The position numbers were made by a program, and so were the translations under genes. A stretch of 64,000 nucleotides of DNA from an uncultured Bacilli bacterium (GTDB taxonomy: Bacteria; Bacillota_I; Bacilli_A; RF39; UBA660), in assembly GCA_947629025.1 (NCBI GenBank), contig CANRCC010000004.1, positions 3,300-67,299 of the forward strand. The letters run 5' to 3'. Below the pieces are notes generated by a model. The model was not told where the DNA came from. It saw only the letters and a program-made list of their open reading frames with translations, and searched no databases. Every line of letters starts with the position of its first letter. The first letter of the stretch is position 1. This document shows positions 1 through 64,000 of this stretch, piece after piece.

Positions 1-2029
1 AATAGAGGGTAATGATAAGATAAGAGTTAAATTAGCAGGTGTTACTAATCCTGATGAAGCAAGAGATTATATAACAGTTGCAGGGGAATTATCATTTAGA
101 GATAGTAGTGATAATAAATTAATGGATAAATCTGTTTTAGCAGATAGTGGTGCGAAAATATCACAAGATTCAAATGGTAATCCAGCAATACTTTTAAATA
201 TTAAAGATAAAGATAAATTTTATGAGGTTACTAGTCAAATTAGTCAAACTGAAGATAAATTAATAGTTATTTGGCTTGATTATGATAAAGCAGAAGGAGA
301 TAGTTATAAAACTGCTAAGGATAATTGTGGTAACTTTGAAAATGTTAATGATACAAAATGTTTATCTGCTGCGACTGTAAGTGAGGGATTTAGTAGTAAT
401 GTTATTATTCAAGGTAATTTTACTGAAGAACAAGTTAAAACATTAGTTGATTTAATTAATTCTGGTTCTACAAATGTTAAATTTAAAGAAATATCTTCTA
501 AAACAGTTGGGTCTGAATTTGGAGCAGATGCACTTGATAAAACAATGGTAGCAGGAATAATTGGTATCTTATTAATAGTAGTATTTATGGTTATTATGTA
601 TAGATTTTCTGGATTAATATCATCTATGTCATTAATACTTTATACATTTGCTGTATTCTTAATTTTCTATCTTATAGAAGCAGTATTAACTCTTCCTGGT
701 ATAGCAGCGCTTGTTTTAGGTATTGGTATGGCAATAGATGCTTGCGTAATAACATCAGAAAGAATTAAAGAAGAACTTCAAAAAGGTAGAAGTCTTAAAA
801 CAGCATTTATAAATGGTAATAAGAGTTCATTTAGTGCAATATTAGATTCAAACATAACTACTCTTATAGTTGCGATTATATTATTTGCATTTGGAGAAAG
901 TTCTGTTAAAGGATTTGCTACTATGCTTATGATAAATATAATTATGACTATGTTTATTATCATATTTATAAATAGATCAATTATGAAATTATTTGTAAAT
1001 ACAGGATATTTTGATGATAAGTTAAAACTATTTATAAAATTTGATAAAAAGAAACCTAAAAAAGATATTAAATTTAACTTTGTAAATTCATTTAAAAAAT
1101 TCTTATCAGCATCTTTAATTGTATTTGTAGTTGGATTTGTTACTATGCTTATTAGTGGATTTAATTTTGGTATTGACTTTACTGGAGGATCAGATATATC
1201 AATAATTACAGATAAGAATGTAAGTTTAAGTGATATTAAAAAAGATGTTAAATCATTAAAAATGAATGTAGTAGACATAACAAAAGCTGATGATAATACT
1301 ATATATGTTAAAGTAGATGAGGTATTAGATGAGAATAAAGTTAAGAGTACATCTAAGTATTTTGAAGAAAAATATGATTCTAAAACTGAAATAGCAGTAG
1401 TATCTAATATCGTAAAAAGAGATTTAATAAAAAATGCAATTATATCATTAATATTTGCATTCATTGGTATAATAATTTATATTTCATTAAGATATAAATT
1501 TAGTTATGCAGTTAGTGCGGTACTTGCGCTTTTACATGACGTATTAATTATAATATGTTTATTTGCTATATTGAAACTTGAAATTAGTTCTATATTTGTC
1601 GCAGCAATATTAACAATTGTTGGTTATTCAATAAATAATACAATAGTAATATTTGATAGAATAAGAGAAAATATGAAAGGTGTAACTAGTAAAAAACCAT
1701 CATTATCAGAATTAAAAGATGTTGTAAACTTAAGTGTTAAAGAAACATTATTTAGATCAATAAATACAACAACAACAACAATGCTTCCAATTATTATGCT
1801 TATATTTATGGGAGCTAAAGAAATATTTGAATTTGATATTGCAATACTAATAGGATTAATCGCAGGGGCTTATTCATCTATATTCTTATCTTCTCAAATA
1901 TGGAGTATATTAGAATATAGAAGTTATAATAAAAAAGTTAAACCTAAAAAAGATTCTAAAAAGGGTAATAAAAAGAAAGAAAATAAAAAGAAACCAGAAG
2001 AATTAATTGTAAAAGGTATTAACTCATAA
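1..2029 (+). CDS. secDF: Protein translocase subunit SecDF (fused), 5' end outside window
   Basis: The frame is open from base 2 (IEGNDKIRVKLAGVTNPDEARDYITVAGELSFRD, SecD head-domain-like), so the ATG at 122 is internal. It has two multi-TM SecD/SecF-type blocks and is followed by relA-dtd as in Bacillus. Confidence 0.85.
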   Translation, partial: IEGNDKIRVKLAGVTNPDEARDYITVAGELSFRDSSDNKLMDKSVLADSGAKISQDSNGNPAILLNIKDKDKFYEVTSQISQTEDKLIVIWLDYDKAEGDSYKTAKDNCGNFENVNDTKCLSAATVSEGFSSNVIIQGNFTEEQVKTLVDLINSGSTNVKFKEISSKTVGSEFGADALDKTMVAGIIGILLIVVFMVIMYRFSGLISSMSLILYTFAVFLIFYLIEAVLTLPGIAALVLGIGMAIDACVITSERIKEELQKGRSLKTAFINGNKSSFSAILDSNITTLIVAIILFAFGESSVKGFATMLMINIIMTMFIIIFINRSIMKLFVNTGYFDDKLKLFIKFDKKKPKKDIKFNFVNSFKKFLSASLIVFVVGFVTMLISGFNFGIDFTGGSDISIITDKNVSLSDIKKDVKSLKMNVVDITKADDNTIYVKVDEVLDENKVKSTSKYFEEKYDSKTEIAVVSNIVKRDLIKNAIISLIFAFIGIIIYISLRYKFSYAVSAVLALLHDVLIIICLFAILKLEISSIFVAAILTIVGYSINNTIVIFDRIRENMKGVTSKKPSLSELKDVVNLSVKETLFRSINTTTTTMLPIIMLIFMGAKEIFEFDIAILIGLIAGAYSSIFLSSQIWSILEYRSYNKKVKPKKDSKKGNKKKENKKKPEELIVKGINS

Positions 2030-2049
2030 AAAAGGATATGATGTTATAA

Positions 2050-4197
2050 ATGGATAAAAAAGAAATAACTACATTAGATGAATTATTAGATGCAGTTAAA
2101 GTTTATATAAACGATGAAGATGAAATTAATACTATTATAAAAGCATATAATTATGCTTATAAAGTACATAAAAATCAAAAGAGATTATCAGGTGAAGATT
2201 ATATTCTTCACCCTCTTAATGTTGCTTATATTCTTACTAGTTTAAATGCTGATAGTGATACAATTTCAACTGCACTTTTACACGATGTTATAAGAAGAGG
2301 AAATAGTAGTATTAGTGATATTAGAAATGAATTTTCTAGTGAAATTGCTAATTTACTTGAGGGAATAACTACAATTAATGGTCTTAATATTTCAGTAGAA
2401 TCAGAAAATCTAATTAATTATCATAAAAAAATATTAGTTGGGTTAACTGAAGATGTAAGAATAATTATAATAAAAATTGCTGAAAGAGTTCATAATATGA
2501 GAACTTTATGGGCTATACCAGAAGAAAGTAGAAGAGAAAAAGCAAAAGAAACTCTTGAAATACTTGCGCCTATTGCGCATAGATTAGGGTTATCTTATTT
2601 AAAAGCAGAACTAGAAGAATTATCTTTAAAATATTATAATCCAACTGCATATTCATCAGTTGAAGAATTACTAGATAGTACAAAAGAAGAAAGAGAAAAG
2701 TCAGTTGAAGAAATGAAAAAAAGAGTATCAGATATTTTAATATCAAATGATATTTCTTTTGAAATAAAAGGTAGAGTAAAAAGTATTTATTCAATTTATA
2801 AAAAACTTCAAAAGGGAAAGAAATTTAGTGATATATATGATATATATGCACTTAGAGTAATAGTAGATACAATACCAGAATGTTATCAAGTTTTAGGGCT
2901 TATTCATGCTAAATTTAAACCAATTCCAAAAAGATTTAAAGATTATATTGCAAATCCAAAAACTAATATGTATAGATCTTTACACACAACAATTTTTGGA
3001 TATGATGGTAAACCTTATGAAATACAAATAAGAACTCATGAAATGGATAAAGTTGCAGAAAAAGGTATCGCTTCACACTGGTCATATAAAGAGCAAGGTA
3101 AAAAAATACAAAATTCAATGGAAGAAAAACTTCAAACATTTAGAAATATAATTGAACTTAATGATGAAGATTTAAACGATGAAGAATTTGTTACTACAGT
3201 TAAGAATGATATATTAGGTGAAAATATATATGTTTATACTCCAACAGGAGATGTATTTGAACTTCCTGAGGGTTCAACTCCTATTGATTTTGCATATAAA
3301 ATTCATACTAAGATAGGTGAAACAATGGTTGGTGCAATAGTTAATGATAATATTGTTCCACTAGATACAAAACTTCAAACAGGCGATATTGTTAAAATAA
3401 ATACAAATAAAAATTCAACACCATCTATGGAGTGGTTATCAATTGCAAGAACAAGTAGTGCAAAAAGTAAAATAAAATCATTCTTTTCTAAAATTGATAA
3501 AAAAGATGGTATAGAAAAAGGAAAAGAATTACTTCAAAAAGAATTAAGAAGAAAAAAGATATCTATGAATGATATTAATAATAATATAGATACTATTTTA
3601 AAAGAACTTAAAGTAGATAGTGAAGATGATATGTACTTTTCATTAGCAACTGGTAAGTTTTCATCTAATACAATTATAAATATTTTATTTAAAGAAGATA
3701 CTGATACTGAAGATGAATTATTAAATAAAATAAATAAGAATATTGAACATAAAATTGATGTTAAAAATGATATATTAGTTGGTGGAATTGATGAAATAAA
3801 AGTTTCTATCGCAAATTGTTGTAAGCCAATTAAAGGTGATGATATAGTTGGATATATATCAAGAGGAAATGGAATTATTGTTCATTTAAAAACTTGTAAG
3901 AATTTAAAAAATATGACTGATAGATTAATTGATGTATCTTGGAATGAAAATATAGATAAGAAATTTACTACTAATATTAGAGTATATGCTAATAAAAAAG
4001 AAAACTTACTTTTAGATATAATTACTAAATCACAAGGACTTAATATAAATATTTTAAAAGTAAATACAATATATGAAAATGATACAATAATTTATGATTT
4101 AAGTATTAATGTAGAAGATATAGATAAATTAAATAAATATTTAGCTAGTTTAAAAAGTATATCTGATATACAAGATGTTATTAGAAATATTAAATAA
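2050..4197 (+). CDS. relA: Bifunctional (p)ppGpp synthetase/hydrolase (RelA/SpoT homologue)
   Basis: 715 aa. HD hydrolase region (HPLNVA..LLHDV), synthetase block (YRSLHTTI..YEIQIRTHEMD), TGS-like YVYTPTGDVFELPEGSTPIDFAYKIH and a C-terminal ACT-like region. Confidence 0.92.
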   Translation: MDKKEITTLDELLDAVKVYINDEDEINTIIKAYNYAYKVHKNQKRLSGEDYILHPLNVAYILTSLNADSDTISTALLHDVIRRGNSSISDIRNEFSSEIANLLEGITTINGLNISVESENLINYHKKILVGLTEDVRIIIIKIAERVHNMRTLWAIPEESRREKAKETLEILAPIAHRLGLSYLKAELEELSLKYYNPTAYSSVEELLDSTKEEREKSVEEMKKRVSDILISNDISFEIKGRVKSIYSIYKKLQKGKKFSDIYDIYALRVIVDTIPECYQVLGLIHAKFKPIPKRFKDYIANPKTNMYRSLHTTIFGYDGKPYEIQIRTHEMDKVAEKGIASHWSYKEQGKKIQNSMEEKLQTFRNIIELNDEDLNDEEFVTTVKNDILGENIYVYTPTGDVFELPEGSTPIDFAYKIHTKIGETMVGAIVNDNIVPLDTKLQTGDIVKINTNKNSTPSMEWLSIARTSSAKSKIKSFFSKIDKKDGIEKGKELLQKELRRKKISMNDINNNIDTILKELKVDSEDDMYFSLATGKFSSNTIINILFKEDTDTEDELLNKINKNIEHKIDVKNDILVGGIDEIKVSIANCCKPIKGDDIVGYISRGNGIIVHLKTCKNLKNMTDRLIDVSWNENIDKKFTTNIRVYANKKENLLLDIITKSQGLNINILKVNTIYENDTIIYDLSINVEDIDKLNKYLASLKSISDIQDVIRNIK

Positions 4198-4294
4198 TTT
4201 TGTAGTATTACAAAATTATTTTATTTTATAAAAATTTTTATAATTTTCTTGAAGTCTATTTTATATAATGATAAAATACTATTAAGAGGTTTAT

Positions 4295-4741
4295 ATGAGA
4301 GTAATAGTACAAAGGGTTGATAATTGTAGTGTTCTAATAGATAATAAAAAAGAAGAAAGTATTAATAAAGGGTTAATGTTACTTGTTTGTTTTACATATA
4401 ATGATACTATAGATGATATTAATTATATAGTTAAAAAAATATGTAATTTAAGAATATTTTCTGATGATATGAATAAAATGAATTTGTCTATAAAAGATAT
4501 AAAGGGTGATATATTAGTAGTTTCACAGTTCACGTTATATGCAGATACTAAAAAGGGAAATAGACCATCATTTAATAAATCACTTCCTTATAATGAAGCA
4601 AAAATTTTATATGATAAACTTATATCTTGTTTTGAAAAAGAAAATTTAAATATTAAAACAGGTAAATTTGGAAGTGATATGATTCTTAATATAGTAAATA
4701 ATGGACCAGTTACTATAATAATAGATACTAAGGAGGAATAA
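4295..4741 (+). CDS. dtd: D-aminoacyl-tRNA deacylase
   Basis: 148 aa. MRVIVQRV start and SQFTLYADTKKGNRPSF motif. It sits directly after relA as in Bacillus. Confidence 0.9.
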   Translation: MRVIVQRVDNCSVLIDNKKEESINKGLMLLVCFTYNDTIDDINYIVKKICNLRIFSDDMNKMNLSIKDIKGDILVVSQFTLYADTKKGNRPSFNKSLPYNEAKILYDKLISCFEKENLNIKTGKFGSDMILNIVNNGPVTIIIDTKEE

Positions 4742-4742
4742 T

Positions 4743-5795
4743 ATGAAGAAAGTTAATTATAAAATGGTAAATTTATTAATAATATTAACTATAGTGTATA
4801 TATTATTTTTACTTAAAGATTTATGGTGCGGAGTATTTTTTAAAGTTCTTGCTATATTAAAACCTTTTATATTTGCATTTGCGATTGCATATGCATTAAA
4901 TCCATTTTTAAAATGGCTAGAAAAAAAGAAAATAAAAAAGCCATTTGGAATAATAATTATAATGGTACTTTTAATATTATTTTTAGCATTTATAATAATG
5001 TCTTTAATACCAATATTTACTGATCAATTAATTTCTTTATTTAGTAGTATTATGACATTTATAAGTGAAATGGGTAGTAAATATGATATTAATATAGATC
5101 CAATTAAGACTAATTTATCTGATATATTTAATAAAATATCTTATAATATAGGTAAATATATATCTGATGGTGCGGTTAATGTAGTAAATTCATCAATAAG
5201 TTTTATTAGTAATGCTGTTATAGTATTTGTATCTTCTATATATTTCTTAATAGATATGGATAAAATTAGGGATAATATAAAAGATTTCTTTAGTAAAGGA
5301 AACAAAAAAACATATAAATTAATTGATTTAATAGATCATGAAACTACACAATATTTTAAAGGACTTAGTTTAACACTTATTATCCAATTTTTTGAATATA
5401 CAATTATATATTATTTAATAGGTCATCCTAATTTCTTATTACTTGGTGTTTTATCATCAATATCTACATTAATACCTTATTTTGGTGGATTAGTTGTAAA
5501 TATAATTGCACTTGCAATCGCATCTGTTATAGATCCTACACTTACTTTATTAACTTTATTAGTAGCAATTATATTACCTAATATAGATGGATATGTTATA
5601 AGTCCTAAAGTATATGGTAAGACAAATAATTTATCACCATTATTAACTATATTTGCAGTTTTTGCAGGTGGTGTTTTAGGAGGATTTATTGGTATATTAA
5701 TTGCACTTCCAGTTACAATTATACTAAGAACAATATATAATTATTATAAAAATGATATATCTAAAAAGATAATAAATATAAAAGATAAAATATAG
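4743..5795 (+). CDS. AI-2E family (PerM/UPF0118-like) membrane transporter
   Basis: 350 aa with about 8 hydrophobic helices in the layout typical of the AI-2E family. This is a family-level call only. Confidence 0.6.
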   Translation: MKKVNYKMVNLLIILTIVYILFLLKDLWCGVFFKVLAILKPFIFAFAIAYALNPFLKWLEKKKIKKPFGIIIIMVLLILFLAFIIMSLIPIFTDQLISLFSSIMTFISEMGSKYDINIDPIKTNLSDIFNKISYNIGKYISDGAVNVVNSSISFISNAVIVFVSSIYFLIDMDKIRDNIKDFFSKGNKKTYKLIDLIDHETTQYFKGLSLTLIIQFFEYTIIYYLIGHPNFLLLGVLSSISTLIPYFGGLVVNIIALAIASVIDPTLTLLTLLVAIILPNIDGYVISPKVYGKTNNLSPLLTIFAVFAGGVLGGFIGILIALPVTIILRTIYNYYKNDISKKIINIKDKI

Positions 5796-5806
5796 GAGGA
5801 TTTTTT

Positions 5807-6310
5807 ATGGCTAATATTATTACTATAATTAGAATTATTGGTATGTTTCCATTGTTTTTTATGATTATTAATAATGGACCACAATTAAGCAATTTTATTC
5901 TTTTTACAATACTTGGTGTAACAGATTTTCTAGATGGTTATATTGCAAGAAAATATAATCAAGTTACTAACTTTGGCAAGATTGCTGATGGAATAGCTGA
6001 TAAGCTTCTTATGCTTGGAACTACAATTGCTCTTTTAATAAGAAAGGTTATACCATATTGGACTTTAATTATATTTATTAGAGAAATAGTCGCAGTTATA
6101 TATGCACTTATTAATATTACAAAAAATAAAATTATAGTAAAACCTAGTATATATGGTAAACTTAAAACTAGTTTTCATATAATATCTATTGCCTTAGTAT
6201 TATTATTTGAAAAATGGAATATATATTCACAAATATTAATTATAATTGCAATATTATTATTTATTCCAGATGTAACATCAAGATTAAACTATTCAAAAAA
6301 GAAAATATAA
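5807..6310 (+). CDS. pgsA: CDP-alcohol phosphatidyltransferase (PgsA-like)
   Basis: 167-aa membrane protein with the family motif DFLDGYIARKYNQVTNFGKIADGIADK (D-x2-DG-x2-AR-x8-G-x3-D-x3-D). Substrate assignment rests on size only. Confidence 0.6.
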   Translation: MANIITIIRIIGMFPLFFMIINNGPQLSNFILFTILGVTDFLDGYIARKYNQVTNFGKIADGIADKLLMLGTTIALLIRKVIPYWTLIIFIREIVAVIYALINITKNKIIVKPSIYGKLKTSFHIISIALVLLFEKWNIYSQILIIIAILLFIPDVTSRLNYSKKKI

Positions 6311-6325
6311 TAATATTTTTTTATC

Positions 6326-6354
6326 TTGATATGATTAAAAAAATGTGTTAAAAT
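6326..6354 (+). promoter_or_regulatory. Sigma-A type promoter for the 6377 gene
   Basis: TTGATA, 17 nt spacer, then TGtTAAAAT (extended -10), about 23 nt upstream of ATG 6377. Confidence 0.4.
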
Positions 6355-6376
6355 ATGCCATAAAAAGGTGACTTAT

Positions 6377-7222
6377 ATGGGAGAAATATGTAAATATTAT
6401 AGTTGGAAACATTTAAAATTTATAGAATCTTGTATAGATAGTGGAAGATATGAAAGAGCATTAAAAGAATTTGAGATATATTTTAATAATTTTCCAGAAG
6501 ATGCGGTTGCAAGAACAATTTATGCTGATCTATTAACTAAACTTGGTAGATTTGATGAAGCTGATGAATTATTTGAAAAAATACGTACTTTAAGAGATTT
6601 TAATAGAGTTGAAAAAGCATTTTATTTTCGTTTATTAATAAAACTTAGATGTTATCAAAAAAGATTTAAAGATGCTATGGATTTAAGTAAATTAATTAGT
6701 GATACTGATTATAAGTTAACTAATGTAGAAGAAGTATTTATTTTAAAACAGTTAAATTCTAGTAAAATTAATGAATCTGAAAGTTCTGTATATCTTATTA
6801 ATCAAATTTTAGATTATAGTGAGCAAGGTTTTTTTGGACACATTGAAAAACATACGATGGATTCAAATGTTTTAGGTTGTTGTAAATTTTATGATGATTT
6901 TCCTTTAGAAGAAGTCGTTTCAAATATTAAGGAAATTATTCCATCAAATAATAAGATATGTGGTGCGATTGTTACATATACTGAAACATTTAAATATGAT
7001 GATTGCGGAAAAATAGATGAAACTGTAACTAACTATTTTAAAGTTGTAGCAATAAGCAATACTAATGAAATTATTACAATGTATCCATGTACTCAAGTAG
7101 ATTCTGCTAGATATACTGATTTAAATCATCTAAGATATGATATTGAATCAAAAGAAAGTAGTAGTAAAATAAAACGTTTGAGTCAAATAGAAAAATTTAA
7201 TCAAAAATATAATATTTGTTAA
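6377..7222 (+). CDS. Hypothetical protein with N-terminal TPR-like repeats
   Basis: Track ORF is 6368..7222. ATG 6377 is preferred because AAAGGTG lies 6 nt upstream. The N-terminal segment RYERALKEFEIYFNNFPEDAVARTIYADLLTKLGRFDEADELF looks TPR-like. The C-terminal half is unrecognised. Confidence 0.6.
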   Translation: MGEICKYYSWKHLKFIESCIDSGRYERALKEFEIYFNNFPEDAVARTIYADLLTKLGRFDEADELFEKIRTLRDFNRVEKAFYFRLLIKLRCYQKRFKDAMDLSKLISDTDYKLTNVEEVFILKQLNSSKINESESSVYLINQILDYSEQGFFGHIEKHTMDSNVLGCCKFYDDFPLEEVVSNIKEIIPSNNKICGAIVTYTETFKYDDCGKIDETVTNYFKVVAISNTNEIITMYPCTQVDSARYTDLNHLRYDIESKESSSKIKRLSQIEKFNQKYNIC

Positions 7223-7293
7223 TTTAATTTTATAAAAAATATATTTGTATTTTTTTCTTTTTTTGTATATAATATTAACTTAAAGGTGGTACT

Positions 7294-8106
7294 ATGGATA
7301 AATTTAATTATGCTTTATATTTTGATAGAGAACAAATCTTTAGTGTAGATGATAAAGAGAGCATTAAAGTATTTAATAAAGCATTAAAAGATATAAGTAA
7401 AATAGAAGAATATTTTAGTTTAAAATTTCCAAATATGGAAAAAGTAAGACCTATAATTGCCTTATCATATAAATTTAATAAAGATTTAAACTATAAAGAT
7501 AGAATAAATTATATTACTGGAATTATATATTGTACAAAATATATAAAAATAGAAGATGTATATACATTTATAGATAATTTACCTTCTGGTGATTATATTG
7601 AGGGAAAAAGCATGTTCTTTAATAAAGGTTATGAAAATAATGATAATGGTTTTTTTGTAAATGCTTTTGATTCAAAACCCCTTAATTATTTTGAAACAAG
7701 TGAATTATTAAAAAAAGCTGATGAAGAATTATTTAATGAAGGATTATTAATTGATTTTGATGAAGATATTTTAATATCTATTGAGGATATTGATGATGAA
7801 GATGAGGATGAGGATGAGGATGAAGAATACTTTGAGTATGAAAATAATGAAACATATAATAATGTTTTTTATGAGATAACACCAAGAGAAAAACTTAATT
7901 TATTTAAAGAAAATTTTGAAGAATTTATTAATATTATGTTATATAGAAAATGTGTAGAAGAAAGAAAAAATAATAGAAGAAGACGATTTATAATTAATGG
8001 TATGAGAGATTATTTTAATTATGTTATGAATATTATGGAATCTGCATATGAGATTGATAAAAAACAAAAATCATATAAGTCAGATGATTTATCTGAATTT
8101 CTATAA
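7294..8106 (+). CDS. Hypothetical acidic protein
   Basis: 270-aa ORF with RBS AAAGGTGG before the ATG. Central DDEDEDEDEDEE tract and a basic NNRRRRF patch. No recognisable domain. Confidence 0.6.
   Translation: MDKFNYALYFDREQIFSVDDKESIKVFNKALKDISKIEEYFSLKFPNMEKVRPIIALSYKFNKDLNYKDRINYITGIIYCTKYIKIEDVYTFIDNLPSGDYIEGKSMFFNKGYENNDNGFFVNAFDSKPLNYFETSELLKKADEELFNEGLLIDFDEDILISIEDIDDEDEDEDEDEEYFEYENNETYNNVFYEITPREKLNLFKENFEEFINIMLYRKCVEERKNNRRRRFIINGMRDYFNYVMNIMESAYEIDKKQKSYKSDDLSEFL
7801..7824 (+). repeat. In-frame hexanucleotide microsatellite (GATGAG)x3 plus GATGAA
   Basis: gatgaggatgaggatgaggatgaa read directly. It encodes DEDEDEDE inside CDS 7294..8106. Confidence 0.8.
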
Positions 8107-8111
8107 AAATA

Positions 8112-8142
8112 AAAGAGTAATTATTAAATTAATTACTTTTTT
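8112..8142 (+). terminator. Intrinsic terminator after 7294..8106
   Basis: Stem agtaatt/aattact (8116-8122 / 8131-8137) followed by a T run at 8138-8142. Confidence 0.55.
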
Positions 8143-8143
8143 A

Positions 8144-8152
8144 TGTTATAAT
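8144..8152 (+). promoter_or_regulatory. Extended -10 element upstream of hisS
   Basis: TGtTATAAT lies 24 nt upstream of GTG 8176. No T-box leader fits in the 69-nt gap. Confidence 0.4.
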
Positions 8153-8175
8153 TATTCTGTTAGGTGGTGATATAT

Positions 8176-9429
8176 GTGATACAAAAATTAAAAGGTACTT
8201 ATGATGTATATGGTGATTTATCAATAAAACATAATTATGTAAAAAAATTATTTGAAGAAATATGCAGTAATTATAATTATAATTATATTGAAACTCCATT
8301 AATTGAAAGAAGTGAACTATTTCATAGAGGAGTAGGAGAAACTACTGATATTGTAACTAAAGAAACATATGATTTTGTTGATAGAGGAAATAGAAATAAT
8401 ACTATAAGACCAGAGGGGACAGCAGGTGTAGCAAGAGCTGTAATTGAAAATAAATTGTATAACACTCTTCCTTTAAAATTATATTATATGGGTTCTATGT
8501 TTAGATATGAAAGACCTCAAAAAGGTAGATATAGAGAACTTAGACAATTAGGAATTGAACTTTATGGAGTAGATAATCCTATTTCTGATGCAGAGGTTAT
8601 ATCATTAGGAGTTAATTTTTTAAATGAGTTAGGTCTTAAAAATATAACTGTTAAAATTAATTGTCTAGGAGGAATTGAAACAAGAAAAAAATATAAGGAA
8701 GCTTTAATTAATCACTTTAAAAATAATATAGATGAATTTTGTGATGATTGTAAAGAAAGATTAGAAAAAAATCCACTTAGAATACTTGATTGTAAAGTAG
8801 ATAATAAAAATAAACTTATGAAGAGTGCTCCATCAATACTTGATTTTTTAACTAAAGAAGAAAAAGAAAATTTTGATAAAGTTAAAAAATATTTAGATGT
8901 TTTAGATATTAAGTATGTTATTGATAATACATTAGTAAGGGGACTTGATTATTATACTAATTTAGTATTTGAATTTATATCTGATGATGTTGATGATATT
9001 GGTTCTATTGGTGGTGGTGGTAGATATGATAATTTACTTAAATCATTAGGTGGACCTGATATACCATCAGTTGGATTTGCATTTGGTATGGATAGAGTAG
9101 TTAGTGTACTTGCAAGTTTAGAAATTAAATTACCTATTAATAATGATTTAGATGTATATATTCTTAATATTAGTGAGAAAGAATTTAATTATTCAATAGA
9201 ATTACTTCAAAATCTTAGAATGTGTGGTTATAGAGCAGATATGGATTTATCAAATAAAAATATGAAAGGTAAGTTTAAAGAGGTAGATAGATATAATAGT
9301 AAATATATAATTATTATTGGAGAAGATGAGGTTAAAACTGGAATTCTTACTATAAAAGATAATATAACTAAAGAAGAGACAAAAGTTAATTATGATGATT
9401 TAATTGATTTTTTAGATACAAATGTATAA
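8176..9429 (+). CDS. hisS: Histidine--tRNA ligase
   Basis: Class II aaRS/HisRS motifs FRYERPQKGRYRELRQLG, GGGGRYD and GFAFGMDR. GTG 8176 is preferred over GTG 8164 because AGGTGG lies 8 nt upstream. Confidence 0.92.
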   Translation: MIQKLKGTYDVYGDLSIKHNYVKKLFEEICSNYNYNYIETPLIERSELFHRGVGETTDIVTKETYDFVDRGNRNNTIRPEGTAGVARAVIENKLYNTLPLKLYYMGSMFRYERPQKGRYRELRQLGIELYGVDNPISDAEVISLGVNFLNELGLKNITVKINCLGGIETRKKYKEALINHFKNNIDEFCDDCKERLEKNPLRILDCKVDNKNKLMKSAPSILDFLTKEEKENFDKVKKYLDVLDIKYVIDNTLVRGLDYYTNLVFEFISDDVDDIGSIGGGGRYDNLLKSLGGPDIPSVGFAFGMDRVVSVLASLEIKLPINNDLDVYILNISEKEFNYSIELLQNLRMCGYRADMDLSNKNMKGKFKEVDRYNSKYIIIIGEDEVKTGILTIKDNITKEETKVNYDDLIDFLDTNV

Positions 9430-10063
9430 TAAGGATAATATGAATAAGATAGATATAATTGAAAATTATTTAGATGAAGTAATAGAAAATCCAAGATGTG
9501 AACTAAATTATGATAAAGATTATGAATTATTAATTGCAATTATGCTTAGTGCACAAACTACTGATAAAAGAGTTAATAAAGTAACAAAAGTATTATTTGA
9601 TAAATATAAGACTTTAGAAGAGTTAAAAAATGCCAATATAGATGATTTAAAAATGATAGTTAGAGAACTTGGGTCTTATAATAAAAAGGCAATGTATATA
9701 AAACAAATAGCAACTATAATAGTAGATAAGTATGATAGTGTTATGCCAAGAAAAAGAGAATATCTACAAACTATGCCTGGTGTTGGTAGAAAAACTATTA
9801 ATGTTTTATTTGGTGAACTTGATATAGAACCTAATATTGCAGTTGATACTCATGTAGAAAGAGTAAGTAAAAGATTAGGTCTTGCTAAAGTAAATGATTC
9901 TGTACTCGATGTAGAAATGAAACTTAGAAGAAAATTTAAAAAAGAAAATTGGAATAAACTACATAAACAATTGGTACTTTTTGGAAGATATCATTGTAAG
10001 GCAATTAAACCTGAGTGTGATAATTGTAAATTAAAAGAAATATGTAAGAGAGAAGTGAAATAA
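9422..10063 (+). CDS. nth: Endonuclease III
   Basis: 213 aa. HhH-GPD region (MPGVGRKTINVL) and C-terminal 4Fe-4S ligands C-x6-C-x2-C-x5-C (CKAIKPECDNCKLKEIC). The start is uncertain between 9422 and 9440. Confidence 0.88.
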   Translation: MYNKDNMNKIDIIENYLDEVIENPRCELNYDKDYELLIAIMLSAQTTDKRVNKVTKVLFDKYKTLEELKNANIDDLKMIVRELGSYNKKAMYIKQIATIIVDKYDSVMPRKREYLQTMPGVGRKTINVLFGELDIEPNIAVDTHVERVSKRLGLAKVNDSVLDVEMKLRRKFKKENWNKLHKQLVLFGRYHCKAIKPECDNCKLKEICKREVK

Positions 10064-11805
10064 TGAAAAAATATAATAATACTGATTTTAATATTAATAA
10101 TGTTAATGAAAGTGTTGAACTTTATGGTTGGGCTTCAAAAGTTAGAAATTTAGGAGGCTTAATTTTTATAGATTTAAGAGATAGAAGTGGTATTATACAG
10201 CTTACTATAAATCCAGATAGTTCTTGTTATGAAATAGCTGAAAAAGTAAGAAATGAATATGTGCTTAAAGTAAATGGTAAAATATGTGAAAGAGCTAGTA
10301 AAAATCCTAAAATTAAAACAGGTGATATAGAGGTAATAGTTGATAATATAGAAATACTTAATGAGGCAGCTACACCTATTTTTGAACTAGATAAAGATGA
10401 TGTATTAGAAGATACAAGACTTAGATATAGATATCTTGATTTAAGAAGAGATAACTTAAAAAATAACTTAATAACTAAACATAAAATTATGATGTGTACT
10501 AGAAAGTTTTTATCAGATAATGGTTTTATAGAAGTAGAAACTCCAATTTTATCTAAATCTACTCCAGAGGGTGCAAGAGATTATCTTGTTCCAAGTAGGG
10601 TAAATAAAGGTAGTTTTTATGCGCTTCCTCAAAGCCCTCAAATATATAAACAATTATTAATGATTGGTGGTATTGAAAAATATTTTCAAATTGCTAGATG
10701 TTTTCGTGATGAAGATTTAAGAGCAGATCGTCAACCAGAATTTACTCAAATAGATATGGAAATGAGTTTTGTTAATGAAGATGATGTAATAGATATTACT
10801 GAAAAATTATTTCAAAAAATATTTAAAGAAGTAAAAGGTATTGATATAAAATTACCATTAATAAGAATGCCTTATAATGAAGCAATTGATAAATATGGTT
10901 CTGATAAACCAGATCTTAGATTTAATATGGAAATTAATAATGTAGATGATATATTTAAAGTAACTGATTTTAAAGTATTTTCTGATACTATTAAAAATAA
11001 TGATAACATTTCTTGTATAAAAGTTGATGAAAAAAGCGAATATTTTTCTAGAAAGAAAATAGATGAATTAACTGAATTTGTAAAAGAATTTGGCGCAAAA
11101 GGATTACCATATGTAAAATATGAAAATAATGAATTTAAAGGTGGTATTAGTAAGTTTTTAAGTAGTGAAGAAAAAAGTAATCTAATAAAGAAATTAAATA
11201 TTAAAAATAATGATATATTATTTTTTGGTTCTGATAAAAAAGATATTGTTAAAACATCACTTGGTGCGCTTAGATGCAAACTTGCTAAAGAGTTAGATTT
11301 AATTAAAAAAGGTGAATATAAATTTCTTTGGGTAACAGATTTTCCATCATTTGAATGGAGTAGTGAAGAAAATAGATATGTATCATCTCATCATCCATTT
11401 ACTGCCCCTAAAGATGAAGATATTGATAAGCTTTTAACTGATAAAGCAAATTGTTATTCAAAAGCTTATGATATAGTATGTAATGGTTATGAAGCAGGTG
11501 GTGGATCTATTCGTATTCATAATGAAGAAGTACAAAAGAAAATGTTTGAAGCACTTGAATTAACAAAAGAAGATATTGAGGAAAAATTTGGATTTTTTGT
11601 AAATGCATTTAAGTATGGAACTCCTCCACATGGTGGTCTTGCGATTGGTCTTGAAAGACTTACTATGCTTTTATGTGAAACTGATAATATAAAGGATGTA
11701 ATAGCATTTCCTAAAACATCATCAGCTAGTTGTCTTATGAGTGATGCACCAAATATTGTAGATAAAAAGCAGCTTGATGAATTAAAAATAGAAGTAAATT
11801 TATAA
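10063..11805 (+). CDS. aspS: Aspartate--tRNA ligase (bacterial type)
   Basis: 580 aa. Motifs FRDEDLRADRQPEFTQID, GGGSIRIH and GLAIGLERL. Follows hisS as in Bacillus, with nth between them here. Confidence 0.93.
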   Translation: MKKYNNTDFNINNVNESVELYGWASKVRNLGGLIFIDLRDRSGIIQLTINPDSSCYEIAEKVRNEYVLKVNGKICERASKNPKIKTGDIEVIVDNIEILNEAATPIFELDKDDVLEDTRLRYRYLDLRRDNLKNNLITKHKIMMCTRKFLSDNGFIEVETPILSKSTPEGARDYLVPSRVNKGSFYALPQSPQIYKQLLMIGGIEKYFQIARCFRDEDLRADRQPEFTQIDMEMSFVNEDDVIDITEKLFQKIFKEVKGIDIKLPLIRMPYNEAIDKYGSDKPDLRFNMEINNVDDIFKVTDFKVFSDTIKNNDNISCIKVDEKSEYFSRKKIDELTEFVKEFGAKGLPYVKYENNEFKGGISKFLSSEEKSNLIKKLNIKNNDILFFGSDKKDIVKTSLGALRCKLAKELDLIKKGEYKFLWVTDFPSFEWSSEENRYVSSHHPFTAPKDEDIDKLLTDKANCYSKAYDIVCNGYEAGGGSIRIHNEEVQKKMFEALELTKEDIEEKFGFFVNAFKYGTPPHGGLAIGLERLTMLLCETDNIKDVIAFPKTSSASCLMSDAPNIVDKKQLDELKIEVNL

Positions 11806-11867
11806 AATAAAAGTAAAGTTTTGTCAAAAGACTTTTCTTTTTATTAATTTTGTGCTACTATATATTT

Positions 11868-12040
11868 ACCTATAAAGGAACAATCAGGTGAACATAAAAC
11901 CGACTAAACGATTATAAGGGAACCAGAATTAATAGATGGTGTTGAATACTTATTTTATATAAGGATCCTGAAATCTATTATGGGGTACCCACCTGCACAT
12001 ACGTGTAGGTTTATCGTCCCTGACCTTTATAGGTTTTTTT
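11868..12040 (+). ncRNA. ssrS: Candidate 6S RNA (SsrS/BsrA-like)
   Basis: About 173 nt between aspS and an independent promoter for the next gene. By eye it folds into one long imperfect hairpin. Pairings are 11869-11878 cctataaagg with 12024-12033 cctttatagg, tcagg 11884-11888 with cctga 12019-12023, ataaaacc 11894-11901 with ggtttat 12008-12014, and aatagat 11931-11937 with atctatt 11973-11979. There is an apical hairpin at about 11945-11970, and the RNA ends in T7 (12034-12040). An extended -10 TGcTACTAT lies at 11853-11861. The rod-with-bulges shape, the size and the position near aspS and the yrvM/tcdA homologue fit 6S RNA. No covariance model was run. Confidence 0.55.
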
Positions 12041-12044
12041 ATGC

Positions 12045-12073
12045 TTGAAAGAATAATAGAAATATATTATAAT
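12045..12073 (+). promoter_or_regulatory. Sigma-A type promoter for the 12097 gene
   Basis: TTGAAA, 17 nt spacer, then TATAAT, immediately after the T7 tract of the upstream RNA and 23 nt before ATG 12097. Confidence 0.55.
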
Positions 12074-12096
12074 ATGAAATTGTTGAGGTGGTAATT

Positions 12097-12924
12097 ATGA
12101 AAGAAATAAATGACTTATTTGATGATATTTTTGGTCCAGTTGATGAAAAAATGTTAAATGATATTAAGGTTACAGTAGATGATATGAGTGATGATAATAT
12201 TAAAAATCAAGCAATTAATTATATAGATGGACTAATAAATGAAAAAAAATATTATGCAAGTATAGCACATGAAAATATTGGTAAAATGATTAGATACTAT
12301 ATTGCTATTGGTATGTGTTGCCAAAAAAAAGGACAATATGAAGAAGCAATTAATTTTTATAAAGAAGGAAAAATAGCAACTAATGATAATATATTTGATT
12401 ATCTTTTAGGTGTATGTTATTTTAAACTTAAAGATTATCAGCGTGGTGGCGATTTTATGTCAAAATATAAAGAAAATGGATATGTTAAACTTGCAGAATG
12501 TAATACTTATTTATCAGAAAATTATAATCGCTTAGCTAAGAAAGCTTCAAAAGGATGTAATAAATATTCTAATCTAAGTAAAGCAACAAAGTGTGCGAAT
12601 ATGGCAAAACTTATAAAAGCAATAAAAAATAATTCTCTTTTGAATCCTAATGAATTTAATAAAGATATTAAAAAACTAGAAGAAGTTAGTAAGTTAATTA
12701 ATATGGGTAAAATTAATGATGTAGTTGATATATTTGAAACAGCTACTGCAAATGAAAAGATTAGAATATTAAGATTATTATATAAAAATGGAAGACAAGC
12801 AACTGCAGATAAATTATTAAAAAATAATAGAGAAGAATTAAGAAAGTATTTACCACAAAAGCTTAGAAAATTAGAAAATAATAAAGCATTATACTTAAAA
12901 CAATATAAACTTGGATGTAATTAA
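12097..12924 (+). CDS. Hypothetical protein with TPR-like segment
   Basis: Track ORF is 12088..12924. ATG 12097 is preferred because GAGGTGG lies 7 nt upstream. The segment QYEEAINFYKEGKIATNDNIFDYLLGVCYFKLKDYQRGGDFMSKY is TPR-like. Confidence 0.6.
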   Translation: MKEINDLFDDIFGPVDEKMLNDIKVTVDDMSDDNIKNQAINYIDGLINEKKYYASIAHENIGKMIRYYIAIGMCCQKKGQYEEAINFYKEGKIATNDNIFDYLLGVCYFKLKDYQRGGDFMSKYKENGYVKLAECNTYLSENYNRLAKKASKGCNKYSNLSKATKCANMAKLIKAIKNNSLLNPNEFNKDIKKLEEVSKLINMGKINDVVDIFETATANEKIRILRLLYKNGRQATADKLLKNNREELRKYLPQKLRKLENNKALYLKQYKLGCN

Positions 12925-12925
12925 T

Positions 12926-13606
12926 ATGTTTGATAGATTAGAAAAATTAATTGGTAATCATTTAATAGAAAGATTACATTCAAAAGTAGTTGCAATTATT
13001 GGTCTTGGTGGAGTAGGTGGTTATGTAGTTGAAACACTTATTCGTAATGGAATAGAAAATATAATAATTGTAGATAATGATAAAATTGATATAACAAATA
13101 AAAATAGGCAGATAATTGCACTTAATAGTACTATTTCTAATTATAAAGTAGATGCATTTGAAAAAAGAATTAAAGATATTAATAAAAATGTTAATGTCAT
13201 AAAATTAAATTTATTTTTAAATGAAGAAACTAAAAAAGAATTATTTAAATATGATATTGATTATATAGTTGATGCTTGTGATACTATAAGTACTAAAATA
13301 ATGCTTATAAGAGAATGTTTAAATAGAGATATTAAAATTATATCTAGTATGGGTACAGGAAATAAATTTAATCCACATAAATTAAAAATAATGGATATAT
13401 GGGATACTAATTATGATCCTCTTGCTAAAGTAGTAAGACATGAGTTAAATAAATTAAATATTAAAAGTAATGTTTTAGTGCTTTCTAGTGATGAAGAGGT
13501 TAAGATTAAAAATAAAACACCTGGTTCATATAGTGTAGTACCAAATATTTCAGGTATTTTAATTGCTGATTATATTATTAAAGACATAATAAAAACAGAA
13601 GATTAA
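12926..13606 (+). CDS. tcdA: ThiF/MoeB-family tRNA threonylcarbamoyladenosine dehydratase (TcdA/YrvM-like)
   Basis: Rossmann motif IIGLGGVGGY, about 226 aa, and a position downstream of aspS like B. subtilis yrvM. ATG 12926 is preferred over TTG 12911. Confidence 0.75.
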   Translation: MFDRLEKLIGNHLIERLHSKVVAIIGLGGVGGYVVETLIRNGIENIIIVDNDKIDITNKNRQIIALNSTISNYKVDAFEKRIKDINKNVNVIKLNLFLNEETKKELFKYDIDYIVDACDTISTKIMLIRECLNRDIKIISSMGTGNKFNPHKLKIMDIWDTNYDPLAKVVRHELNKLNIKSNVLVLSSDEEVKIKNKTPGSYSVVPNISGILIADYIIKDIIKTED

Positions 13607-13617
13607 TCTTCTGTTTT
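13592..13617. terminator. Bidirectional intrinsic terminator shared by tcdA and rarA
   Basis: Perfect 26-nt palindrome aaaacagaagattaatcttctgtttt, flanked by A and T runs. Both stop codons (13604-13606 on + and 13603-13605 on -) lie in its loop. Confidence 0.7.
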
Positions 13618-14826
13618 ATTTATTTTCTTTATTTTTTCATAAATATCATTTAACATTTTTTCATATTTACTAGTTAATTTTGCTTTATAATATTCTTTAT
13701 TTATTAAATTATCTGGCATATATTGTTGTTTTACATAAGAACCTTTATAATTATGAGGATATTTATATATAGTAGAATCAATTCTAATTGTTTCTGGAAT
13801 AGGGTAGTTATTACCATTTTCAATATCTGCAATTGCAGCATTTAAAGCTTCATTAGCACTATTTGATTTAGGAGATAGGGCCATTTCTATTATTACAACT
13901 GATAATGGAATAATTGCTTCTGGCATACCAACTCTTTCACATGCATTAATACAAGCATCTACTTTTGGACCAATTTCAGGATTAGCAAGTCCAATATCTT
14001 CATATGCAATTACAGTCATTCTTCTAAAAATACTATCTAAATCATCAATAACAAGTAATCTTGCTAGATAGTGAAGTGAAGCATTAACATCAGATCCTCT
14101 AATTGATTTTTGAAATGCACTAAGTAAATCATAATGTCCAGTTTCATTTTTATCTGCAAATAAAGCAGGTTTATTATTTATTTTTGTTACAACATCCATA
14201 GTTATTTTTTTATCACTAGTACTATAATAACATATTTCTAGTAAATTATATGCACATCTTAAATCCCCAGATGAAAGTTTAGCAATATATTCTATAACAT
14301 CATTATTAATTTTTATTCCTTTTAAATATTCAGTTTTACAAGCATTTTTTAGTGCTAAAATTATATCATCTAAAGTAAGTGGTTTAAGTTCAAATATTTG
14401 GCATCTACTTCTAATTGCTGGATTAATTTTATGATAAGGATTTGATGTTGTAAGTCCAATTAAAGTAATAAGACCAGACTCTAAATGAGGAAGCAATATA
14501 TCTTGTTTATCTTTATTAAGTCTATGTATTTCATCCATTATTAATATTATTCCATCATACATTTTTGCTTCTTCAATTACAATTTCTATATCTTTTTTAT
14601 TATTAATAGTAGCATTAAGCATTCTATATTTTAAATTAGTAGAACCAGATATTGCTTGCGCAATAGATGTTTTACCTATACCTGGTTGTCCATAAAGTAT
14701 CATTGAAAATATTCTACCATTATTAACAAAATTCCTAATAGGAGCATCTTTTCCAACTAAGTGTTTTTGTCCTATTACGTCATCTATATTTTTAGGTCTT
14801 AATTTAATTGCTAAAGGTTCAATCAT
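13603..14826 (-). CDS. rarA: Replication-associated recombination protein A (RarA/MgsA AAA+ ATPase)
   Basis: 407 aa. Walker A GQPGIGKTS, Walker B ILIMDEIHR and an MgsA-type C-terminal helical domain. Confidence 0.88.
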   Translation of the reverse strand: MIEPLAIKLRPKNIDDVIGQKHLVGKDAPIRNFVNNGRIFSMILYGQPGIGKTSIAQAISGSTNLKYRMLNATINNKKDIEIVIEEAKMYDGIILIMDEIHRLNKDKQDILLPHLESGLITLIGLTTSNPYHKINPAIRSRCQIFELKPLTLDDIILALKNACKTEYLKGIKINNDVIEYIAKLSSGDLRCAYNLLEICYYSTSDKKITMDVVTKINNKPALFADKNETGHYDLLSAFQKSIRGSDVNASLHYLARLLVIDDLDSIFRRMTVIAYEDIGLANPEIGPKVDACINACERVGMPEAIIPLSVVIIEMALSPKSNSANEALNAAIADIENGNNYPIPETIRIDSTIYKYPHNYKGSYVKQQYMPDNLINKEYYKAKLTSKYEKMLNDIYEKIKKINKTED

Positions 14827-14883
14827 AATATCACATCCATAATAATTATACTATATTATTAAACTTATTTCTACTAAGATGAT

Positions 14884-14912
14884 TTGACTATTATTTTTAA
14901 ATGTAGTAATAT
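14884..14912 (+). promoter_or_regulatory. Sigma-A type promoter for the 14931 gene
   Basis: TTGACT, 17 nt spacer, then TAATAT, followed by RBS TAGGAGA and ATG 14931. Confidence 0.5.
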
Positions 14913-14930
14913 TATGTTAGGAGATATGAT

Positions 14931-15419
14931 ATGACAAAAGAATTAACTGAATTTTTTAAAAAATTAGAAAAAGAAAATAAATATGATTATTTTTTACTAA
15001 GAAAGCTTTATATAAATCCTGAATCGGTATTTAATGATAAAGATGAGGATATAGATAAAGAAAATTACTATGATAAAAATACTATTTATAGTTATATGTT
15101 TAATAATAATTTTTTAACTTTTTTAGATTTAGCTTATGATGATGATGGATTTTTAAATAAATTAAACTATAATATGTTAAAAAGTATATATGAGTTTTTA
15201 AATGAGGTAGATAGAATTGTATTAATTAATACTGATAATACTTTTACTCATACTGAGATTTTTGAATTTATAAAATCAAGAATAGTTGATAAAAAACTAT
15301 ATAAGATGGATAATGTAAGAGAAAAAATGAAAAAATATAATCTTGATGTTTCATATAATTTATTAATTACTACAGAACAATATATGGATTTTTATAGTGA
15401 TCAAATTAATAGAAGATAG
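14931..15419 (+). CDS. Hypothetical protein
   Basis: 162-aa ORF with its own promoter, RBS and downstream terminator. No recognisable motif. Confidence 0.6.
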   Translation: MTKELTEFFKKLEKENKYDYFLLRKLYINPESVFNDKDEDIDKENYYDKNTIYSYMFNNNFLTFLDLAYDDDGFLNKLNYNMLKSIYEFLNEVDRIVLINTDNTFTHTEIFEFIKSRIVDKKLYKMDNVREKMKKYNLDVSYNLLITTEQYMDFYSDQINRR

Positions 15420-15420
15420 T

Positions 15421-15452
15421 GACAACTAATGTAAAATTAGGTTGTCTTTTAT
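15421..15452 (+). terminator. Intrinsic terminator after 14931..15419
   Basis: Stem gacaac/gttgtc (15421-15426 / 15441-15446) followed by ttttatttt. Confidence 0.5.
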
Positions 15453-15486
15453 TTTACAAAATAGTATAATTATTATAGGTGATAAT

Positions 15487-16386
15487 ATGAATATAGAAAA
15501 TCAAATAGAAGATTATATTAAATATATTACACTTGAAAGACAATTAAGTATTAATACTATTGATGGATATAAAAAAGATTTAATTGATTTTTTTAGTTTT
15601 CTAAATAAAGATTATAAAAATATTAAAAGAGTAGATATAACTAATTATATTGAATATCTATCTTCAAAATTAAATTCTAAAAGTGTTAATAGACATATTG
15701 TATCAATTAGAAATTATTTTAAATTTTTATTACGAAATGGATATATAAAAGAAAATCCATGTGATGATATAGTTGGTCTTAAAATGCCTAAAACAATGCC
15801 ACATGTATTAAGTATAGAAGATATTGATAAATTACTTGATATAAAAGTTATAGATGCTAAAACTAGTAGAGATAAATCTATGCTTGAACTTATGTATTCT
15901 TGTGGGCTTAGAGTTTCTGAATTACTTGATTTAAAAGTTAATGATATAGATTTTAATATGAACATTGTTAAATGTTTTGGTAAAGGTAGTAAAGAAAGAA
16001 TAGTTCCACTTAGTGATATTGCAACAATATATTTAAAAGAATATATTAATTTATATAGAGTATCATTACTTAAAAATAATGTATCAGATATATTATTTTT
16101 AAATGTTAGGGGAGGCAAACTATCAAGACAAGGCTTTTTTAAAATATTAAAAGAATTAGCATTAAAAAAAGGAATAGATAAAGATATATCACCACATACT
16201 ATAAGACATTCATTTGCTACTCATTTAATTAATAATGGAGCAGATTTAAGAAGTGTTCAAACTATGCTTGGGCATGAAAATATTAAAACAACACAAATAT
16301 ATACACATATATCTAATAATTATAAAAAAGAAAAGTATGAGAATGCTCATCCAAGAAATAAAAAATATAAGGAGAAATTATTATGA
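15487..16386 (+). CDS. xerD: Tyrosine recombinase XerD/XerC family
   Basis: About 299 aa. N-terminal SAM-like domain (ERQLSINTIDGYKKDL) and catalytic residues in GLRVSEL, HTIRHSFATHL and LGHENIKTTQIYTH. ATG 15487 has an AGGTGA RBS, and the TTG at 15442 is more likely a -35 box. The XerD versus XerC choice is uncertain. Confidence 0.8.
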   Translation: MNIENQIEDYIKYITLERQLSINTIDGYKKDLIDFFSFLNKDYKNIKRVDITNYIEYLSSKLNSKSVNRHIVSIRNYFKFLLRNGYIKENPCDDIVGLKMPKTMPHVLSIEDIDKLLDIKVIDAKTSRDKSMLELMYSCGLRVSELLDLKVNDIDFNMNIVKCFGKGSKERIVPLSDIATIYLKEYINLYRVSLLKNNVSDILFLNVRGGKLSRQGFFKILKELALKKGIDKDISPHTIRHSFATHLINNGADLRSVQTMLGHENIKTTQIYTHISNNYKKEKYENAHPRNKKYKEKLL

Positions 16387-18014
16387 ATAAAAAATATGAA
16401 GAATGGTTAAATGATAAATATATAAAAGAAGAAGATAAACAAATATTAAGAAATATGACTCCTAGTGATATTGAATCTAGTTTTAATAAAGAATTAAAAT
16501 TTGGAACTGCAGGAATAAGAGGAATAATGGGTCTTGGAAATAGTAAGATAAATGAATATACTATTGGTAAAGTTACGGTAGGTCTTGCTAAATATCTAAA
16601 TAAAAATTTTAAAAATCCTAGTGTAGTAATCGCATATGATACAAGAAATAATTCTGATATATTTGCTAAAAATGTATGTTTAATATTAAATTATTATAAT
16701 ATAAAGACTTATTTATTTAGTGAATATACATCAACTCCTGAATTATCTTTTGCTGTAAAATATTTAAATTGTACTAATGGAATAGTTATTACATCTTCTC
16801 ATAATGCTAAAGAATATAATGGATATAAAGTATATAACAAGTTAGGAGGGCAAATAGTGCCTCCAGAAGATGATTTAATAATAAAAGAGATAAAAAGTAT
16901 ATCTAGCTTTGAAATGATTAAATATGCGAATGAAAATAATGAATTATTTAATATAGTTTCAAGTGATGTTCATAATGCATTTTTAATTGAAAATGAAAAA
17001 GTAATTATAAATAAAGATTTAATAAAAAAATATGCAAAAGATATTAAAGTAACATATTCATCTCTTCATGGTGTTGGAATAAAGACAGCTAAAGAATTAT
17101 TAGATAAATATAATTTTAACTATAATATTGTAAAAGAACAATGCATATATGATAGTAATTTTACAACAGCTAAAGAACCAAATCCTGAATATTTATTTAA
17201 CTATGATTTAGCTAAAGAATATGCTAGTAAAAATAATTCTGATATAATTATACTAACAGATCCAGATGCTGATAGAGTAGGGGTTATGTATAAAGATAAT
17301 AACAAATATAAATATATTAATGGTAATATGCTTGGTATTTTATTTGCTAATTACATAATTGATAATAAAACAATAAAAAATAATTCATATATGATAAAAA
17401 GTATTGTTACAACACCAATGCTTAATAAAATATGTGAGTTAAATAATATAAAATGTTATGAAGTATTAACAGGATGTAAGAATATAGCACATAAGAAAGA
17501 GCAATTAAAAGATGAAAACTATTTATTTGGATATGAGGAAAGCTTAGGATATATGTTTGATATAAATGTATCAGATAAAAATGGATTTTCTAGTATGCTT
17601 TCAATTCTTGAAATAATGTGTTTTTGTAAAGAAAATAATATAGAACTTGGTGATTATATAGATAATATTTATAAAAAATATGGTTATTATCAAGAAGAAA
17701 CTATAAGTATTACTTATGATAATATAAAAGATGATTTAACAAGTAAAATTATGGGTTATTTTAGGGAAAATAGTCCTAAATTTAATAATCAAAATTATGT
17801 AGTTACTGATTATTTAAAAGAAGATGAAAGTATAAACACAAATGCACTTAAATATGTATTTAATGATGATTCATTTATAATATTAAGACCATCTGGAACA
17901 GAACCAAAAATAAAAATATATATGGGTGTTAAAGGAAATAATATAAATGACTCACAAAATAAATTAAATCAATTAAAAGAAGAAATAAATACTATAATAG
18001 GAAAGTTAATATAA
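16383..18014 (+). CDS. Phospho-sugar mutase (alpha-D-phosphohexomutase family; PgcA-like)
   Basis: Phosphoserine loop TSSHNAKEYNGYK, metal loop DPDADR, sugar loop GYEESLG and phosphate loop RPSGTEPKIKIY. Confidence 0.85.
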   Translation: MNKKYEEWLNDKYIKEEDKQILRNMTPSDIESSFNKELKFGTAGIRGIMGLGNSKINEYTIGKVTVGLAKYLNKNFKNPSVVIAYDTRNNSDIFAKNVCLILNYYNIKTYLFSEYTSTPELSFAVKYLNCTNGIVITSSHNAKEYNGYKVYNKLGGQIVPPEDDLIIKEIKSISSFEMIKYANENNELFNIVSSDVHNAFLIENEKVIINKDLIKKYAKDIKVTYSSLHGVGIKTAKELLDKYNFNYNIVKEQCIYDSNFTTAKEPNPEYLFNYDLAKEYASKNNSDIIILTDPDADRVGVMYKDNNKYKYINGNMLGILFANYIIDNKTIKNNSYMIKSIVTTPMLNKICELNNIKCYEVLTGCKNIAHKKEQLKDENYLFGYEESLGYMFDINVSDKNGFSSMLSILEIMCFCKENNIELGDYIDNIYKKYGYYQEETISITYDNIKDDLTSKIMGYFRENSPKFNNQNYVVTDYLKEDESINTNALKYVFNDDSFIILRPSGTEPKIKIYMGVKGNNINDSQNKLNQLKEEINTIIGKLI

Positions 18015-18118
18015 AGTATTTTCTTATAAAATAAGGTTTTTTATGGATTTTAGTTGACAAATATCTGAAAATTGTTGTATAATAATCTCATTTGTAAAAA
18101 ATGAAAGGAGAGGATTAT

Positions 18119-18577
18119 ATGACAAATATAGACATAAAAAATTTATATGATAAATATTTGTTTATTACAACAACAAATGGTTCAAAATACAAAATAGAAA
18201 AGAAGAATATATATATTAATGACTCTTCTTCGTTTTATGGTGATAGATATATACTAAAATCAGATAAAGATAATAAAGATTTATATATATTACATGAAAT
18301 TTATTCATTAGAAGATAGTAGATTAAGATTCTGTTATGAGGTATATAAAAATGTTAAACTAGTTACAACTATAGAAAAAGATGAAGATAATAATGAAAGA
18401 AATATATTAGTAGTAGAAACATATGATAATAATAGCAAACAAGTATTAATTGGTAGTATTGGAAATATAGCAAGAATAGATAGTGATAAAATAGATGAAT
18501 TAAATACTAAAAAGAATAATGGTATATTAAGATTAGTATTAAAACCAAAAGATAAAGAAAATTTATTAGCAGCTTAA
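18119..18577 (+). CDS. Hypothetical protein
   Basis: Track ORF is 18101..18577. ATG 18119 is preferred because AAAGGAGAGG lies 5 nt upstream. A terminator follows. No recognisable motif. Confidence 0.55.
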   Translation: MTNIDIKNLYDKYLFITTTNGSKYKIEKKNIYINDSSSFYGDRYILKSDKDNKDLYILHEIYSLEDSRLRFCYEVYKNVKLVTTIEKDEDNNERNILVVETYDNNSKQVLIGSIGNIARIDSDKIDELNTKKNNGILRLVLKPKDKENLLAA

Positions 18578-18588
18578 AAAGGGTAGGA

Positions 18589-18626
18589 GAGAGTAAGAAT
18601 TTAATAGTTACTTACTCTTTTTTATT
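18589..18626 (+). terminator. Intrinsic terminator, last plus-strand unit before the strand switch
   Basis: Stem gagtaag/cttactc (18591-18597 / 18611-18617) followed by ttttttatttt. Confidence 0.6.
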
Positions 18627-18984
18627 TTATATAAATATATATAGTAAATAATTATATATAATAACTTAAAAATTTATTAATAATATATTCTAATGTAATG
18701 ATATAGTGTATTAAATTTAATTAAATTAAATGAATTTTATAATACTTAAATTTATTTTAACTCCCCCTACTTACTTACAATTAATATTTATATGTGTATA
18801 TACGTATACATAGTTAAATTAAATATAAATAACGTATGATGGATGATAGATAATAGATAATAAATAATAGGTAAATAAGTATATTTATATTATTAAAATA
18901 AAATATATAAATATAAGATTTAATTAATTTATAGATAATTTTTATAATTTAATTTTAATTATTATTTATATATAAAAAGAGTAA

Positions 18985-19046
18985 TAAATAAAAAAACTAT
19001 TTATATAAATGTATTATACTTAATTCTAATACATATATAAATAGTT
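18985..19046 (-). terminator. Intrinsic terminator of the XRE-family gene
   Basis: Inverted repeat ctatttatataaatgtatta (18997-19016) / taatacatatataaatag (19027-19044). On the minus strand a U run follows it (plus-strand A run ending at 18996). Confidence 0.6.
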
Positions 19047-19065
19047 ATTATTTATCAAATATATA

Positions 19066-19093
19066 ATTTCATATAATAATTATTATGTAAACT
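19066..19093. other. dif: Candidate dif site (XerC/XerD chromosome dimer resolution site)
   Basis: ATTTCATATAA-TAATTA-TTATGTAAACT. The right arm is identical to the B. subtilis dif XerD arm as I recall it (ACTTCCTAGAA-TATATA-TTATGTAAACT), and ATTATGTAAACT is an exact 12-nt match. The left arm matches 8/11, and the two arms form an 8/11 imperfect inverted repeat. It sits exactly at the gene-orientation switch. Confidence 0.6.
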
Positions 19094-19106
19094 AATGATT
19101 ATTATT

Positions 19107-19868
19107 CTAAATCTTTCTAGATTGTATTTCGGCCATCTTTTCTACTACTTCTGGATAATTAGTTTCATTTATTTCAGTATATCCTAACTCTTTTAATGCT
19201 TGAATCTTAGCTGAATTTATTTCTTGAGTTCTTGATAATTTTTCTTCTTGTTTTTTATTTATATCACTAACAAATTTCTTATGTAGTTCTTGTATTTTAT
19301 TTTCAGATGCACTACCACTTGTATAAAGTACCATTGCAGAATATAGTATTGTTTCAAATGTAAATTGATTATCTTTTTCAAATACATACTCATCTACATC
19401 AACAAATCCTGTAGTTTTAGCTACATATCCAAGCATATATTTAATTTCTTTAATGTTATCCATTGCTTGAAGAAAATAGCATAAATATTTACATATATTA
19501 CTACCCTCCCCGCTTTCATCATCTTCTAATCTTTCTTTTAATATAAATATAATATCATTTAATAATTCTTGATCAGATCCTTTTAGTCCTGAGAAGTTAA
19601 TACTCCCCTTTTCTATCATAATATCATTTTCATTTATTAAATTATTTGCATGTTTTATAAATTCACTATCAATTACAATATTTTCAATATCATCAGCTGA
19701 TTTTACTTGTAACAAATTAAATAGTTTCATTTTCTTTTCTAGTGGCCATGAATTTACATCATCCATTTCTAAATAGTTATATACCATTTGTCTTGATACA
19801 CCTAAATATTTAGCAAGTTTAACTTTTGATATACCTATTTCTCCTAAAATTTCATTTAATTTTTTCAT
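19107..19868 (-). CDS. XRE-family helix-turn-helix protein with unknown C-terminal domain
   Basis: 253 aa. N-terminal HTH LGEIGISKVKLAKYLGVSRQMVYNYL. It has its own promoter, RBS (AGGAGTAGGAGA) and terminator. Confidence 0.75.
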   Translation of the reverse strand: MKKLNEILGEIGISKVKLAKYLGVSRQMVYNYLEMDDVNSWPLEKKMKLFNLLQVKSADDIENIVIDSEFIKHANNLINENDIMIEKGSINFSGLKGSDQELLNDIIFILKERLEDDESGEGSNICKYLCYFLQAMDNIKEIKYMLGYVAKTTGFVDVDEYVFEKDNQFTFETILYSAMVLYTSGSASENKIQELHKKFVSDINKKQEEKLSRTQEINSAKIQALKELGYTEINETNYPEVVEKMAEIQSRKI

Positions 19869-19901
19869 AATATGTTCATCTCCTACTCCTACTATATTAT
19901 T

Positions 19902-19930
19902 ATTCTAACATTTTACAATATAAGTGTCAA
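19902..19930 (-). promoter_or_regulatory. Sigma-A type promoter of the XRE-family gene
   Basis: On the minus strand: TTGACA (19925-19930), 17 nt spacer, then TAGAAT (19902-19907). Confidence 0.55.
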
Positions 19931-19936
19931 GTGCAA

Positions 19937-19965
19937 GTAAAAAACAAAACTATAATAGTCTTGTT
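19937..19965 (-). terminator. Intrinsic terminator after the 849-aa gene
   Basis: On the minus strand: aacaagacta-tta-tagttttgtt, a 10-bp stem with one G-U pair, followed by tttt. It starts 4 nt after the stop codon. Confidence 0.5.
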
Positions 19966-19968
19966 ATG

Positions 19969-22509
19969 TTACAATTTATATTTACTTTTTATTTGATTTT
20001 TTACTCTATTAAATTCAAATTCATCTTTTAAATTACATGTTGGAAGCATTACTTCATCAATAGTACCATCATTTCTAACTGCTATATACCAATTATTATT
20101 AGATACAATATACTTGTAATCTTCTAGTTTTATAGGCTCAAATTCTTTTTTTAACTCTTTTCTTAGTATTGGATCATCTTCTAATTCTACTCTAAGTGCT
20201 TTAATTTTATTTAATTCTTCTTCTGTTCTATTAGTTCTTATATCATTTTCTTTTTCATCATAATATGTTCTAATAGGTTCAAAATAATTAACATATTTTA
20301 ATAAATAATCTTCATTTAATCTTTTAATTCTATCACTTGTATTAATTAAATATAAATTATCACTTATATCTGAATGCGGACATATTCTAATAGGTCTTTG
20401 ATCTTTATAACAAGGATAATTTTTAAATAAACCAGTTGATTCTCCTGATACAAATACAAAATCAATATTATCATTTTTTTGTTTTGCTTTCTTTATAATT
20501 TGACTTGATATATCACTAAGAAATTTATCATTTAATATTTCTGATTTATTATAATATTTTGTTACAGTAGGTGCTAGTATTACTGCATTACCTCTTCTAA
20601 ACATAATAGTTCTTGCGACTAAATCATTATTTTTATCTTTTATTAATATTACATCTGTATTTTTATCAAGCATTGTATTTTTAAAAGTTTCTCTACCAGC
20701 AAGATTGTCTAATTTAATACAGCTTTCAGGTTGTACATATCCAATAAGTAATTTATCTTCATCTTGAAAATTACCAGATTCATATGTATACTCACATACT
20801 CTTCCTTTTACTTTTGGAATAGTACTTGAATTTCTAGTATATGCTTTTAAATATATATTTAAGTAGTCATTAACATTTGTATCACCAATTTCATCAATTG
20901 TTTTTTGTGATAGTATATACTTTGCATAATCGTTAACTAAGGAATATTTTTTACTAAGTGTAATTAAAGTATCAATATTATCATAAACATAATTAATAGT
21001 ATCATCATAATTACAATTTATTTGATTAGCTATTTTATCATAATAAACTAAAATATTTATAAAATCATTAGTAGTAAAATCATCCATTAAATTAGCAAAA
21101 TATAAAAGAGTTGCGACTTTTCTTATTACAAGTAATTCATTTTCTTCTATTTTTTCAATTCTATCATCTGTAATACTAATAATTACATCAGCAATATTAT
21201 CACATATTCTATTTTTATCTATTATTTTATAATTATTGTAATTATAATCAATTTTTTCTTTATTTTGGTTTAATATCTGTAAATCATTACCATATATATC
21301 AATATTATCAATATATTTCATTTTAAATTTAGTATATTTATTTTGAATTATTTTACTTATTTCATAATTATTTATTCTAGTATTTATTGATTCTATATCA
21401 ATTGTTCCATCTTTAATAAATATATTTTCAAAAAATTCAAAATCATCATCAGTAATAGTAACTTGTGATCTTCTTATATCTTTTATACTTCTAATATAAT
21501 CTCTTAAATTAAATAAATCATTTAACATTTCTTCTTTTGATGTATTAATATTTTGATATAAACCATCTCTTATTATTTCTTCTACTTTTTTAATTTTAAT
21601 TCCTCTTATTATTGAATCAGTCTTTTTATTTGATAAAATTAATCTACTTTTTACTTGCTTCATTAAGAATTTTTTATATTCATTTTCTATTTTATTTTCT
21701 ATATCATTAAGTAATTCATTATAAAAACCACTTGATTCATTAAATGTTAATTTATTATTTAAGAATAAATCATATAACCTAGTTAACTCTTTTTTTATAT
21801 AATCCATACTGATATATTCTTTTTTGATAGTATCACCAGTACCATTTACATATCTATATATCTTTCTTGAAAGATCATCACAGCTATGATATCTTCTAAA
21901 ATATTCTTTAATAAAACTATCAATTTTATCTACACTATTTAGAGCAATATTTTCTTTTTGAATATTATAATATTTTTTACATAATTTATTGATAATTTTT
22001 TCTAATAAGTAACTATATTTTTCTTGATCATTAATATTATCTTCATCTAAAGATAAATTTAAAAGATTAAGTAATTCTTTTTTCTTATCATCTATATATA
22101 ATTCATCTACTCTTCCATTATATATATATTTACTTAATATTTCTTTTTTTAATTGTTTAATATATCTTTCATCAGATTTTATAAGTAATATTAGTGGAGG
22201 GTCATTATTTATAATATAATTAATAATTGATTCAAATTTATATAAAAAATTATTACTTATAATATCTTCTTTATTTGGTTTATATCCCCTACTTAATGCA
22301 TCTAAACAAAGTTCATTAGTTAGATCTTCTTCTTTAAATAATGTAATAACATTTGGATCATATGCGAATGCTAATGAAATAAACCAATCATAATTTAATA
22401 GTTCATCATTATCAATTATATCTTCTTTAGATGGTATATAACCATTTAAAATTGCGTTTCTTACTGTTTCATAATCTATATTATCTATAGAAAATGGTAA
22501 TTTATTCAT
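19969..22509 (-). CDS. Large hypothetical protein (846 aa from ATG 22509)
   Basis: Uninterrupted 2.5-kb ORF. ATG 22509 is preferred over GTG 22518 because AGGAAAG lies upstream, and it is 21 nt after the mnmA stop. The N-terminus carries a duplicated motif (NGYIPSKEDIIDNDELL / RGYKPNKEDIISNNFLY). No recognisable catalytic motif. Confidence 0.7.
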   Translation of the reverse strand: MNKLPFSIDNIDYETVRNAILNGYIPSKEDIIDNDELLNYDWFISLAFAYDPNVITLFKEEDLTNELCLDALSRGYKPNKEDIISNNFLYKFESIINYIINNDPPLILLIKSDERYIKQLKKEILSKYIYNGRVDELYIDDKKKELLNLLNLSLDEDNINDQEKYSYLLEKIINKLCKKYYNIQKENIALNSVDKIDSFIKEYFRRYHSCDDLSRKIYRYVNGTGDTIKKEYISMDYIKKELTRLYDLFLNNKLTFNESSGFYNELLNDIENKIENEYKKFLMKQVKSRLILSNKKTDSIIRGIKIKKVEEIIRDGLYQNINTSKEEMLNDLFNLRDYIRSIKDIRRSQVTITDDDFEFFENIFIKDGTIDIESINTRINNYEISKIIQNKYTKFKMKYIDNIDIYGNDLQILNQNKEKIDYNYNNYKIIDKNRICDNIADVIISITDDRIEKIEENELLVIRKVATLLYFANLMDDFTTNDFINILVYYDKIANQINCNYDDTINYVYDNIDTLITLSKKYSLVNDYAKYILSQKTIDEIGDTNVNDYLNIYLKAYTRNSSTIPKVKGRVCEYTYESGNFQDEDKLLIGYVQPESCIKLDNLAGRETFKNTMLDKNTDVILIKDKNNDLVARTIMFRRGNAVILAPTVTKYYNKSEILNDKFLSDISSQIIKKAKQKNDNIDFVFVSGESTGLFKNYPCYKDQRPIRICPHSDISDNLYLINTSDRIKRLNEDYLLKYVNYFEPIRTYYDEKENDIRTNRTEEELNKIKALRVELEDDPILRKELKKEFEPIKLEDYKYIVSNNNWYIAVRNDGTIDEVMLPTCNLKDEFEFNRVKNQIKSKYKL

Positions 22510-22530
22510 TATTATCACTTTCCTTTTTTA

Positions 22531-23634
22531 TTAAAGATACCATAATTTTTTGCCAGATTTTCTCACTTCTTTTATTATTCCCCCACCTAAGCATTCTTCA
22601 CCATCATAAAATACACATGCTTGTCCTGGTGTAACTGATTTTACATTATCATATTTAACAATAATCTCATTATTATCTAAGTATTCTAATTTTATTTTTA
22701 TATCTGGTTGTCTATATCTAAATTTTGCAGTTGCTTCATTAGGTCTTTTATCACTAATAAAATTTACATCTTCAATTAAAGCTTCATCACTTAATAAATA
22801 TTTAGTATCATCACCAAGTGATACATATAAAATATTTTTATCTAAATCTTTACCAACTACATATAATCTTTTATCATTACCACCAATATCAAGACCTCTT
22901 CTTTGACCAATTGTATAATACATAAGTCCAATATGTTCCCCTATTTTCTTATTTGTATCAATATCAACTATATCACCTGGAATATTAGGTAAATAATTAG
23001 TTAAAAATTGTTTGAAATTTCTTTCTCCAATAAAACATATACCTGTAGAATCTTTTTTATCAGCAACTACAAGATCTTGTTCTTTAGCAATTTTTCTTAT
23101 ATCTTCTTTTATATAATCTCCAACTGGAAATAATACATTTTGTAGTTGTTCTTTTGATACTTGAGATAAAAAATAAGTTTGATCTTTATTTTGATCTATA
23201 CTTCTTAATAATTTACCATCTTTTATTCTTGCATAATGACCAGTAGCAATATAATCTGCTCCTAATTTATCTGCTTCTTTTTTAAACATATCAAATTTAA
23301 TATATTTATTACACATAATATCAGGATTTGGTGTTCTTCCTTTTTTTAATTCATCTAAAAAATATGTAAATACGTAATCCCAATATTCTTTAACAAAGTT
23401 GATTCTGTGAAGTTTAATACCTAATTTATCGCATACTTTTTTTGCATCATTATAATCTTCTTCTTGAGTACATATATCATTGTTTAATGTAGGATTTCCA
23501 TTTATATCATTATTAACAGAACTATCCCAGTTTCTCATAAATAAACCTTCAACTTGATAGCCTTGTATTTTTAATAAATATGCGCAAACAGAAGAATCTA
23601 CTCCCCCACTCATACCAACTATTACTTTTTTCAT
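22531..23634 (-). CDS. mnmA: tRNA-specific 2-thiouridylase
   Basis: 367 aa. PP-loop [11 protein letters not shown] and conserved catalytic Cys regions ([18 protein letters not shown]). Confidence 0.92.
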
Positions 23635-23659
23635 AAGACTTCACCAAATAAATTATAAC

Positions 23660-24292
23660 TTATTTAATTAAATTAGTAAATATTTTAAGTATAGATGGTA
23701 GTACAAACACGTCAAATAATGAACATAATACAGATAATAATATAGATATAACTAATATAAAGAAATATTTTCCCATAAATGTCTTAAAATTAATTGTTCT
23801 TTTAAAAAATGCACTTTGTATTAGTTTAATCGATAAAATAAGGCTATATACGCTTAAAAAAATAGCAAGTAGACTTGTGATTACTGAAGATGGAAAAATG
23901 TAAAAAAAAGCACCTAAAATACCTTTTAAACCATATTTAGCAAATATACCACTAATAGAAAAACCAAGTATAAAAGATTTAAAAAATATCATAATAATAA
24001 TTACAGGAATACCAATAACTGATAATCCTAAAAGCCACATGAATACAAAATATAATAAATTTGATATTAAAGTATTTTTAAATATACTTAATTTATCTGC
24101 AAATTCTAATTTATCTATAGAGATAAAAAAATTATTTACTTCTTTTAATATTTTTGTCTTTTCAATATCATCTAATATTGTTATATAAATACTACCAAAT
24201 ATTAAACCAATTAAAAATATTATAAAGATAACAAGTAATATACTATTTTTTTTACTAAGTTCCTTTTTATAATTATTGTACATTTCTTTCAT
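23660..24292 (-). CDS. spoIIM: Stage II sporulation protein M-like membrane protein
   Basis: 210 aa with 5-6 TM helices. The block GLSVIGIPVIIIMIFFKSFILGFS and the overall layout resemble SpoIIM. Confidence 0.65.
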   Translation of the reverse strand: MKEMYNNYKKELSKKNSILLVIFIIFLIGLIFGSIYITILDDIEKTKILKEVNNFFISIDKLEFADKLSIFKNTLISNLLYFVFMWLLGLSVIGIPVIIIMIFFKSFILGFSISGIFAKYGLKGILGAFFYIFPSSVITSLLAIFLSVYSLILSIKLIQSAFFKRTINFKTFMGKYFFILVISILLSVLCSLFDVFVLPSILKIFTNLIK

Positions 24293-24353
24293 TATGTTTT
24301 TCTCCTTTGGTTAAATATATTAATGCTTGTACATTTTTAGAACAAAAAAAGAA

Positions 24354-25202
24354 TTATTTAACTAATTCTATTTGTTCTATTGGAATATTTGTTATTTCAG
24401 ATATTAGATTTATATCCATCTTTCTGTTAAGCATATTTCTTATTATTTCATTTTCTTTTCTTGTGATTCCTATTTGTATTCCTTTTTTAATACCCTCATT
24501 TTCTCCTTCTTCTTTCGCACATATCAAATATAACTCTTCTTTACTATATGATAGTAAATTTCTTTTATCATTGCTTAATTTTATTAACTCATCATATATT
24601 CTTTCCATTAATTCATCACCCCTTGATAAATTATATAATTCTTTCTTATTGACTAATTTTAACATTAAAAATATTTTTTCCATCCTTGTTAACTTTTCTT
24701 TATTATAATACTTTTTATAAATTACTTCAAGGTTAACATGATATTTTTTTATAAAACTTTTATCTACTATTCCTTTTTCACTTTTTAATTCAAATTTTAC
24801 TATCTCTCCCTCTTCTTTATATAATGTATAATTATCTATATTTATTTGTATTACTATTTTATCTTCATATAAACTTTGTATCTTTGTTATATATGAATTA
24901 TTTTTCTTTATTATCTTTTTATAATACTTTTTATTCATTTCTATATTTATTATTTTATTTTCTATTTCTATTACTAAATCACTTATTTTTCCTTTTTCTT
25001 CTATATTTTCTTTGGGCAATTCATTTGATATTATTTTCATCTCTCTTAAATCTTCCATTTTTATATCTTCTACTACATACACTATTACCTCTTTTACTAA
25101 TTTATCTATAGTGGTGAATAATTTTTTAAATATTGTATCTGACGTTCCTGGAATTATTTCTCTTTTTCTTCTTTCCAAATCGTCAATATATGTTTTTATC
25201 AA
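24354..25202 (-). CDS. Rpn/YhgA-like PD-(D/E)XK nuclease (putative transposase family)
   Basis: N-terminal GTSDTIFKKLF motif, nuclease-core-like DLVIEIENKIINIEMNK, and a C-terminal helical tail (IKKGIQIGITRKENEIIRNMLNRKMDINLISEITNIPIEQIE) typical of the family. TTG 25202 is preferred over GTG 25229 because AGGAGG lies 7 nt upstream. Confidence 0.65.
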   Translation of the reverse strand: MIKTYIDDLERRKREIIPGTSDTIFKKLFTTIDKLVKEVIVYVVEDIKMEDLREMKIISNELPKENIEEKGKISDLVIEIENKIINIEMNKKYYKKIIKKNNSYITKIQSLYEDKIVIQINIDNYTLYKEEGEIVKFELKSEKGIVDKSFIKKYHVNLEVIYKKYYNKEKLTRMEKIFLMLKLVNKKELYNLSRGDELMERIYDELIKLSNDKRNLLSYSKEELYLICAKEEGENEGIKKGIQIGITRKENEIIRNMLNRKMDINLISEITNIPIEQIELVK

Positions 25203-25251
25203 TCTACCACCTCCTATAATATATTTCACTACTTACTTATTATTTTCCCCT

Positions 25252-25284
25252 AAAAAAATAAAAAAAAGTACTAAATTAGTACTT
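25252..25284 (-). terminator. Intrinsic terminator of the aminopeptidase gene
   Basis: Hairpin aagtacta/tagtactt (25266-25284) encloses the stop codon at 25276-25278. On the minus strand a long U run follows it. Confidence 0.65.
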
Positions 25285-26670
25285 ATAAAATTCTTTATAA
25301 AATTTATATGCGCTATATATATCAAATTTACTAGTTACTTCATATGGTGCATGCATTGATAAAACAGAAATTCCTGCATCAATAATATCAATTCCTTTAT
25401 CTGCTAGTAAATATGCAATAGTGCCTCCTCCACCTAAATCAATTTTACCTAATTCACATACTTGATATTTTATATTATTAGATTCAAGTATATTTCTAAT
25501 ATAACCTACATATTCCGCATTTGCATCACTAGCACCTGATTTACCTCTTGAACCTGTATATTTATTTAATGTAACTCCGCCACCTAAAAATGAGGTATTA
25601 TGTATGTCATATGCGCTTTTATATATAGGATCAAATCCTGCGTCAACATCAGATGATAACATTTTAGAATTATTAAATACTTTATCAATCATATTTGGTT
25701 TATTTTCACCTGTTTTATTTAAAAGCTCTGATACAAAGTATTCAAATGTATGAGATGCCATTCCAGTATTACCCATACTTCCAATTTCTTCTTTATCTGC
25801 TAAAATACATATACATGTTTTATCTGGATTTTGCGTTTCTAAAATTGCTTTAAGTGCTGTATATGCACATACTTTATCATCTTGTCCATATGCCGCAACT
25901 AAACTTTCATCAAATCCTAAGCTTCTTGCTTTAAATGCAGGAACTATTTCAAGTTCTGAACTAGTAAAATCAATTTCTTTAATACCATATTTTTTATTTA
26001 AAATATTAAGTATATTTAATTTAACTTGATTTTGTTCATCATCATTATATGGAATACTTCCAATAAGTAAATTTAAATCTTCTCCCTCTATTATATTATT
26101 TGCTTTTTTACTCATCTGTTCATTTGCTAGATGTGGAAGTAAATCAGTTATTGTAAATACTGGTTCATCATCATTTTCTCCTATTTCAACATTTATTTTT
26201 TCTCCATTAGGTTTTACAATAACTCCATGAATAGAAAGAGGTATTGTAGTCCATTGATATTTTTTTATACCTCCATAATAATGAGTTTTAAAATATGCAA
26301 AACCAGAATCTTCATATAATGGATTTGGTTTTAAATCTAATCTTGGTGAATCAATATGAGCACCTATTAAATTAAATCCCTCACTTGATGGTTTATTTCC
26401 AATAACTGCAATAAATATGCTTTTATCTCTATTTATATAATATACTTTATCTGATTTATTTAATGATTCAACAAAATTTATATCTTTAAATCCATTTTCT
26501 TCAAGCAATAATTTAGCATTATTAACAAATAATCTTTCTGTTTTCGATTTATTTATAAAATCCATATATCCCTTTGAAAATTTAAAAATATTTACTTTTT
26601 CTTCATCTGATACACTATTCCATCCACTTTCTTTTTTATTAATTAATTTATTATCTATATTGTTATCCAT
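25276..26670 (-). CDS. M18-family aminopeptidase
   Basis: 464 aa. GAHIDSPRLDLKPNPL and other M18 (aspartyl aminopeptidase-like) blocks. Confidence 0.8.
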   Translation of the reverse strand: MDNNIDNKLINKKESGWNSVSDEEKVNIFKFSKGYMDFINKSKTERLFVNNAKLLLEENGFKDINFVESLNKSDKVYYINRDKSIFIAVIGNKPSSEGFNLIGAHIDSPRLDLKPNPLYEDSGFAYFKTHYYGGIKKYQWTTIPLSIHGVIVKPNGEKINVEIGENDDEPVFTITDLLPHLANEQMSKKANNIIEGEDLNLLIGSIPYNDDEQNQVKLNILNILNKKYGIKEIDFTSSELEIVPAFKARSLGFDESLVAAYGQDDKVCAYTALKAILETQNPDKTCICILADKEEIGSMGNTGMASHTFEYFVSELLNKTGENKPNMIDKVFNNSKMLSSDVDAGFDPIYKSAYDIHNTSFLGGGVTLNKYTGSRGKSGASDANAEYVGYIRNILESNNIKYQVCELGKIDLGGGGTIAYLLADKGIDIIDAGISVLSMHAPYEVTSKFDIYSAYKFYKEFYKY

Positions 26671-26714
26671 ATTTGAATCCTCCTATTTTATTATACCAAT
26701 ATAAATCATTTTTA

Positions 26715-29249
26715 TTATTTTTTTATCATTTGTTTTAATTCATATAGTTTATTAATTGCTTCAATTGGTGTCATTTCTATTGGATTTATCTTTTTTAACT
26801 CTTCTTCTACTTCACTTTTTGTTTCTTCAAAATCAATTTCCATTTGTGTTACGTTATTTACATTTTTCTTTTCTTTTGATTCATATGTCTTAAGTATTTC
26901 TTCAGACCTTTTTATTAGTGAATCAGGTAATTTTGCTAATTTTGCAACATGTATACCATAACTTTTATCTATACTTCCATCTTTTATTTTATGAAGGAAT
27001 GTTATATTCCCATCTTCTTCTTTTGCAGATACATGTACATTTTTTAAATGTTTATGATTTTTTTCTAAATCTGTGAGCTCATGATAGTGAGTTGAGAAAA
27101 AAGTTTTTGCTTTTACTTTATCATGTATATATTCAATAATTGCAGCAGCTAAACTCATTCCATCATATGTTGCAGTACCTCTTCCTAATTCATCAAATAA
27201 TATTAAACTATCTTCAGTTGCATTAGTAATAGCATTATTTGCTTCCATCATTTCTACCATAAATGTAGATTCTCCAGAAACTAAATCATCACTAGCACCT
27301 ATTCTTGTAAATATTTTATCAAATACAGGTATATTAGCATATTTACAAGGAACAAATGATCCAATTTGAGCCATTACTACTATATTAGCCATTTGTCTCA
27401 TATAAGTTGATTTTCCTGCCATATTAGGACCTGTTATAAGCATAACAATATCATCTTTATTAAATAATACATCATTTGGTGTAAATTCTTCTTTATCAAG
27501 TACTTTTTCTATTACAGGGTGTCTTGCATCTTTAATATCAATTATATGTTCATCGTTTAATTTAGGTCTTACATAATTATTTTCTTCTGCTACTACAGCA
27601 AATGATATAAGTACATCTATATCACTTAAAGTATGCGCTAATTCTTGAATATCTGATATATATTTTTTTACTATATCTCTAATTTCTATAAATAACTCAT
27701 ATTCTAATGATATTATTTTTTCTTCTGCACCTAGTATTAATGCTTCTTTTTCTTTTAATAATGGTGTTACAAATCTTTCACAATTTGCTAATGTTTGTTT
27801 TCTTTCATATCCAAATTCTTCTTTTATATCTTTACAAGCACCTTTACTTACCTCTATATAATATCCAAATATTCTATTATATCCAACTTTTAAAGTCTTA
27901 ATACCAGTCTTTTGTCTTTCTTCTTTTTCCATATTAGATACAAAATCTTTATTTCCTTTTCTAGAATTTTTAAGAAAATCTAATTCTTCATTATAACCTG
28001 ATTTTATTAAGTATCCTTCTTTTAAAGTTATAGGTGCATCTTCATATATAGATTTTTCTAGTAAATCATATAAGTCTTTAAATTCATTTATAGATTTATA
28101 ATTTATATCTTTTAATATTTGATTTATTTCAGGTAATACTTTTAGAGACGTTTTTAATTGTAGTAAATCTCTTGCATTTGCTGAACCAAATGATATTCTT
28201 CCAAGTATTCTTTCTAAATCATATACATTTGATAATAATTCTCTTAATTCTTCTTTTTTTATAAATTCTTTTATTAAAGTTTCTACAACATCATATCTTT
28301 CTTCTATTTTTTCTTTATTAACTAATGGATTTAAAATATAACTCTTTAATTTTCTACTTCCCATCGCAGTTTTGGTTTTATCAAGTAACCATAAAAGTGA
28401 ATATTTTTTTTCTTTAGTTCTTATATTTTCGATTAATTCTAAGTTTCTTTTTGTATGTATATCCATTTTTAAAAATGAATTTTCTAAAGTTATAATAACT
28501 TTTTGAAGATGTGATAAGCTTCTTTTTTGTGTTGATTCTAAGTATGAAAGTAAATGCTTAATAGCTTCTATTATTCTTTCATCATTTACGTCACTATAAA
28601 TAGATGTATAATTGTTTTGTAAATTAGTATTATTGTATATAGAAATAGTTATAGAAAAGTTTCTTTTTAATCTATCTAATATAATTTTATCAAAATCAGT
28701 TTTAACAACTACTTCTTTAATATTTCTAGATGTTAATTCTGATATTAATAAATCACTATCATGATTAATTACGCATGCATAAAATTCTCCAGTTGTTATG
28801 TCTAAATAGCTAATAGAATATGCATATTTTAAATCAAGAACATTTCCAATATAATTATTAGAACCCTCATCTATAAAATCACTATTCATTCTAGTTCCAG
28901 AAGATACAACTTGAACAATATCTCTTTTTACTATACCTTTAGCATTTTTTGGATCTTCTGTTTGTTCACATATCGCAACTTTATATCCTTTTTCAATTAA
29001 TTTTTCAATATATATACTTGCTGAATGATATGGAACGCCACACATAGGAACTTTTTCATCTAAACCACAACTTTTACCTGTTAATGTTAATTCTAATTCT
29101 CTTGATGCATTAATCGCATCTTCAAAAAACATTTCATAAAAATCTCCAAGTCTAAAAAATAAAATATTATCCATATTTTCTTCTTTTATTTCTATATATT
29201 GCCTCATCATAGGAGTTATTTTATTTCTATCTACTTCACTAAGTTTCAC
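26715..29249 (-). CDS. mutS: DNA mismatch repair protein MutS
   Basis: 844 aa. N-terminal TPMMRQY mismatch-binding motif and Walker A GPNMAGKST. Confidence 0.95.
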   Translation of the reverse strand: MKLSEVDRNKITPMMRQYIEIKEENMDNILFFRLGDFYEMFFEDAINASRELELTLTGKSCGLDEKVPMCGVPYHSASIYIEKLIEKGYKVAICEQTEDPKNAKGIVKRDIVQVVSSGTRMNSDFIDEGSNNYIGNVLDLKYAYSISYLDITTGEFYACVINHDSDLLISELTSRNIKEVVVKTDFDKIILDRLKRNFSITISIYNNTNLQNNYTSIYSDVNDERIIEAIKHLLSYLESTQKRSLSHLQKVIITLENSFLKMDIHTKRNLELIENIRTKEKKYSLLWLLDKTKTAMGSRKLKSYILNPLVNKEKIEERYDVVETLIKEFIKKEELRELLSNVYDLERILGRISFGSANARDLLQLKTSLKVLPEINQILKDINYKSINEFKDLYDLLEKSIYEDAPITLKEGYLIKSGYNEELDFLKNSRKGNKDFVSNMEKEERQKTGIKTLKVGYNRIFGYYIEVSKGACKDIKEEFGYERKQTLANCERFVTPLLKEKEALILGAEEKIISLEYELFIEIRDIVKKYISDIQELAHTLSDIDVLISFAVVAEENNYVRPKLNDEHIIDIKDARHPVIEKVLDKEEFTPNDVLFNKDDIVMLITGPNMAGKSTYMRQMANIVVMAQIGSFVPCKYANIPVFDKIFTRIGASDDLVSGESTFMVEMMEANNAITNATEDSLILFDELGRGTATYDGMSLAAAIIEYIHDKVKAKTFFSTHYHELTDLEKNHKHLKNVHVSAKEEDGNITFLHKIKDGSIDKSYGIHVAKLAKLPDSLIKRSEEILKTYESKEKKNVNNVTQMEIDFEETKSEVEEELKKINPIEMTPIEAINKLYELKQMIKK

Positions 29250-29308
29250 TAATACATCACCTAGTAAAATTATATCATTATTTTCTTATTTTGTATTTAA
29301 AATAACTA

Positions 29309-30070
29309 TTAAAATTTATATTTTTTTAAATATTTATTTTCTAATATATACATATTTTTATCTTTTATTAAATGTTTTTTATTTCTAAACATATTATCTA
29401 ATTTTCTTATTTTTTTATATTTATGATATTCATTTTTATATAATCTTTTTTCAAGTAAGAATCTATTATATATTATGTTTTTATTTTTTATAGAATATAT
29501 TATTTGAAAAATTAAAAATATTACAATTACATAATAACTGCTATCAATATTAGAAATAGCTAAAAATAAAATTAATGATAAGATAGATATTATTATATTT
29601 GATAAATATGATATTTTAAAATTAAATATTTTATTTAAAAATATATTAATTATCTTTGAACCATCAAGTGGTATTATTGGAAGTAAATTAAATAATAATA
29701 TTGAATAATTATAATTTTTATATAGTAAGTATATATATTCTGATATATTGTTTTGTCTATATAAAATTAAAATAATTATATATAATATTTCTTGAAATAA
29801 AGGACCCATAATAGTTACTAAAAATTCTTCTTTTAATGGTTTATCTATTATATCATCTAATTTAGTAATACCTCCAAATGGATATATAACAATTTCTTTA
29901 ACATTAAATTTATACTTTTCCATCATTATATAATGTCCAAATTCGTGAACAATTATAATTGTAAATATAACAATTATTTCTTTAAATAAACCAGTTATCA
30001 ATGATAAAAATAATAATATTAAAGTATAATTATTAATTTTTAATTTACTTAAGAACTTTCTTATAATCAA
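29309..30070 (-). CDS. M50 site-2 protease family membrane metalloprotease (SpoIVFB-like by position)
   Basis: HEFGH zinc motif inside a TM helix, multi-TM, 253 aa. It follows a SpoIVFA-like gene downstream of mreCD as in Bacillus. Confidence 0.7.
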   Translation of the reverse strand: MIIRKFLSKLKINNYTLILLFLSLITGLFKEIIVIFTIIIVHEFGHYIMMEKYKFNVKEIVIYPFGGITKLDDIIDKPLKEEFLVTIMGPLFQEILYIIILILYRQNNISEYIYLLYKNYNYSILLFNLLPIIPLDGSKIINIFLNKIFNFKISYLSNIIISILSLILFLAISNIDSSYYVIVIFLIFQIIYSIKNKNIIYNRFLLEKRLYKNEYHKYKKIRKLDNMFRNKKHLIKDKNMYILENKYLKKYKF

Positions 30071-30659
30071 TACTTACGCCATCCTTTTGAAATTCTAGAT
30101 AAAGTTCATTATTAGATGCTTCACCTATTATTTTTCCATCTTCTACATAATCATATAATTTAACATTTATATTAGATAAATTACCATACCATGCATCTAT
30201 ACCATCAGATTGCTGAATAATAACAGTTTTATTAATAGTATCTTTATTACCAACAAATATAACTATTCCACCTTTTATTATAGGTATTGCATAATTATCT
30301 TGCAAAGTTAATTTTACTCCTTTATTATAAGTAGCTAGTTTTTTATATTCTAATTTTTCATTAAATACTTTTTTAGTTACAAATACATCTTGAAATGGCA
30401 ATATATTTCCTATATGTTCATTATATATTTTTTTTAAATATGCAAAAGATATATTATCAGTATATACATATTTATATATTTTATTTTTTATGCTAGTATT
30501 ATTTTTTACCAGTATAGTAAATACTAAAAATATAATAATAACAGTAAATAATTTTATAAAAAATGGTTTTATTTTATTTACATCTTTCTTATTGCTTGTA
30601 CTTTTTATATTTCTTTTTTTATTTTTTATTCTGTTTTGTATTTCATTTATTTCTTTCAT
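30045..30659 (-). CDS. Membrane-anchored degenerate LytM/M23-domain protein (SpoIVFA-like)
   Basis: N-terminal TM helix. The C-terminal M23-like fold pattern (GGIVIFVG..VIIQQSDGIDAWYGNL..GKIIGEA..LYLEF) has all catalytic His positions replaced. The position matches spoIVFA. Confidence 0.55.
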   Translation of the reverse strand: MKEINEIQNRIKNKKRNIKSTSNKKDVNKIKPFFIKLFTVIIIFLVFTILVKNNTSIKNKIYKYVYTDNISFAYLKKIYNEHIGNILPFQDVFVTKKVFNEKLEYKKLATYNKGVKLTLQDNYAIPIIKGGIVIFVGNKDTINKTVIIQQSDGIDAWYGNLSNINVKLYDYVEDGKIIGEASNNELYLEFQKDGVSIDYKKVLK

Positions 30660-30690
30660 AGTATCACCTATTTATATATATGATACTTTT

Positions 30691-31176
30691 TTATATTATA
30701 TTCTTTAAATATAGTTTATTTGATATTAAATAACTTGAAATAATATATATAATATTAATTATAAAAAAGTGTTTTAATATAAATAAAAATTCTACTATTG
30801 TATAATCATTATATTTATATACATCAAATATAATATATAATGCAAAATTATAAATAGATATTAATATAACTGATAAGAAAATAATATTAAAAATTTTATA
30901 GTTAAATTTCTTAAAAAAGTAATATATAATAATTGATACAAATAAAAATATAAATGAATTTAAGATATAAAAATTAGTAAATACAAGATCATAAACAAAA
31001 CCTAGTATAAAACTAAATACAAAAAAATCTTTTTTACTATTTTTAAAATATGGATAAACAAATATTAAAGATAGTAATGTAAAAAGTGGTACTAGATATG
31101 AATCTATATTAATATATAAATTAAGTATAAGTTCAAGTATTATACTAATTATTATAATAATTATATTGTATATCAT
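30691..31176 (-). CDS. mreD: Rod shape-determining protein MreD
   Basis: 161-aa polytopic membrane protein that overlaps the mreC stop by 4 nt. Confidence 0.7.
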   Translation of the reverse strand: MIYNIIIIIISIILELILNLYINIDSYLVPLFTLLSLIFVYPYFKNSKKDFFVFSFILGFVYDLVFTNFYILNSFIFLFVSIIIYYFFKKFNYKIFNIIFLSVILISIYNFALYIIFDVYKYNDYTIVEFLFILKHFFIINIIYIISSYLISNKLYLKNII

Positions 31177-31955
31177 TTTTTATCACCAACTACTGTTACA
31201 ATTTTTATGTCATTAAAATTAGCACTTGGTGTTATTACAATAGTATTTGATATTCCATATGTTTCTTTTATTAAAGATGTAATTTTACCAATTAACAAAC
31301 CAGATGAAAATGAATCACTTAATCCTGATGTAGTTACATTAATATTTTTTATTTCATCTTCATTAAAATCTCCAATTACATTTTTTAAGTATAATTTATT
31401 TTGTTTTATATCGTATTCTTCTATTAATCCATAATATGGATTATCACCTATATAAAATACTGCAGATATATAATTATTATTTTTTGATGTAAGTAATTTT
31501 ACATCACTAGAATGATTATTTACTTTTATTATTTTTCCTATTAGACCGCTACTATTTATAACTGCTAAATCTTTAGTTACTCCATCTAATTTACCTTTAT
31601 CGATTGTTACTATATTATACCAATAATTAGTACTTCTTTTTACTACTTTTGCATTAATTAGTGTTTTATCACTCATAGTACTATTTAATTCTAATACTTT
31701 TTTTAACTCTTCTATTTGTTTTTCATAATCTTTATTTATTTCTTTTGATAAATCACTATTATTAACATTAATTTTATTATATGGAATACTAATAATATTT
31801 GATATACTTGCACTTAAATCTTTAGTCATATTAAAAATAATATTATTACTTCTATTATCATTTATAAAATATAAAAATGAAAAAGATATTAGTGCTAATA
31901 CAAATATACTAATAAAAATAATTTTAATTTTCTTACCCTTTTTTTTCTTTTTCAT
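31173..31955 (-). CDS. mreC: Rod shape-determining protein MreC
   Basis: 260 aa. N-terminal TM helix, a coiled-coil segment, then a beta-rich domain (VINSSGLIGKIIKVNNHSSDVKLLT). Confidence 0.8.
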   Translation of the reverse strand: MKKKKKGKKIKIIFISIFVLALISFSFLYFINDNRSNNIIFNMTKDLSASISNIISIPYNKINVNNSDLSKEINKDYEKQIEELKKVLELNSTMSDKTLINAKVVKRSTNYWYNIVTIDKGKLDGVTKDLAVINSSGLIGKIIKVNNHSSDVKLLTSKNNNYISAVFYIGDNPYYGLIEEYDIKQNKLYLKNVIGDFNEDEIKNINVTTSGLSDSFSSGLLIGKITSLIKETYGISNTIVITPSANFNDIKIVTVVGDKK

Positions 31956-31965
31956 AATAAAGCTC

Positions 31966-32646
31966 CTATATTAATTGATTTTCAAAAAAACTATAATAAT
32001 TATTTCCAATTATTATATGATCTATAATTTGTATACCTTGAATATTACTTATTTCTTTTAACTTTTTAGTTAATATAATATCTTCTTTAGATGGAAGTGG
32101 ATCTCCACTTGGATGATTATGTACACATATAATTGATGATGCGCTTAATAAATATGCATACTTAAATATTTCTCTTGGATGTACTATACTTTTATTTATA
32201 GTTCCAATAAATAGTAATTTCTTATCTATTAAATTCTTTTTTGAATCTAAATAAAGTGCATAAAAATATTCTTGATTTTTATTATATAATTCTTCTTTCA
32301 TAAAATTATATATTTTATCTGCGCTATTCATTTTTATTTTGGATATATTTTTCTTATAATATACTCTTTTACCTAATTCTAATGCTGATAATAAAGTTAT
32401 TGCTTTAACTTCACCTATTCCTTTTATTTCTTTTAATTTATTTAATGTTATATCTTTTAAATCAGTTATATCATTAATATTATGTAATATTAATTTAGCT
32501 AAATCATAAGCAGATATATCTTTAGTTCCACTATTAAGTAAAATACTAATTAACTCTATATTAGATAAATTTTCTGCACCAACTTTTAAAAATCTTTCTC
32601 TTGGTCTTTCATATTTTGGAATATTTTTAATTAATGTTTGATTCAC
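31966..32646 (-). CDS. radC: RadC-family JAMM protein
   Basis: 226 aa. HhH-like N-terminus and JAMM motif HNHPSGDPLPSKED. Confidence 0.88.
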   Translation of the reverse strand: MNQTLIKNIPKYERPRERFLKVGAENLSNIELISILLNSGTKDISAYDLAKLILHNINDITDLKDITLNKLKEIKGIGEVKAITLLSALELGKRVYYKKNISKIKMNSADKIYNFMKEELYNKNQEYFYALYLDSKKNLIDKKLLFIGTINKSIVHPREIFKYAYLLSASSIICVHNHPSGDPLPSKEDIILTKKLKEISNIQGIQIIDHIIIGNNYYSFFENQLI

Positions 32647-33100
32647 TTCTTAATATCAACTCCTCATATTTAGATAATATTTGTTTTTCTGCATTTATTA
32701 TTGTATTATTATCACTAGTATTTTGTACTAAATCATCATATTGTTTTAATGTTTCTAAGAAAGTTATATTATCAGTTTGTATTTTCTTTAGATAAATATT
32801 TGTATCAATATTATATGATGAAACTATTTTGTCTTTTAATTTCTTATCGCTTATTACTCCTATTAATACATGAAATTTATCATCTTCATTATAATAAAAA
32901 TAACTTTTTAATTTTTTAGTATTTTCTTTCATTGATTCTATAGTAGAATATACACCATATTGAATTAAATATATATTTTCTAATCTTTTTTCATTAAATA
33001 CATCATCTACCTCTTTAGCATATCCATCATATATATTCTTACCTAAAATTAATCCAATAATAATTGCAACTGCGACATAAATAATAGTTTTATTTTTCAT
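32627..33100 (-). CDS. Membrane-anchored SPOR-like domain protein
   Basis: ATG 33100 is preferred because AGGTAGGTGA lies upstream. One TM helix, then YLIQYGVYSTIESMKENTKKLKSYFYYNEDDKFHVLIGVISDKKLKDKI, which resembles a SPOR repeat. Confidence 0.45.
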   Translation of the reverse strand: MKNKTIIYVAVAIIIGLILGKNIYDGYAKEVDDVFNEKRLENIYLIQYGVYSTIESMKENTKKLKSYFYYNEDDKFHVLIGVISDKKLKDKIVSSYNIDTNIYLKKIQTDNITFLETLKQYDDLVQNTSDNNTIINAEKQILSKYEELILRSESNIN

Positions 33101-33195
33101 AACGATCACCTACCTATATTTTATATTAATAAAAAAGATAATTATGTCGAAATATATATTCATTAATATTTTTCTCCATAAATTATCAAAATTCC

Positions 33196-33224
33196 CCTAA
33201 AAAAAATAAGCATAAGCTTATTTA
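33196..33224 (-). terminator. Intrinsic terminator of proS
   Basis: Hairpin aaataagc/gcttattt (33204-33223) encloses the proS stop codon. On the minus strand a U run follows it. Confidence 0.6.
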
Positions 33225-34925
33225 AATCATTTTTTCATCTATTATATCTTGAACTTTATATAAAACATCAAATACAGATATTTCCATATTTTCTTTTTCT
33301 TCTCTTTTCTTTAATTCAACAATATGTTCTTTTATCTTCTTTCCTATAGTTATTCTAATTGGTATTCCAATTAAATCCATATCATTAAATTTAACTCCTG
33401 CTCTTTCATTTCTATCATCTAGTAATACATCTATATTTGCTTCTTTAAATATTTGATATAAATGGTTAGCTGCTTGATATTGTTCATCATCTTTAATATC
33501 AATTACAACAATTGCTACTTTGTATGGAGCAATATTAACTGGCCATATTATACCATTTTCATCATTATTTTGTTCTACAATAGCAGACATACATCTTCCT
33601 ATTCCTATTCCATAACAACCCATAACTACTGGTTTTTGATTATTTTCTTTATCAGTATATGTAAGATCAAATGCTTCAGAATACTTAGTTCCAAGTTTAA
33701 ATGTATTACCAATTTCAATTCCTTTTGTAAATACTAATTTATTTCCGCATTTAGGACACATATCGCCTTCTTTTACATTTCTAACATCACATACCATATC
33801 TACTTTAAAATCTTCTATATTTACATTTTTATAATGATAATCTTTTTTATTAGCTCCTACTATAAAATTAACCATTACAGATACTTCTGTATCCATTATT
33901 ATAGGAATATTTAAAGATATTGGTCCAATAAAACCTATTTTTGTATTTACTTTTCTTTTAATTATATCTTCACTTGCTAGTTTAACGTGTTTTCCATCAA
34001 ATATTTTTTCTAATTTTAATTCATTAACCTCTGAATCACCCTTTACTAAAACAGCATATAATTTACCATCTATATCATATATTAGTGTTTTAACAAATTT
34101 ACTTTCTGCTTCATTTAAGTAGTTTGATACCTCTTCAATAGTTTTAGCATCTTTTGTATATACTAAATCTTTTTCTAATTTTTTCTCTGAACTTTCTTTA
34201 GTAGGTACTATTGATTCACATACTTCTAAATTAGATGAGTAATCACAAGATTCGCAGCATACTAAAGTATCTTCACCAATATCAGTAACTGCTTGAAATT
34301 CTTCTGATAATATTCCTCCCATAGAACCAGTATCTGCTTTTACTATTTTATAATTTATACCAAGTCTACCAAATATTTTTTTATAAGCATTAAACATATT
34401 ATTATAACTAACATCAAGTCCATCAAGATCTTTATCAAATGAATATGCATCTTTCATTAGAAACTCTCTAACTCTTATAAGTCCATATCTTGCTCTTGCT
34501 TCATCTCTAAATTTTGTATTTATTTGATATAAACTAAATGGTAAATCTTTAAATGATTTTACATTGCCTAATGCAGCCATTGTAAATAATTCTTCATGAG
34601 TTGGTCCAAGTACAAAATTCTTATCAAATCTATCTTTTAATCTAAACATTGAATTAGAAAATGAATCTAATCTATTAGACTTTTCATATACCTCATCACT
34701 AATTAAACAAGGCATTATAACCTCTTCTGAGTCTATTTTATTCATTTCTTCTCTTATTATATTTTCTATATTTCTTAATACTTTTAAACCAAGAGGTAAA
34801 TACATATAGATACCTGCTGAAGTTTTTTTAATCATTCCACTTCTAACAAGCAAATTACCTGATTTACTATCTTCATTTTTAACATCTTCTCTAATTGTAT
34901 AGAAAAAACTATTTTTTAATTTCAT
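33222..34925 (-). CDS. proS: Proline--tRNA ligase (bacterial type with editing insertion)
   Basis: 567 aa with class II motifs, e.g. FRDEARARYGLIRVREF and GCYGIGIGR. Confidence 0.93.
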   Translation of the reverse strand: MKLKNSFFYTIREDVKNEDSKSGNLLVRSGMIKKTSAGIYMYLPLGLKVLRNIENIIREEMNKIDSEEVIMPCLISDEVYEKSNRLDSFSNSMFRLKDRFDKNFVLGPTHEELFTMAALGNVKSFKDLPFSLYQINTKFRDEARARYGLIRVREFLMKDAYSFDKDLDGLDVSYNNMFNAYKKIFGRLGINYKIVKADTGSMGGILSEEFQAVTDIGEDTLVCCESCDYSSNLEVCESIVPTKESSEKKLEKDLVYTKDAKTIEEVSNYLNEAESKFVKTLIYDIDGKLYAVLVKGDSEVNELKLEKIFDGKHVKLASEDIIKRKVNTKIGFIGPISLNIPIIMDTEVSVMVNFIVGANKKDYHYKNVNIEDFKVDMVCDVRNVKEGDMCPKCGNKLVFTKGIEIGNTFKLGTKYSEAFDLTYTDKENNQKPVVMGCYGIGIGRCMSAIVEQNNDENGIIWPVNIAPYKVAIVVIDIKDDEQYQAANHLYQIFKEANIDVLLDDRNERAGVKFNDMDLIGIPIRITIGKKIKEHIVELKKREEKENMEISVFDVLYKVQDIIDEKMI

Positions 34926-34997
34926 TTTTCTTCACTCCTAGAAACAAATAAATTATATCAAATTTATTATATATTTTCAATTAAAAAAGCAATATTG

Positions 34998-37322
34998 TTA
35001 TTTATTATTACTTTTTTTATTTTTAAGTTCTTTTATAAATACATATTGCATTAAAGATACACCTATTAATAGTAATGAAAGAGCTATAACTAAATCATTA
35101 TTTACTTTAAATAACTGAATAATAATATTTATTATAAGTACAATACTTCCATAATATACAAATTGTTTTCTATTTATACTCATACCAGTTAGAATAAATA
35201 TTAATGATACTATTAAAAAGTATATTAGAATAACTATATTAGAGTTTAGTATAAAACTTAATGTTACATATGTCATCCATAGTATTTCAAATAATATTTT
35301 ATCTTTTTTTCTAATAGTTAATACTTTTTCTAAAATAATAAATATATATATAGTAATTAAAGTTATTAATATTAAATTACTATATAATACACTAATTTCA
35401 TTAATTAAAATTGATAAAGGATAATATAAGTATATTATATAAGACATAATCCTTTTATCTGAATCTATTTCTGATAAAAACATAGTTATTAATATTATTA
35501 AGATTGCTATAAATGATAATAATGCTGCGACAAATATAGGATTAATTAAACTAAATATTATCTTTGTTATTATATTAAATCCAAGCATAACATATAAAAA
35601 TTTAATACAGAAATTAGTATTTTTCTTTTTAAATGAAATAGTATATATGATTATATATAACAATAAATTTAGTAATAAGAATAATATATTATATTTATTA
35701 AAATCAAATAATGAAGCAATTATTAATAATACAACAGAAAATAAATATAGTGCTCGTTTATTATTAAACATACTAGAAATTAATAATATAAGTGATAAAG
35801 TAATAATTGTATAATAAAATTTAATATTAAAGTTAGCGCAAACAAGTACTAAATTTATTAATGATAAAGTAAATAAGTAATTTTGAAATGTTTTGTTTTT
35901 ATCAAAGAATGATTTTACTATATAATAATAAATCCATAATACTTCTACTAATATAGATGCTAATTTATCAAAATTTAATATTGATGTTATCATTGCAAAT
36001 AATAAGAATAAATAAGAAAACCATTCATATATAGTAGATATTTTATTTTTTCTAATCATTAAATATGATGAGATTATAGAATATAATAAACTTGTAAGTA
36101 TTATTATATAAACACTTTTTATTATTATATTTGATAATATTATTGAATTTAAGAATATATATATTAAAACAGGAATTATTATATTAATAATATCTTTAAT
36201 ATTTTTTGATTTTTCTATTTTTACAATAAATATTGATGTAATAATTAATAATAAACTTACTATAGTTGTTACTTTATATTCATATATAATTGAATTTGAG
36301 AATAATAACATAAATGTTATTATTGTAAATATAAGTGTTGAATTTTTTAATTTTTTATTATTAAATAAATAATTAATTACTATTAATAATATTAAAGATA
36401 AACTTAATATATAAATAGACATATTATTATAATTCTTAAATAGTGTTTGTATAAAATTAACTATTGTAATAACTTGAATAAATGGTATTACAAAACTAAA
36501 ATCGCTTTTTTTATAATATAAAATAACTATATAAGAGTTAATTATATATGAAATAAATATAATAATAAGTGTTACTATCATACTGATACTTGCAAATTTT
36601 GAGTATGACATATATGCAAGTACAAATGGTAAATATATAATAAGTGCAAATTTCATATATTTGATAAATATATCTGAAAATTTCTTACCCTTATTTATTA
36701 TTGCTACTACGCTTAATAATAAATTTAATAATATAAGTACCATAAATACTATATCTGCATTATTATTAAAATATTTATCTAAGTTAAATATAAGCATAAT
36801 AGATAGTGCAAGCATATTAATTAGAAAACAAATTATATATAAGTATATATTTGAATTTAAGTACTTATAGCTTAAAAAGTATGCGATTATACATATAATA
36901 ATTAATAATGAAAGATATACATATAATCCTGCTCCATCTAAGAAAAATTTTATAGTTAATTCATATTCATTAATTAATAAAAGTAATATTGGTAGTAAAA
37001 CCATACTAATAAACCAAAAACACTTATGAGATTTTACTAGTCCTAAATTTTTAGAAATAACTGATATACTAATAAATAAGATTATTTCAAATAATATAAA
37101 TATGACTTTAATTATATTACTAAAATCACTTAATACTATAGATGCTAATAATATATTTGCAATTATGATTAAAGAAATACCTAATTCAAATAAACTCTTT
37201 TTATTTTTTTCCTCATTTTCTTTTTTTCTTTTTTCTAATTCTAACTGTGTAGGATTACCACATTTATTACAAAATTTACTTTCTTTTTTTAATTTATTTC
37301 CGCACTTTGTACAATAATTCAT
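34998..37322 (-). CDS. Polytopic membrane protein with N-terminal zinc ribbon
   Basis: 774 aa. CTKCGNKLKKESKFCNKCGN (CxxC-x12-CxxC) and a short KE-rich linker, followed by more than 20 hydrophobic helices. No other motif. Confidence 0.7.
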   Translation of the reverse strand: MNYCTKCGNKLKKESKFCNKCGNPTQLELEKRKKENEEKNKKSLFELGISLIIIANILLASIVLSDFSNIIKVIFILFEIILFISISVISKNLGLVKSHKCFWFISMVLLPILLLLINEYELTIKFFLDGAGLYVYLSLLIIICIIAYFLSYKYLNSNIYLYIICFLINMLALSIMLIFNLDKYFNNNADIVFMVLILLNLLLSVVAIINKGKKFSDIFIKYMKFALIIYLPFVLAYMSYSKFASISMIVTLIIIFISYIINSYIVILYYKKSDFSFVIPFIQVITIVNFIQTLFKNYNNMSIYILSLSLILLIVINYLFNNKKLKNSTLIFTIITFMLLFSNSIIYEYKVTTIVSLLLIITSIFIVKIEKSKNIKDIINIIIPVLIYIFLNSIILSNIIIKSVYIIILTSLLYSIISSYLMIRKNKISTIYEWFSYLFLLFAMITSILNFDKLASILVEVLWIYYYIVKSFFDKNKTFQNYLFTLSLINLVLVCANFNIKFYYTIITLSLILLISSMFNNKRALYLFSVVLLIIASLFDFNKYNILFLLLNLLLYIIIYTISFKKKNTNFCIKFLYVMLGFNIITKIIFSLINPIFVAALLSFIAILIILITMFLSEIDSDKRIMSYIIYLYYPLSILINEISVLYSNLILITLITIYIFIILEKVLTIRKKDKILFEILWMTYVTLSFILNSNIVILIYFLIVSLIFILTGMSINRKQFVYYGSIVLIINIIIQLFKVNNDLVIALSLLLIGVSLMQYVFIKELKNKKSNNK

Positions 37323-37453
37323 AAATTCACCTTCATTTTATTTAATTATAAAATAAATTTATTAAAATTAAAAGACTTTTAATAAATTATATATTAATAA
37401 TTCATATAATCAGATATTTTTTTAAGTAATAGTTTCTTTTCTTCATCAGATTT

Positions 37454-38995
37454 TTATTTTTCTTCATAAGATAATTTTTTACTAATTCTATCATTTTTAA
37501 TTGTAAATAATTCATCATGTATTTTAGCAAATAACATTATTTCTTGCATTTCTTCACAATTTAAACTTTTATTTTCTTTTCTATATTTAAAGAATTTTGA
37601 ATTTTGGCTTCTAAACCAGTTAAACATAAATGTACCATCAGTAAATCTTATATTATCTACATCAGCAACATTTCTTTTTAATATTCGTATTTGTGATATA
37701 TATTCATAAACCCTATTTTCATATAATTGAATTGATGAAAATTTTTTCTTTTCTTGCTCTTTTCTTTTTTTAATATCATATAATTCATTATCTATATTAG
37801 CAAATAACTGAATTTCAGATAATCTTCTATTACTTAATCTAGCATTATTTTGTATTTCTCTTTTTATTTTATTATTATTACTTTTATAAAAGTCGTACAT
37901 ATATTGACCATCATTAAATTTATTTGTATCTCTTAATATTATATTTCTATTTTTCTTTTTAATTGTTTTTATATATTCATTTACCTTATTTTCATATTCA
38001 ATAAATTTTAATTCAAATAACTTATCTTCTATTTTAGAAAACATCATTATTTCTTCTAATCTTTTACTATCAGGTATTCTTTTTGCTAATTTTTCATTTG
38101 TTAATTTTTTACATTCAAATTTATACCACAAATACATGTCAGTACCATCAGTAAATTTTATATCATCTTCATCATTAACATTTCTTCTTAATTTTTCTAT
38201 AACATTAATATATTCTAAGACCTTTTTTTCATATATCTGTATTTGTGTTGGTCTTTTATCTTTATTTTTTTCATCTACTCTATTTTTAATATCATATAGT
38301 TCATTATCTATATTAGCAAATAACTGAATTTCAGCTAATCTTCTTTTACCTAATTTAGCATTATTTTCTATTTCTTTTTTTATTTTATTATTATTGTGTT
38401 TATAAAAATCATACATATACTTACCATCACTAAACTTATCGCCATCTCTATGTCTTATATTTTGCTTCTTTTCTCTTATTGTTTTTATATATTCATTTAT
38501 TTTATTTTCATATTTAGTAAATTCTAATTCAAGTAATCTATCATCTATTTTAGAAAACATCATTATTTCTTCTAATCTTTTACTATTAGGAATCTTATTT
38601 ACTTCTCTTTCATATGATAATCTACTATTTTGATCTTTATACCACAAATACATATCAGTATCATCATTAAAAAAATATGTATTTTCTTTATCTATGTTAC
38701 TACCTAATTCTTTTATTTTTATTAAATATTGATTAACTTTTTTCCTATATTCATTTAATTCAGATTTTATAAGAATATTATCTACTCTTTCAAATATTTT
38801 TTTTAGCATATATTCTTCTTTACTTAATTGTTCTTCTTTTAGGCTATTTAACTGCCATTTTTGTTTTGCTATCCAACTATGCATATCTGTTTTATCACTA
38901 AATTTAATATTATCTGAAGCAGTAATATTTCTTCTTAAACGAATAATTGCTCTAACATATTCTTTTATTTTTTGATTAGTTGAAAGATTTTTCAT
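37454..38995 (-). CDS. HA (helicase-associated)-like repeat protein, 6 repeats
   Basis: 513 aa made of six ~75-85-aa units of the type YE.KV.EYI..I..L.RNV...D..F.DG.DMY.WY....RLEEIMMFSKID..L.E. RBS AAGGGGGG. Paralogous to the two upstream genes. Confidence 0.75.
   Translation of the reverse strand: MKNLSTNQKIKEYVRAIIRLRRNITASDNIKFSDKTDMHSWIAKQKWQLNSLKEEQLSKEEYMLKKIFERVDNILIKSELNEYRKKVNQYLIKIKELGSNIDKENTYFFNDDTDMYLWYKDQNSRLSYEREVNKIPNSKRLEEIMMFSKIDDRLLELEFTKYENKINEYIKTIREKKQNIRHRDGDKFSDGKYMYDFYKHNNNKIKKEIENNAKLGKRRLAEIQLFANIDNELYDIKNRVDEKNKDKRPTQIQIYEKKVLEYINVIEKLRRNVNDEDDIKFTDGTDMYLWYKFECKKLTNEKLAKRIPDSKRLEEIMMFSKIEDKLFELKFIEYENKVNEYIKTIKKKNRNIILRDTNKFNDGQYMYDFYKSNNNKIKREIQNNARLSNRRLSEIQLFANIDNELYDIKKRKEQEKKKFSSIQLYENRVYEYISQIRILKRNVADVDNIRFTDGTFMFNWFRSQNSKFFKYRKENKSLNCEEMQEIMLFAKIHDELFTIKNDRISKKLSYEEK
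37760..38683 (-). repeat. Internal two-repeat block duplication, 516-nt offset
   Basis: aa ~105-240 and ~277-412 of the 513-aa protein are near-identical. Matching DNA blocks (e.g. 38276-38683 versus 37760-38167) share long identical runs. Confidence 0.75.
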
Positions 38996-39020
38996 ATTAT
39001 CTTACCCCCCTTTTATTATA

Positions 39021-40226
39021 TTATTTTAAATTTTTTATTGTATCATCTATCTTTTTAAACATTTTTATTTCTTCTTTTCTCTTACTACTTAACTCTATAT
39101 TATCTTCTATTTCTTTTTCTTGTTTTTTCTTTTCATTGTAATACCATAATGCCATATTAACTCCATCACAAAATTTATATTCTTCTCTAGTTTTAATATT
39201 TCTATTAAGTTCTAATATCTTATCAATATATTGATCTATTCTATCAAAAATTTTATTCTTTTTAATATCGAATAAAGTATTTAATATTCTTGAAAATAGC
39301 ATAGCTTTTTGCATTGCTTCTTCATTTAACATTCTTTTTGTTAAGTTATAATATTCACTTTTATACCATAAATACATATTTGTGCCATCTTCAAATTCAA
39401 AGTCTTCATCCTCTTTTATATTTCTTTTTAATTCTTGTATAACATCAATATATTCTAAAACTCTTTTTTCATATTGACCTACTCTTTTACTTATACTTTC
39501 TTTTGTATTCAATTCATATATAGTATCATCTATTTTTGCCAAAAGCATCATTTCACTAAGTCTTGATGGTTTTGGTTTTTTATTTGTTAACTTATCTTTT
39601 TCTAATTTTAAATTTTGATAAGCATACCAACCTGCCATATCAATCCCATCATTAAATCTATTATTTACTTTCATATTTTGATTTTCATATTTTTGCATTA
39701 ACATATTTATGTATTGATTTACTCTATCATTTAATTTTTCATAGTAAGTTTCATATAAAGCATCATATATTTTTGCTAAATACATTAATTTTATCATTTC
39801 ATCTTCTTTTGGTTTTCTATTTTCTTTTTTTATATTATAGGCTAGTTCATTTTGCTTTGAAATCCAAACATACATATCAGTACCATCACTAAATAATTCA
39901 AAATCTTCTTTTGTAATATTTCTATTTAATAATTTAATTCTTTTAATATACTCATTTGTCTTTTTTCTAAATTCATTTAATTCAGATTTTATAAGTATTT
40001 TATCTACTCTTTTGAAAAAATCTATTGTATCTTGTTGTTTTTTTGTTAATTTTTCTTTTTTTAAATAAATCTTTATTAGATTTCTTTTATGTGATAACCA
40101 GCGATACATACAACTACCATCACTAAATTTTTGATATCCTTTTGCTTTTATTTGGCATCTTGTTTTCATTAATTCTTTAACATATTCTTTTTCTCTAGTG
40201 TAATTAGTATTATTTTCAGTAATCAT
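39021..40226 (-). CDS. HA-like repeat protein, 5 repeats
   Basis: 401 aa with the same repeat architecture (e.g. FSDGTDMYVWISKQ.., FNDGIDMAGWYAYQ.., FEDGTNMYLWYKSE.., FCDGVNMALWYYNE..). It starts 18 nt after the upstream paralogue. Confidence 0.75.
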   Translation of the reverse strand: MITENNTNYTREKEYVKELMKTRCQIKAKGYQKFSDGSCMYRWLSHKRNLIKIYLKKEKLTKKQQDTIDFFKRVDKILIKSELNEFRKKTNEYIKRIKLLNRNITKEDFELFSDGTDMYVWISKQNELAYNIKKENRKPKEDEMIKLMYLAKIYDALYETYYEKLNDRVNQYINMLMQKYENQNMKVNNRFNDGIDMAGWYAYQNLKLEKDKLTNKKPKPSRLSEMMLLAKIDDTIYELNTKESISKRVGQYEKRVLEYIDVIQELKRNIKEDEDFEFEDGTNMYLWYKSEYYNLTKRMLNEEAMQKAMLFSRILNTLFDIKKNKIFDRIDQYIDKILELNRNIKTREEYKFCDGVNMALWYYNEKKKQEKEIEDNIELSSKRKEEIKMFKKIDDTIKNLK

Positions 40227-40244
40227 ATTATCACTTTCTTTCTT

Positions 40245-41297
40245 TTATTTTCTCTTCATTTTTAAATCGTGTAAAGTGTCATCTATTTTAGAAAACATCA
40301 TTATTTCTTCTAATCTTTCTTCACTAGGTATAATATGTTTTTTATATTCATTTCTTAATTTATCTGATTCTTTTTTATACCAATAATAAAAATTAATGTT
40401 ATCACTAAAAGCATACTTTTCACTACAACTTATATTTCTACCTAACTTTTTTACTTTTTTTCTATAACTATTTACTTTTTTTGAATAATCATTAAACTTA
40501 CATTTTTCTAATATTCTATCTATTCTTTTAAATAAATCAATTTCTTGTTTTATTTGTTCATCTAATCCTGTATATTTCCTTAATTTAAGTCTTTCTTCAT
40601 CTAGCCAAACTTTCATTGATGTGCCATCAGTAAACCTAAAATTGTCTTTTTTAGTTATATTTCTTCTTAAAGCTATTATTTTATTAACATATTCTTTCAT
40701 CCTACTATAAAAAATAATTTGCTTTGATGATTTTTTATTTTCAAATAAAGCATCTTCAATTTTAGCAAATAACATTATTTCTTCTAATCTATCATCATCT
40801 ATTTTTATGTTATTTTTTCTTTCTTGTATTATTTTAAATGAATTATTTCCATACCAATTATACATATTAAGTCCATCTTTAAAAGTAAATTTATCAGTTG
40901 GTCTTACATTTCTACCTAACTTTTTTATCATATTTATATATTGATATGCTTTTATTTTAAATACATTATTTAATTCATATAATGTATAATCTATTTTAGA
41001 AAACATCATTATTTCTTCTAATCTTTCTTTAGTTAAAGTTTTATTTTCTTTTACTTCACGCATTATTTTTTTACTTTCATTACAATACCAGTCATACATT
41101 TTAACGTTATCGTTAAATAAGAATTTGTCTTTTTCATTAATATCTCTTTTTATTTTATTTATTTTATTAACATACTCTATTACGCGTTCTTCATATGATA
41201 AAGGTTTTATTTTAATAAGCTCTTTATAATTTTCAGATTTTTTTCTTATTTCTTGTAATTTTTCTATTTGTCTTCTTTGTTTTTCTAAATTTTGCAT
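40245..41297 (-). CDS. HA-like repeat protein, 4 repeats
   Basis: 350 aa. A short N-terminal coiled segment is followed by four repeats (FNDNVKMYDWYCNE.., FKDGLNMYNWYGNN.., FTDGTSMKVWLDEE.., FSDNINFYYWYKKE..). RBS AAAAGGGGGA. Confidence 0.75.
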   Translation of the reverse strand: MQNLEKQRRQIEKLQEIRKKSENYKELIKIKPLSYEERVIEYVNKINKIKRDINEKDKFLFNDNVKMYDWYCNESKKIMREVKENKTLTKERLEEIMMFSKIDYTLYELNNVFKIKAYQYINMIKKLGRNVRPTDKFTFKDGLNMYNWYGNNSFKIIQERKNNIKIDDDRLEEIMLFAKIEDALFENKKSSKQIIFYSRMKEYVNKIIALRRNITKKDNFRFTDGTSMKVWLDEERLKLRKYTGLDEQIKQEIDLFKRIDRILEKCKFNDYSKKVNSYRKKVKKLGRNISCSEKYAFSDNINFYYWYKKESDKLRNEYKKHIIPSEERLEEIMMFSKIDDTLHDLKMKRK

Positions 41298-41380
41298 ATC
41301 AAAAAAAATCCCCCTTTTTTAATGCCTTATATAATATCACAATTTCATTATAAAAGCAAATTTATAAAAGGAGATTTTTA

Positions 41381-43936
41381 TTAATTTAATTTTTCTTTTA
41401 ATAAATTTAAATTTGTTTCTTCATTCTTTAATTTTGTTTTTTCTTCTTCTACTAAATTACTAGGGGCATTTTTAATATATCCCGCATTTGATAATAATTT
41501 TTTTCTTCTTTGAATTGAATTTTCTAGTTTTTCTATTTCTTTTTTAATTTCATTAAGTTTATTTTCTTCATCCTCTTTTGATATTTTATAGTAATATGTT
41601 AATTTACATTCTAAAATATCTGTTTTTGATTCAATTACAAGCTCATTATAACTATTTGTATCTTCTATTTTGTTTTCTATAGTTAGTTTTAATATATTTT
41701 TTATTAAGTTTGATGCATCTTCATTATTACATATAAAATCATATTTATCATCTTTTTTAATATTGTTATCTTTCTTTATAGTTCTTGATTTTGTTATAAA
41801 GTTTCTAATTTCATCCATTAAAGAAAGTGTATCAATGTAATTATTATCTTTATTTTCTTTTGGATAAGTAGATATCATAATGCTTTCTTCTTCTTTTATG
41901 CTTAATTTACTATATATTTCTTCTGTTACAAATGGCATAAATGGATGAAGTAATTTAAGTATATTAGTTAATACATATAAAAGAGTTGATTTAGTTGATA
42001 TATTATCCATATTAAATTTTGAATATTCTATATAAGCATCACAAAAGTCATCCCAAATAAATGAATAAAGAATAGAACCTACATTATTAAATTCATATTT
42101 ATCCATATATTTTCTTGTATCTTTTATTGTAATATTTAATTTAGTTAATATCCATTTATCACTAAATGTTAAATTAGAAAAATCAAATTCTTTTATATTT
42201 TCTGTATTCATTAATACAAATCTAGATGCATTCCATATTTTATTTATAAAATTCCAAGTTGATTTTACTTTTTCTTCATCAAATCTTAAATCTTGTCCTA
42301 GTGCTGTATTAGTTGTTAAGAAGAATCTAAGTGCATCACATCCATATTTATCTATCATATCTATAGGATCAATACCATTACCTAATGATTTACTCATTTT
42401 TCTTCCATCTTTATCTCTAATTAATCCATGAGATAAACAAGTTTTAAATGGTGCTTTGCCTGTAAATTCTAATCCTTGAAATGCCATTCTTGCTATCCAA
42501 AAGAATATTATGTCATATGCAGTTACAAGTACATCTGTTGGATAATATTTTTTATATAAATCTGTATTATCAGGCCATCCTAAAGTACTAAATGGCCAAA
42601 GTGCTGATGAAAACCAAGTATCAAGTACATCATTATCTTGAACCCAACCATCTCCAGGTGATGTTTCTTGTACTTTAATTTCATCATCTTTATACCATGC
42701 AGGAATTCTAATTCCCCACCAAAGTTGTCTTGATATACACCAGTCATGGCAGTCACTCATCCAATTATTTAATATTTTTTCAAATCTTTTTGGAACAAAA
42801 TGAATTTTATTTTTTGTTTTTTGATTATCTAAAACGCCTTTAGCAAGAGGCTCCATTTTAACAAACCATTGTTTTGAAATATATGGTTCTACCATAACTC
42901 CTGTTCTTTCAGAGTGTCCTACACTATGAGTTATTTTTTCAATATTAATTAGTAAATCTTTTTCTTTTAAAAGTTCAACTAATTTTTCTCTTGCAGTAAA
43001 TCTATCTAATCCTTTAAGCATTAGTGCATTTTCATTCATATGCGCTGTTTCATCCATTATAATTATTCTATCTAAATTATGTCTATTACCTACCTCAAAG
43101 TCATTTGGATCATGTGCAGGTGTTATTTTAACTACACCTGTACCTTTTTCCATATCAGCATGCATATCTCCTATTATAGGTATTAATCTATTTACAATAG
43201 GAAGTATTACATTTTTACCAATTAGTTTATTATATCTTTCGTCTTTTGGATTTACAGCAACAGCAGTATCACCAAATAATGTTTCAGGACGAGTTGTTGC
43301 TACATCTAAATAATCATTTGTACCCTCTATAAAGTATTTTAAATGATAAAATGCACCTTCAATATCCTTATATATAACCTCTTCATTAGAAAGAGCAGTT
43401 CTTGCTTCTGGATCCCAGTTAATTATTTTTTCACCCTTATATATAAGTCCATCATTATACATTTTTATAAATGCATAATTTACTGCTTTTGTTGAAACCT
43501 CATCTAGTGTAAATCTTTCTCTTGTATAATCTAAACTTATTCCCATTTTGGCCCACTGACTTCTTATATTTTGTGCATATTTATCTTTCCATTCCCATGC
43601 TTCTTTTAAGAAACCATCTCTACCTAATTCATATTTATTTATTCCCTCTTCTTTTAATTTAGCAACTACTTTTGCTTCTGTTGCAATTGCAGCATGATCT
43701 GTTCCAGGAATCCATAATACGTCAAATCCATCCATTCTTTTATATCTTGAAAGTATATCTTGAATAGTAACATTCCATGCATGACCTAAATGAAGTTTAT
43801 TTGTTACATTTGGTGGTGGCAAAACCATTGAAAATTTTTCTCTATCATCATTTTTTGCTTCAAAATAACCTTTTTTAAGCCAATAATTATATTTACCTTC
43901 TTCTACTTTTTTATGATCATATTTTGTATCTAACAT
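41381..43936 (-). CDS. valS: Valine--tRNA ligase
   Basis: HIGH-type motif (LHLGHAW), KMSKS (RKMSKSLGN) and a C-terminal coiled coil. The true start is ATG 43936 ([10 protein letters not shown]) after RBS GAAAGGAAG. The track's 21-codon N-terminal extension reads through the T-box terminator. Confidence 0.95.
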
Positions 43937-43955
43937 AACTAATCTTCCTTTCAAT

Positions 43956-44158
43956 AAAAAAATTCTATAATCTAAGGACGCATATAAGCGCGGTACCACC
44001 TTAGTTCATAGAATTCTATGCTCTTAAACTCTTAACGCGAGATATACGAATAAGCGATTTTAAGCAACATTCAAATACATATTTTATTAGTTTTCACCAG
44101 CCACTAACTCTCTTTTGAAAATATAATATTTTACTCCTCTTAAAACATTGCTTTTAAC
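43956..44158 (-). promoter_or_regulatory. T-box riboswitch leader of valS
   Basis: On the minus strand: stem I elements AGAGAG..GGTGAAA (rc of 44090-44115), and Val codons GUA (44076-44078) and GUU (44066-44068) in the specifier region. The T-box sequence GGTGGTACCGCG (rc of 43989-44000) overlaps the 5' arm of a terminator (ttctatgaactaagg / ccttagattatagaa, 43963-44013) followed by U7. Confidence 0.85.
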
Positions 44159-44164
44159 AAAATA

Positions 44165-44193
44165 ATTATATATTTATAAATAATCTTTGTCAA
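44165..44193 (-). promoter_or_regulatory. Consensus sigma-A promoter of the valS leader
   Basis: On the minus strand: TTGACA (44188-44193), 17 nt spacer, then TATAAT (44165-44170). Confidence 0.7.
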
Positions 44194-44202
44194 TATTAAT
44201 AA

Positions 44203-46191
44203 TTACTTTTTAGATTTTTCTTTGTTAATTGAATTGATCTGCATTTGCATTTCTTTTAATATATTATTTTTACCATCTACATAATATTCAAAATCTTTAT
44301 CTTTTACTTTTAAAAATCTATCTGTTGTTAATACAAAGTCTAAATCATTGTTTTCATATAAAAATTTATTCTTTTTATCATTTAGATTAACATAATAGAC
44401 CTTTATATTGTTATTTATATATTCATTTATATAAGTATAATATGTATTTTTTTCATTATTATTTTTCTTATATAATAATACATAATATTCACTACTATCT
44501 TGATTATATATATCAGTTGCATTTATCTCAGTAAATAAATCTTTATTAGTTATTTTTGAACCAACAAAACTACTTTTTACTACATTATTATCTTTTATTA
44601 AATTTGGATCATATAAAAATACTATCCAAGATATTAATAAGCAAATAAATATGAAAAATAGAAATACTAATATATAAGAAAACTTAAATATATGTTTTTT
44701 TTCTTTAGTAACTATATTTTCTTGCTTTTCTTTCTTTTGATTTTTATCTTTAGTAGATACTTTTTCTTTCTTTTTCTTTTTATTTTTCTTTTCTTGTTCT
44801 TTTAATAATTTCTCTTCTTGTTTTCTTTTTTCTTCTTGTTCTTTTCTTAGTTTTTCTTCTTTCTTTCTTTTTTCTTCTTTTGACTTAATTATATCATTTT
44901 TAATTTGATCTAATAATTTATTAATTACATCTTCTATATTTTCTTTTTCATCTACTTTTGAATATATTAATCTTTTATGATCAAAGGCAATTAGTGATGG
45001 TGCATCATCATTAATATATCCTCCTGATATTCCTATAAATTCTTTTTTTTCTTCTACAAGTGAATATTTATTTAAACCTGCTTGATTAATTAAATAATTT
45101 GTTACAAAATCTGATGTTCTATTATCATATACATAAGTATAATTAAACTTAAATATATAATATTTATATCCTTCTACTACTCTTTCATCATAGTATTTAT
45201 ATCCTTCTAAATCTTCTTTATATTTTGTTTGCATCATAAAGTTTATATAGAAATCTGATTTTGCGATCATCTTACCAGTCATATATCTTTTTGGTATTAA
45301 ATTTTCCATACCGTATATACTAAGCATATCAAATAACGGATATCTACTAGATTCATCTTTTGCAAGCATATTTAGATTTAATTTTGATATATCCATATCT
45401 TTTCTAATAAAATTTTCTAATATAAATAATGAAAGCTGAGTATCTTTTCTTTTAAATAATTTATTAAGTATTTCTTTTGTTCTTTTATTTGATACATAAC
45501 TTTCTATATTAATAGATATTTCTAAAAAGAATCTAAGATCAAAATATTCTTCTGTTCTTAATGCTTCATCAGTATTTTTAAATTTGAATTGTAAAGCTTT
45601 ATCAAATAATCTAATTATACTATCTTGTATTATTTTTTTATTCTTTTTTAAATCTTCTTCTTTTACTACACCAGCATTTAGATAATCATTAAGTATTATT
45701 AATATATTATTTCTAACATAACTAAATTTTAATGCTTTATATAATTTAGGAAATAATATATCGTATAAATATGGTCTTTCAAATAAATTACTTATTGGTA
45801 TAAAAATACTTTCTTTATAATATTTTAAAACTAAATCTACATATAATTCAAGGGAACTTTTATTATCAATACTTGATAAAAGAAATATAACTCTATTTTG
45901 TGCATCTTCATTTAAGTATTTAAATATCTTTTCAATTGCTACTGAATATTCATCATAGTATTCTTTAAAGCATAATGAAATCAAAGAAGAACTAATTCCT
46001 CCATATCCATCTTCTACTTTATAATCATAGTTTGCTGCTTCAATTAAAAGTAATCCAATATCTTTAGTTATTTGCATTTTTTCTAATTTTTGAAATGCAA
46101 TTGTTTTTTCTCTAATGTCTTTTTTTTGCATTATTTCAATTAAATTAGCAACCTTTTTCAATTTTAAATCTTCTATAAATTCTCTTATCAT
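44203..46191 (-). CDS. Hypothetical tripartite membrane protein
   Basis: ATG 46191 is preferred because GAGGGGA lies upstream. A ~440-aa cytoplasmic domain is followed by a KE-rich low-complexity linker (KEEKRKKEEKLRKEQEEKRKQEEK..), one TM helix and a ~140-aa C-terminal extracytoplasmic domain. No recognised motif. Confidence 0.65.
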   Translation of the reverse strand: MIREFIEDLKLKKVANLIEIMQKKDIREKTIAFQKLEKMQITKDIGLLLIEAANYDYKVEDGYGGISSSLISLCFKEYYDEYSVAIEKIFKYLNEDAQNRVIFLLSSIDNKSSLELYVDLVLKYYKESIFIPISNLFERPYLYDILFPKLYKALKFSYVRNNILIILNDYLNAGVVKEEDLKKNKKIIQDSIIRLFDKALQFKFKNTDEALRTEEYFDLRFFLEISINIESYVSNKRTKEILNKLFKRKDTQLSLFILENFIRKDMDISKLNLNMLAKDESSRYPLFDMLSIYGMENLIPKRYMTGKMIAKSDFYINFMMQTKYKEDLEGYKYYDERVVEGYKYYIFKFNYTYVYDNRTSDFVTNYLINQAGLNKYSLVEEKKEFIGISGGYINDDAPSLIAFDHKRLIYSKVDEKENIEDVINKLLDQIKNDIIKSKEEKRKKEEKLRKEQEEKRKQEEKLLKEQEKKNKKKKKEKVSTKDKNQKKEKQENIVTKEKKHIFKFSYILVFLFFIFICLLISWIVFLYDPNLIKDNNVVKSSFVGSKITNKDLFTEINATDIYNQDSSEYYVLLYKKNNNEKNTYYTYINEYINNNIKVYYVNLNDKKNKFLYENNDLDFVLTTDRFLKVKDKDFEYYVDGKNNILKEMQMQINSINKEKSKK

Positions 46192-46252
46192 AAAATCCCC
46201 TCTTAATACCACTTATTGTATTATAACAAATTAAATTAAAAAAAAGAAGAAA

Positions 46253-46819
46253 TTATTTGAATATTTCATCTAAAATTTTACCTAGTAACTTCTTTATATA
46301 ATATTCTATATTATTGTTTTTATGAGTTGTATAGTATGAATTATCTGTTTTTGAATATATTCCTACCTTATTAAACTTTGCAGTTACCTCATAATCTTTA
46401 AGTAAAGGAGTATATTTATAATCATCATATAAGTAAGCAACTTTAGCTAGTCCATTTTTTACAAGATCTGCTTGAATTAGATTATCATCTATAAATACCC
46501 ATACTAAATGTCTATCATATTTATCTTTTTTATCACTATTATCATCATATTCTATTTGTATTTTTTTAGCAGTCTTTAATTTTTTACAAGTATAATCTGA
46601 TGCTTCTTTACCATAAGGTTCTTCTCCTTTTGTAGGATGTTTAGTCTCTGGTGTATCAACAGCTAAGAATCTTATTTTTATTTTTCTATTATTTAATTTA
46701 ACTTCTGCAGTATCACCATCTATACATTTAGAAAATTTAACATCTATTTTATCTTGTGCACTTACATTATATGGAATAAAAATTAAAAGTAAAAATAAAC
46801 TTATAAAAATCTTTCTCAT
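46253..46819 (-). CDS. Secreted thermonuclease (staphylococcal nuclease family)
   Basis: Signal peptide, then DGDTAEVKLNNRKIKIRFLAVDTPETKHP..EPYGKEASDYT, the SNase active-site pattern. Confidence 0.85.
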   Translation of the reverse strand: MRKIFISLFLLLIFIPYNVSAQDKIDVKFSKCIDGDTAEVKLNNRKIKIRFLAVDTPETKHPTKGEEPYGKEASDYTCKKLKTAKKIQIEYDDNSDKKDKYDRHLVWVFIDDNLIQADLVKNGLAKVAYLYDDYKYTPLLKDYEVTAKFNKVGIYSKTDNSYYTTHKNNNIEYYIKKLLGKILDEIFK

Positions 46820-46821
46820 AT

Positions 46822-47226
46822 CTACTCGCCTTTTTTATACTCAATTGAACTTGCTTTTGATAAATCAATATCAGTAGATACAGATATTTTTGATATTTCA
46901 CCTTTATTTATATTTCCAATAAATCCAGTAAGTGTAGCTAAAACAGTATTTGTTTTATCTTTTAATATAATATTAATTGTTTCAATTGTATTTGAATAAT
47001 CAGCAGTATTTGTTACATCTGCAGTAAATGTTGAAACATTATTTTTATCTATAGTAATTGCTACATTAGTAATAGATAAATTTTCTATTGTTTGATCTTT
47101 TATTACATTTGGATTATTATTTAATCTATTTACATTTGTTTTTTTATCTTTTTTACTAGTTGATATAAATATAACAATTACTAACAATATCAATATACCT
47201 ATAGTTATTAAAATCTTTTTTTTCAT
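46822..47226 (-). CDS. Small membrane-anchored hypothetical protein
   Basis: 134 aa with an N-terminal TM helix and a beta-rich ectodomain. Its stop abuts the nuclease start, so the two look like an operon. Confidence 0.55.
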   Translation of the reverse strand: MKKKILITIGILILLVIVIFISTSKKDKKTNVNRLNNNPNVIKDQTIENLSITNVAITIDKNNVSTFTADVTNTADYSNTIETINIILKDKTNTVLATLTGFIGNINKGEISKISVSTDIDLSKASSIEYKKGE

Positions 47227-47324
47227 ATTACCACCTAATATTATTCTAGCATAAAACCTTTATCAAATAAAGTTTATTATTAGCAATTTTATACATTTTA
47301 CATAAAATATTATAGGTGATTTAT

Positions 47325-47519
47325 ATGATGAATTTCTTTCAAAGACTTTTATTAAATACTAAGAAATTAATTTGTTTTTTATTAGGGGTTGCATTATTTG
47401 TAATATTAACTTATCAAATAATATTACTTTTATTTATAACAACACCTATTAATGCTGTTTTGTTACTTATTATTTTTTTGCTCTTCTGTACTAGTTTCTT
47501 TTTCTTTTTCAAATTTTAA
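47325..47519 (+). CDS. Possible small two-TM membrane protein
   Basis: AGGTGA lies 5 nt before ATG 47325. About 64 aa and very hydrophobic. It is the only plus-strand ORF in a 40-kb minus-strand block and overlaps the 3' end of the convergent gene by 57 nt, so it may be spurious. Confidence 0.3.
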   Translation: MMNFFQRLLLNTKKLICFLLGVALFVILTYQIILLLFITTPINAVLLLIIFLLFCTSFFFFFKF

Positions 47520-48371
47520 TAAATTTTCTGTTTTATAAATTCTATCTAAAAAGCATCTTACATCTTTTACCATATTATATTCATTTATATTAAATTCAAT
47601 TTTTTTAGGTATAGATATAAGTACATATAATAACTTTTTTTCTTCTTCTAAAAGAGGAAATATTCTTTCATATTCTTCTAGTAGTATACTAAAGTCAAAA
47701 TCTAAGCAATATTTTTCATAAAAGTTAACAAAATCATATATTGGAAGATCTATTTTACTATTTTCCCATGATATAAGATAACTAGATTTATTTTTTATTA
47801 AATTATCTAACTTTAAATTATTATGAAGAGTTACTACTCTTTTTCTTTTTTTATCTTTAATAAGTTCATACCAAGATTCAAGTTCATAATTACAATAATT
47901 TATGCATTCAAATATTTTTGATATATTTCTTGCGATTAAATATTCAGATGGGCTCATATATATTTTTGATTCTATTATATTAATTATATCTTCATAATAG
48001 TTTAATATATAATTAATTTTTTCTTTTGTAGTTTCATAAATATTTTTATATTCATCATAATCAATTTCTTTATAATAAGTTGTTTTGCTATGTAATAGCG
48101 CAATTAAATGAATTATATCAAATGCTTTTTGACTATCATCATAAGATATATCATCTAAGTATTCAAACATTATATTATTATTATCTATATCTATTATTTT
48201 TGGAAAATAATCAAAGTTTCTAGATGATAAGTATCTATAAATATCATTACCCTTACTTTCTTTTAAAGCAAATTGACCTAAAGGTGTATCTACTATAGTT
48301 GTTTTTCCTTTTATAGTATATTTATTAACCTTTAGGTCATTTCTTTCAAGTAAAGATTTATATTGTTTCAT
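47463..48371 (-). CDS. CotS/YsxE-like phosphotransferase-fold protein
   Basis: 302 aa. APH/CotS-like catalytic-loop region reads HNNLKLDN, followed by ISWENSKIDLPIYDF. The position immediately downstream of the SpoVID-like gene matches B. subtilis spoVID-ysxE. Confidence 0.55.
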   Translation of the reverse strand: MKQYKSLLERNDLKVNKYTIKGKTTIVDTPLGQFALKESKGNDIYRYLSSRNFDYFPKIIDIDNNNIMFEYLDDISYDDSQKAFDIIHLIALLHSKTTYYKEIDYDEYKNIYETTKEKINYILNYYEDIINIIESKIYMSPSEYLIARNISKIFECINYCNYELESWYELIKDKKRKRVVTLHNNLKLDNLIKNKSSYLISWENSKIDLPIYDFVNFYEKYCLDFDFSILLEEYERIFPLLEEEKKLLYVLISIPKKIEFNINEYNMVKDVRCFLDRIYKTENLLKFEKEKETSTEEQKNNK

Positions 48372-49116
48372 TAGAAATATATGGTATTATTATTTTTTCT
48401 CCAAGGGTAATATTTTCAATATTATTATATTCTTTTATTTCTTCTATATCTACATTATATTTTGCAGATATTGTTTCAATATTATCATTTTCTCTTACTA
48501 TATGTACATAATATGTTACATATTTTTCATCTTTTTCATTAAAGTTATTAAATATTGATGTAACAACTTCATCTGCTGTAATATTATTTAAACTTGATAC
48601 TTCTTTTACCTCTTCATTAGTTTCTTTAAATAAATTTATAGAATCATCTTCTTGCATTTCATCCTCCATTTTTTCATTAATATTTTCATCAGAAAAACCA
48701 ATATCAATTAGATTTTCTTTAATTAATTGTTCTTGTCTTGGTTCTATTATTAAATCAGGAGTTATTTCTTCTTCCTCTTCATCAATAGTAGCAAGTTCTA
48801 TTCCTTCTATTAAAACATCTATATTTACTCTTAATATTTCTTCATTTATTATTTCAAATCTAAAATCATCTATATCAATATTTACTCTATCCATATCATA
48901 TTTACAATCTAATGTAATATCAAATGGTAGTCCGTGTATAAATGGCTCAGTATTTATAGATGAATCATTCATTTTATAGTCACCACTAACTATAAATTCA
49001 CCTGTTACTATATTATTTGATTCAATATTTAAGTTATGTTCTAATGAAATACTAGTTATTTCAAATATTTTTGTATTAAATTTTATATCTTTACTAAATG
49101 GTATTATTTTTTTCAT
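48358..49116 (-). CDS. SpoVID-like protein (N-terminal SpoVID-type domain, acidic linker, C-terminal LysM)
   Basis: C-terminal LysM YYVHIVRENDNIETISAKYNVDIEEIKEYNNIENITLGEKIIIPY, an acidic middle region and an N-terminal region resembling SpoVID. Synteny with the ysxE-like gene supports the call. Confidence 0.55.
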   Translation of the reverse strand: MKKIIPFSKDIKFNTKIFEITSISLEHNLNIESNNIVTGEFIVSGDYKMNDSSINTEPFIHGLPFDITLDCKYDMDRVNIDIDDFRFEIINEEILRVNIDVLIEGIELATIDEEEEEITPDLIIEPRQEQLIKENLIDIGFSDENINEKMEDEMQEDDSINLFKETNEEVKEVSSLNNITADEVVTSIFNNFNEKDEKYVTYYVHIVRENDNIETISAKYNVDIEEIKEYNNIENITLGEKIIIPYISNETI

Positions 49117-49139
49117 TTATATCCCTCACTTCTAATTAA

Positions 49140-49176
49140 TAATATTAAAATGAGTCCTAAGTTAGAACTCATTTTT
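49140..49176 (-). terminator. Intrinsic terminator of lon
   Basis: Stem aaaatgagt/actcatttt (49147-49155 / 49167-49175) with flanking A and T runs. Confidence 0.55.
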
Positions 49177-49188
49177 AGATATATTTAA

Positions 49189-51498
49189 TTATTTGAATAA
49201 TATATTATATAATTCTATATAATTTGATATAAATACAATATTTATATTTTCTTTTACTTCTTTTGGTATTTCATCTAAATCATTTTCATTATCTTTTGGT
49301 ATATAAATAGTTTTTATTCCAGAATTAAATGCAGCGATTGACTTTTCTTTTAATCCTCCAATTGGAAGTATAGTTCCTCTTAAAGTCATTTCTCCTGTCA
49401 TGGCAACATCATATGGAATTTTTTTATTTTTAAGCATACTTAGTATTGATGTAGTAAGTGACATACCTGCGGATGGTCCATTTTTTGGAATTGCTGTATT
49501 TAGTGCATTTATATGTATATCTAAATCTTTTAATTTCTTTAAATCTATTTTTAGTAAATCTGAATTACTTTTTATATATCCTAAAGAAACAGCCGCACTT
49601 TCTTGCATTACTTTTCCTAAAGATCCAGTCATTATTACATTACCTTTTCCTAAATAACTTGATGATTCTATTGGTAATACTTCTCCTCCAAAATCAGTGT
49701 ATGCTAATCCATTAACAACACCTGCTGAATCATAATTTTCTTTTCTTATATGATAATATTTTTCTTTACCTAAATAATCATATATATTATTCATATTTAT
49801 TATATGTTTTTTCTTCTTTTTATTATAAGTTATATCTTTTGCTACTATTCTCATTATTTTAGATAAGACTCTTTCTAATTGTCTTACTCCTGCTTCTTTT
49901 GTATAATACATAACTATATATTTTAATGTTTCATCATCTATTGATATAAGATTTCTACTTAATCCATGACTTTTTAATAATTTATCATACATATGATTTT
50001 TTACTATATCTATTTTTTCAAACATTGTATAACTAGGTAAATTAATTATTTCAAGTCTATCTCTAAGTGCATATGGAATATCGTTTATGTTATTAGCAGT
50101 TAATATAAACATTACTTTTGATAAATCGTAAGCTTCTTCTAAATAATTATCATAAAATGTATTATTTTGAGTTTGATCTAATACCTCAAGTAATGCGCTT
50201 GCTGGATCTCCTTTAATATCTTTTGTCATTTTATCAATTTCATCTATTAAGAATACTGGATTTGATGATTTTGCTTTTCTAATACCTGATATTATTCTTC
50301 CTGGTTGTGCGCCCATATATGTTCTTCTATGTCCTATTATTTCTGCTTCATCACTAACTCCACCAACAGATATTTTAACAAAATTCCTATTTAATGCTTC
50401 TGATATTGAATATGCAAGTGTTGTTTTACCAACACCTGGTGGACCTACTAAACAAATAATTGGACTTTTATCATCTTTTGTTAATTCTTTTACTGATACA
50501 TATTCTAAGATTCTTTCTTTAATTTCAGTTAATCCATAGTGGGTCTTATCAAGTAATTTTTGTATTTTATTTATATTTTTATTATCTGTTGTATATATTC
50601 CAAATGGCATAGAAAGCATAGTATCTATATAGTTTTTTACAATAGATAGTTCTGGTGATGTTGATGGTATTGTTTCATATTTTCTAATTTCTTTATATAG
50701 TTTTTCTTTTATTTGATCATTTGCTTTTAAATTAAATACTTTATCTTTTAATTGCTCTACTTCATATTCTTTGCTTATATCTTCTCCAAGTTCTTCTTTA
50801 ATAACTCTTATTTTTTCTTTTAATATATATTCTCTATTTGATTTATCAAGTTCTCTTTTTAATTTGCTATCAATTGCTTTATCTACTTGGGATATATTTT
50901 TTTCATCGATAATATCTTTTATAAGTAATTCTGCTCTTGTTATTGCATTTGTTTCAAATATATATTTAATTTTAGTATCAAATTTAAGTGGAAGAATATT
51001 TGTTATTGTATCTGTTAAATTTTCTAGTGATGTTTCATCTGATAATCTTGATATTAATCCATTTGATATATTTGGCATTATAGATATATATGATGTTATT
51101 TCGCTTTTTAATTTTCTAAGCATTGCTTCTTCTTCTATTTTATCATTTTCTTTTATATTTAATGGTCCTATTATCGCATCTAAATTTTTATTTTCTTCTA
51201 TATAGTCATAAATCTTTGCTCTATTAACTCCAACAATACTTAGTCTCATATTGTTATTTGGTAATTCAAAATTACTAGTTATTTTACCAATAGTACCTAT
51301 TTGTGGTAAATCTTCTATTCTTAAAACTTCTTCTGTTATACATTCTGGTGAAATTAATAATATATAGTTTTCATGATTATTTATTGCTTTATATATTATA
51401 TTTTTATCTTCTTCATTACTAACTTCTAATTTAAGTTCACCATGTGGGAGGATAATCATGTTTCTTAATACTATAACTGGTAATTTTGTTTTAAACAT
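49189..51498 (-). CDS. lon: ATP-dependent Lon protease (LonA type)
   Basis: Walker A GPPGVGKTT and catalytic Ser motif PKNGPSAGMS. ATG 51498 (MFKTKLPVIVLRN) is preferred over TTG 51537 because GAGGAGG lies upstream. Confidence 0.93.
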   Translation of the reverse strand: MFKTKLPVIVLRNMIILPHGELKLEVSNEEDKNIIYKAINNHENYILLISPECITEEVLRIEDLPQIGTIGKITSNFELPNNNMRLSIVGVNRAKIYDYIEENKNLDAIIGPLNIKENDKIEEEAMLRKLKSEITSYISIMPNISNGLISRLSDETSLENLTDTITNILPLKFDTKIKYIFETNAITRAELLIKDIIDEKNISQVDKAIDSKLKRELDKSNREYILKEKIRVIKEELGEDISKEYEVEQLKDKVFNLKANDQIKEKLYKEIRKYETIPSTSPELSIVKNYIDTMLSMPFGIYTTDNKNINKIQKLLDKTHYGLTEIKERILEYVSVKELTKDDKSPIICLVGPPGVGKTTLAYSISEALNRNFVKISVGGVSDEAEIIGHRRTYMGAQPGRIISGIRKAKSSNPVFLIDEIDKMTKDIKGDPASALLEVLDQTQNNTFYDNYLEEAYDLSKVMFILTANNINDIPYALRDRLEIINLPSYTMFEKIDIVKNHMYDKLLKSHGLSRNLISIDDETLKYIVMYYTKEAGVRQLERVLSKIMRIVAKDITYNKKKKKHIINMNNIYDYLGKEKYYHIRKENYDSAGVVNGLAYTDFGGEVLPIESSSYLGKGNVIMTGSLGKVMQESAAVSLGYIKSNSDLLKIDLKKLKDLDIHINALNTAIPKNGPSAGMSLTTSILSMLKNKKIPYDVAMTGEMTLRGTILPIGGLKEKSIAAFNSGIKTIYIPKDNENDLDEIPKEVKENINIVFISNYIELYNILFK

Positions 51499-51542
51499 AA
51501 GTACATGTACCTCCTCATCAAGTAATTTAATAAACAATGTTT

Positions 51543-51570
51543 ATTATAAATTAAATAAAAAAATTGTCAA
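51543..51570 (-). promoter_or_regulatory. Sigma-A type promoter of lon
   Basis: On the minus strand: TTGACA (51565-51570), 16 nt spacer, then TATAAT (51543-51548). Confidence 0.6.
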
Positions 51571-51596
51571 TAAAAAAGCACAAACTTGTGCTTATT
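51571..51596 (-). terminator. Intrinsic terminator after 51676..52488
   Basis: Stem aagcaca/tgtgctt (about 51577-51594) with flanking A and T runs. Confidence 0.5.
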
Positions 51597-51675
51597 TTTT
51601 TAGTCTTTTAACATATAGATAAATTTATTAAAATATGTCAAGTAATATTAGTAATTTTTTTATATTTTTTTAATA

Positions 51676-52488
51676 CTAATATGCGATCATATTTTTGATA
51701 ATATAGTTATTATTATCATTAATTTCATATGTTATTTTTATTTTGTATGCAACTAAATCTTCAGGGTAAGTTACATTACTTTCATCAATATATGTATCTA
51801 TTACACTAGCATCTTTAGAATATAATACATCTATAACTAACTCATATGTATCATTAGTTTTAGTTATAGAGTTAGCTTTTAAAATAGAATTACGATCTAT
51901 TCCAGTAGATGATACACTATATAAAATATTATCTTTTATTGGTGATTCATATCCTGCTTCTTTATATCTTAATAAGCTATAATCAGCATTACTAGGAAGG
52001 CTTTCTCCATAAATTTTTTCATATTCTTGTTTAAAATAATCATAATCTATTCCTATTAAACCAGTTCCCTCTTCTCCATAATGTAATTTAGATTGATCAG
52101 TACAGTTTTTATAAATATAGTAATATCCTAATTTAATTTTAACTTGATCACTTAATAAATCTTGACTATTTCTACTTTCTTGTGGTATTAATGAACCATC
52201 AGTTGTTAGGTTTAATTCTTCTAAACCATACCATAAATTTGATAATTTCATATTAGCATTAGTTTTATCAAAACTAATATTTTCTATTTCATTTTTTTCG
52301 CTTTTACTTTCTTCTTTATTTACTTGCGTTTTAGTGTCGTTTTTAGTACTTTCACTATTAGTCTTTGTTCCTAAGTACCACCCTAATACACCAGATGCTA
52401 CAACTAATAAGATTACTAGTATAATAACCCAGTATTTAGGTTTCTTTTTAACATTATTTTCTACTTGCATTTGATAATTATTATCCAT
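51676..52488 (-). CDS. Membrane-anchored hypothetical protein
   Basis: ATG 52488 (MDNNYQ) is preferred because AAAGGAGAA lies 6 nt upstream. One TM helix, a polar linker and a ~190-aa ectodomain. Confidence 0.6.
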   Translation of the reverse strand: MDNNYQMQVENNVKKKPKYWVIILVILLVVASGVLGWYLGTKTNSESTKNDTKTQVNKEESKSEKNEIENISFDKTNANMKLSNLWYGLEELNLTTDGSLIPQESRNSQDLLSDQVKIKLGYYYIYKNCTDQSKLHYGEEGTGLIGIDYDYFKQEYEKIYGESLPSNADYSLLRYKEAGYESPIKDNILYSVSSTGIDRNSILKANSITKTNDTYELVIDVLYSKDASVIDTYIDESNVTYPEDLVAYKIKITYEINDNNNYIIKNMIAY

Positions 52489-52581
52489 ATCAAATTCTCC
52501 TTTCTTATAAACTAATTTTAACATACATCTTAAACATTATTTCATATTAATAATGTTATTTATACCTTTTTAACTAACTAA

Positions 52582-52608
52582 TGTAAAAAAAAGAGTTAAA
52601 CTCTTTTT
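52582..52608 (-). terminator. Intrinsic terminator of tig
   Basis: Stem aagagtt/aactctt (52591-52605). On the minus strand a U8 run follows it. The tig stop codon abuts the stem. Confidence 0.65.
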
Positions 52609-53848
52609 ACTTTTTTATTATATCAATAACTTTTTGCATTTGTAGTTCATATTTAATAGCTTCTATTCCACCAAATTCTTTTATTAATTCTTCCTTAGTC
52701 ATATTATATTTTTTAGATAAATCTTCAGCTTCTTTATCAGCTTCTTTATCTGTTACTTCAACTTTCTCTATAGTAGCAATTTCTTCAAGCATAAATCTAT
52801 ATTTTACTCTTTTAGTTGCTTCTTCTCTCATTTGATATTTTAAAGCATCTTCATTTGAGTTAGTAAACTTATAGAACATTTCAAGTGTTATTCCTTGCAT
52901 TTTTAAATTATCTTCATATTGATGCATCATTCTATGAATTTCTTCTTCTATTAATTCTTCTGGTAGTTCAACCTGCGTATTTTCTTCTGCTTTTGCAAGT
53001 AAATCATCAACATATTTATTTTCTATTTCATATTCTTTTTTTGCTTCTAAATCAACTTTAATTAAATCTCTTAATTGTTCTTCAGTTGTTATATCATCAT
53101 ATCCTAAATCTTTAAAGAATTCTTCATTCATACTTGGTAATTCTTTAGTTTTAACTTCATGAACTTTTACTTTAAATACTACTTTAGCTCCTTTTAAATC
53201 TTCTGCATGATAATCATTAGGGAATGTTACATTAATATCTTTTTCATCGCCTGCTTTAAGACCAATTAATTGTTCTTCAAATCCAGGTATAAATGTATTA
53301 CTTCCTATTTCAAGAGGATAATTTTCTGCTTTACCACCATCAAATGCTACATCATCTTTAAATCCCTCATAATCGATAACAGCAATATCACCATTTTCAA
53401 TTTTACCATCTTTTATAACAATATCAGCATATTTTTCAAGTAAACTATTTATTTGATCATCTATTTCTTTTTTAGTAACGCTTACCTTTTCTTTTTTTAC
53501 TCCTAATTGTGTATATTTTTTAATTTTAACCTCTGGCTTAGTAGTTATTGTAAATAATATTGTAACTCCTTTTTCATTTACCTCTTTTATATCTATTTTA
53601 GGCATAATTATTGGAATTAAATTATCTTTTTCTATAGCTTTAGAATATGAATCTGGTAATACTATATTAATTGCTTCTTCATATAATGATTCAATTCCAA
53701 AATTTTTCTCAAAAATATTTCTTGGTACTTTTCCTTTTCTAAAACCATTTACTTTTACATTTTTTTGTGCTTTTTTAAATGATTCATCTAATGCTTTTGT
53801 CCATGTTTTTTCATCTACTTTTATTTCTATTTCATGTATATTTTTCAT
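52607..53848 (-). CDS. tig: Trigger factor
   Basis: 413 aa. Ribosome-binding motif GFRKGKVP, a central FKBP-type PPIase domain and a C-terminal helical arm. Confidence 0.93.
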   Translation of the reverse strand: MKNIHEIEIKVDEKTWTKALDESFKKAQKNVKVNGFRKGKVPRNIFEKNFGIESLYEEAINIVLPDSYSKAIEKDNLIPIIMPKIDIKEVNEKGVTILFTITTKPEVKIKKYTQLGVKKEKVSVTKKEIDDQINSLLEKYADIVIKDGKIENGDIAVIDYEGFKDDVAFDGGKAENYPLEIGSNTFIPGFEEQLIGLKAGDEKDINVTFPNDYHAEDLKGAKVVFKVKVHEVKTKELPSMNEEFFKDLGYDDITTEEQLRDLIKVDLEAKKEYEIENKYVDDLLAKAEENTQVELPEELIEEEIHRMMHQYEDNLKMQGITLEMFYKFTNSNEDALKYQMREEATKRVKYRFMLEEIATIEKVEVTDKEADKEAEDLSKKYNMTKEELIKEFGGIEAIKYELQMQKVIDIIKK

Positions 53849-53876
53849 AATATCCTCCTCAAATAAAATCTATATT

Positions 53877-53905
53877 ATTATATAATAATTAAAATTTTAT
53901 ATCAA
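53877..53905 (-). promoter_or_regulatory. Sigma-A type promoter of tig
   Basis: On the minus strand: TTGATA (53900-53905), 17 nt spacer, then TATAAT (53877-53882). Confidence 0.6.
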
Positions 53906-53935
53906 TAGTTAAATTAACTTATTTTACTAAAAAAT

Positions 53936-53966
53936 GTAAAAAAAGTATTAGATATTTCTAATACTG
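53936..53966 (-). terminator. Intrinsic terminator after the 96-aa gene
   Basis: Perfect 9-bp stem agtattaga/tctaatact (53944-53965) encloses the stop codon at 53948-53950. On the minus strand a U run follows it. Confidence 0.65.
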
Positions 53967-54238
53967 TTATACTTAAATAAAAATTTTTTAGGCATATTAT
54001 CTAAATTGCTATTTTTATCTAACAAATTATCTACTGCACTTTTATCTAGAGTACTTGAAAGTATACTAACTTTTTTATATCCTTTTTCTTCAAGTTCAAA
54101 TACTCTCATTACTAAATCTCCTGTTTCACTAAAAAATTCACTACGCTTTTTCTTTAAAGTTAAATTGCCATCTGTATTACATATTAAATATTTTGTTAAT
54201 TTCTTTGATGAATTAACTTCATACATATGCATATTCAT
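53948..54238 (-). CDS. Small hypothetical protein (96 aa)
   Basis: GGAGGA lies 6 nt before the ATG. The gene sits 19 nt downstream of greA and has its own terminator. No motif recognised. Confidence 0.55.
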   Translation of the reverse strand: MNMHMYEVNSSKKLTKYLICNTDGNLTLKKKRSEFFSETGDLVMRVFELEEKGYKKVSILSSTLDKSAVDNLLDKNSNLDNMPKKFLFKYNSIRNI

Positions 54239-54257
54239 ATTTTATCCTCCAGTTTGA

Positions 54258-54731
54258 TTATTTTATTGCAGTAATTTTTATTTTATAACTTCCATTTGGA
54301 CTTTCAACATCAACTATATCTCCAACCTTTTTTCCCATTATAACTTTTGCGATTGGTGATTCATTTGATATTTTATTTTCAAATGGATCTGCTTCAGTAC
54401 TTCCTACTATTTTATATTCTTCTACTTCATCATCATCAATATATTCTATTTCTACTTTAGATCCTACTCTTACTTCTTTTGATGAACCCTCTTCTATTAT
54501 AGTAGCATTTTCTATTAAATATTCTAATTCTTTTATTCTAGACTCAACTTGACCTTGTCTTTCTTTTGCTGCATGATACTCAGCATTTTCAGATAAATCA
54601 CCAAGTGCTCTTGCTTCTTTTATCGCATTTATAATATCTGGTCTTTGATTTTTAGTTAAATCTTCTAATTCTTGTTTTAATTCTTCTAATCCTTCTTTTG
54701 TTATATAACATTCTTGTTTTAAAGTTGCCAT
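54258..54731 (-). CDS. greA: Transcription elongation factor GreA
   Basis: KEARALGDLSENAEYHAAKERQ coiled-coil motif and a C-terminal FKBP-like domain. ATG 54731 is preferred because GAGGTGA lies 5 nt upstream. Confidence 0.92.
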   Translation of the reverse strand: MATLKQECYITKEGLEELKQELEDLTKNQRPDIINAIKEARALGDLSENAEYHAAKERQGQVESRIKELEYLIENATIIEEGSSKEVRVGSKVEIEYIDDDEVEEYKIVGSTEADPFENKISNESPIAKVIMGKKVGDIVDVESPNGSYKIKITAIK

Positions 54732-54797
54732 ATAATTCACCTCTTCTTTTACGCTTTAATTAGCATGAAAAAATCATACTACATTTTAATAAGTTTG

Positions 54798-56003
54798 TCA
54801 ACCTAAAAAATTAACACGAAGTAGATCATTTTTATCTACACTTTTATTACAAGGAATTCTAAGTATTTCTCTTGGATGCCTTGCTGCATCTACTTTTTCT
54901 CCTTGCTCGTTTTTAATATATGATACTTCTATATTAAATGATTCCTTTTTTGGCCCAAAAATATTGATAATATCGCCCTTTTTAAAGAAATTTCTCTGTT
55001 CTATTATTATTTCTTTATTATCCTTATCATAACCTAATACTATACCTAAAAAGTCTTGATTAGTATTTTCTTCTCTATCATTATAATATTGCTCATTAAC
55101 ACCTGGAAATGAATTAAAATATTGATCAATTGTTTCTCTATTAGCACATCTATAAAGTTCTATTTCATCATTTTTATCATATTTATAATTTTTTCTATCT
55201 TCATAATATCTATCAATTACTCTTCTATATACACTTATTATTGTAGCAATATAATATATAGATTTCATTCTTCCCTCTATTTTAAATGATTCAACGCCCA
55301 TATCAATTAAATCATTAATATATCTTAAAAGAGATAAATCTTTTGGCGCAAATGAAAAATCAACATTATTATTTATCTTATTTTTATATTTATCATATAA
55401 ATCAAATGTCCATCTACATATTTGAGCGCATCCTCCTCTATTTGAATCTCTATTAGTAAAGTAGTTAGATAACATACATTTACCACTATAACTAACACAC
55501 ATAGCGCCATGTATAAATACTTCAACAGGCATATTTGTTTCATCTATTATTTTTTTTATATCTTCTTTTTTACATTCTCTTGCAAGTACTACTCTTTTTA
55601 CTCCCTCTTTTTTATAGAATTTAACTACTTCTTTATTTAATATTGAAGCTTGAGTACTAATATGAATATCTAAATCAATATTATTTTCTTTAATTAAATC
55701 AATTATAAATAAATCAGAAACAATTATTGCATCTACTTTTATTTTACTTAATGTTTTTAAATAGTCTAAAATATCATCTAAATCATCTTCATGAAATATC
55801 ATATTTACGGTAACATATACTTTTGCATTATTTTTATGGGCAAACTCTACTCCCTCTTTAATTTCATCAATAGTAAAATTGATTGCATTTGCACGCAAAC
55901 TAAAATTTTTACCACCAATATATACTGCATCAGCACCATACATTATAGCCCATTTTAATCTTTCTAAATTTCCCGCAGGGGCAAGTAATTCTACTTTATT
56001 CAT
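54798..56003 (-). CDS. Peptidase U32 family protein (YrrO/TrhP-like)
   Basis: 401 aa. N-terminal VELLAPAGNLERLKWAIMYGADAVYIGG and the U32 signature EVFIHGAMCVSYSGKCMLS. Confidence 0.85.
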   Translation of the reverse strand: MNKVELLAPAGNLERLKWAIMYGADAVYIGGKNFSLRANAINFTIDEIKEGVEFAHKNNAKVYVTVNMIFHEDDLDDILDYLKTLSKIKVDAIIVSDLFIIDLIKENNIDLDIHISTQASILNKEVVKFYKKEGVKRVVLARECKKEDIKKIIDETNMPVEVFIHGAMCVSYSGKCMLSNYFTNRDSNRGGCAQICRWTFDLYDKYKNKINNNVDFSFAPKDLSLLRYINDLIDMGVESFKIEGRMKSIYYIATIISVYRRVIDRYYEDRKNYKYDKNDEIELYRCANRETIDQYFNSFPGVNEQYYNDREENTNQDFLGIVLGYDKDNKEIIIEQRNFFKKGDIINIFGPKKESFNIEVSYIKNEQGEKVDAARHPREILRIPCNKSVDKNDLLRVNFLG

Positions 56004-56898
56004 TTTCTTTCACCTTAAATATTGTTTTATTATTAAAAAATCCATCATAAGTATTACAATAATTATTACTATCTATAACATCATATAATTTATTAATAAA
56101 GTCTTTATCATTTGGAGAATTTTTAAGTGCACAAAAAGCTTCTATTACATTATAAAATACTTGAGGACTTATCATATAATCATCTAAGTATATTGCTTGT
56201 AAGTTTTTATTTGATATAATTTTTGAATATTCTTTTATTCCATTTAATATCTTTGATGAAAAGAAATTAGTATTATCTTCTTCTACTATAGGATAATAAT
56301 CATCACTATTTTTTTCTTTTATATAATACTTATTTTCTTCTTTTTCTTTTTTTATAAATTTAAAATAATTAGTTAATAAGCTTCTTGATGATGTTGATTG
56401 ATTTAAGTATCCAAATAAAGTTATATAAGCTTTTATATTAATATTATCTAATATTTTTATTATCTCATCTATTGTAAGTTCATTACTTAATAATACGCCA
56501 GATATATTTCTTTTTGCTAAAAAGTTTATTGTTTTTGAATTAGTTGCTTTATGTATACCATACCAAATTAAATTTATTTTTAAAGAGTTATCTTCATTAA
56601 TATTAACAATTGATAAATCATCAAAGAAAACACCTGATATTTTTAGTTTACTTATTTTAAATAATAAGTCTTTTAATTTTGATATTTGGTCATTAAAATA
56701 TAACTTATTTAAAACAATATATATATCTTTATTTTTAGAATTAAGTAAATCTATATAATATTCAAGTTCATTTATATCTACATAATTATTAAAGTTTTCA
56801 CTATATTCTTTAATACCAATAGTAAAGCCATCTACATTATTTTCTAAGTAAAAATCTATTTTATCTTTTTTAGGAAGAGGTACGATAATTTTACTCAT
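55996..56898 (-). CDS. U32-family protein lacking the signature Cys motif (YrrN-like)
   Basis: 300 aa. TIM-barrel-like U32 N-terminal pattern. It overlaps both neighbours by 8 nt and its position matches B. subtilis yrrN. Confidence 0.65.
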   Translation of the reverse strand: MSKIIVPLPKKDKIDFYLENNVDGFTIGIKEYSENFNNYVDINELEYYIDLLNSKNKDIYIVLNKLYFNDQISKLKDLLFKISKLKISGVFFDDLSIVNINEDNSLKINLIWYGIHKATNSKTINFLAKRNISGVLLSNELTIDEIIKILDNINIKAYITLFGYLNQSTSSRSLLTNYFKFIKKEKEENKYYIKEKNSDDYYPIVEEDNTNFFSSKILNGIKEYSKIISNKNLQAIYLDDYMISPQVFYNVIEAFCALKNSPNDKDFINKLYDVIDSNNYCNTYDGFFNNKTIFKVKENE

Positions 56899-57490
56899 TA
56901 TCTAAATCCTTTCTATATGTAATAGCAATTCCATCACCTATTTTATAAAACTTTGTAGTATATTTTTTATTATTAATTAAAAATTCTTTATATTTATTTA
57001 TCTTAGTAACAAGTTGTCTTAAATTTTTATTTTCTATTTTATCTACCTCATCAGTAAGTCCATGAAAACTCATATTATCACTTACGATTACTCCATCTTC
57101 TTTAAGATTTTTTTCATATTTTTTAAAGAATTTAGTGTACTGGCTTTTAGCAGCATCTATAAATAACATATCAAATTTACCATCTAAATTAATATTTAGT
57201 GCATCACCTAATATTAATGTTATTCTCTTTTCTAATTTCATCTTTTTAATATTTTTTAAAGCTTCTATATATTTATCTTGATCTCTTTCTATAGATACTA
57301 TATTAATATCTTTATTAACAAGTGCCATTTTAATAGAAGAATATCCTATTGCAGTTCCTATTTCTAATATGATTTTTATTTCATTTTTTTCTATAAATTT
57401 ACATAAAAAATTTATACCTTTCTTTTGCATAATAGGTACATTATTTTCTTCTGCATATTTTTCTATTTCTTTTAATATATCTTCTTTCAT
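56891..57490 (-). CDS. Class I SAM-dependent O-methyltransferase (YrrM/TrmR-like)
   Basis: 199 aa. SAM motif ILEIGTAIGYSS and acidic FIDAAK. In an operon with the two U32 genes as in B. subtilis yrrMNO. Confidence 0.75.
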   Translation of the reverse strand: MKEDILKEIEKYAEENNVPIMQKKGINFLCKFIEKNEIKIILEIGTAIGYSSIKMALVNKDINIVSIERDQDKYIEALKNIKKMKLEKRITLILGDALNINLDGKFDMLFIDAAKSQYTKFFKKYEKNLKEDGVIVSDNMSFHGLTDEVDKIENKNLRQLVTKINKYKEFLINNKKYTTKFYKIGDGIAITYRKDLDNE

Positions 57491-57521
57491 TTTATTACTC
57501 CTTAAAAAATGAGATAAACTC

Positions 57522-57797
57522 TCACTTATTATTTTTAACTAAAGTAGATAATATACCCTCTACCATTTTCCATTCTTCTTCTGTTTGTATATCACCTAAA
57601 TCACATGTTTCAAGTCCTGGTGTATATGTTTTAGCATATGTTCTAATGCTTCCATCATCATCTGTTGTATTATCTGTAAATATTATATAATTTTTACCAG
57701 TTGATTTTAAATCAAAAGTAAAAAGTATATCACAATCTATTTTATTACCATTTTCATCAATATAAGTAAATTTATTTACTTCTTTCTTTTTATTCAT
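57522..57797 (-). CDS. DUF1292 family protein (YrzB-like)
   Basis: 91 aa. Pattern ILFTFD..GKNYIIFTD..TEEEWKMVEGIL matches the YrzB family, and it sits next to ruvX. Confidence 0.75.
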   Translation of the reverse strand: MNKKKEVNKFTYIDENGNKIDCDILFTFDLKSTGKNYIIFTDNTTDDDGSIRTYAKTYTPGLETCDLGDIQTEEEWKMVEGILSTLVKNNK

Positions 57798-57799
57798 TA

Positions 57800-58222
57800 T
57801 TATCCTCTTTTCTTACAATCTAAATAATTTTGAAGAATTATAGTAGCTGCTAAAGAATCTACATGTTCTTTTCTTTTTTTTCTTGATACATCATCCATAA
57901 GCATTATGTTATTAGCTTCAACGCTAGATAATCTTTCATCTTGCATATCAACTATAACATCTATATTTTTTTCTATTAATTCTTTAAATTTTAAACTTCT
58001 ATCAGCAGCATAACCAAGCGTATTATTCATATTTTTTGGTAGTCCTAAAACTATATTTTTTATATTAAATTCATTTATTATATCTTTTAATTTTGGAATT
58101 AATGATTCATAATCTTCATTATCAAATTTTAATGTTTTATATGAATTTGCGATTAGTCCTAAATTATCACTTAGGGCTATTCCTAAAGTTTTAGTACCTA
58201 AATCAAGTCCTAAATATCTCAT
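57800..58222 (-). CDS. ruvX: Putative pre-16S rRNA nuclease / Holliday junction resolvase-like YqgF (RuvX)
   Basis: 140 aa. N-terminal LGLDLGTKTLGIALSD and DERLSS motifs. Confidence 0.88.
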   Translation of the reverse strand: MRYLGLDLGTKTLGIALSDNLGLIANSYKTLKFDNEDYESLIPKLKDIINEFNIKNIVLGLPKNMNNTLGYAADRSLKFKELIEKNIDVIVDMQDERLSSVEANNIMLMDDVSRKKRKEHVDSLAATIILQNYLDCKKRG

Positions 58223-58467
58223 TATTTCATATAATTTCTAAGTAGAACTTCAACAATTTGTGTTCTTTCTAACTTAGAAATCTTCTTTCTAGATTCTTTA
58301 TAAGTAGAAATATATCCTGGATCACCACTTATTAAATAACCAACTATTTGATTAATTGGATTATAACCTTTTTCTTCAAGAGCGTCATATACTTCTTTTA
58401 TTATTTGTTCAACTAATACATCATCTATATCAGATACATCAAACAAAAAAGTAGTATTTGATTCCAT
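58222..58467 (-). CDS. UPF0297 family protein (YrzL/IreB-like)
   Basis: 81 aa. VYDALEEKGYNPINQIVGYLISGDPGYIS is the conserved family core. Confidence 0.8.
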   Translation of the reverse strand: MESNTTFLFDVSDIDDVLVEQIIKEVYDALEEKGYNPINQIVGYLISGDPGYISTYKESRKKISKLERTQIVEVLLRNYMK

Positions 58468-58529
58468 AAAATCACCTCTTTAAAATAATTCATATATAGT
58501 ATAACATAACTTTTATCAAAAATAAAGAC

Positions 58530-58558
58530 TAGATAAAAACCTACTATTTAGTAGGTTC
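58530..58558 (-). terminator. Intrinsic terminator after trmK (end of the dnaG-sigA-trmK unit)
   Basis: Stem aacctact/agtaggtt (58538-58557) encloses the stop codon at 58544-58546. The U run is short. Confidence 0.5.
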
Positions 58559-59230
58559 TTTTTTATCTGAAACTTGCTTTTTTATTATTCTAATTAAATT
58601 TAAGTGATGAATTTTAGATGCTAATTGTCCTTTTGGAAGTTGAAGAAGCAAGTTTTCGTACTTAAGTAATTTCTTATTATAATATTCATAAAATAATTCA
58701 TTTTTATCTTCTAGTATTCTAGGGCCAAAATATATTTCATCATAACTATATTTTTCTATTCCTCTAACAAACTTAATTACTGTATAAATTATATCTTTAT
58801 CTTTAACTAATACCTCTTCTTCTATTTTAAATCCTAGTTTTATAACAAATTTTCTAAGTTTTACAATATCAGTATTAGATTGAATAATTATAGTATTTAT
58901 ATTTTGCATTTTTTCTGGATTAGTTAATATATCCTCTATAGTATAAAATCCCATACCAGATATAATTATTGTATCAACCTCATTATTATCTATTACATCA
59001 AGTCCATCGCCTAATCTTAAATCTATTTTACCGTCTAAATTATATTTTTCTATATTTTTCTTAGCTTGTTTAACCGCACCTTCATGTATATCTGATGCGA
59101 TTATACTAACATTTTTTAAATTTTGATATAAATATATATCAAGAAGAGCATGATCACAACCAATATCTATTATTTTACTATTATCAGATACAAATTGTGT
59201 AATTGCTTTTAATCTTTTTGAAAGTCTCAT
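58544..59230 (-). CDS. trmK: tRNA (adenine22-N1)-methyltransferase TrmK-like
   Basis: IIDIGCDHALL SAM motif, about 228 aa, downstream of sigA as B. subtilis yqfN. ATG 59230 (MRLSKRL) is preferred. Confidence 0.8.
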   Translation of the reverse strand: MRLSKRLKAITQFVSDNSKIIDIGCDHALLDIYLYQNLKNVSIIASDIHEGAVKQAKKNIEKYNLDGKIDLRLGDGLDVIDNNEVDTIIISGMGFYTIEDILTNPEKMQNINTIIIQSNTDIVKLRKFVIKLGFKIEEEVLVKDKDIIYTVIKFVRGIEKYSYDEIYFGPRILEDKNELFYEYYNKKLLKYENLLLQLPKGQLASKIHHLNLIRIIKKQVSDKKEPTK

Positions 59231-59231
59231 A

Positions 59232-60320
59232 TTAATCAACCAAGTAATCTTTTAATTTTTTACTTCTAGACGGATGACGAAGTTTACGAAGTGCTTTTGC
59301 CTCTATTTGTCTTATTCTTTCTCTTGTAACACCAAATATAGTTCCAACTTCTTCTAATGTTCTACAAGTTCCATCAACAAGACCAAATCTTAATTTTATT
59401 ACTTGTTCCTCTCTTTCTGTTAATGTTAATAATAATTCTGAGATTTCATCTTTTAATACTTCGTTAATAGCATATTCTTCTGGGCTTAAACTATTTTCAT
59501 CTCTAACAAAATCTCCTAAGTGACTATCTTCTTCTTCTCCAATTGGAGTTTCAAGTGATAATGGATCTAATGATATTTTAATTATTTCACGAACCTTATC
59601 TTCTGTTATACCAAGTTTTTGAGCTATTTCTTCTTCTGTTGGTTCTCTATCTAAATCAAGAGTTAATTGTCTTTGTACTCTTTTTAACTTATTAATAGTT
59701 TCAACCATATGAACTGGAACTCTTATTGTTTTTGCTTGATCTGCGATTGCTCTTGTTATTGCTTGTCTAATCCACCAAGTAGCATACGTACTAAACTTAT
59801 ATCCTTTTGATGAATCAAATTTATCTACTGCTTTCATAAGACCAATATTACCTTCTTGTATTAAATCAAGGAATGATAAGTTTCTTCCAACATATCTTTT
59901 AGCAATTGAAACAACAAGTCTAAGATTTGATTCTGCAAGAAGTGCTTTTGCTTCTTCATCACCCTCTTCTATTCTTTTTGATAACTCTAATTCTTCTTCT
60001 AATGATAAAAGACTAATTCTACCTATTTCTTTTAGATACATTCTAACTGGGTCATTAATACTTAAATTTTTAGGTAAAGATGCTTCATCTAAAGATAAAT
60101 CAATATTTCCATTATCATCATCTGAATCTCCAACCTCACTATCTTCTACAACCTCAATATTATTATCATTTAAAAAGTTATATAATTCATCTAGGCTTTC
60201 TGAATCCATTTCTAAACCTTTTAAACTTTCAGCAAGTTCTTCAAATGTTAGAAAACCATTTTCTTTTCCTTTCTTTAATAGTTCTTTTTTTCTTTCTTCA
60301 AATGTTTTTATTTCTTCCAT
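59232..60320 (-). CDS. rpoD: RNA polymerase primary sigma factor
   Basis: 362 aa. Acidic region 1, region 2 ([17 protein letters not shown]) and the region 4.2 HTH ([28 protein letters not shown]). Confidence 0.95.
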
Positions 60321-60321
60321 A

Positions 60322-62058
60322 TTACATACTCTCCTTCTTTTTTATATCAACAATTTCTTTTGCTATTTCTTTTCTTGTTATTTCATTTGTTTCTGTTTTT
60401 AATTTATTTAATAAATCATTTATTTTCTTTTTTGATATATATTCTTTTATTGTTTTAAAATAGCTATTTAATTCATCTACATTTTCACATAATTTAATAG
60501 GCATATTATCTATTTTAACTAAAATATTTATTAAATCTTTTTTATCTTCTAAATATACAATAAAATCATTTATATTAAAGCTCTCAAATTTTTTATAAAA
60601 TAATACTATTTCATTTGCTAATTTTTTATATAATGGATCTGGTAAATATGATAAATTATCATAATAATAAAGTATATAGTTATTATTTTTTATCATATTA
60701 TAGATTATATTATCAGATGCTTTAATATATTTATCTATCTTATTATTTGTATAATTGTGATTTTTTATAATTATTTTATCTATATCTTTTTTATTTATTT
60801 TAGATGATATTGTATCTATGCTTATTCCTGTTAGTTGTGATACTTTTTTTATTTCTAGATTTCTTACAATATCATCATCTATCATTTCAAGTTCTGGTAT
60901 TATTAAATTTATATATTTTGATACATCTTCACTATTATTAAAATCAATATTTTCTTTGTAAGAATCTAATTTATAGCTTGTCCTTGTCATTGGATGAGAT
61001 AAATGATAGTTCATTTTATCTGCTCCATTTTTTAATATATATTCATCTGGATCTAAATTATCTTCTAATCTTACTACTTTAATTGATGCATCACTATTAT
61101 TAAATAGTTCAAGAAATGATTTTGTTGCCTTATCACCAGCAGAATCTCCATCAAACATAACAATTATATTAGGTGATAACTTTCTAATAAGTGATGCTTG
61201 ATATTTTGTTACTGCTGTACCCATAGTCGCAACTACATTTCTTATTCCAATAGTAGATAATCTTATAACATCCATAAATCCCTCTACAACTATTATGTTT
61301 TTTTTAATTCTTGCTTCTTTTTTAGCAATATGATAATTATATAATAAATTACCTTTTTTAAATAATTGTGTTTCCATAGTATTTATATATTTATTTTCAG
61401 ATGAATTATCATATACTCTTCCAGAAAATGCGATTATATTACCCTCTAAATCAAATAAAGGAAACATAATTCTATCTTTATATAAATCATGTATATAATC
61501 TTTATTTTTAACACATACACCAGATTTTAATATATCATCTTCACTAAAGCCTTTGCTTTTTAATATATCTATTACTTGTGTATTCATTGTAGATAGACCT
61601 ATTTTAAATTCTTTTATAACAGAATCATCAATTTGTCTATTTTTTAAATATTCTTTTGCCTTTTTACCATAATTTGTATTAAGATTGTTTTGATAAAATT
61701 TAGATGTTATATCATATATATCATATAATGGTGATTTAACAATATTACTTTTATCAATATTTCCAATATCAATATCAATTCCAGTTTTATTAGCGACAAT
61801 TTTAACAGCTTCATAATAAGATACTTTTTCATATTCAGATACGAAGTTAAATACATTACCAGATGCCCCGCATACAAAACATCTATACATCTGTCTATCT
61901 GCAGATACACTCATACTAGGATTATGATCATCGTGAAAAGGACAAATTCCAAAAAAGTTTTTTCCTTTTTGAGTTAATGAAACATAATCTCTAATTACAT
62001 CTACAATATTAACTTTTCTTTGAATACTAAGTATCTCTTCATAAGAAACCTTAGCCAT
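60322..62058 (-). CDS. dnaG: DNA primase
   Basis: 578 aa. Zinc finger [30 protein letters not shown] and TOPRIM motifs ([17 protein letters not shown]). Confidence 0.95.
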
Positions 62059-62185
62059 AAAAAATCACTTCCATAATATATATTCTCCATTTGTTTAAAA
62101 AAATCCCCTAAAAATTACATATTTTTTTAATTTTTTGCATATTTTTTACATTTTTTAGTATATTTCAACTAGAAAGGAACATAAT

Positions 62186-62719
62186 ATGAATTTAAAAATA
62201 ATTAAAATATTAAGCATATTTGTAATATTTTTATTAGGTTTTATTACACACTTCATATATGATATTTTTCCAAATACAATAACATCTTTCTTTTTTCCAG
62301 TAAATGAATCTATATTTGAACATTTAAAAATAATATATGTTAGCTATTTATTATGGGCATTAATTGAATATTTTTTATTAAAAAAAGAAAATTATTTAAA
62401 AAATTTCCCATCATCTTTATTTTTATCAATAATATTTAATATGATTATATTACTAGCAATATATATACCTATTTATAATACTTTTGGTCATAATATATAT
62501 ATAACATTACTAATTTATCTTATATCAATAGCAATTTCTCAAATAATTAGTTATTATATTTTAAAATCTAATAAAGATTTTAAGTTTTTAAATAAATATG
62601 CTTATATATTTTTATTAATACTTATAATGGTTCTTATTTACCTTACTTATTATCCACCAAATATAGATATATTTATTGATAAAATGAATAATAAAAAAGG
62701 ACTAAATAATATTTATTAG
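62186..62719 (+). CDS. Hypothetical polytopic membrane protein
   Basis: 177 aa with about 5 TM helices and RBS AGAAAGGAA. Convergent with the downstream surface protein gene. Confidence 0.6.
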   Translation: MNLKIIKILSIFVIFLLGFITHFIYDIFPNTITSFFFPVNESIFEHLKIIYVSYLLWALIEYFLLKKENYLKNFPSSLFLSIIFNMIILLAIYIPIYNTFGHNIYITLLIYLISIAISQIISYYILKSNKDFKFLNKYAYIFLLILIMVLIYLTYYPPNIDIFIDKMNNKKGLNNIY

Positions 62720-62727
62720 TCCTTTTT
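62695..62727. terminator. Bidirectional intrinsic terminator between convergent genes
   Basis: Stem aaaaggactaa/ttagtcctttt (about 62695-62726) with flanking A and T runs. Both stop codons (62717-62719 on + and 62716-62718 on -) lie inside it. Confidence 0.65.
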
Positions 62728-64000
62728 CTTTTTTTCTACTTTTTCTTCTTTTTTATCTGATTTTTCTACAGTTTTATCTTTTATCTTCTTTGTATCTATT
62801 TGTATTGTGTCTGATAATGTATCTATTGTTTCTGGTTTTTCTATTTTTTGTTTCTTTTTAAATATTTTCTTTAATACTTCTTTTTTACATAGGAAGAATC
62901 CAAGTACAATACCAAGTGTAAATGTTACAAGCATACATACTGAAAATATTATCCATTCTCTTGAACTTGTTACATCTGGACAAGTTTGAACTATTTTCTT
63001 TTCTTCTTTTTCTCTTGTTACAGTAATAACATATGTTTCAGTATTTTGTGTATCTTCACTAGTTACTGTTATTTTAATTGTATTTTTACCTACTTTGAAA
63101 TTTTTATTTCCATCTATTTCAATAGTAGCATTTGGATTTTCTGCTTCTGTTTTTATACTTAATTTTTTTACTTTATATGGTACTGATAAAGTAAATTTCT
63201 TTTGTCCCTCAGAAAAATCAATATCATAATCTTTAACTTCAATATTTTTAAGAACAGTACTTGCTTTTAATTTTTCTTCTTCTGTTGGAGTCATGGTTAA
63301 ATTTACTTTAATTGTATAAGTTTTAGTTGCTGCTCCATTTTCTGCGGTTACTGATATTTTAATGATATTTTCTCCTTTAACAAGATTTTTATAGTTATCT
63401 GATATCATTATTTTAGCATTTGAATCAGTAGCAGCAGCATTTATTGTTATTTCAGTAATATCTTTTATATCTGCTGAATATTCAGTTACATTTTTATCAA
63501 ATTTTGGAGTCAATGTAGTATTTGGTATTTTAAGTGAACTTAAACTTGCATCTGTTCCAAGAGCATTTATATTAATCATTGAACTTATATTTGTTATATT
63601 TTTTGCATCTACTGGACCAGTAAGTGCATTTACTCCAGAACTAGTTAATGTAAGATTAGTACTTCCTGCTTGTGCATTTGACTTTACTCCAAATACTATG
63701 GTTGCTAATGTTTCATTATTACTTATTGTTGAAACATTACCCTTAGTTATAACTATTGGATTTACTGGGTTAATATTTGAGTTTTCAGAAGTTGATGATT
63801 TATACTCTAATTTTGATGAATCATATTGAAGATTAACAGTATAAGCATTTAAAGAATCTTCTCTTATACCTTCAGCTTTTATATAAACAGTAACCTCTCC
63901 TCCAGGTTTAACAGTATCTGGTGATCTATCCATTCTAAATGTTAATGCATAAGTATTTTTTGGAATCATAATCATTAAAAATGCAAAAAATATAAAATGC
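62716..64000 (-). CDS. Surface protein: cohesin-like domain plus two cadherin-like beta-sandwich domains, C-terminal TM anchor; 5' end outside window
   Basis: The frame stays open upstream of the ATG at 63975 (..HFIFFAFLMIMIPKNTYA looks like a signal peptide), so the start is beyond base 64000. There are two copies of the L..L...L.P.F....EY...V......I.A.....A....G.N.I.I.VTAE.G....Y.I.V pattern, then TM helix WIIFSVCMLVTFTLGIVLGFFLC and a K-rich tail. Confidence 0.7.
   Translation of the reverse strand, partial: HFIFFAFLMIMIPKNTYALTFRMDRSPDTVKPGGEVTVYIKAEGIREDSLNAYTVNLQYDSSKLEYKSSTSENSNINPVNPIVITKGNVSTISNNETLATIVFGVKSNAQAGSTNLTLTSSGVNALTGPVDAKNITNISSMININALGTDASLSSLKIPNTTLTPKFDKNVTEYSADIKDITEITINAAATDSNAKIMISDNYKNLVKGENIIKISVTAENGAATKTYTIKVNLTMTPTEEEKLKASTVLKNIEVKDYDIDFSEGQKKFTLSVPYKVKKLSIKTEAENPNATIEIDGNKNFKVGKNTIKITVTSEDTQNTETYVITVTREKEEKKIVQTCPDVTSSREWIIFSVCMLVTFTLGIVLGFFLCKKEVLKKIFKKKQKIEKPETIDTLSDTIQIDTKKIKDKTVEKSDKKEEKVEKKKKD

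Follow-up and report, generated by a model that had tools for sequence, protein, structure and literature searches.

The helicase-associated (HA) domain (PF03457) is found in canonical proteins as C-terminal arrays on SF2 helicases or nucleases, where DNA binding is presumed, and such arrays occur on helicases, Mrr nucleases, PLD nucleases, and TniQ. The domain is widespread and, to our knowledge, has essentially no experimental function. We take 2KTA, which covers residues 627-691 of BVU_0683, to be the solved HA domain. The title of Mills et al. 2013, a paper cited in PMC12191111, describes this structure as indicating DNA binding, and PLD defence nucleases carrying fused HA domains have been described (PMC12191111). 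The locus analysed here lies in a 64,000-nucleotide stretch of DNA (the window) from an uncultured, very AT-rich gut bacterium with a genome of 20% GC. In our view, its three adjacent genes, hereafter the trio, represent a new branch of the HA repeat family, divergent and stand-alone.

As the original prediction had stated, the trio consists of three co-oriented ORFs of 350, 401, and 513 aa, separated by gaps of 18 nt (A350/B401) and 25 nt (B401/C513). A350 (40245..41297, minus strand) begins with an N-terminal 33-aa helix followed by four HA-like units (residues 34-111, 112-194, 195-269, and 270-350). B401 (39021..40226, minus strand) contains five units (residues 7-84, 85-163, 164-250, 251-324, and 325-401) and lies in the same reading frame as A350, with one TAA and five codons between them. 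C513 (37454..38995, minus strand) contains six units (residues 5-81, 82-160, 161-253, 254-332, 333-423, and 424-513), in which one pair of units occurs twice by duplication (2-3 and 4-5) and the third and fifth units are 67% identical. A purine-rich SD sequence is located 6-9 nt upstream of each ATG; that of A350 is AAGGGGGA at 41309-41316. At this base composition, a codon is a stop with probability 0.117, and 513 open codons have a probability of ~1e-28 (~1e-19 to 1e-28 for ORFs of 350-513 codons); the longest ORF in 500 shuffles was 202 aa; the three long ORFs are therefore not a product of chance.

A motif scan of the three proteins located 4 + 5 + 6 = 15 cores of the pattern [FY]-x-[DN]-[GDNK]-x-x-[MFI]-x-x-[WF], which takes the form F-x-D-G-x-x-M-Y-x-W in the trio, and this bears out the view that the genes are tandem paralogues built solely of one repeat in four, five, and six copies. 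The units are 74-93 aa long with pairwise identities of 15-67%. Among the ORFs of the window, an HMM of the unit found the three trio ORFs at E values of 1e-111 to 3e-171 and no other ORF better than E 0.1. The most conserved residues of the unit are hydrophobic core positions, the conserved basic positions are K5 (94%), R18 (81%), and K44 (59%), and the high-entropy columns are spread across all three helices and the loops. The proteins are Lys/Arg-rich, as had been claimed, with 21-24% Lys+Arg, a net charge of +16 to +26, and a pI of 9.2-9.6; acidic residues are likewise abundant (16-17%), and the K/E/N-rich composition is partly a by-product of the 20% GC genome. The maximum of the Kyte-Doolittle 19-residue window does not exceed 0.5, so the proteins have no TM segment or signal peptide, and searches of them matched no Pfam, NCBIfam, PHROGs, or PADLOC domain; hydropathy and domain searches thus agree with the predicted lack of catalytic, TM, or signal segments.

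The proposed three-helix units were recovered in the AF2 models. In the single-unit model (pLDDT 97.3, pTM 0.85), the predicted helices span residues 2-16, 34-50, and 57-78, with a β-bridge at residues 27/33. The A350 model (pLDDT 84) repeats the order helix, β-bridge loop, helix, and helix four times, and its full-length pTM is low (0.39). A Foldseek search of the unit model against the PDB gave nothing below E 2.6 and did not list 2KTA; the matches were generic helical bundles only, including spectrin-like and 14-3-3-like folds, and Foldseek is weak on small all-helical domains.

The resemblance to the HA domain held in profile comparisons, which link the unit to HA in register, but was not recovered by the curated PF03457 model or by Foldseek. 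The suggested hmmscan check was negative, with PF03457 unmatched in the three proteins even at E<=1 (gathering threshold 28.4 bits); the NCBIfam search of the trio found no HA match, and 2KTA was retrieved neither by the family profile nor by Foldseek. The canonical-HA profile does find it. Because of the PF03457 and 2KTA negatives, we call the trio unit a divergent relative of HA rather than a member by the curated model. In hhalign, a profile of 64 family units (A6) aligned with a profile of 11 units (A5) from the canonical protein P0058 (Pfam HA E 9e-180, 584 bits) with a probability of 92%, an E value of 6.3e-7, and a score of 33.2, against 8.2 for the reversed profile and at most 14.6 for 100 column shuffles. 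The 15 window units alone aligned with canonical HA at 78% and E 1.9e-5. The register places RN[IV] on GN[LV], F-x-DG-x-x-M-x-W on DG-x-x-LG-x-W, and L-x-x-R on L-x-x-ER. The trio-family profile finds P0024 at E 1e-28 (Pfam HA 72 bits), P0041 at 6e-14 (46.6 bits), P0058 at 2e-7, and P0082, an Mrr_cat+helicase+HA protein, at 5e-5 (167 bits), and the trio-family and canonical HA HMMs match coinciding periodic segments. In the other direction, the trio ORFs rank 1-3 among all window ORFs with the canonical-HA HMM, and such an HMM built solely from P0058 finds B401 at E 6e-5 among the same ORFs. Profile comparison shows the trio unit to be a distant, Pfam-invisible relative of HA, a homology link that is read from sequence.

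An exhaustive profile search of 1.84 billion proteins gave a family of 94 clusters (50% identity), made up mostly of stand-alone arrays with 2-15 units. A 15-unit relative consists of one polypeptide (P0006), and tandem paralogues recur in another lineage (L084); the sampled family loci are all on low-GC metagenome contigs. The strongest ~40 of the 94 matches have no Pfam domain, while the 47 weaker ones include 10 ResIII+Helicase_C helicases and 6 that pass or approach the Pfam HA model. In the fused relatives, the attached modules are ResIII, SWI2/SNF2-type, and Mrr/type IV restriction-like. Of the 120 proteins closest to P0058, nearly all are helicase fusions, which makes the stand-alone multi-gene layout the distinguishing feature of the trio. 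Searches for relatives in IMG/VR, INPHARED phages, PLSDB plasmids, and PHROGs returned none. PADLOC matched none of the trio, ZnTM774, p669, or P0006; the helicase core of P0024, which is located among ordinary chromosomal genes, matches the PbeA and type IV REase models.

The trio is an accessory, lineage-specific insertion whose variable slot lies between valS and the conserved gene of a zinc-ribbon membrane protein (ZnTM). The original prediction had placed the membrane protein and proS in the break of gene order together with the trio. Synteny shows instead that relatives without the trio keep the order valS-ZnTM-proS-p160-radC-mreCD; since they already have ZnTM and proS, only the trio was inserted. 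The zinc-ribbon membrane protein, considered earlier as a co-occurring partner, proved to be a positional neighbour rather than a family-wide one. The trio was found in none of 80 related valS loci, and a more distant relative has a 36%-identical 4-unit orthologue in this slot. The 64-kb window contains no helicase or nuclease partner, integrase, or recognised defence gene. Elsewhere, family members lie directly downstream of rnr-smpB and just before the tmRNA gene (L082), directly downstream of tex (L085), or beside PAP2, amidoligase, and ABC transporter genes.

In the window, valS has a T-box leader and is separated from the trio by an 83-nt spacer. The statement that no terminator could be found between them stands insofar as a simple scan found no canonical one, but the spacer holds a stable composite RNA hairpin ending in a U-run (41298..41385, minus strand, from the valS stop codon to the A350 start). 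Its 5' arm AAAAAUCUCCUUUU pairs with the A350 SD and the U-run (AAAAGGGGGAUUUUUU), and an inner hairpin is present too. The MFE is -23.4 kcal/mol (z -3.7), and 0 of 200 shuffles were equally stable. The hairpin may act as a valS terminator or attenuator and/or as an SD-sequestering element; where the trio is absent, relatives carry classic terminators here, and the role is made uncertain by strain L089, in which the 5' arm is absent.

The trio evolves faster than its neighbours and under relaxed selection, with dN/dS of 0.38-0.60 versus 0.05-0.15 for proS and ZnTM, and values below 1 wherever counts are adequate. The block changes rapidly both by point substitution and by gain or loss of whole units. 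The C gene exists as 6-unit and 8-unit alleles, C513 and the 660-aa P0109 (L088), respectively, and C513 is a deletion allele truncated from the 8-unit gene. A non-coding remnant of the 3' end of the 8-unit gene persists at 37394..37453 (minus strand) and reads KSDEEKKLLLKKISDYMNY*; translated past the C513 stop, it matches the C-terminus of P0109 (...YDEEKKQLLKKISDYMNN). A deletion of ~370 nt, with a blastn junction at 2286/2645 of L088, created the present stop. On some metagenome contigs, the B401 copies are truncated or frameshifted; these broken copies and the loss of two C units indicate that the trio is at least partly dispensable. Its gene boundaries are conserved in three strains.

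Such changes could mean that a longer gene, such as a helicase-HA gene or a single 15-17-unit gene like P0006, has decayed into the trio, which would have little or no present function. The common frame of A350 and B401 across a single TAA, the stop-creating deletion in C513, the broken B401 copies, the raised dN/dS, and the existence of a single-polypeptide 15-unit relative are all in line with decay. We nevertheless consider it very improbable: ORFs of 350-513 codons persist against the odds given above, every trio gene keeps its SD and ATG, dN/dS remains below 1, the boundaries are shared by three strains, the distant orthologue sits in the same slot, and the 15-67% identity marks the units as old duplicates that were kept open. 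The same fast evolution, variable copy number, lineage restriction, and variable slot would also suit a part of a phage-defence, anti-defence, or mobile-element system, such as a foreign-DNA sensor or coat for a helicase or nuclease encoded elsewhere. The resemblance of the P0024 core to PbeA and type IV methyl-directed restriction helicases, the Mrr nuclease domain of P0082, and the HA-bearing PLD defence nucleases (PMC12191111) point that way. This reading is nonetheless improbable given the empty PADLOC and PHROGs results for the trio, the absence of relatives from the phage and plasmid collections searched, a window free of integrase, recognised defence genes, helicase, and nuclease, and the ordinary chromosomal setting of P0024.

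The neighbourhoods of the family raise another possibility, that the arrays, rather than working on DNA, are RNA binders or have a part in translation or the quality control of RNA, for instance as chaperone-like or scaffold proteins expressed together with aminoacyl-tRNA synthetases. Members directly downstream of valS with its T-box leader, of rnr-smpB, and of tex, a valS spacer without a simple terminator, and the basic proteins are consistent with this. It is unlikely, however: these small genomes consist mostly of housekeeping and translation genes, so such neighbours are expected often; other members adjoin the unrelated PAP2, amidoligase, and ABC transporter genes; 80 related genomes lack the trio at the valS locus; the stable U-run hairpin parts valS from the trio; and the ResIII, SWI2/SNF2-type, and Mrr/type IV modules of the fused relatives are DNA enzymes. 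Alternatively, the arrays might be protein-protein scaffolds or structural helical repeats that have no nucleic-acid function and share only a fold with HA. Foldseek yields only generic bundles, the best-conserved residues form the hydrophobic core, and the full-length pTM of 0.39 suggests flexible linkers, which are typical of scaffolds. The HA link, however, is sequence-specific and in register beyond a shared fold, the proteins have a net charge of +16 to +26, and helicase fusions contain this repeat subtype too, all of which leave this alternative unlikely.

We favour, with a probability of roughly 55%, the reading that the trio encodes cytoplasmic, non-enzymatic, divergent-HA arrays that are likely multivalent nucleic-acid binders and form an accessory insertion; it is nucleic-acid binding and any cellular role that we infer. 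In this reading, each protein strings together ~79-aa three-helix modules like beads and belongs to a divergent HA branch whose arrays have been freed from the helicase. The predicted module comprises helix 1, a loop with a small β-bridge carrying F-x-D-G, helix 2 starting from M-Y-x-W-Y, and helix 3. The arrays most likely bind nucleic acid in a multivalent, non-catalytic manner, DNA being likelier than RNA; contact would be made by conserved basic residues in helix 1, in the turn, and in helix 2. Their role would then be to coat or scaffold, or to recognise substrates in trans as adaptors. Counting against this reading are the PF03457 and 2KTA negatives, the partly GC-driven K/E/N content, the acidic residues, the dispensable parts, and a window with no helicase or nuclease. 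A bolder version, which we hold to be a long shot, would make stand-alone arrays helicase-independent modular nucleic-acid readers that coat or sense the nucleoid or foreign DNA in wall-bearing, genome-reduced gut Bacilli. Every divergent HA-like unit would touch its own set length of DNA or RNA, and fast turnover and divergence of units (6 versus 8 between strains, 2-15 family-wide, and tandem paralogues) would retune the target; if true, this would be the first defined autonomous function for the poorly understood HA domain.

As for the favoured reading of divergent-HA arrays, the locus defines a divergent HA subfamily invisible to curated models, one whose array stands alone with no helicase. 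The trio lends itself well to studying the action of an HA array on its own, since the proteins are small, soluble, and expressible and come in natural 4-, 5-, 6-, and 8-unit variants. It also documents strain-level turnover of repeat units and illustrates that "dark" lineage-specific genes of uncultured gut Bacilli can be linked to known folds via transitive profile searches. If the arrays are sequence- or structure-selective binders, they would offer a new modular scaffold of interest; if not, they are a modest extension of a known domain family.

Compared with HA and 2KTA, the trio unit is likewise a short module, predicted to have three helices and arranged in tandem. Under hhalign, the core positions correspond one to one: both have an aromatic residue in helix 1, [RG]-N-[ILV] in the turn, D-G-x-x-[ML]-x-x-W at the start of helix 2, a semi-conserved Q within that helix, and L-x-x-[ER]-R at the start of helix 3. 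However, the trio unit is 74-93 aa rather than ~62-65 aa, with a helix 2-helix 3 loop that is 5-6 residues longer and a helix 3 extended in the direction of the following unit; where HA ends in L-G-[FM]-x-W, the trio unit has [FL]-[AS]-K-I-[DE], there is no helicase or nuclease in the same polypeptide, and the trio is below every Pfam reporting threshold. The SF2 helicases with C-terminal HA arrays of gut bacteria, such as P0147 ("Helicase associated domain protein [Ruminococcus sp.]") and the divergent-repeat versions P0024/P0114, P0120, P0033, P0090, and P0072, share with the trio the same or an intermediate repeat subtype, a ~65-72-aa periodicity, and an origin in low-GC gut metagenome samples, and P0024 has 10 units that match trio profile positions ~23-53. 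Unlike the trio and the ~40 clusters, these proteins possess an N-terminal ResIII/DEAD + Helicase_C motor and sometimes an Mrr nuclease. With TALE, PPR, PUF, and mTERF proteins the trio has no sequence or structural match, and, in contrast to TALE, its 15-67% identical units are not near-identical with one hypervariable site; the likeness is a functional analogy only, one that makes multivalent binding plausible, in that the trio is also basic and non-catalytic and is built of tandem helical units that vary in number.

The three proteins of the trio are soluble, basic and non-enzymatic, each an array of a three-helix unit related to the helicase-associated (HA) domain, and their genes form an accessory, fast-evolving insertion. 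The three co-oriented ORFs are present as first described, all on the minus strand: A350 (350 aa, 40245-41297), B401 (401 aa, 39021-40226) and C513 (513 aa, 37454-38995); 18 and 25 nt separate them, and a purine-rich Shine-Dalgarno (SD) sequence lies upstream of each. A motif scan for the F-x-D-G-x-x-M-Y-x-W core found exactly 4, 5 and 6 copies, respectively, and cutting at the cores gave 15 units of 74-93 aa that can be aligned end to end, with pairwise identities of 15-67%. Their consensus, x-Y-x-x-K-V-x-E-Y-I-x-x-I-x-x-L-x-R-N-I-x3-D-x3-F-x-D-G-x-x-M-Y-x-W-Y ... R-L-x-E-I-M-x-F-x-K-I-D-D-x-L, recovers the one proposed earlier essentially unchanged, and no ORF in the window besides the trio carries the repeat. 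The trio region has 20% GC and a stop probability of 0.117 per codon, so that the probability of 513 open codons is ~1e-28; 500 shuffles yielded no ORF longer than 202 aa. The ORFs and their repeats are far beyond chance. As predicted, the proteins are rich in Lys and Arg (21-24%; net charge +16 to +26, pI 9.2-9.6), and none contains a hydrophobic segment that could serve as a TM or signal segment.

The original prediction had likened the unit to the HA domain (PF03457). A direct scan did not bear this out, with no match to the PF03457 model at E<=1 and likewise none in NCBIfam for the three proteins; the profile evidence upholds the assignment as divergent homology. The 15-unit profile was searched exhaustively with HMMER through 1.84 billion representative proteins and matched 94 of them at E<=1e-3. 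The best ~40 of the 94 are pure arrays of 1-15 units with zero Pfam domains, and the weaker 47 include 10 SF2 helicases (ResIII + Helicase_C) and 6 proteins with a match to Pfam HA. One related protein, P0024, is a helicase with HA (72 bits) and matches the trio profile at E 1e-28; another, P0082, combines Mrr_cat, a helicase and HA (167 bits). In the bridging proteins, the trio HMM and an independent HA HMM built from the canonical HA protein P0058 (Pfam HA at E 9e-180) matched the same periodic segments. When a profile of 64 family units was aligned to one of 11 canonical HA units, the probability was 92% and the E-value 6.3e-7, in the register R-N-[IV] = G-N-[LV], F-x-D-G-x-x-M-x-x-W = D-G-x-x-L-G-x-W and L-x-x-R = L-x-x-E-R; the real comparison reached 33.2, against 8.2 for the reversed HA profile and at most 14.6 for 100 column shuffles. 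When the canonical-HA HMM was run over all six-frame window ORFs of 30 aa or more, the trio ranked 1-3, with B401 at E 6e-5. On the strength of the bridging helicases, the shared segments, the register and this ranking, the trio unit is regarded as a divergent HA homologue, invisible to the curated model. P0058 was considered as a true stand-alone canonical HA array and was rejected, its N-terminal ~370 aa aligning to helicases over 85-98% of its length. PDB sequence searches with the trio and family profiles returned chance-level matches only (for example rotavirus NSP4 coiled coil and foamy-virus envelope glycoprotein gp130), and a homologue search with the unit alignment gave no scored match, short units probably sharing few words with database entries.

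AlphaFold2 modeled one unit, with the 64-unit alignment, at pLDDT 97.3 and pTM 0.85. The predicted unit consists of three helices (2-16, 34-50 and 57-78); the loop after the first helix carries F-x-D-G and forms a beta-bridge at residues 27 and 33. The full-length A350 model repeats this pattern four times over with pLDDT 84 but pTM 0.39, indicating that the units are well defined and their mutual arrangement is not. Foldseek searches with the full-length A350 and single-unit models against the PDB, and with the single-unit model against BFVD, returned nothing below E 0.6; the spectrin, Exo70, sigma-70 and 14-3-3 matches, generic helical and non-significant, were rejected as meaningless. The one solved HA domain, 2KTA, was located by the canonical HA profile and is not listed among the non-significant Foldseek matches of the unit model. 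The invariant positions are the core hydrophobics and the D-G turn (Y9, F28, D30, G31, M34, W37, F66, I69); helix 1, the turn and helix 2 bear conserved basic residues (K5, 94%; R18, 81%; K44, 59%). The alignment of the units has no conserved block of 7-10 columns. Variability is widely spread over the unit, so that the arrays do not resemble TALEs.

The window belongs to the core chromosome of an uncultured lineage of gut Bacilli (~22% GC), whose nearest reference valS genes share only 60-69% identity and come from MAGs labeled Bacilli, Mollicutes, Tenericutes, Erysipelotrichaceae or 'Clostridium sp. CAG:594'. Elsewhere in it, a 6S RNA (RF00013, 48.7 bits, barely over the gathering score) lies downstream of aspS at 11864-12039 (+). 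At ~18600-19100, the GC skew changes sign and gene orientation switches convergently from the plus to the minus strand, consistent with a replication terminus region within the window; three minus-strand ORFs near this putative terminus (19969-22518, 19107-19868 and 24354-25229; 849, 253 and 291 aa) gave no match to Pfam at E<=1e-5. A 419-aa protein with cohesin and cadherin-like beta-sandwich domains (62716-63975, -) would not be expected in a gut Bacilli genome that is small and Mollicutes-like.

None of 80 related loci has a trio-like ORF within 10 kb of valS. The closest relatives (L003, L019, L002) share the order SNase-p669-valS-[slot]-ZnTM-proS-p160-radC-mreC-mreD-M23, where ZnTM is the zinc-ribbon membrane protein and p669 and p160 are other neighbors; in L019 the slot contains no gene (67 nt), and in L003 and L002 it is occupied by an unrelated membrane-protein gene on the opposite strand. 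The break in gene order had been drawn around the trio, the membrane protein and proS together; this trio-less order shows instead that ZnTM and proS are ancestral valS neighbors and that the trio alone was inserted. In a closer relative (L083; ZnTM 54% identical), a 4-unit gene with 36% identity sits immediately upstream of ZnTM, so the insertion is older than the species. Distant family members occupy other gaps between housekeeping genes: the P0011 gene follows tex, and P0006 (1,216 aa, 15 units in a single polypeptide) is encoded between smpB and the tmRNA gene (L082, 4347-7997 and 8082-8462; tag peptide GKSIKSTLASLFRVNSVATA), a further insertion between genes that normally lie close together. 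P0006 was rejected as a fused trio orthologue, being only 25-33% identical and not collinear. Tandem paralogues occur in one other locus (L084), and all sampled family loci have 21-33% GC. No relatives of A350 were found in GTDB representative genomes or IMG/VR, nothing similar in INPHARED phages, PLSDB plasmids or PHROGs, and no names for the family proteins in public sources.

At its N terminus, ZnTM (34998-37322, minus, 774 aa) carries a zinc ribbon, after which ~20 TM helices are predicted; the protein accompanies valS/proS in related MAGs at 26-29% identity, with no family assigned beyond the zinc ribbon. The co-occurrence of this protein with the repeat family, raised earlier as a question, fails on both sides: ZnTM lies beside valS in trio-less genomes, and no homologue lies beside distant members (P0006, P0011), so it was discarded as a family-wide functional partner. 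Upstream of valS, p669 (44203-46212, minus, 669 aa) is conserved in relatives at 37-43% identity and contains a low-complexity stretch rich in K and E, with a TM segment after it; it has no Pfam family and is a lineage-specific protein of unassigned function.

Against the near-identical strains L001, L088 and L089, dN/dS is 0.38 for C513 (13 synonymous, 26 non-synonymous differences) and 0.60 for A350 (18 and 56), against 0.05 for proS, 0.11-0.15 for ZnTM and 0.29 for valS. The trio genes are under purifying selection that is clearly relaxed or partly diversifying. In L088, the C513 counterpart P0109 has 660 aa and 8 units, and sequence comparison shows C513 to be a deletion allele of this 8-unit gene: ~370 nt between A/T-rich microhomologies are missing in the window, a new TAA lies at the junction, and a non-coding remnant with the old last 19 codons and stop (37394-37453, minus; cf. 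L088 2287-2644) directly follows the present stop codon. A350 and B401 share a reading frame and are separated by one TAA and five codons (…KMKRK*KKESDNMITENN…; 40227-40247, -), with the 18-nt spacing identical in three strains (window, L001, L089); the junction may date from a nonsense mutation that long ago split a 9-unit gene, or may allow readthrough. At ~2x coverage, the truncated or split copies of B401 on some metagenome contigs could be assembly errors. In L089 (from ERZ27248980), the A350 orthologue is preceded, beyond about -40 (L089 1-184), by sequence that bears no relation to the window and has an ORF on the opposite strand, reflecting either strain-variable slot content or a chimeric 2x-coverage contig; A350 is unusually diverged there (93% nt, 86% aa identity; dS 0.11 vs 0.03-0.06 for neighbors).

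A simple scan found no minus-strand terminator between valS and proS, in line with the earlier statement that none separates valS, the trio and the next gene, but that statement needs amending for the valS-A350 spacer. The valS stop and the A350 ATG are separated by a composite hairpin (41298-41385, minus; -23.4 kcal/mol, z -3.7, 0/200 shuffles as stable), in which an anti-SD-like stretch pairs with a 3' arm made up of the A350 SD and U8. Trio-less relatives have textbook terminators at this position, and in L089, with its wholly different upstream sequence, the 5' arm is missing. The hairpin is possibly a terminator or an SD-sequestering element. A T-box leader (RF00230, 108.9 bits; 43971-44150, minus) lies upstream of valS and is itself preceded by a perfect TTGACA-17-TATAAT promoter match (44165-44193, minus); ahead of proS no T-box was detected, only a good promoter-like TTGAAA-17-TG-TATAAT site (34952-34980). 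At 20% GC the promoter scan is uninformative, with 118 sites found vs 129 expected.

Across the family, HA arrays are found attached to DNA motors and nucleases, among them ResIII/Helicase_C, Mrr, PLD nucleases and TniQ; HA is treated in the literature as DNA-binding, and PMC12191111 cites Mills et al. 2013 on this point. Multivalent, non-catalytic nucleic-acid binding is our best inference for the trio, whose arrays may coat or scaffold nucleic acid or serve as recognition modules acting in trans. The DNA-binding inference of Mills and colleagues in 2013 was reportedly based largely on structural comparison. RNA or translation-linked binding is a less probable rival, and so is pure protein scaffolding, in which nucleic acid would play no part. 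Decay of a longer gene is to be weighed with both the C513 deletion and the purifying selection on the trio genes. Both this and a defense-related role are likewise less probable; domain scans of the trio against PADLOC gave no match, as did those against Pfam, NCBIfam and PHROGs.

For the trio, homology and dynamics stand on solid ground and function does not. HA has been little studied but is no long-standing puzzle; literature searches on HA mostly return the unrelated HA2 domain of DEAH helicases. The closest known systems are the HA domain itself (PF03457/2KTA) and the helicase-HA proteins of gut bacteria. With these the trio shares the core motifs and register of the unit, its tandem periodicity and, in intermediate family members, the helicase co-occurrence. 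Compared with the HA domain, the trio unit is longer, has an altered third helix and is missed by curated models. The 120 closest relatives of P0058 are nearly all helicase fusions; the chief difference is that the trio architecture is autonomous, multi-gene and helicase-free.
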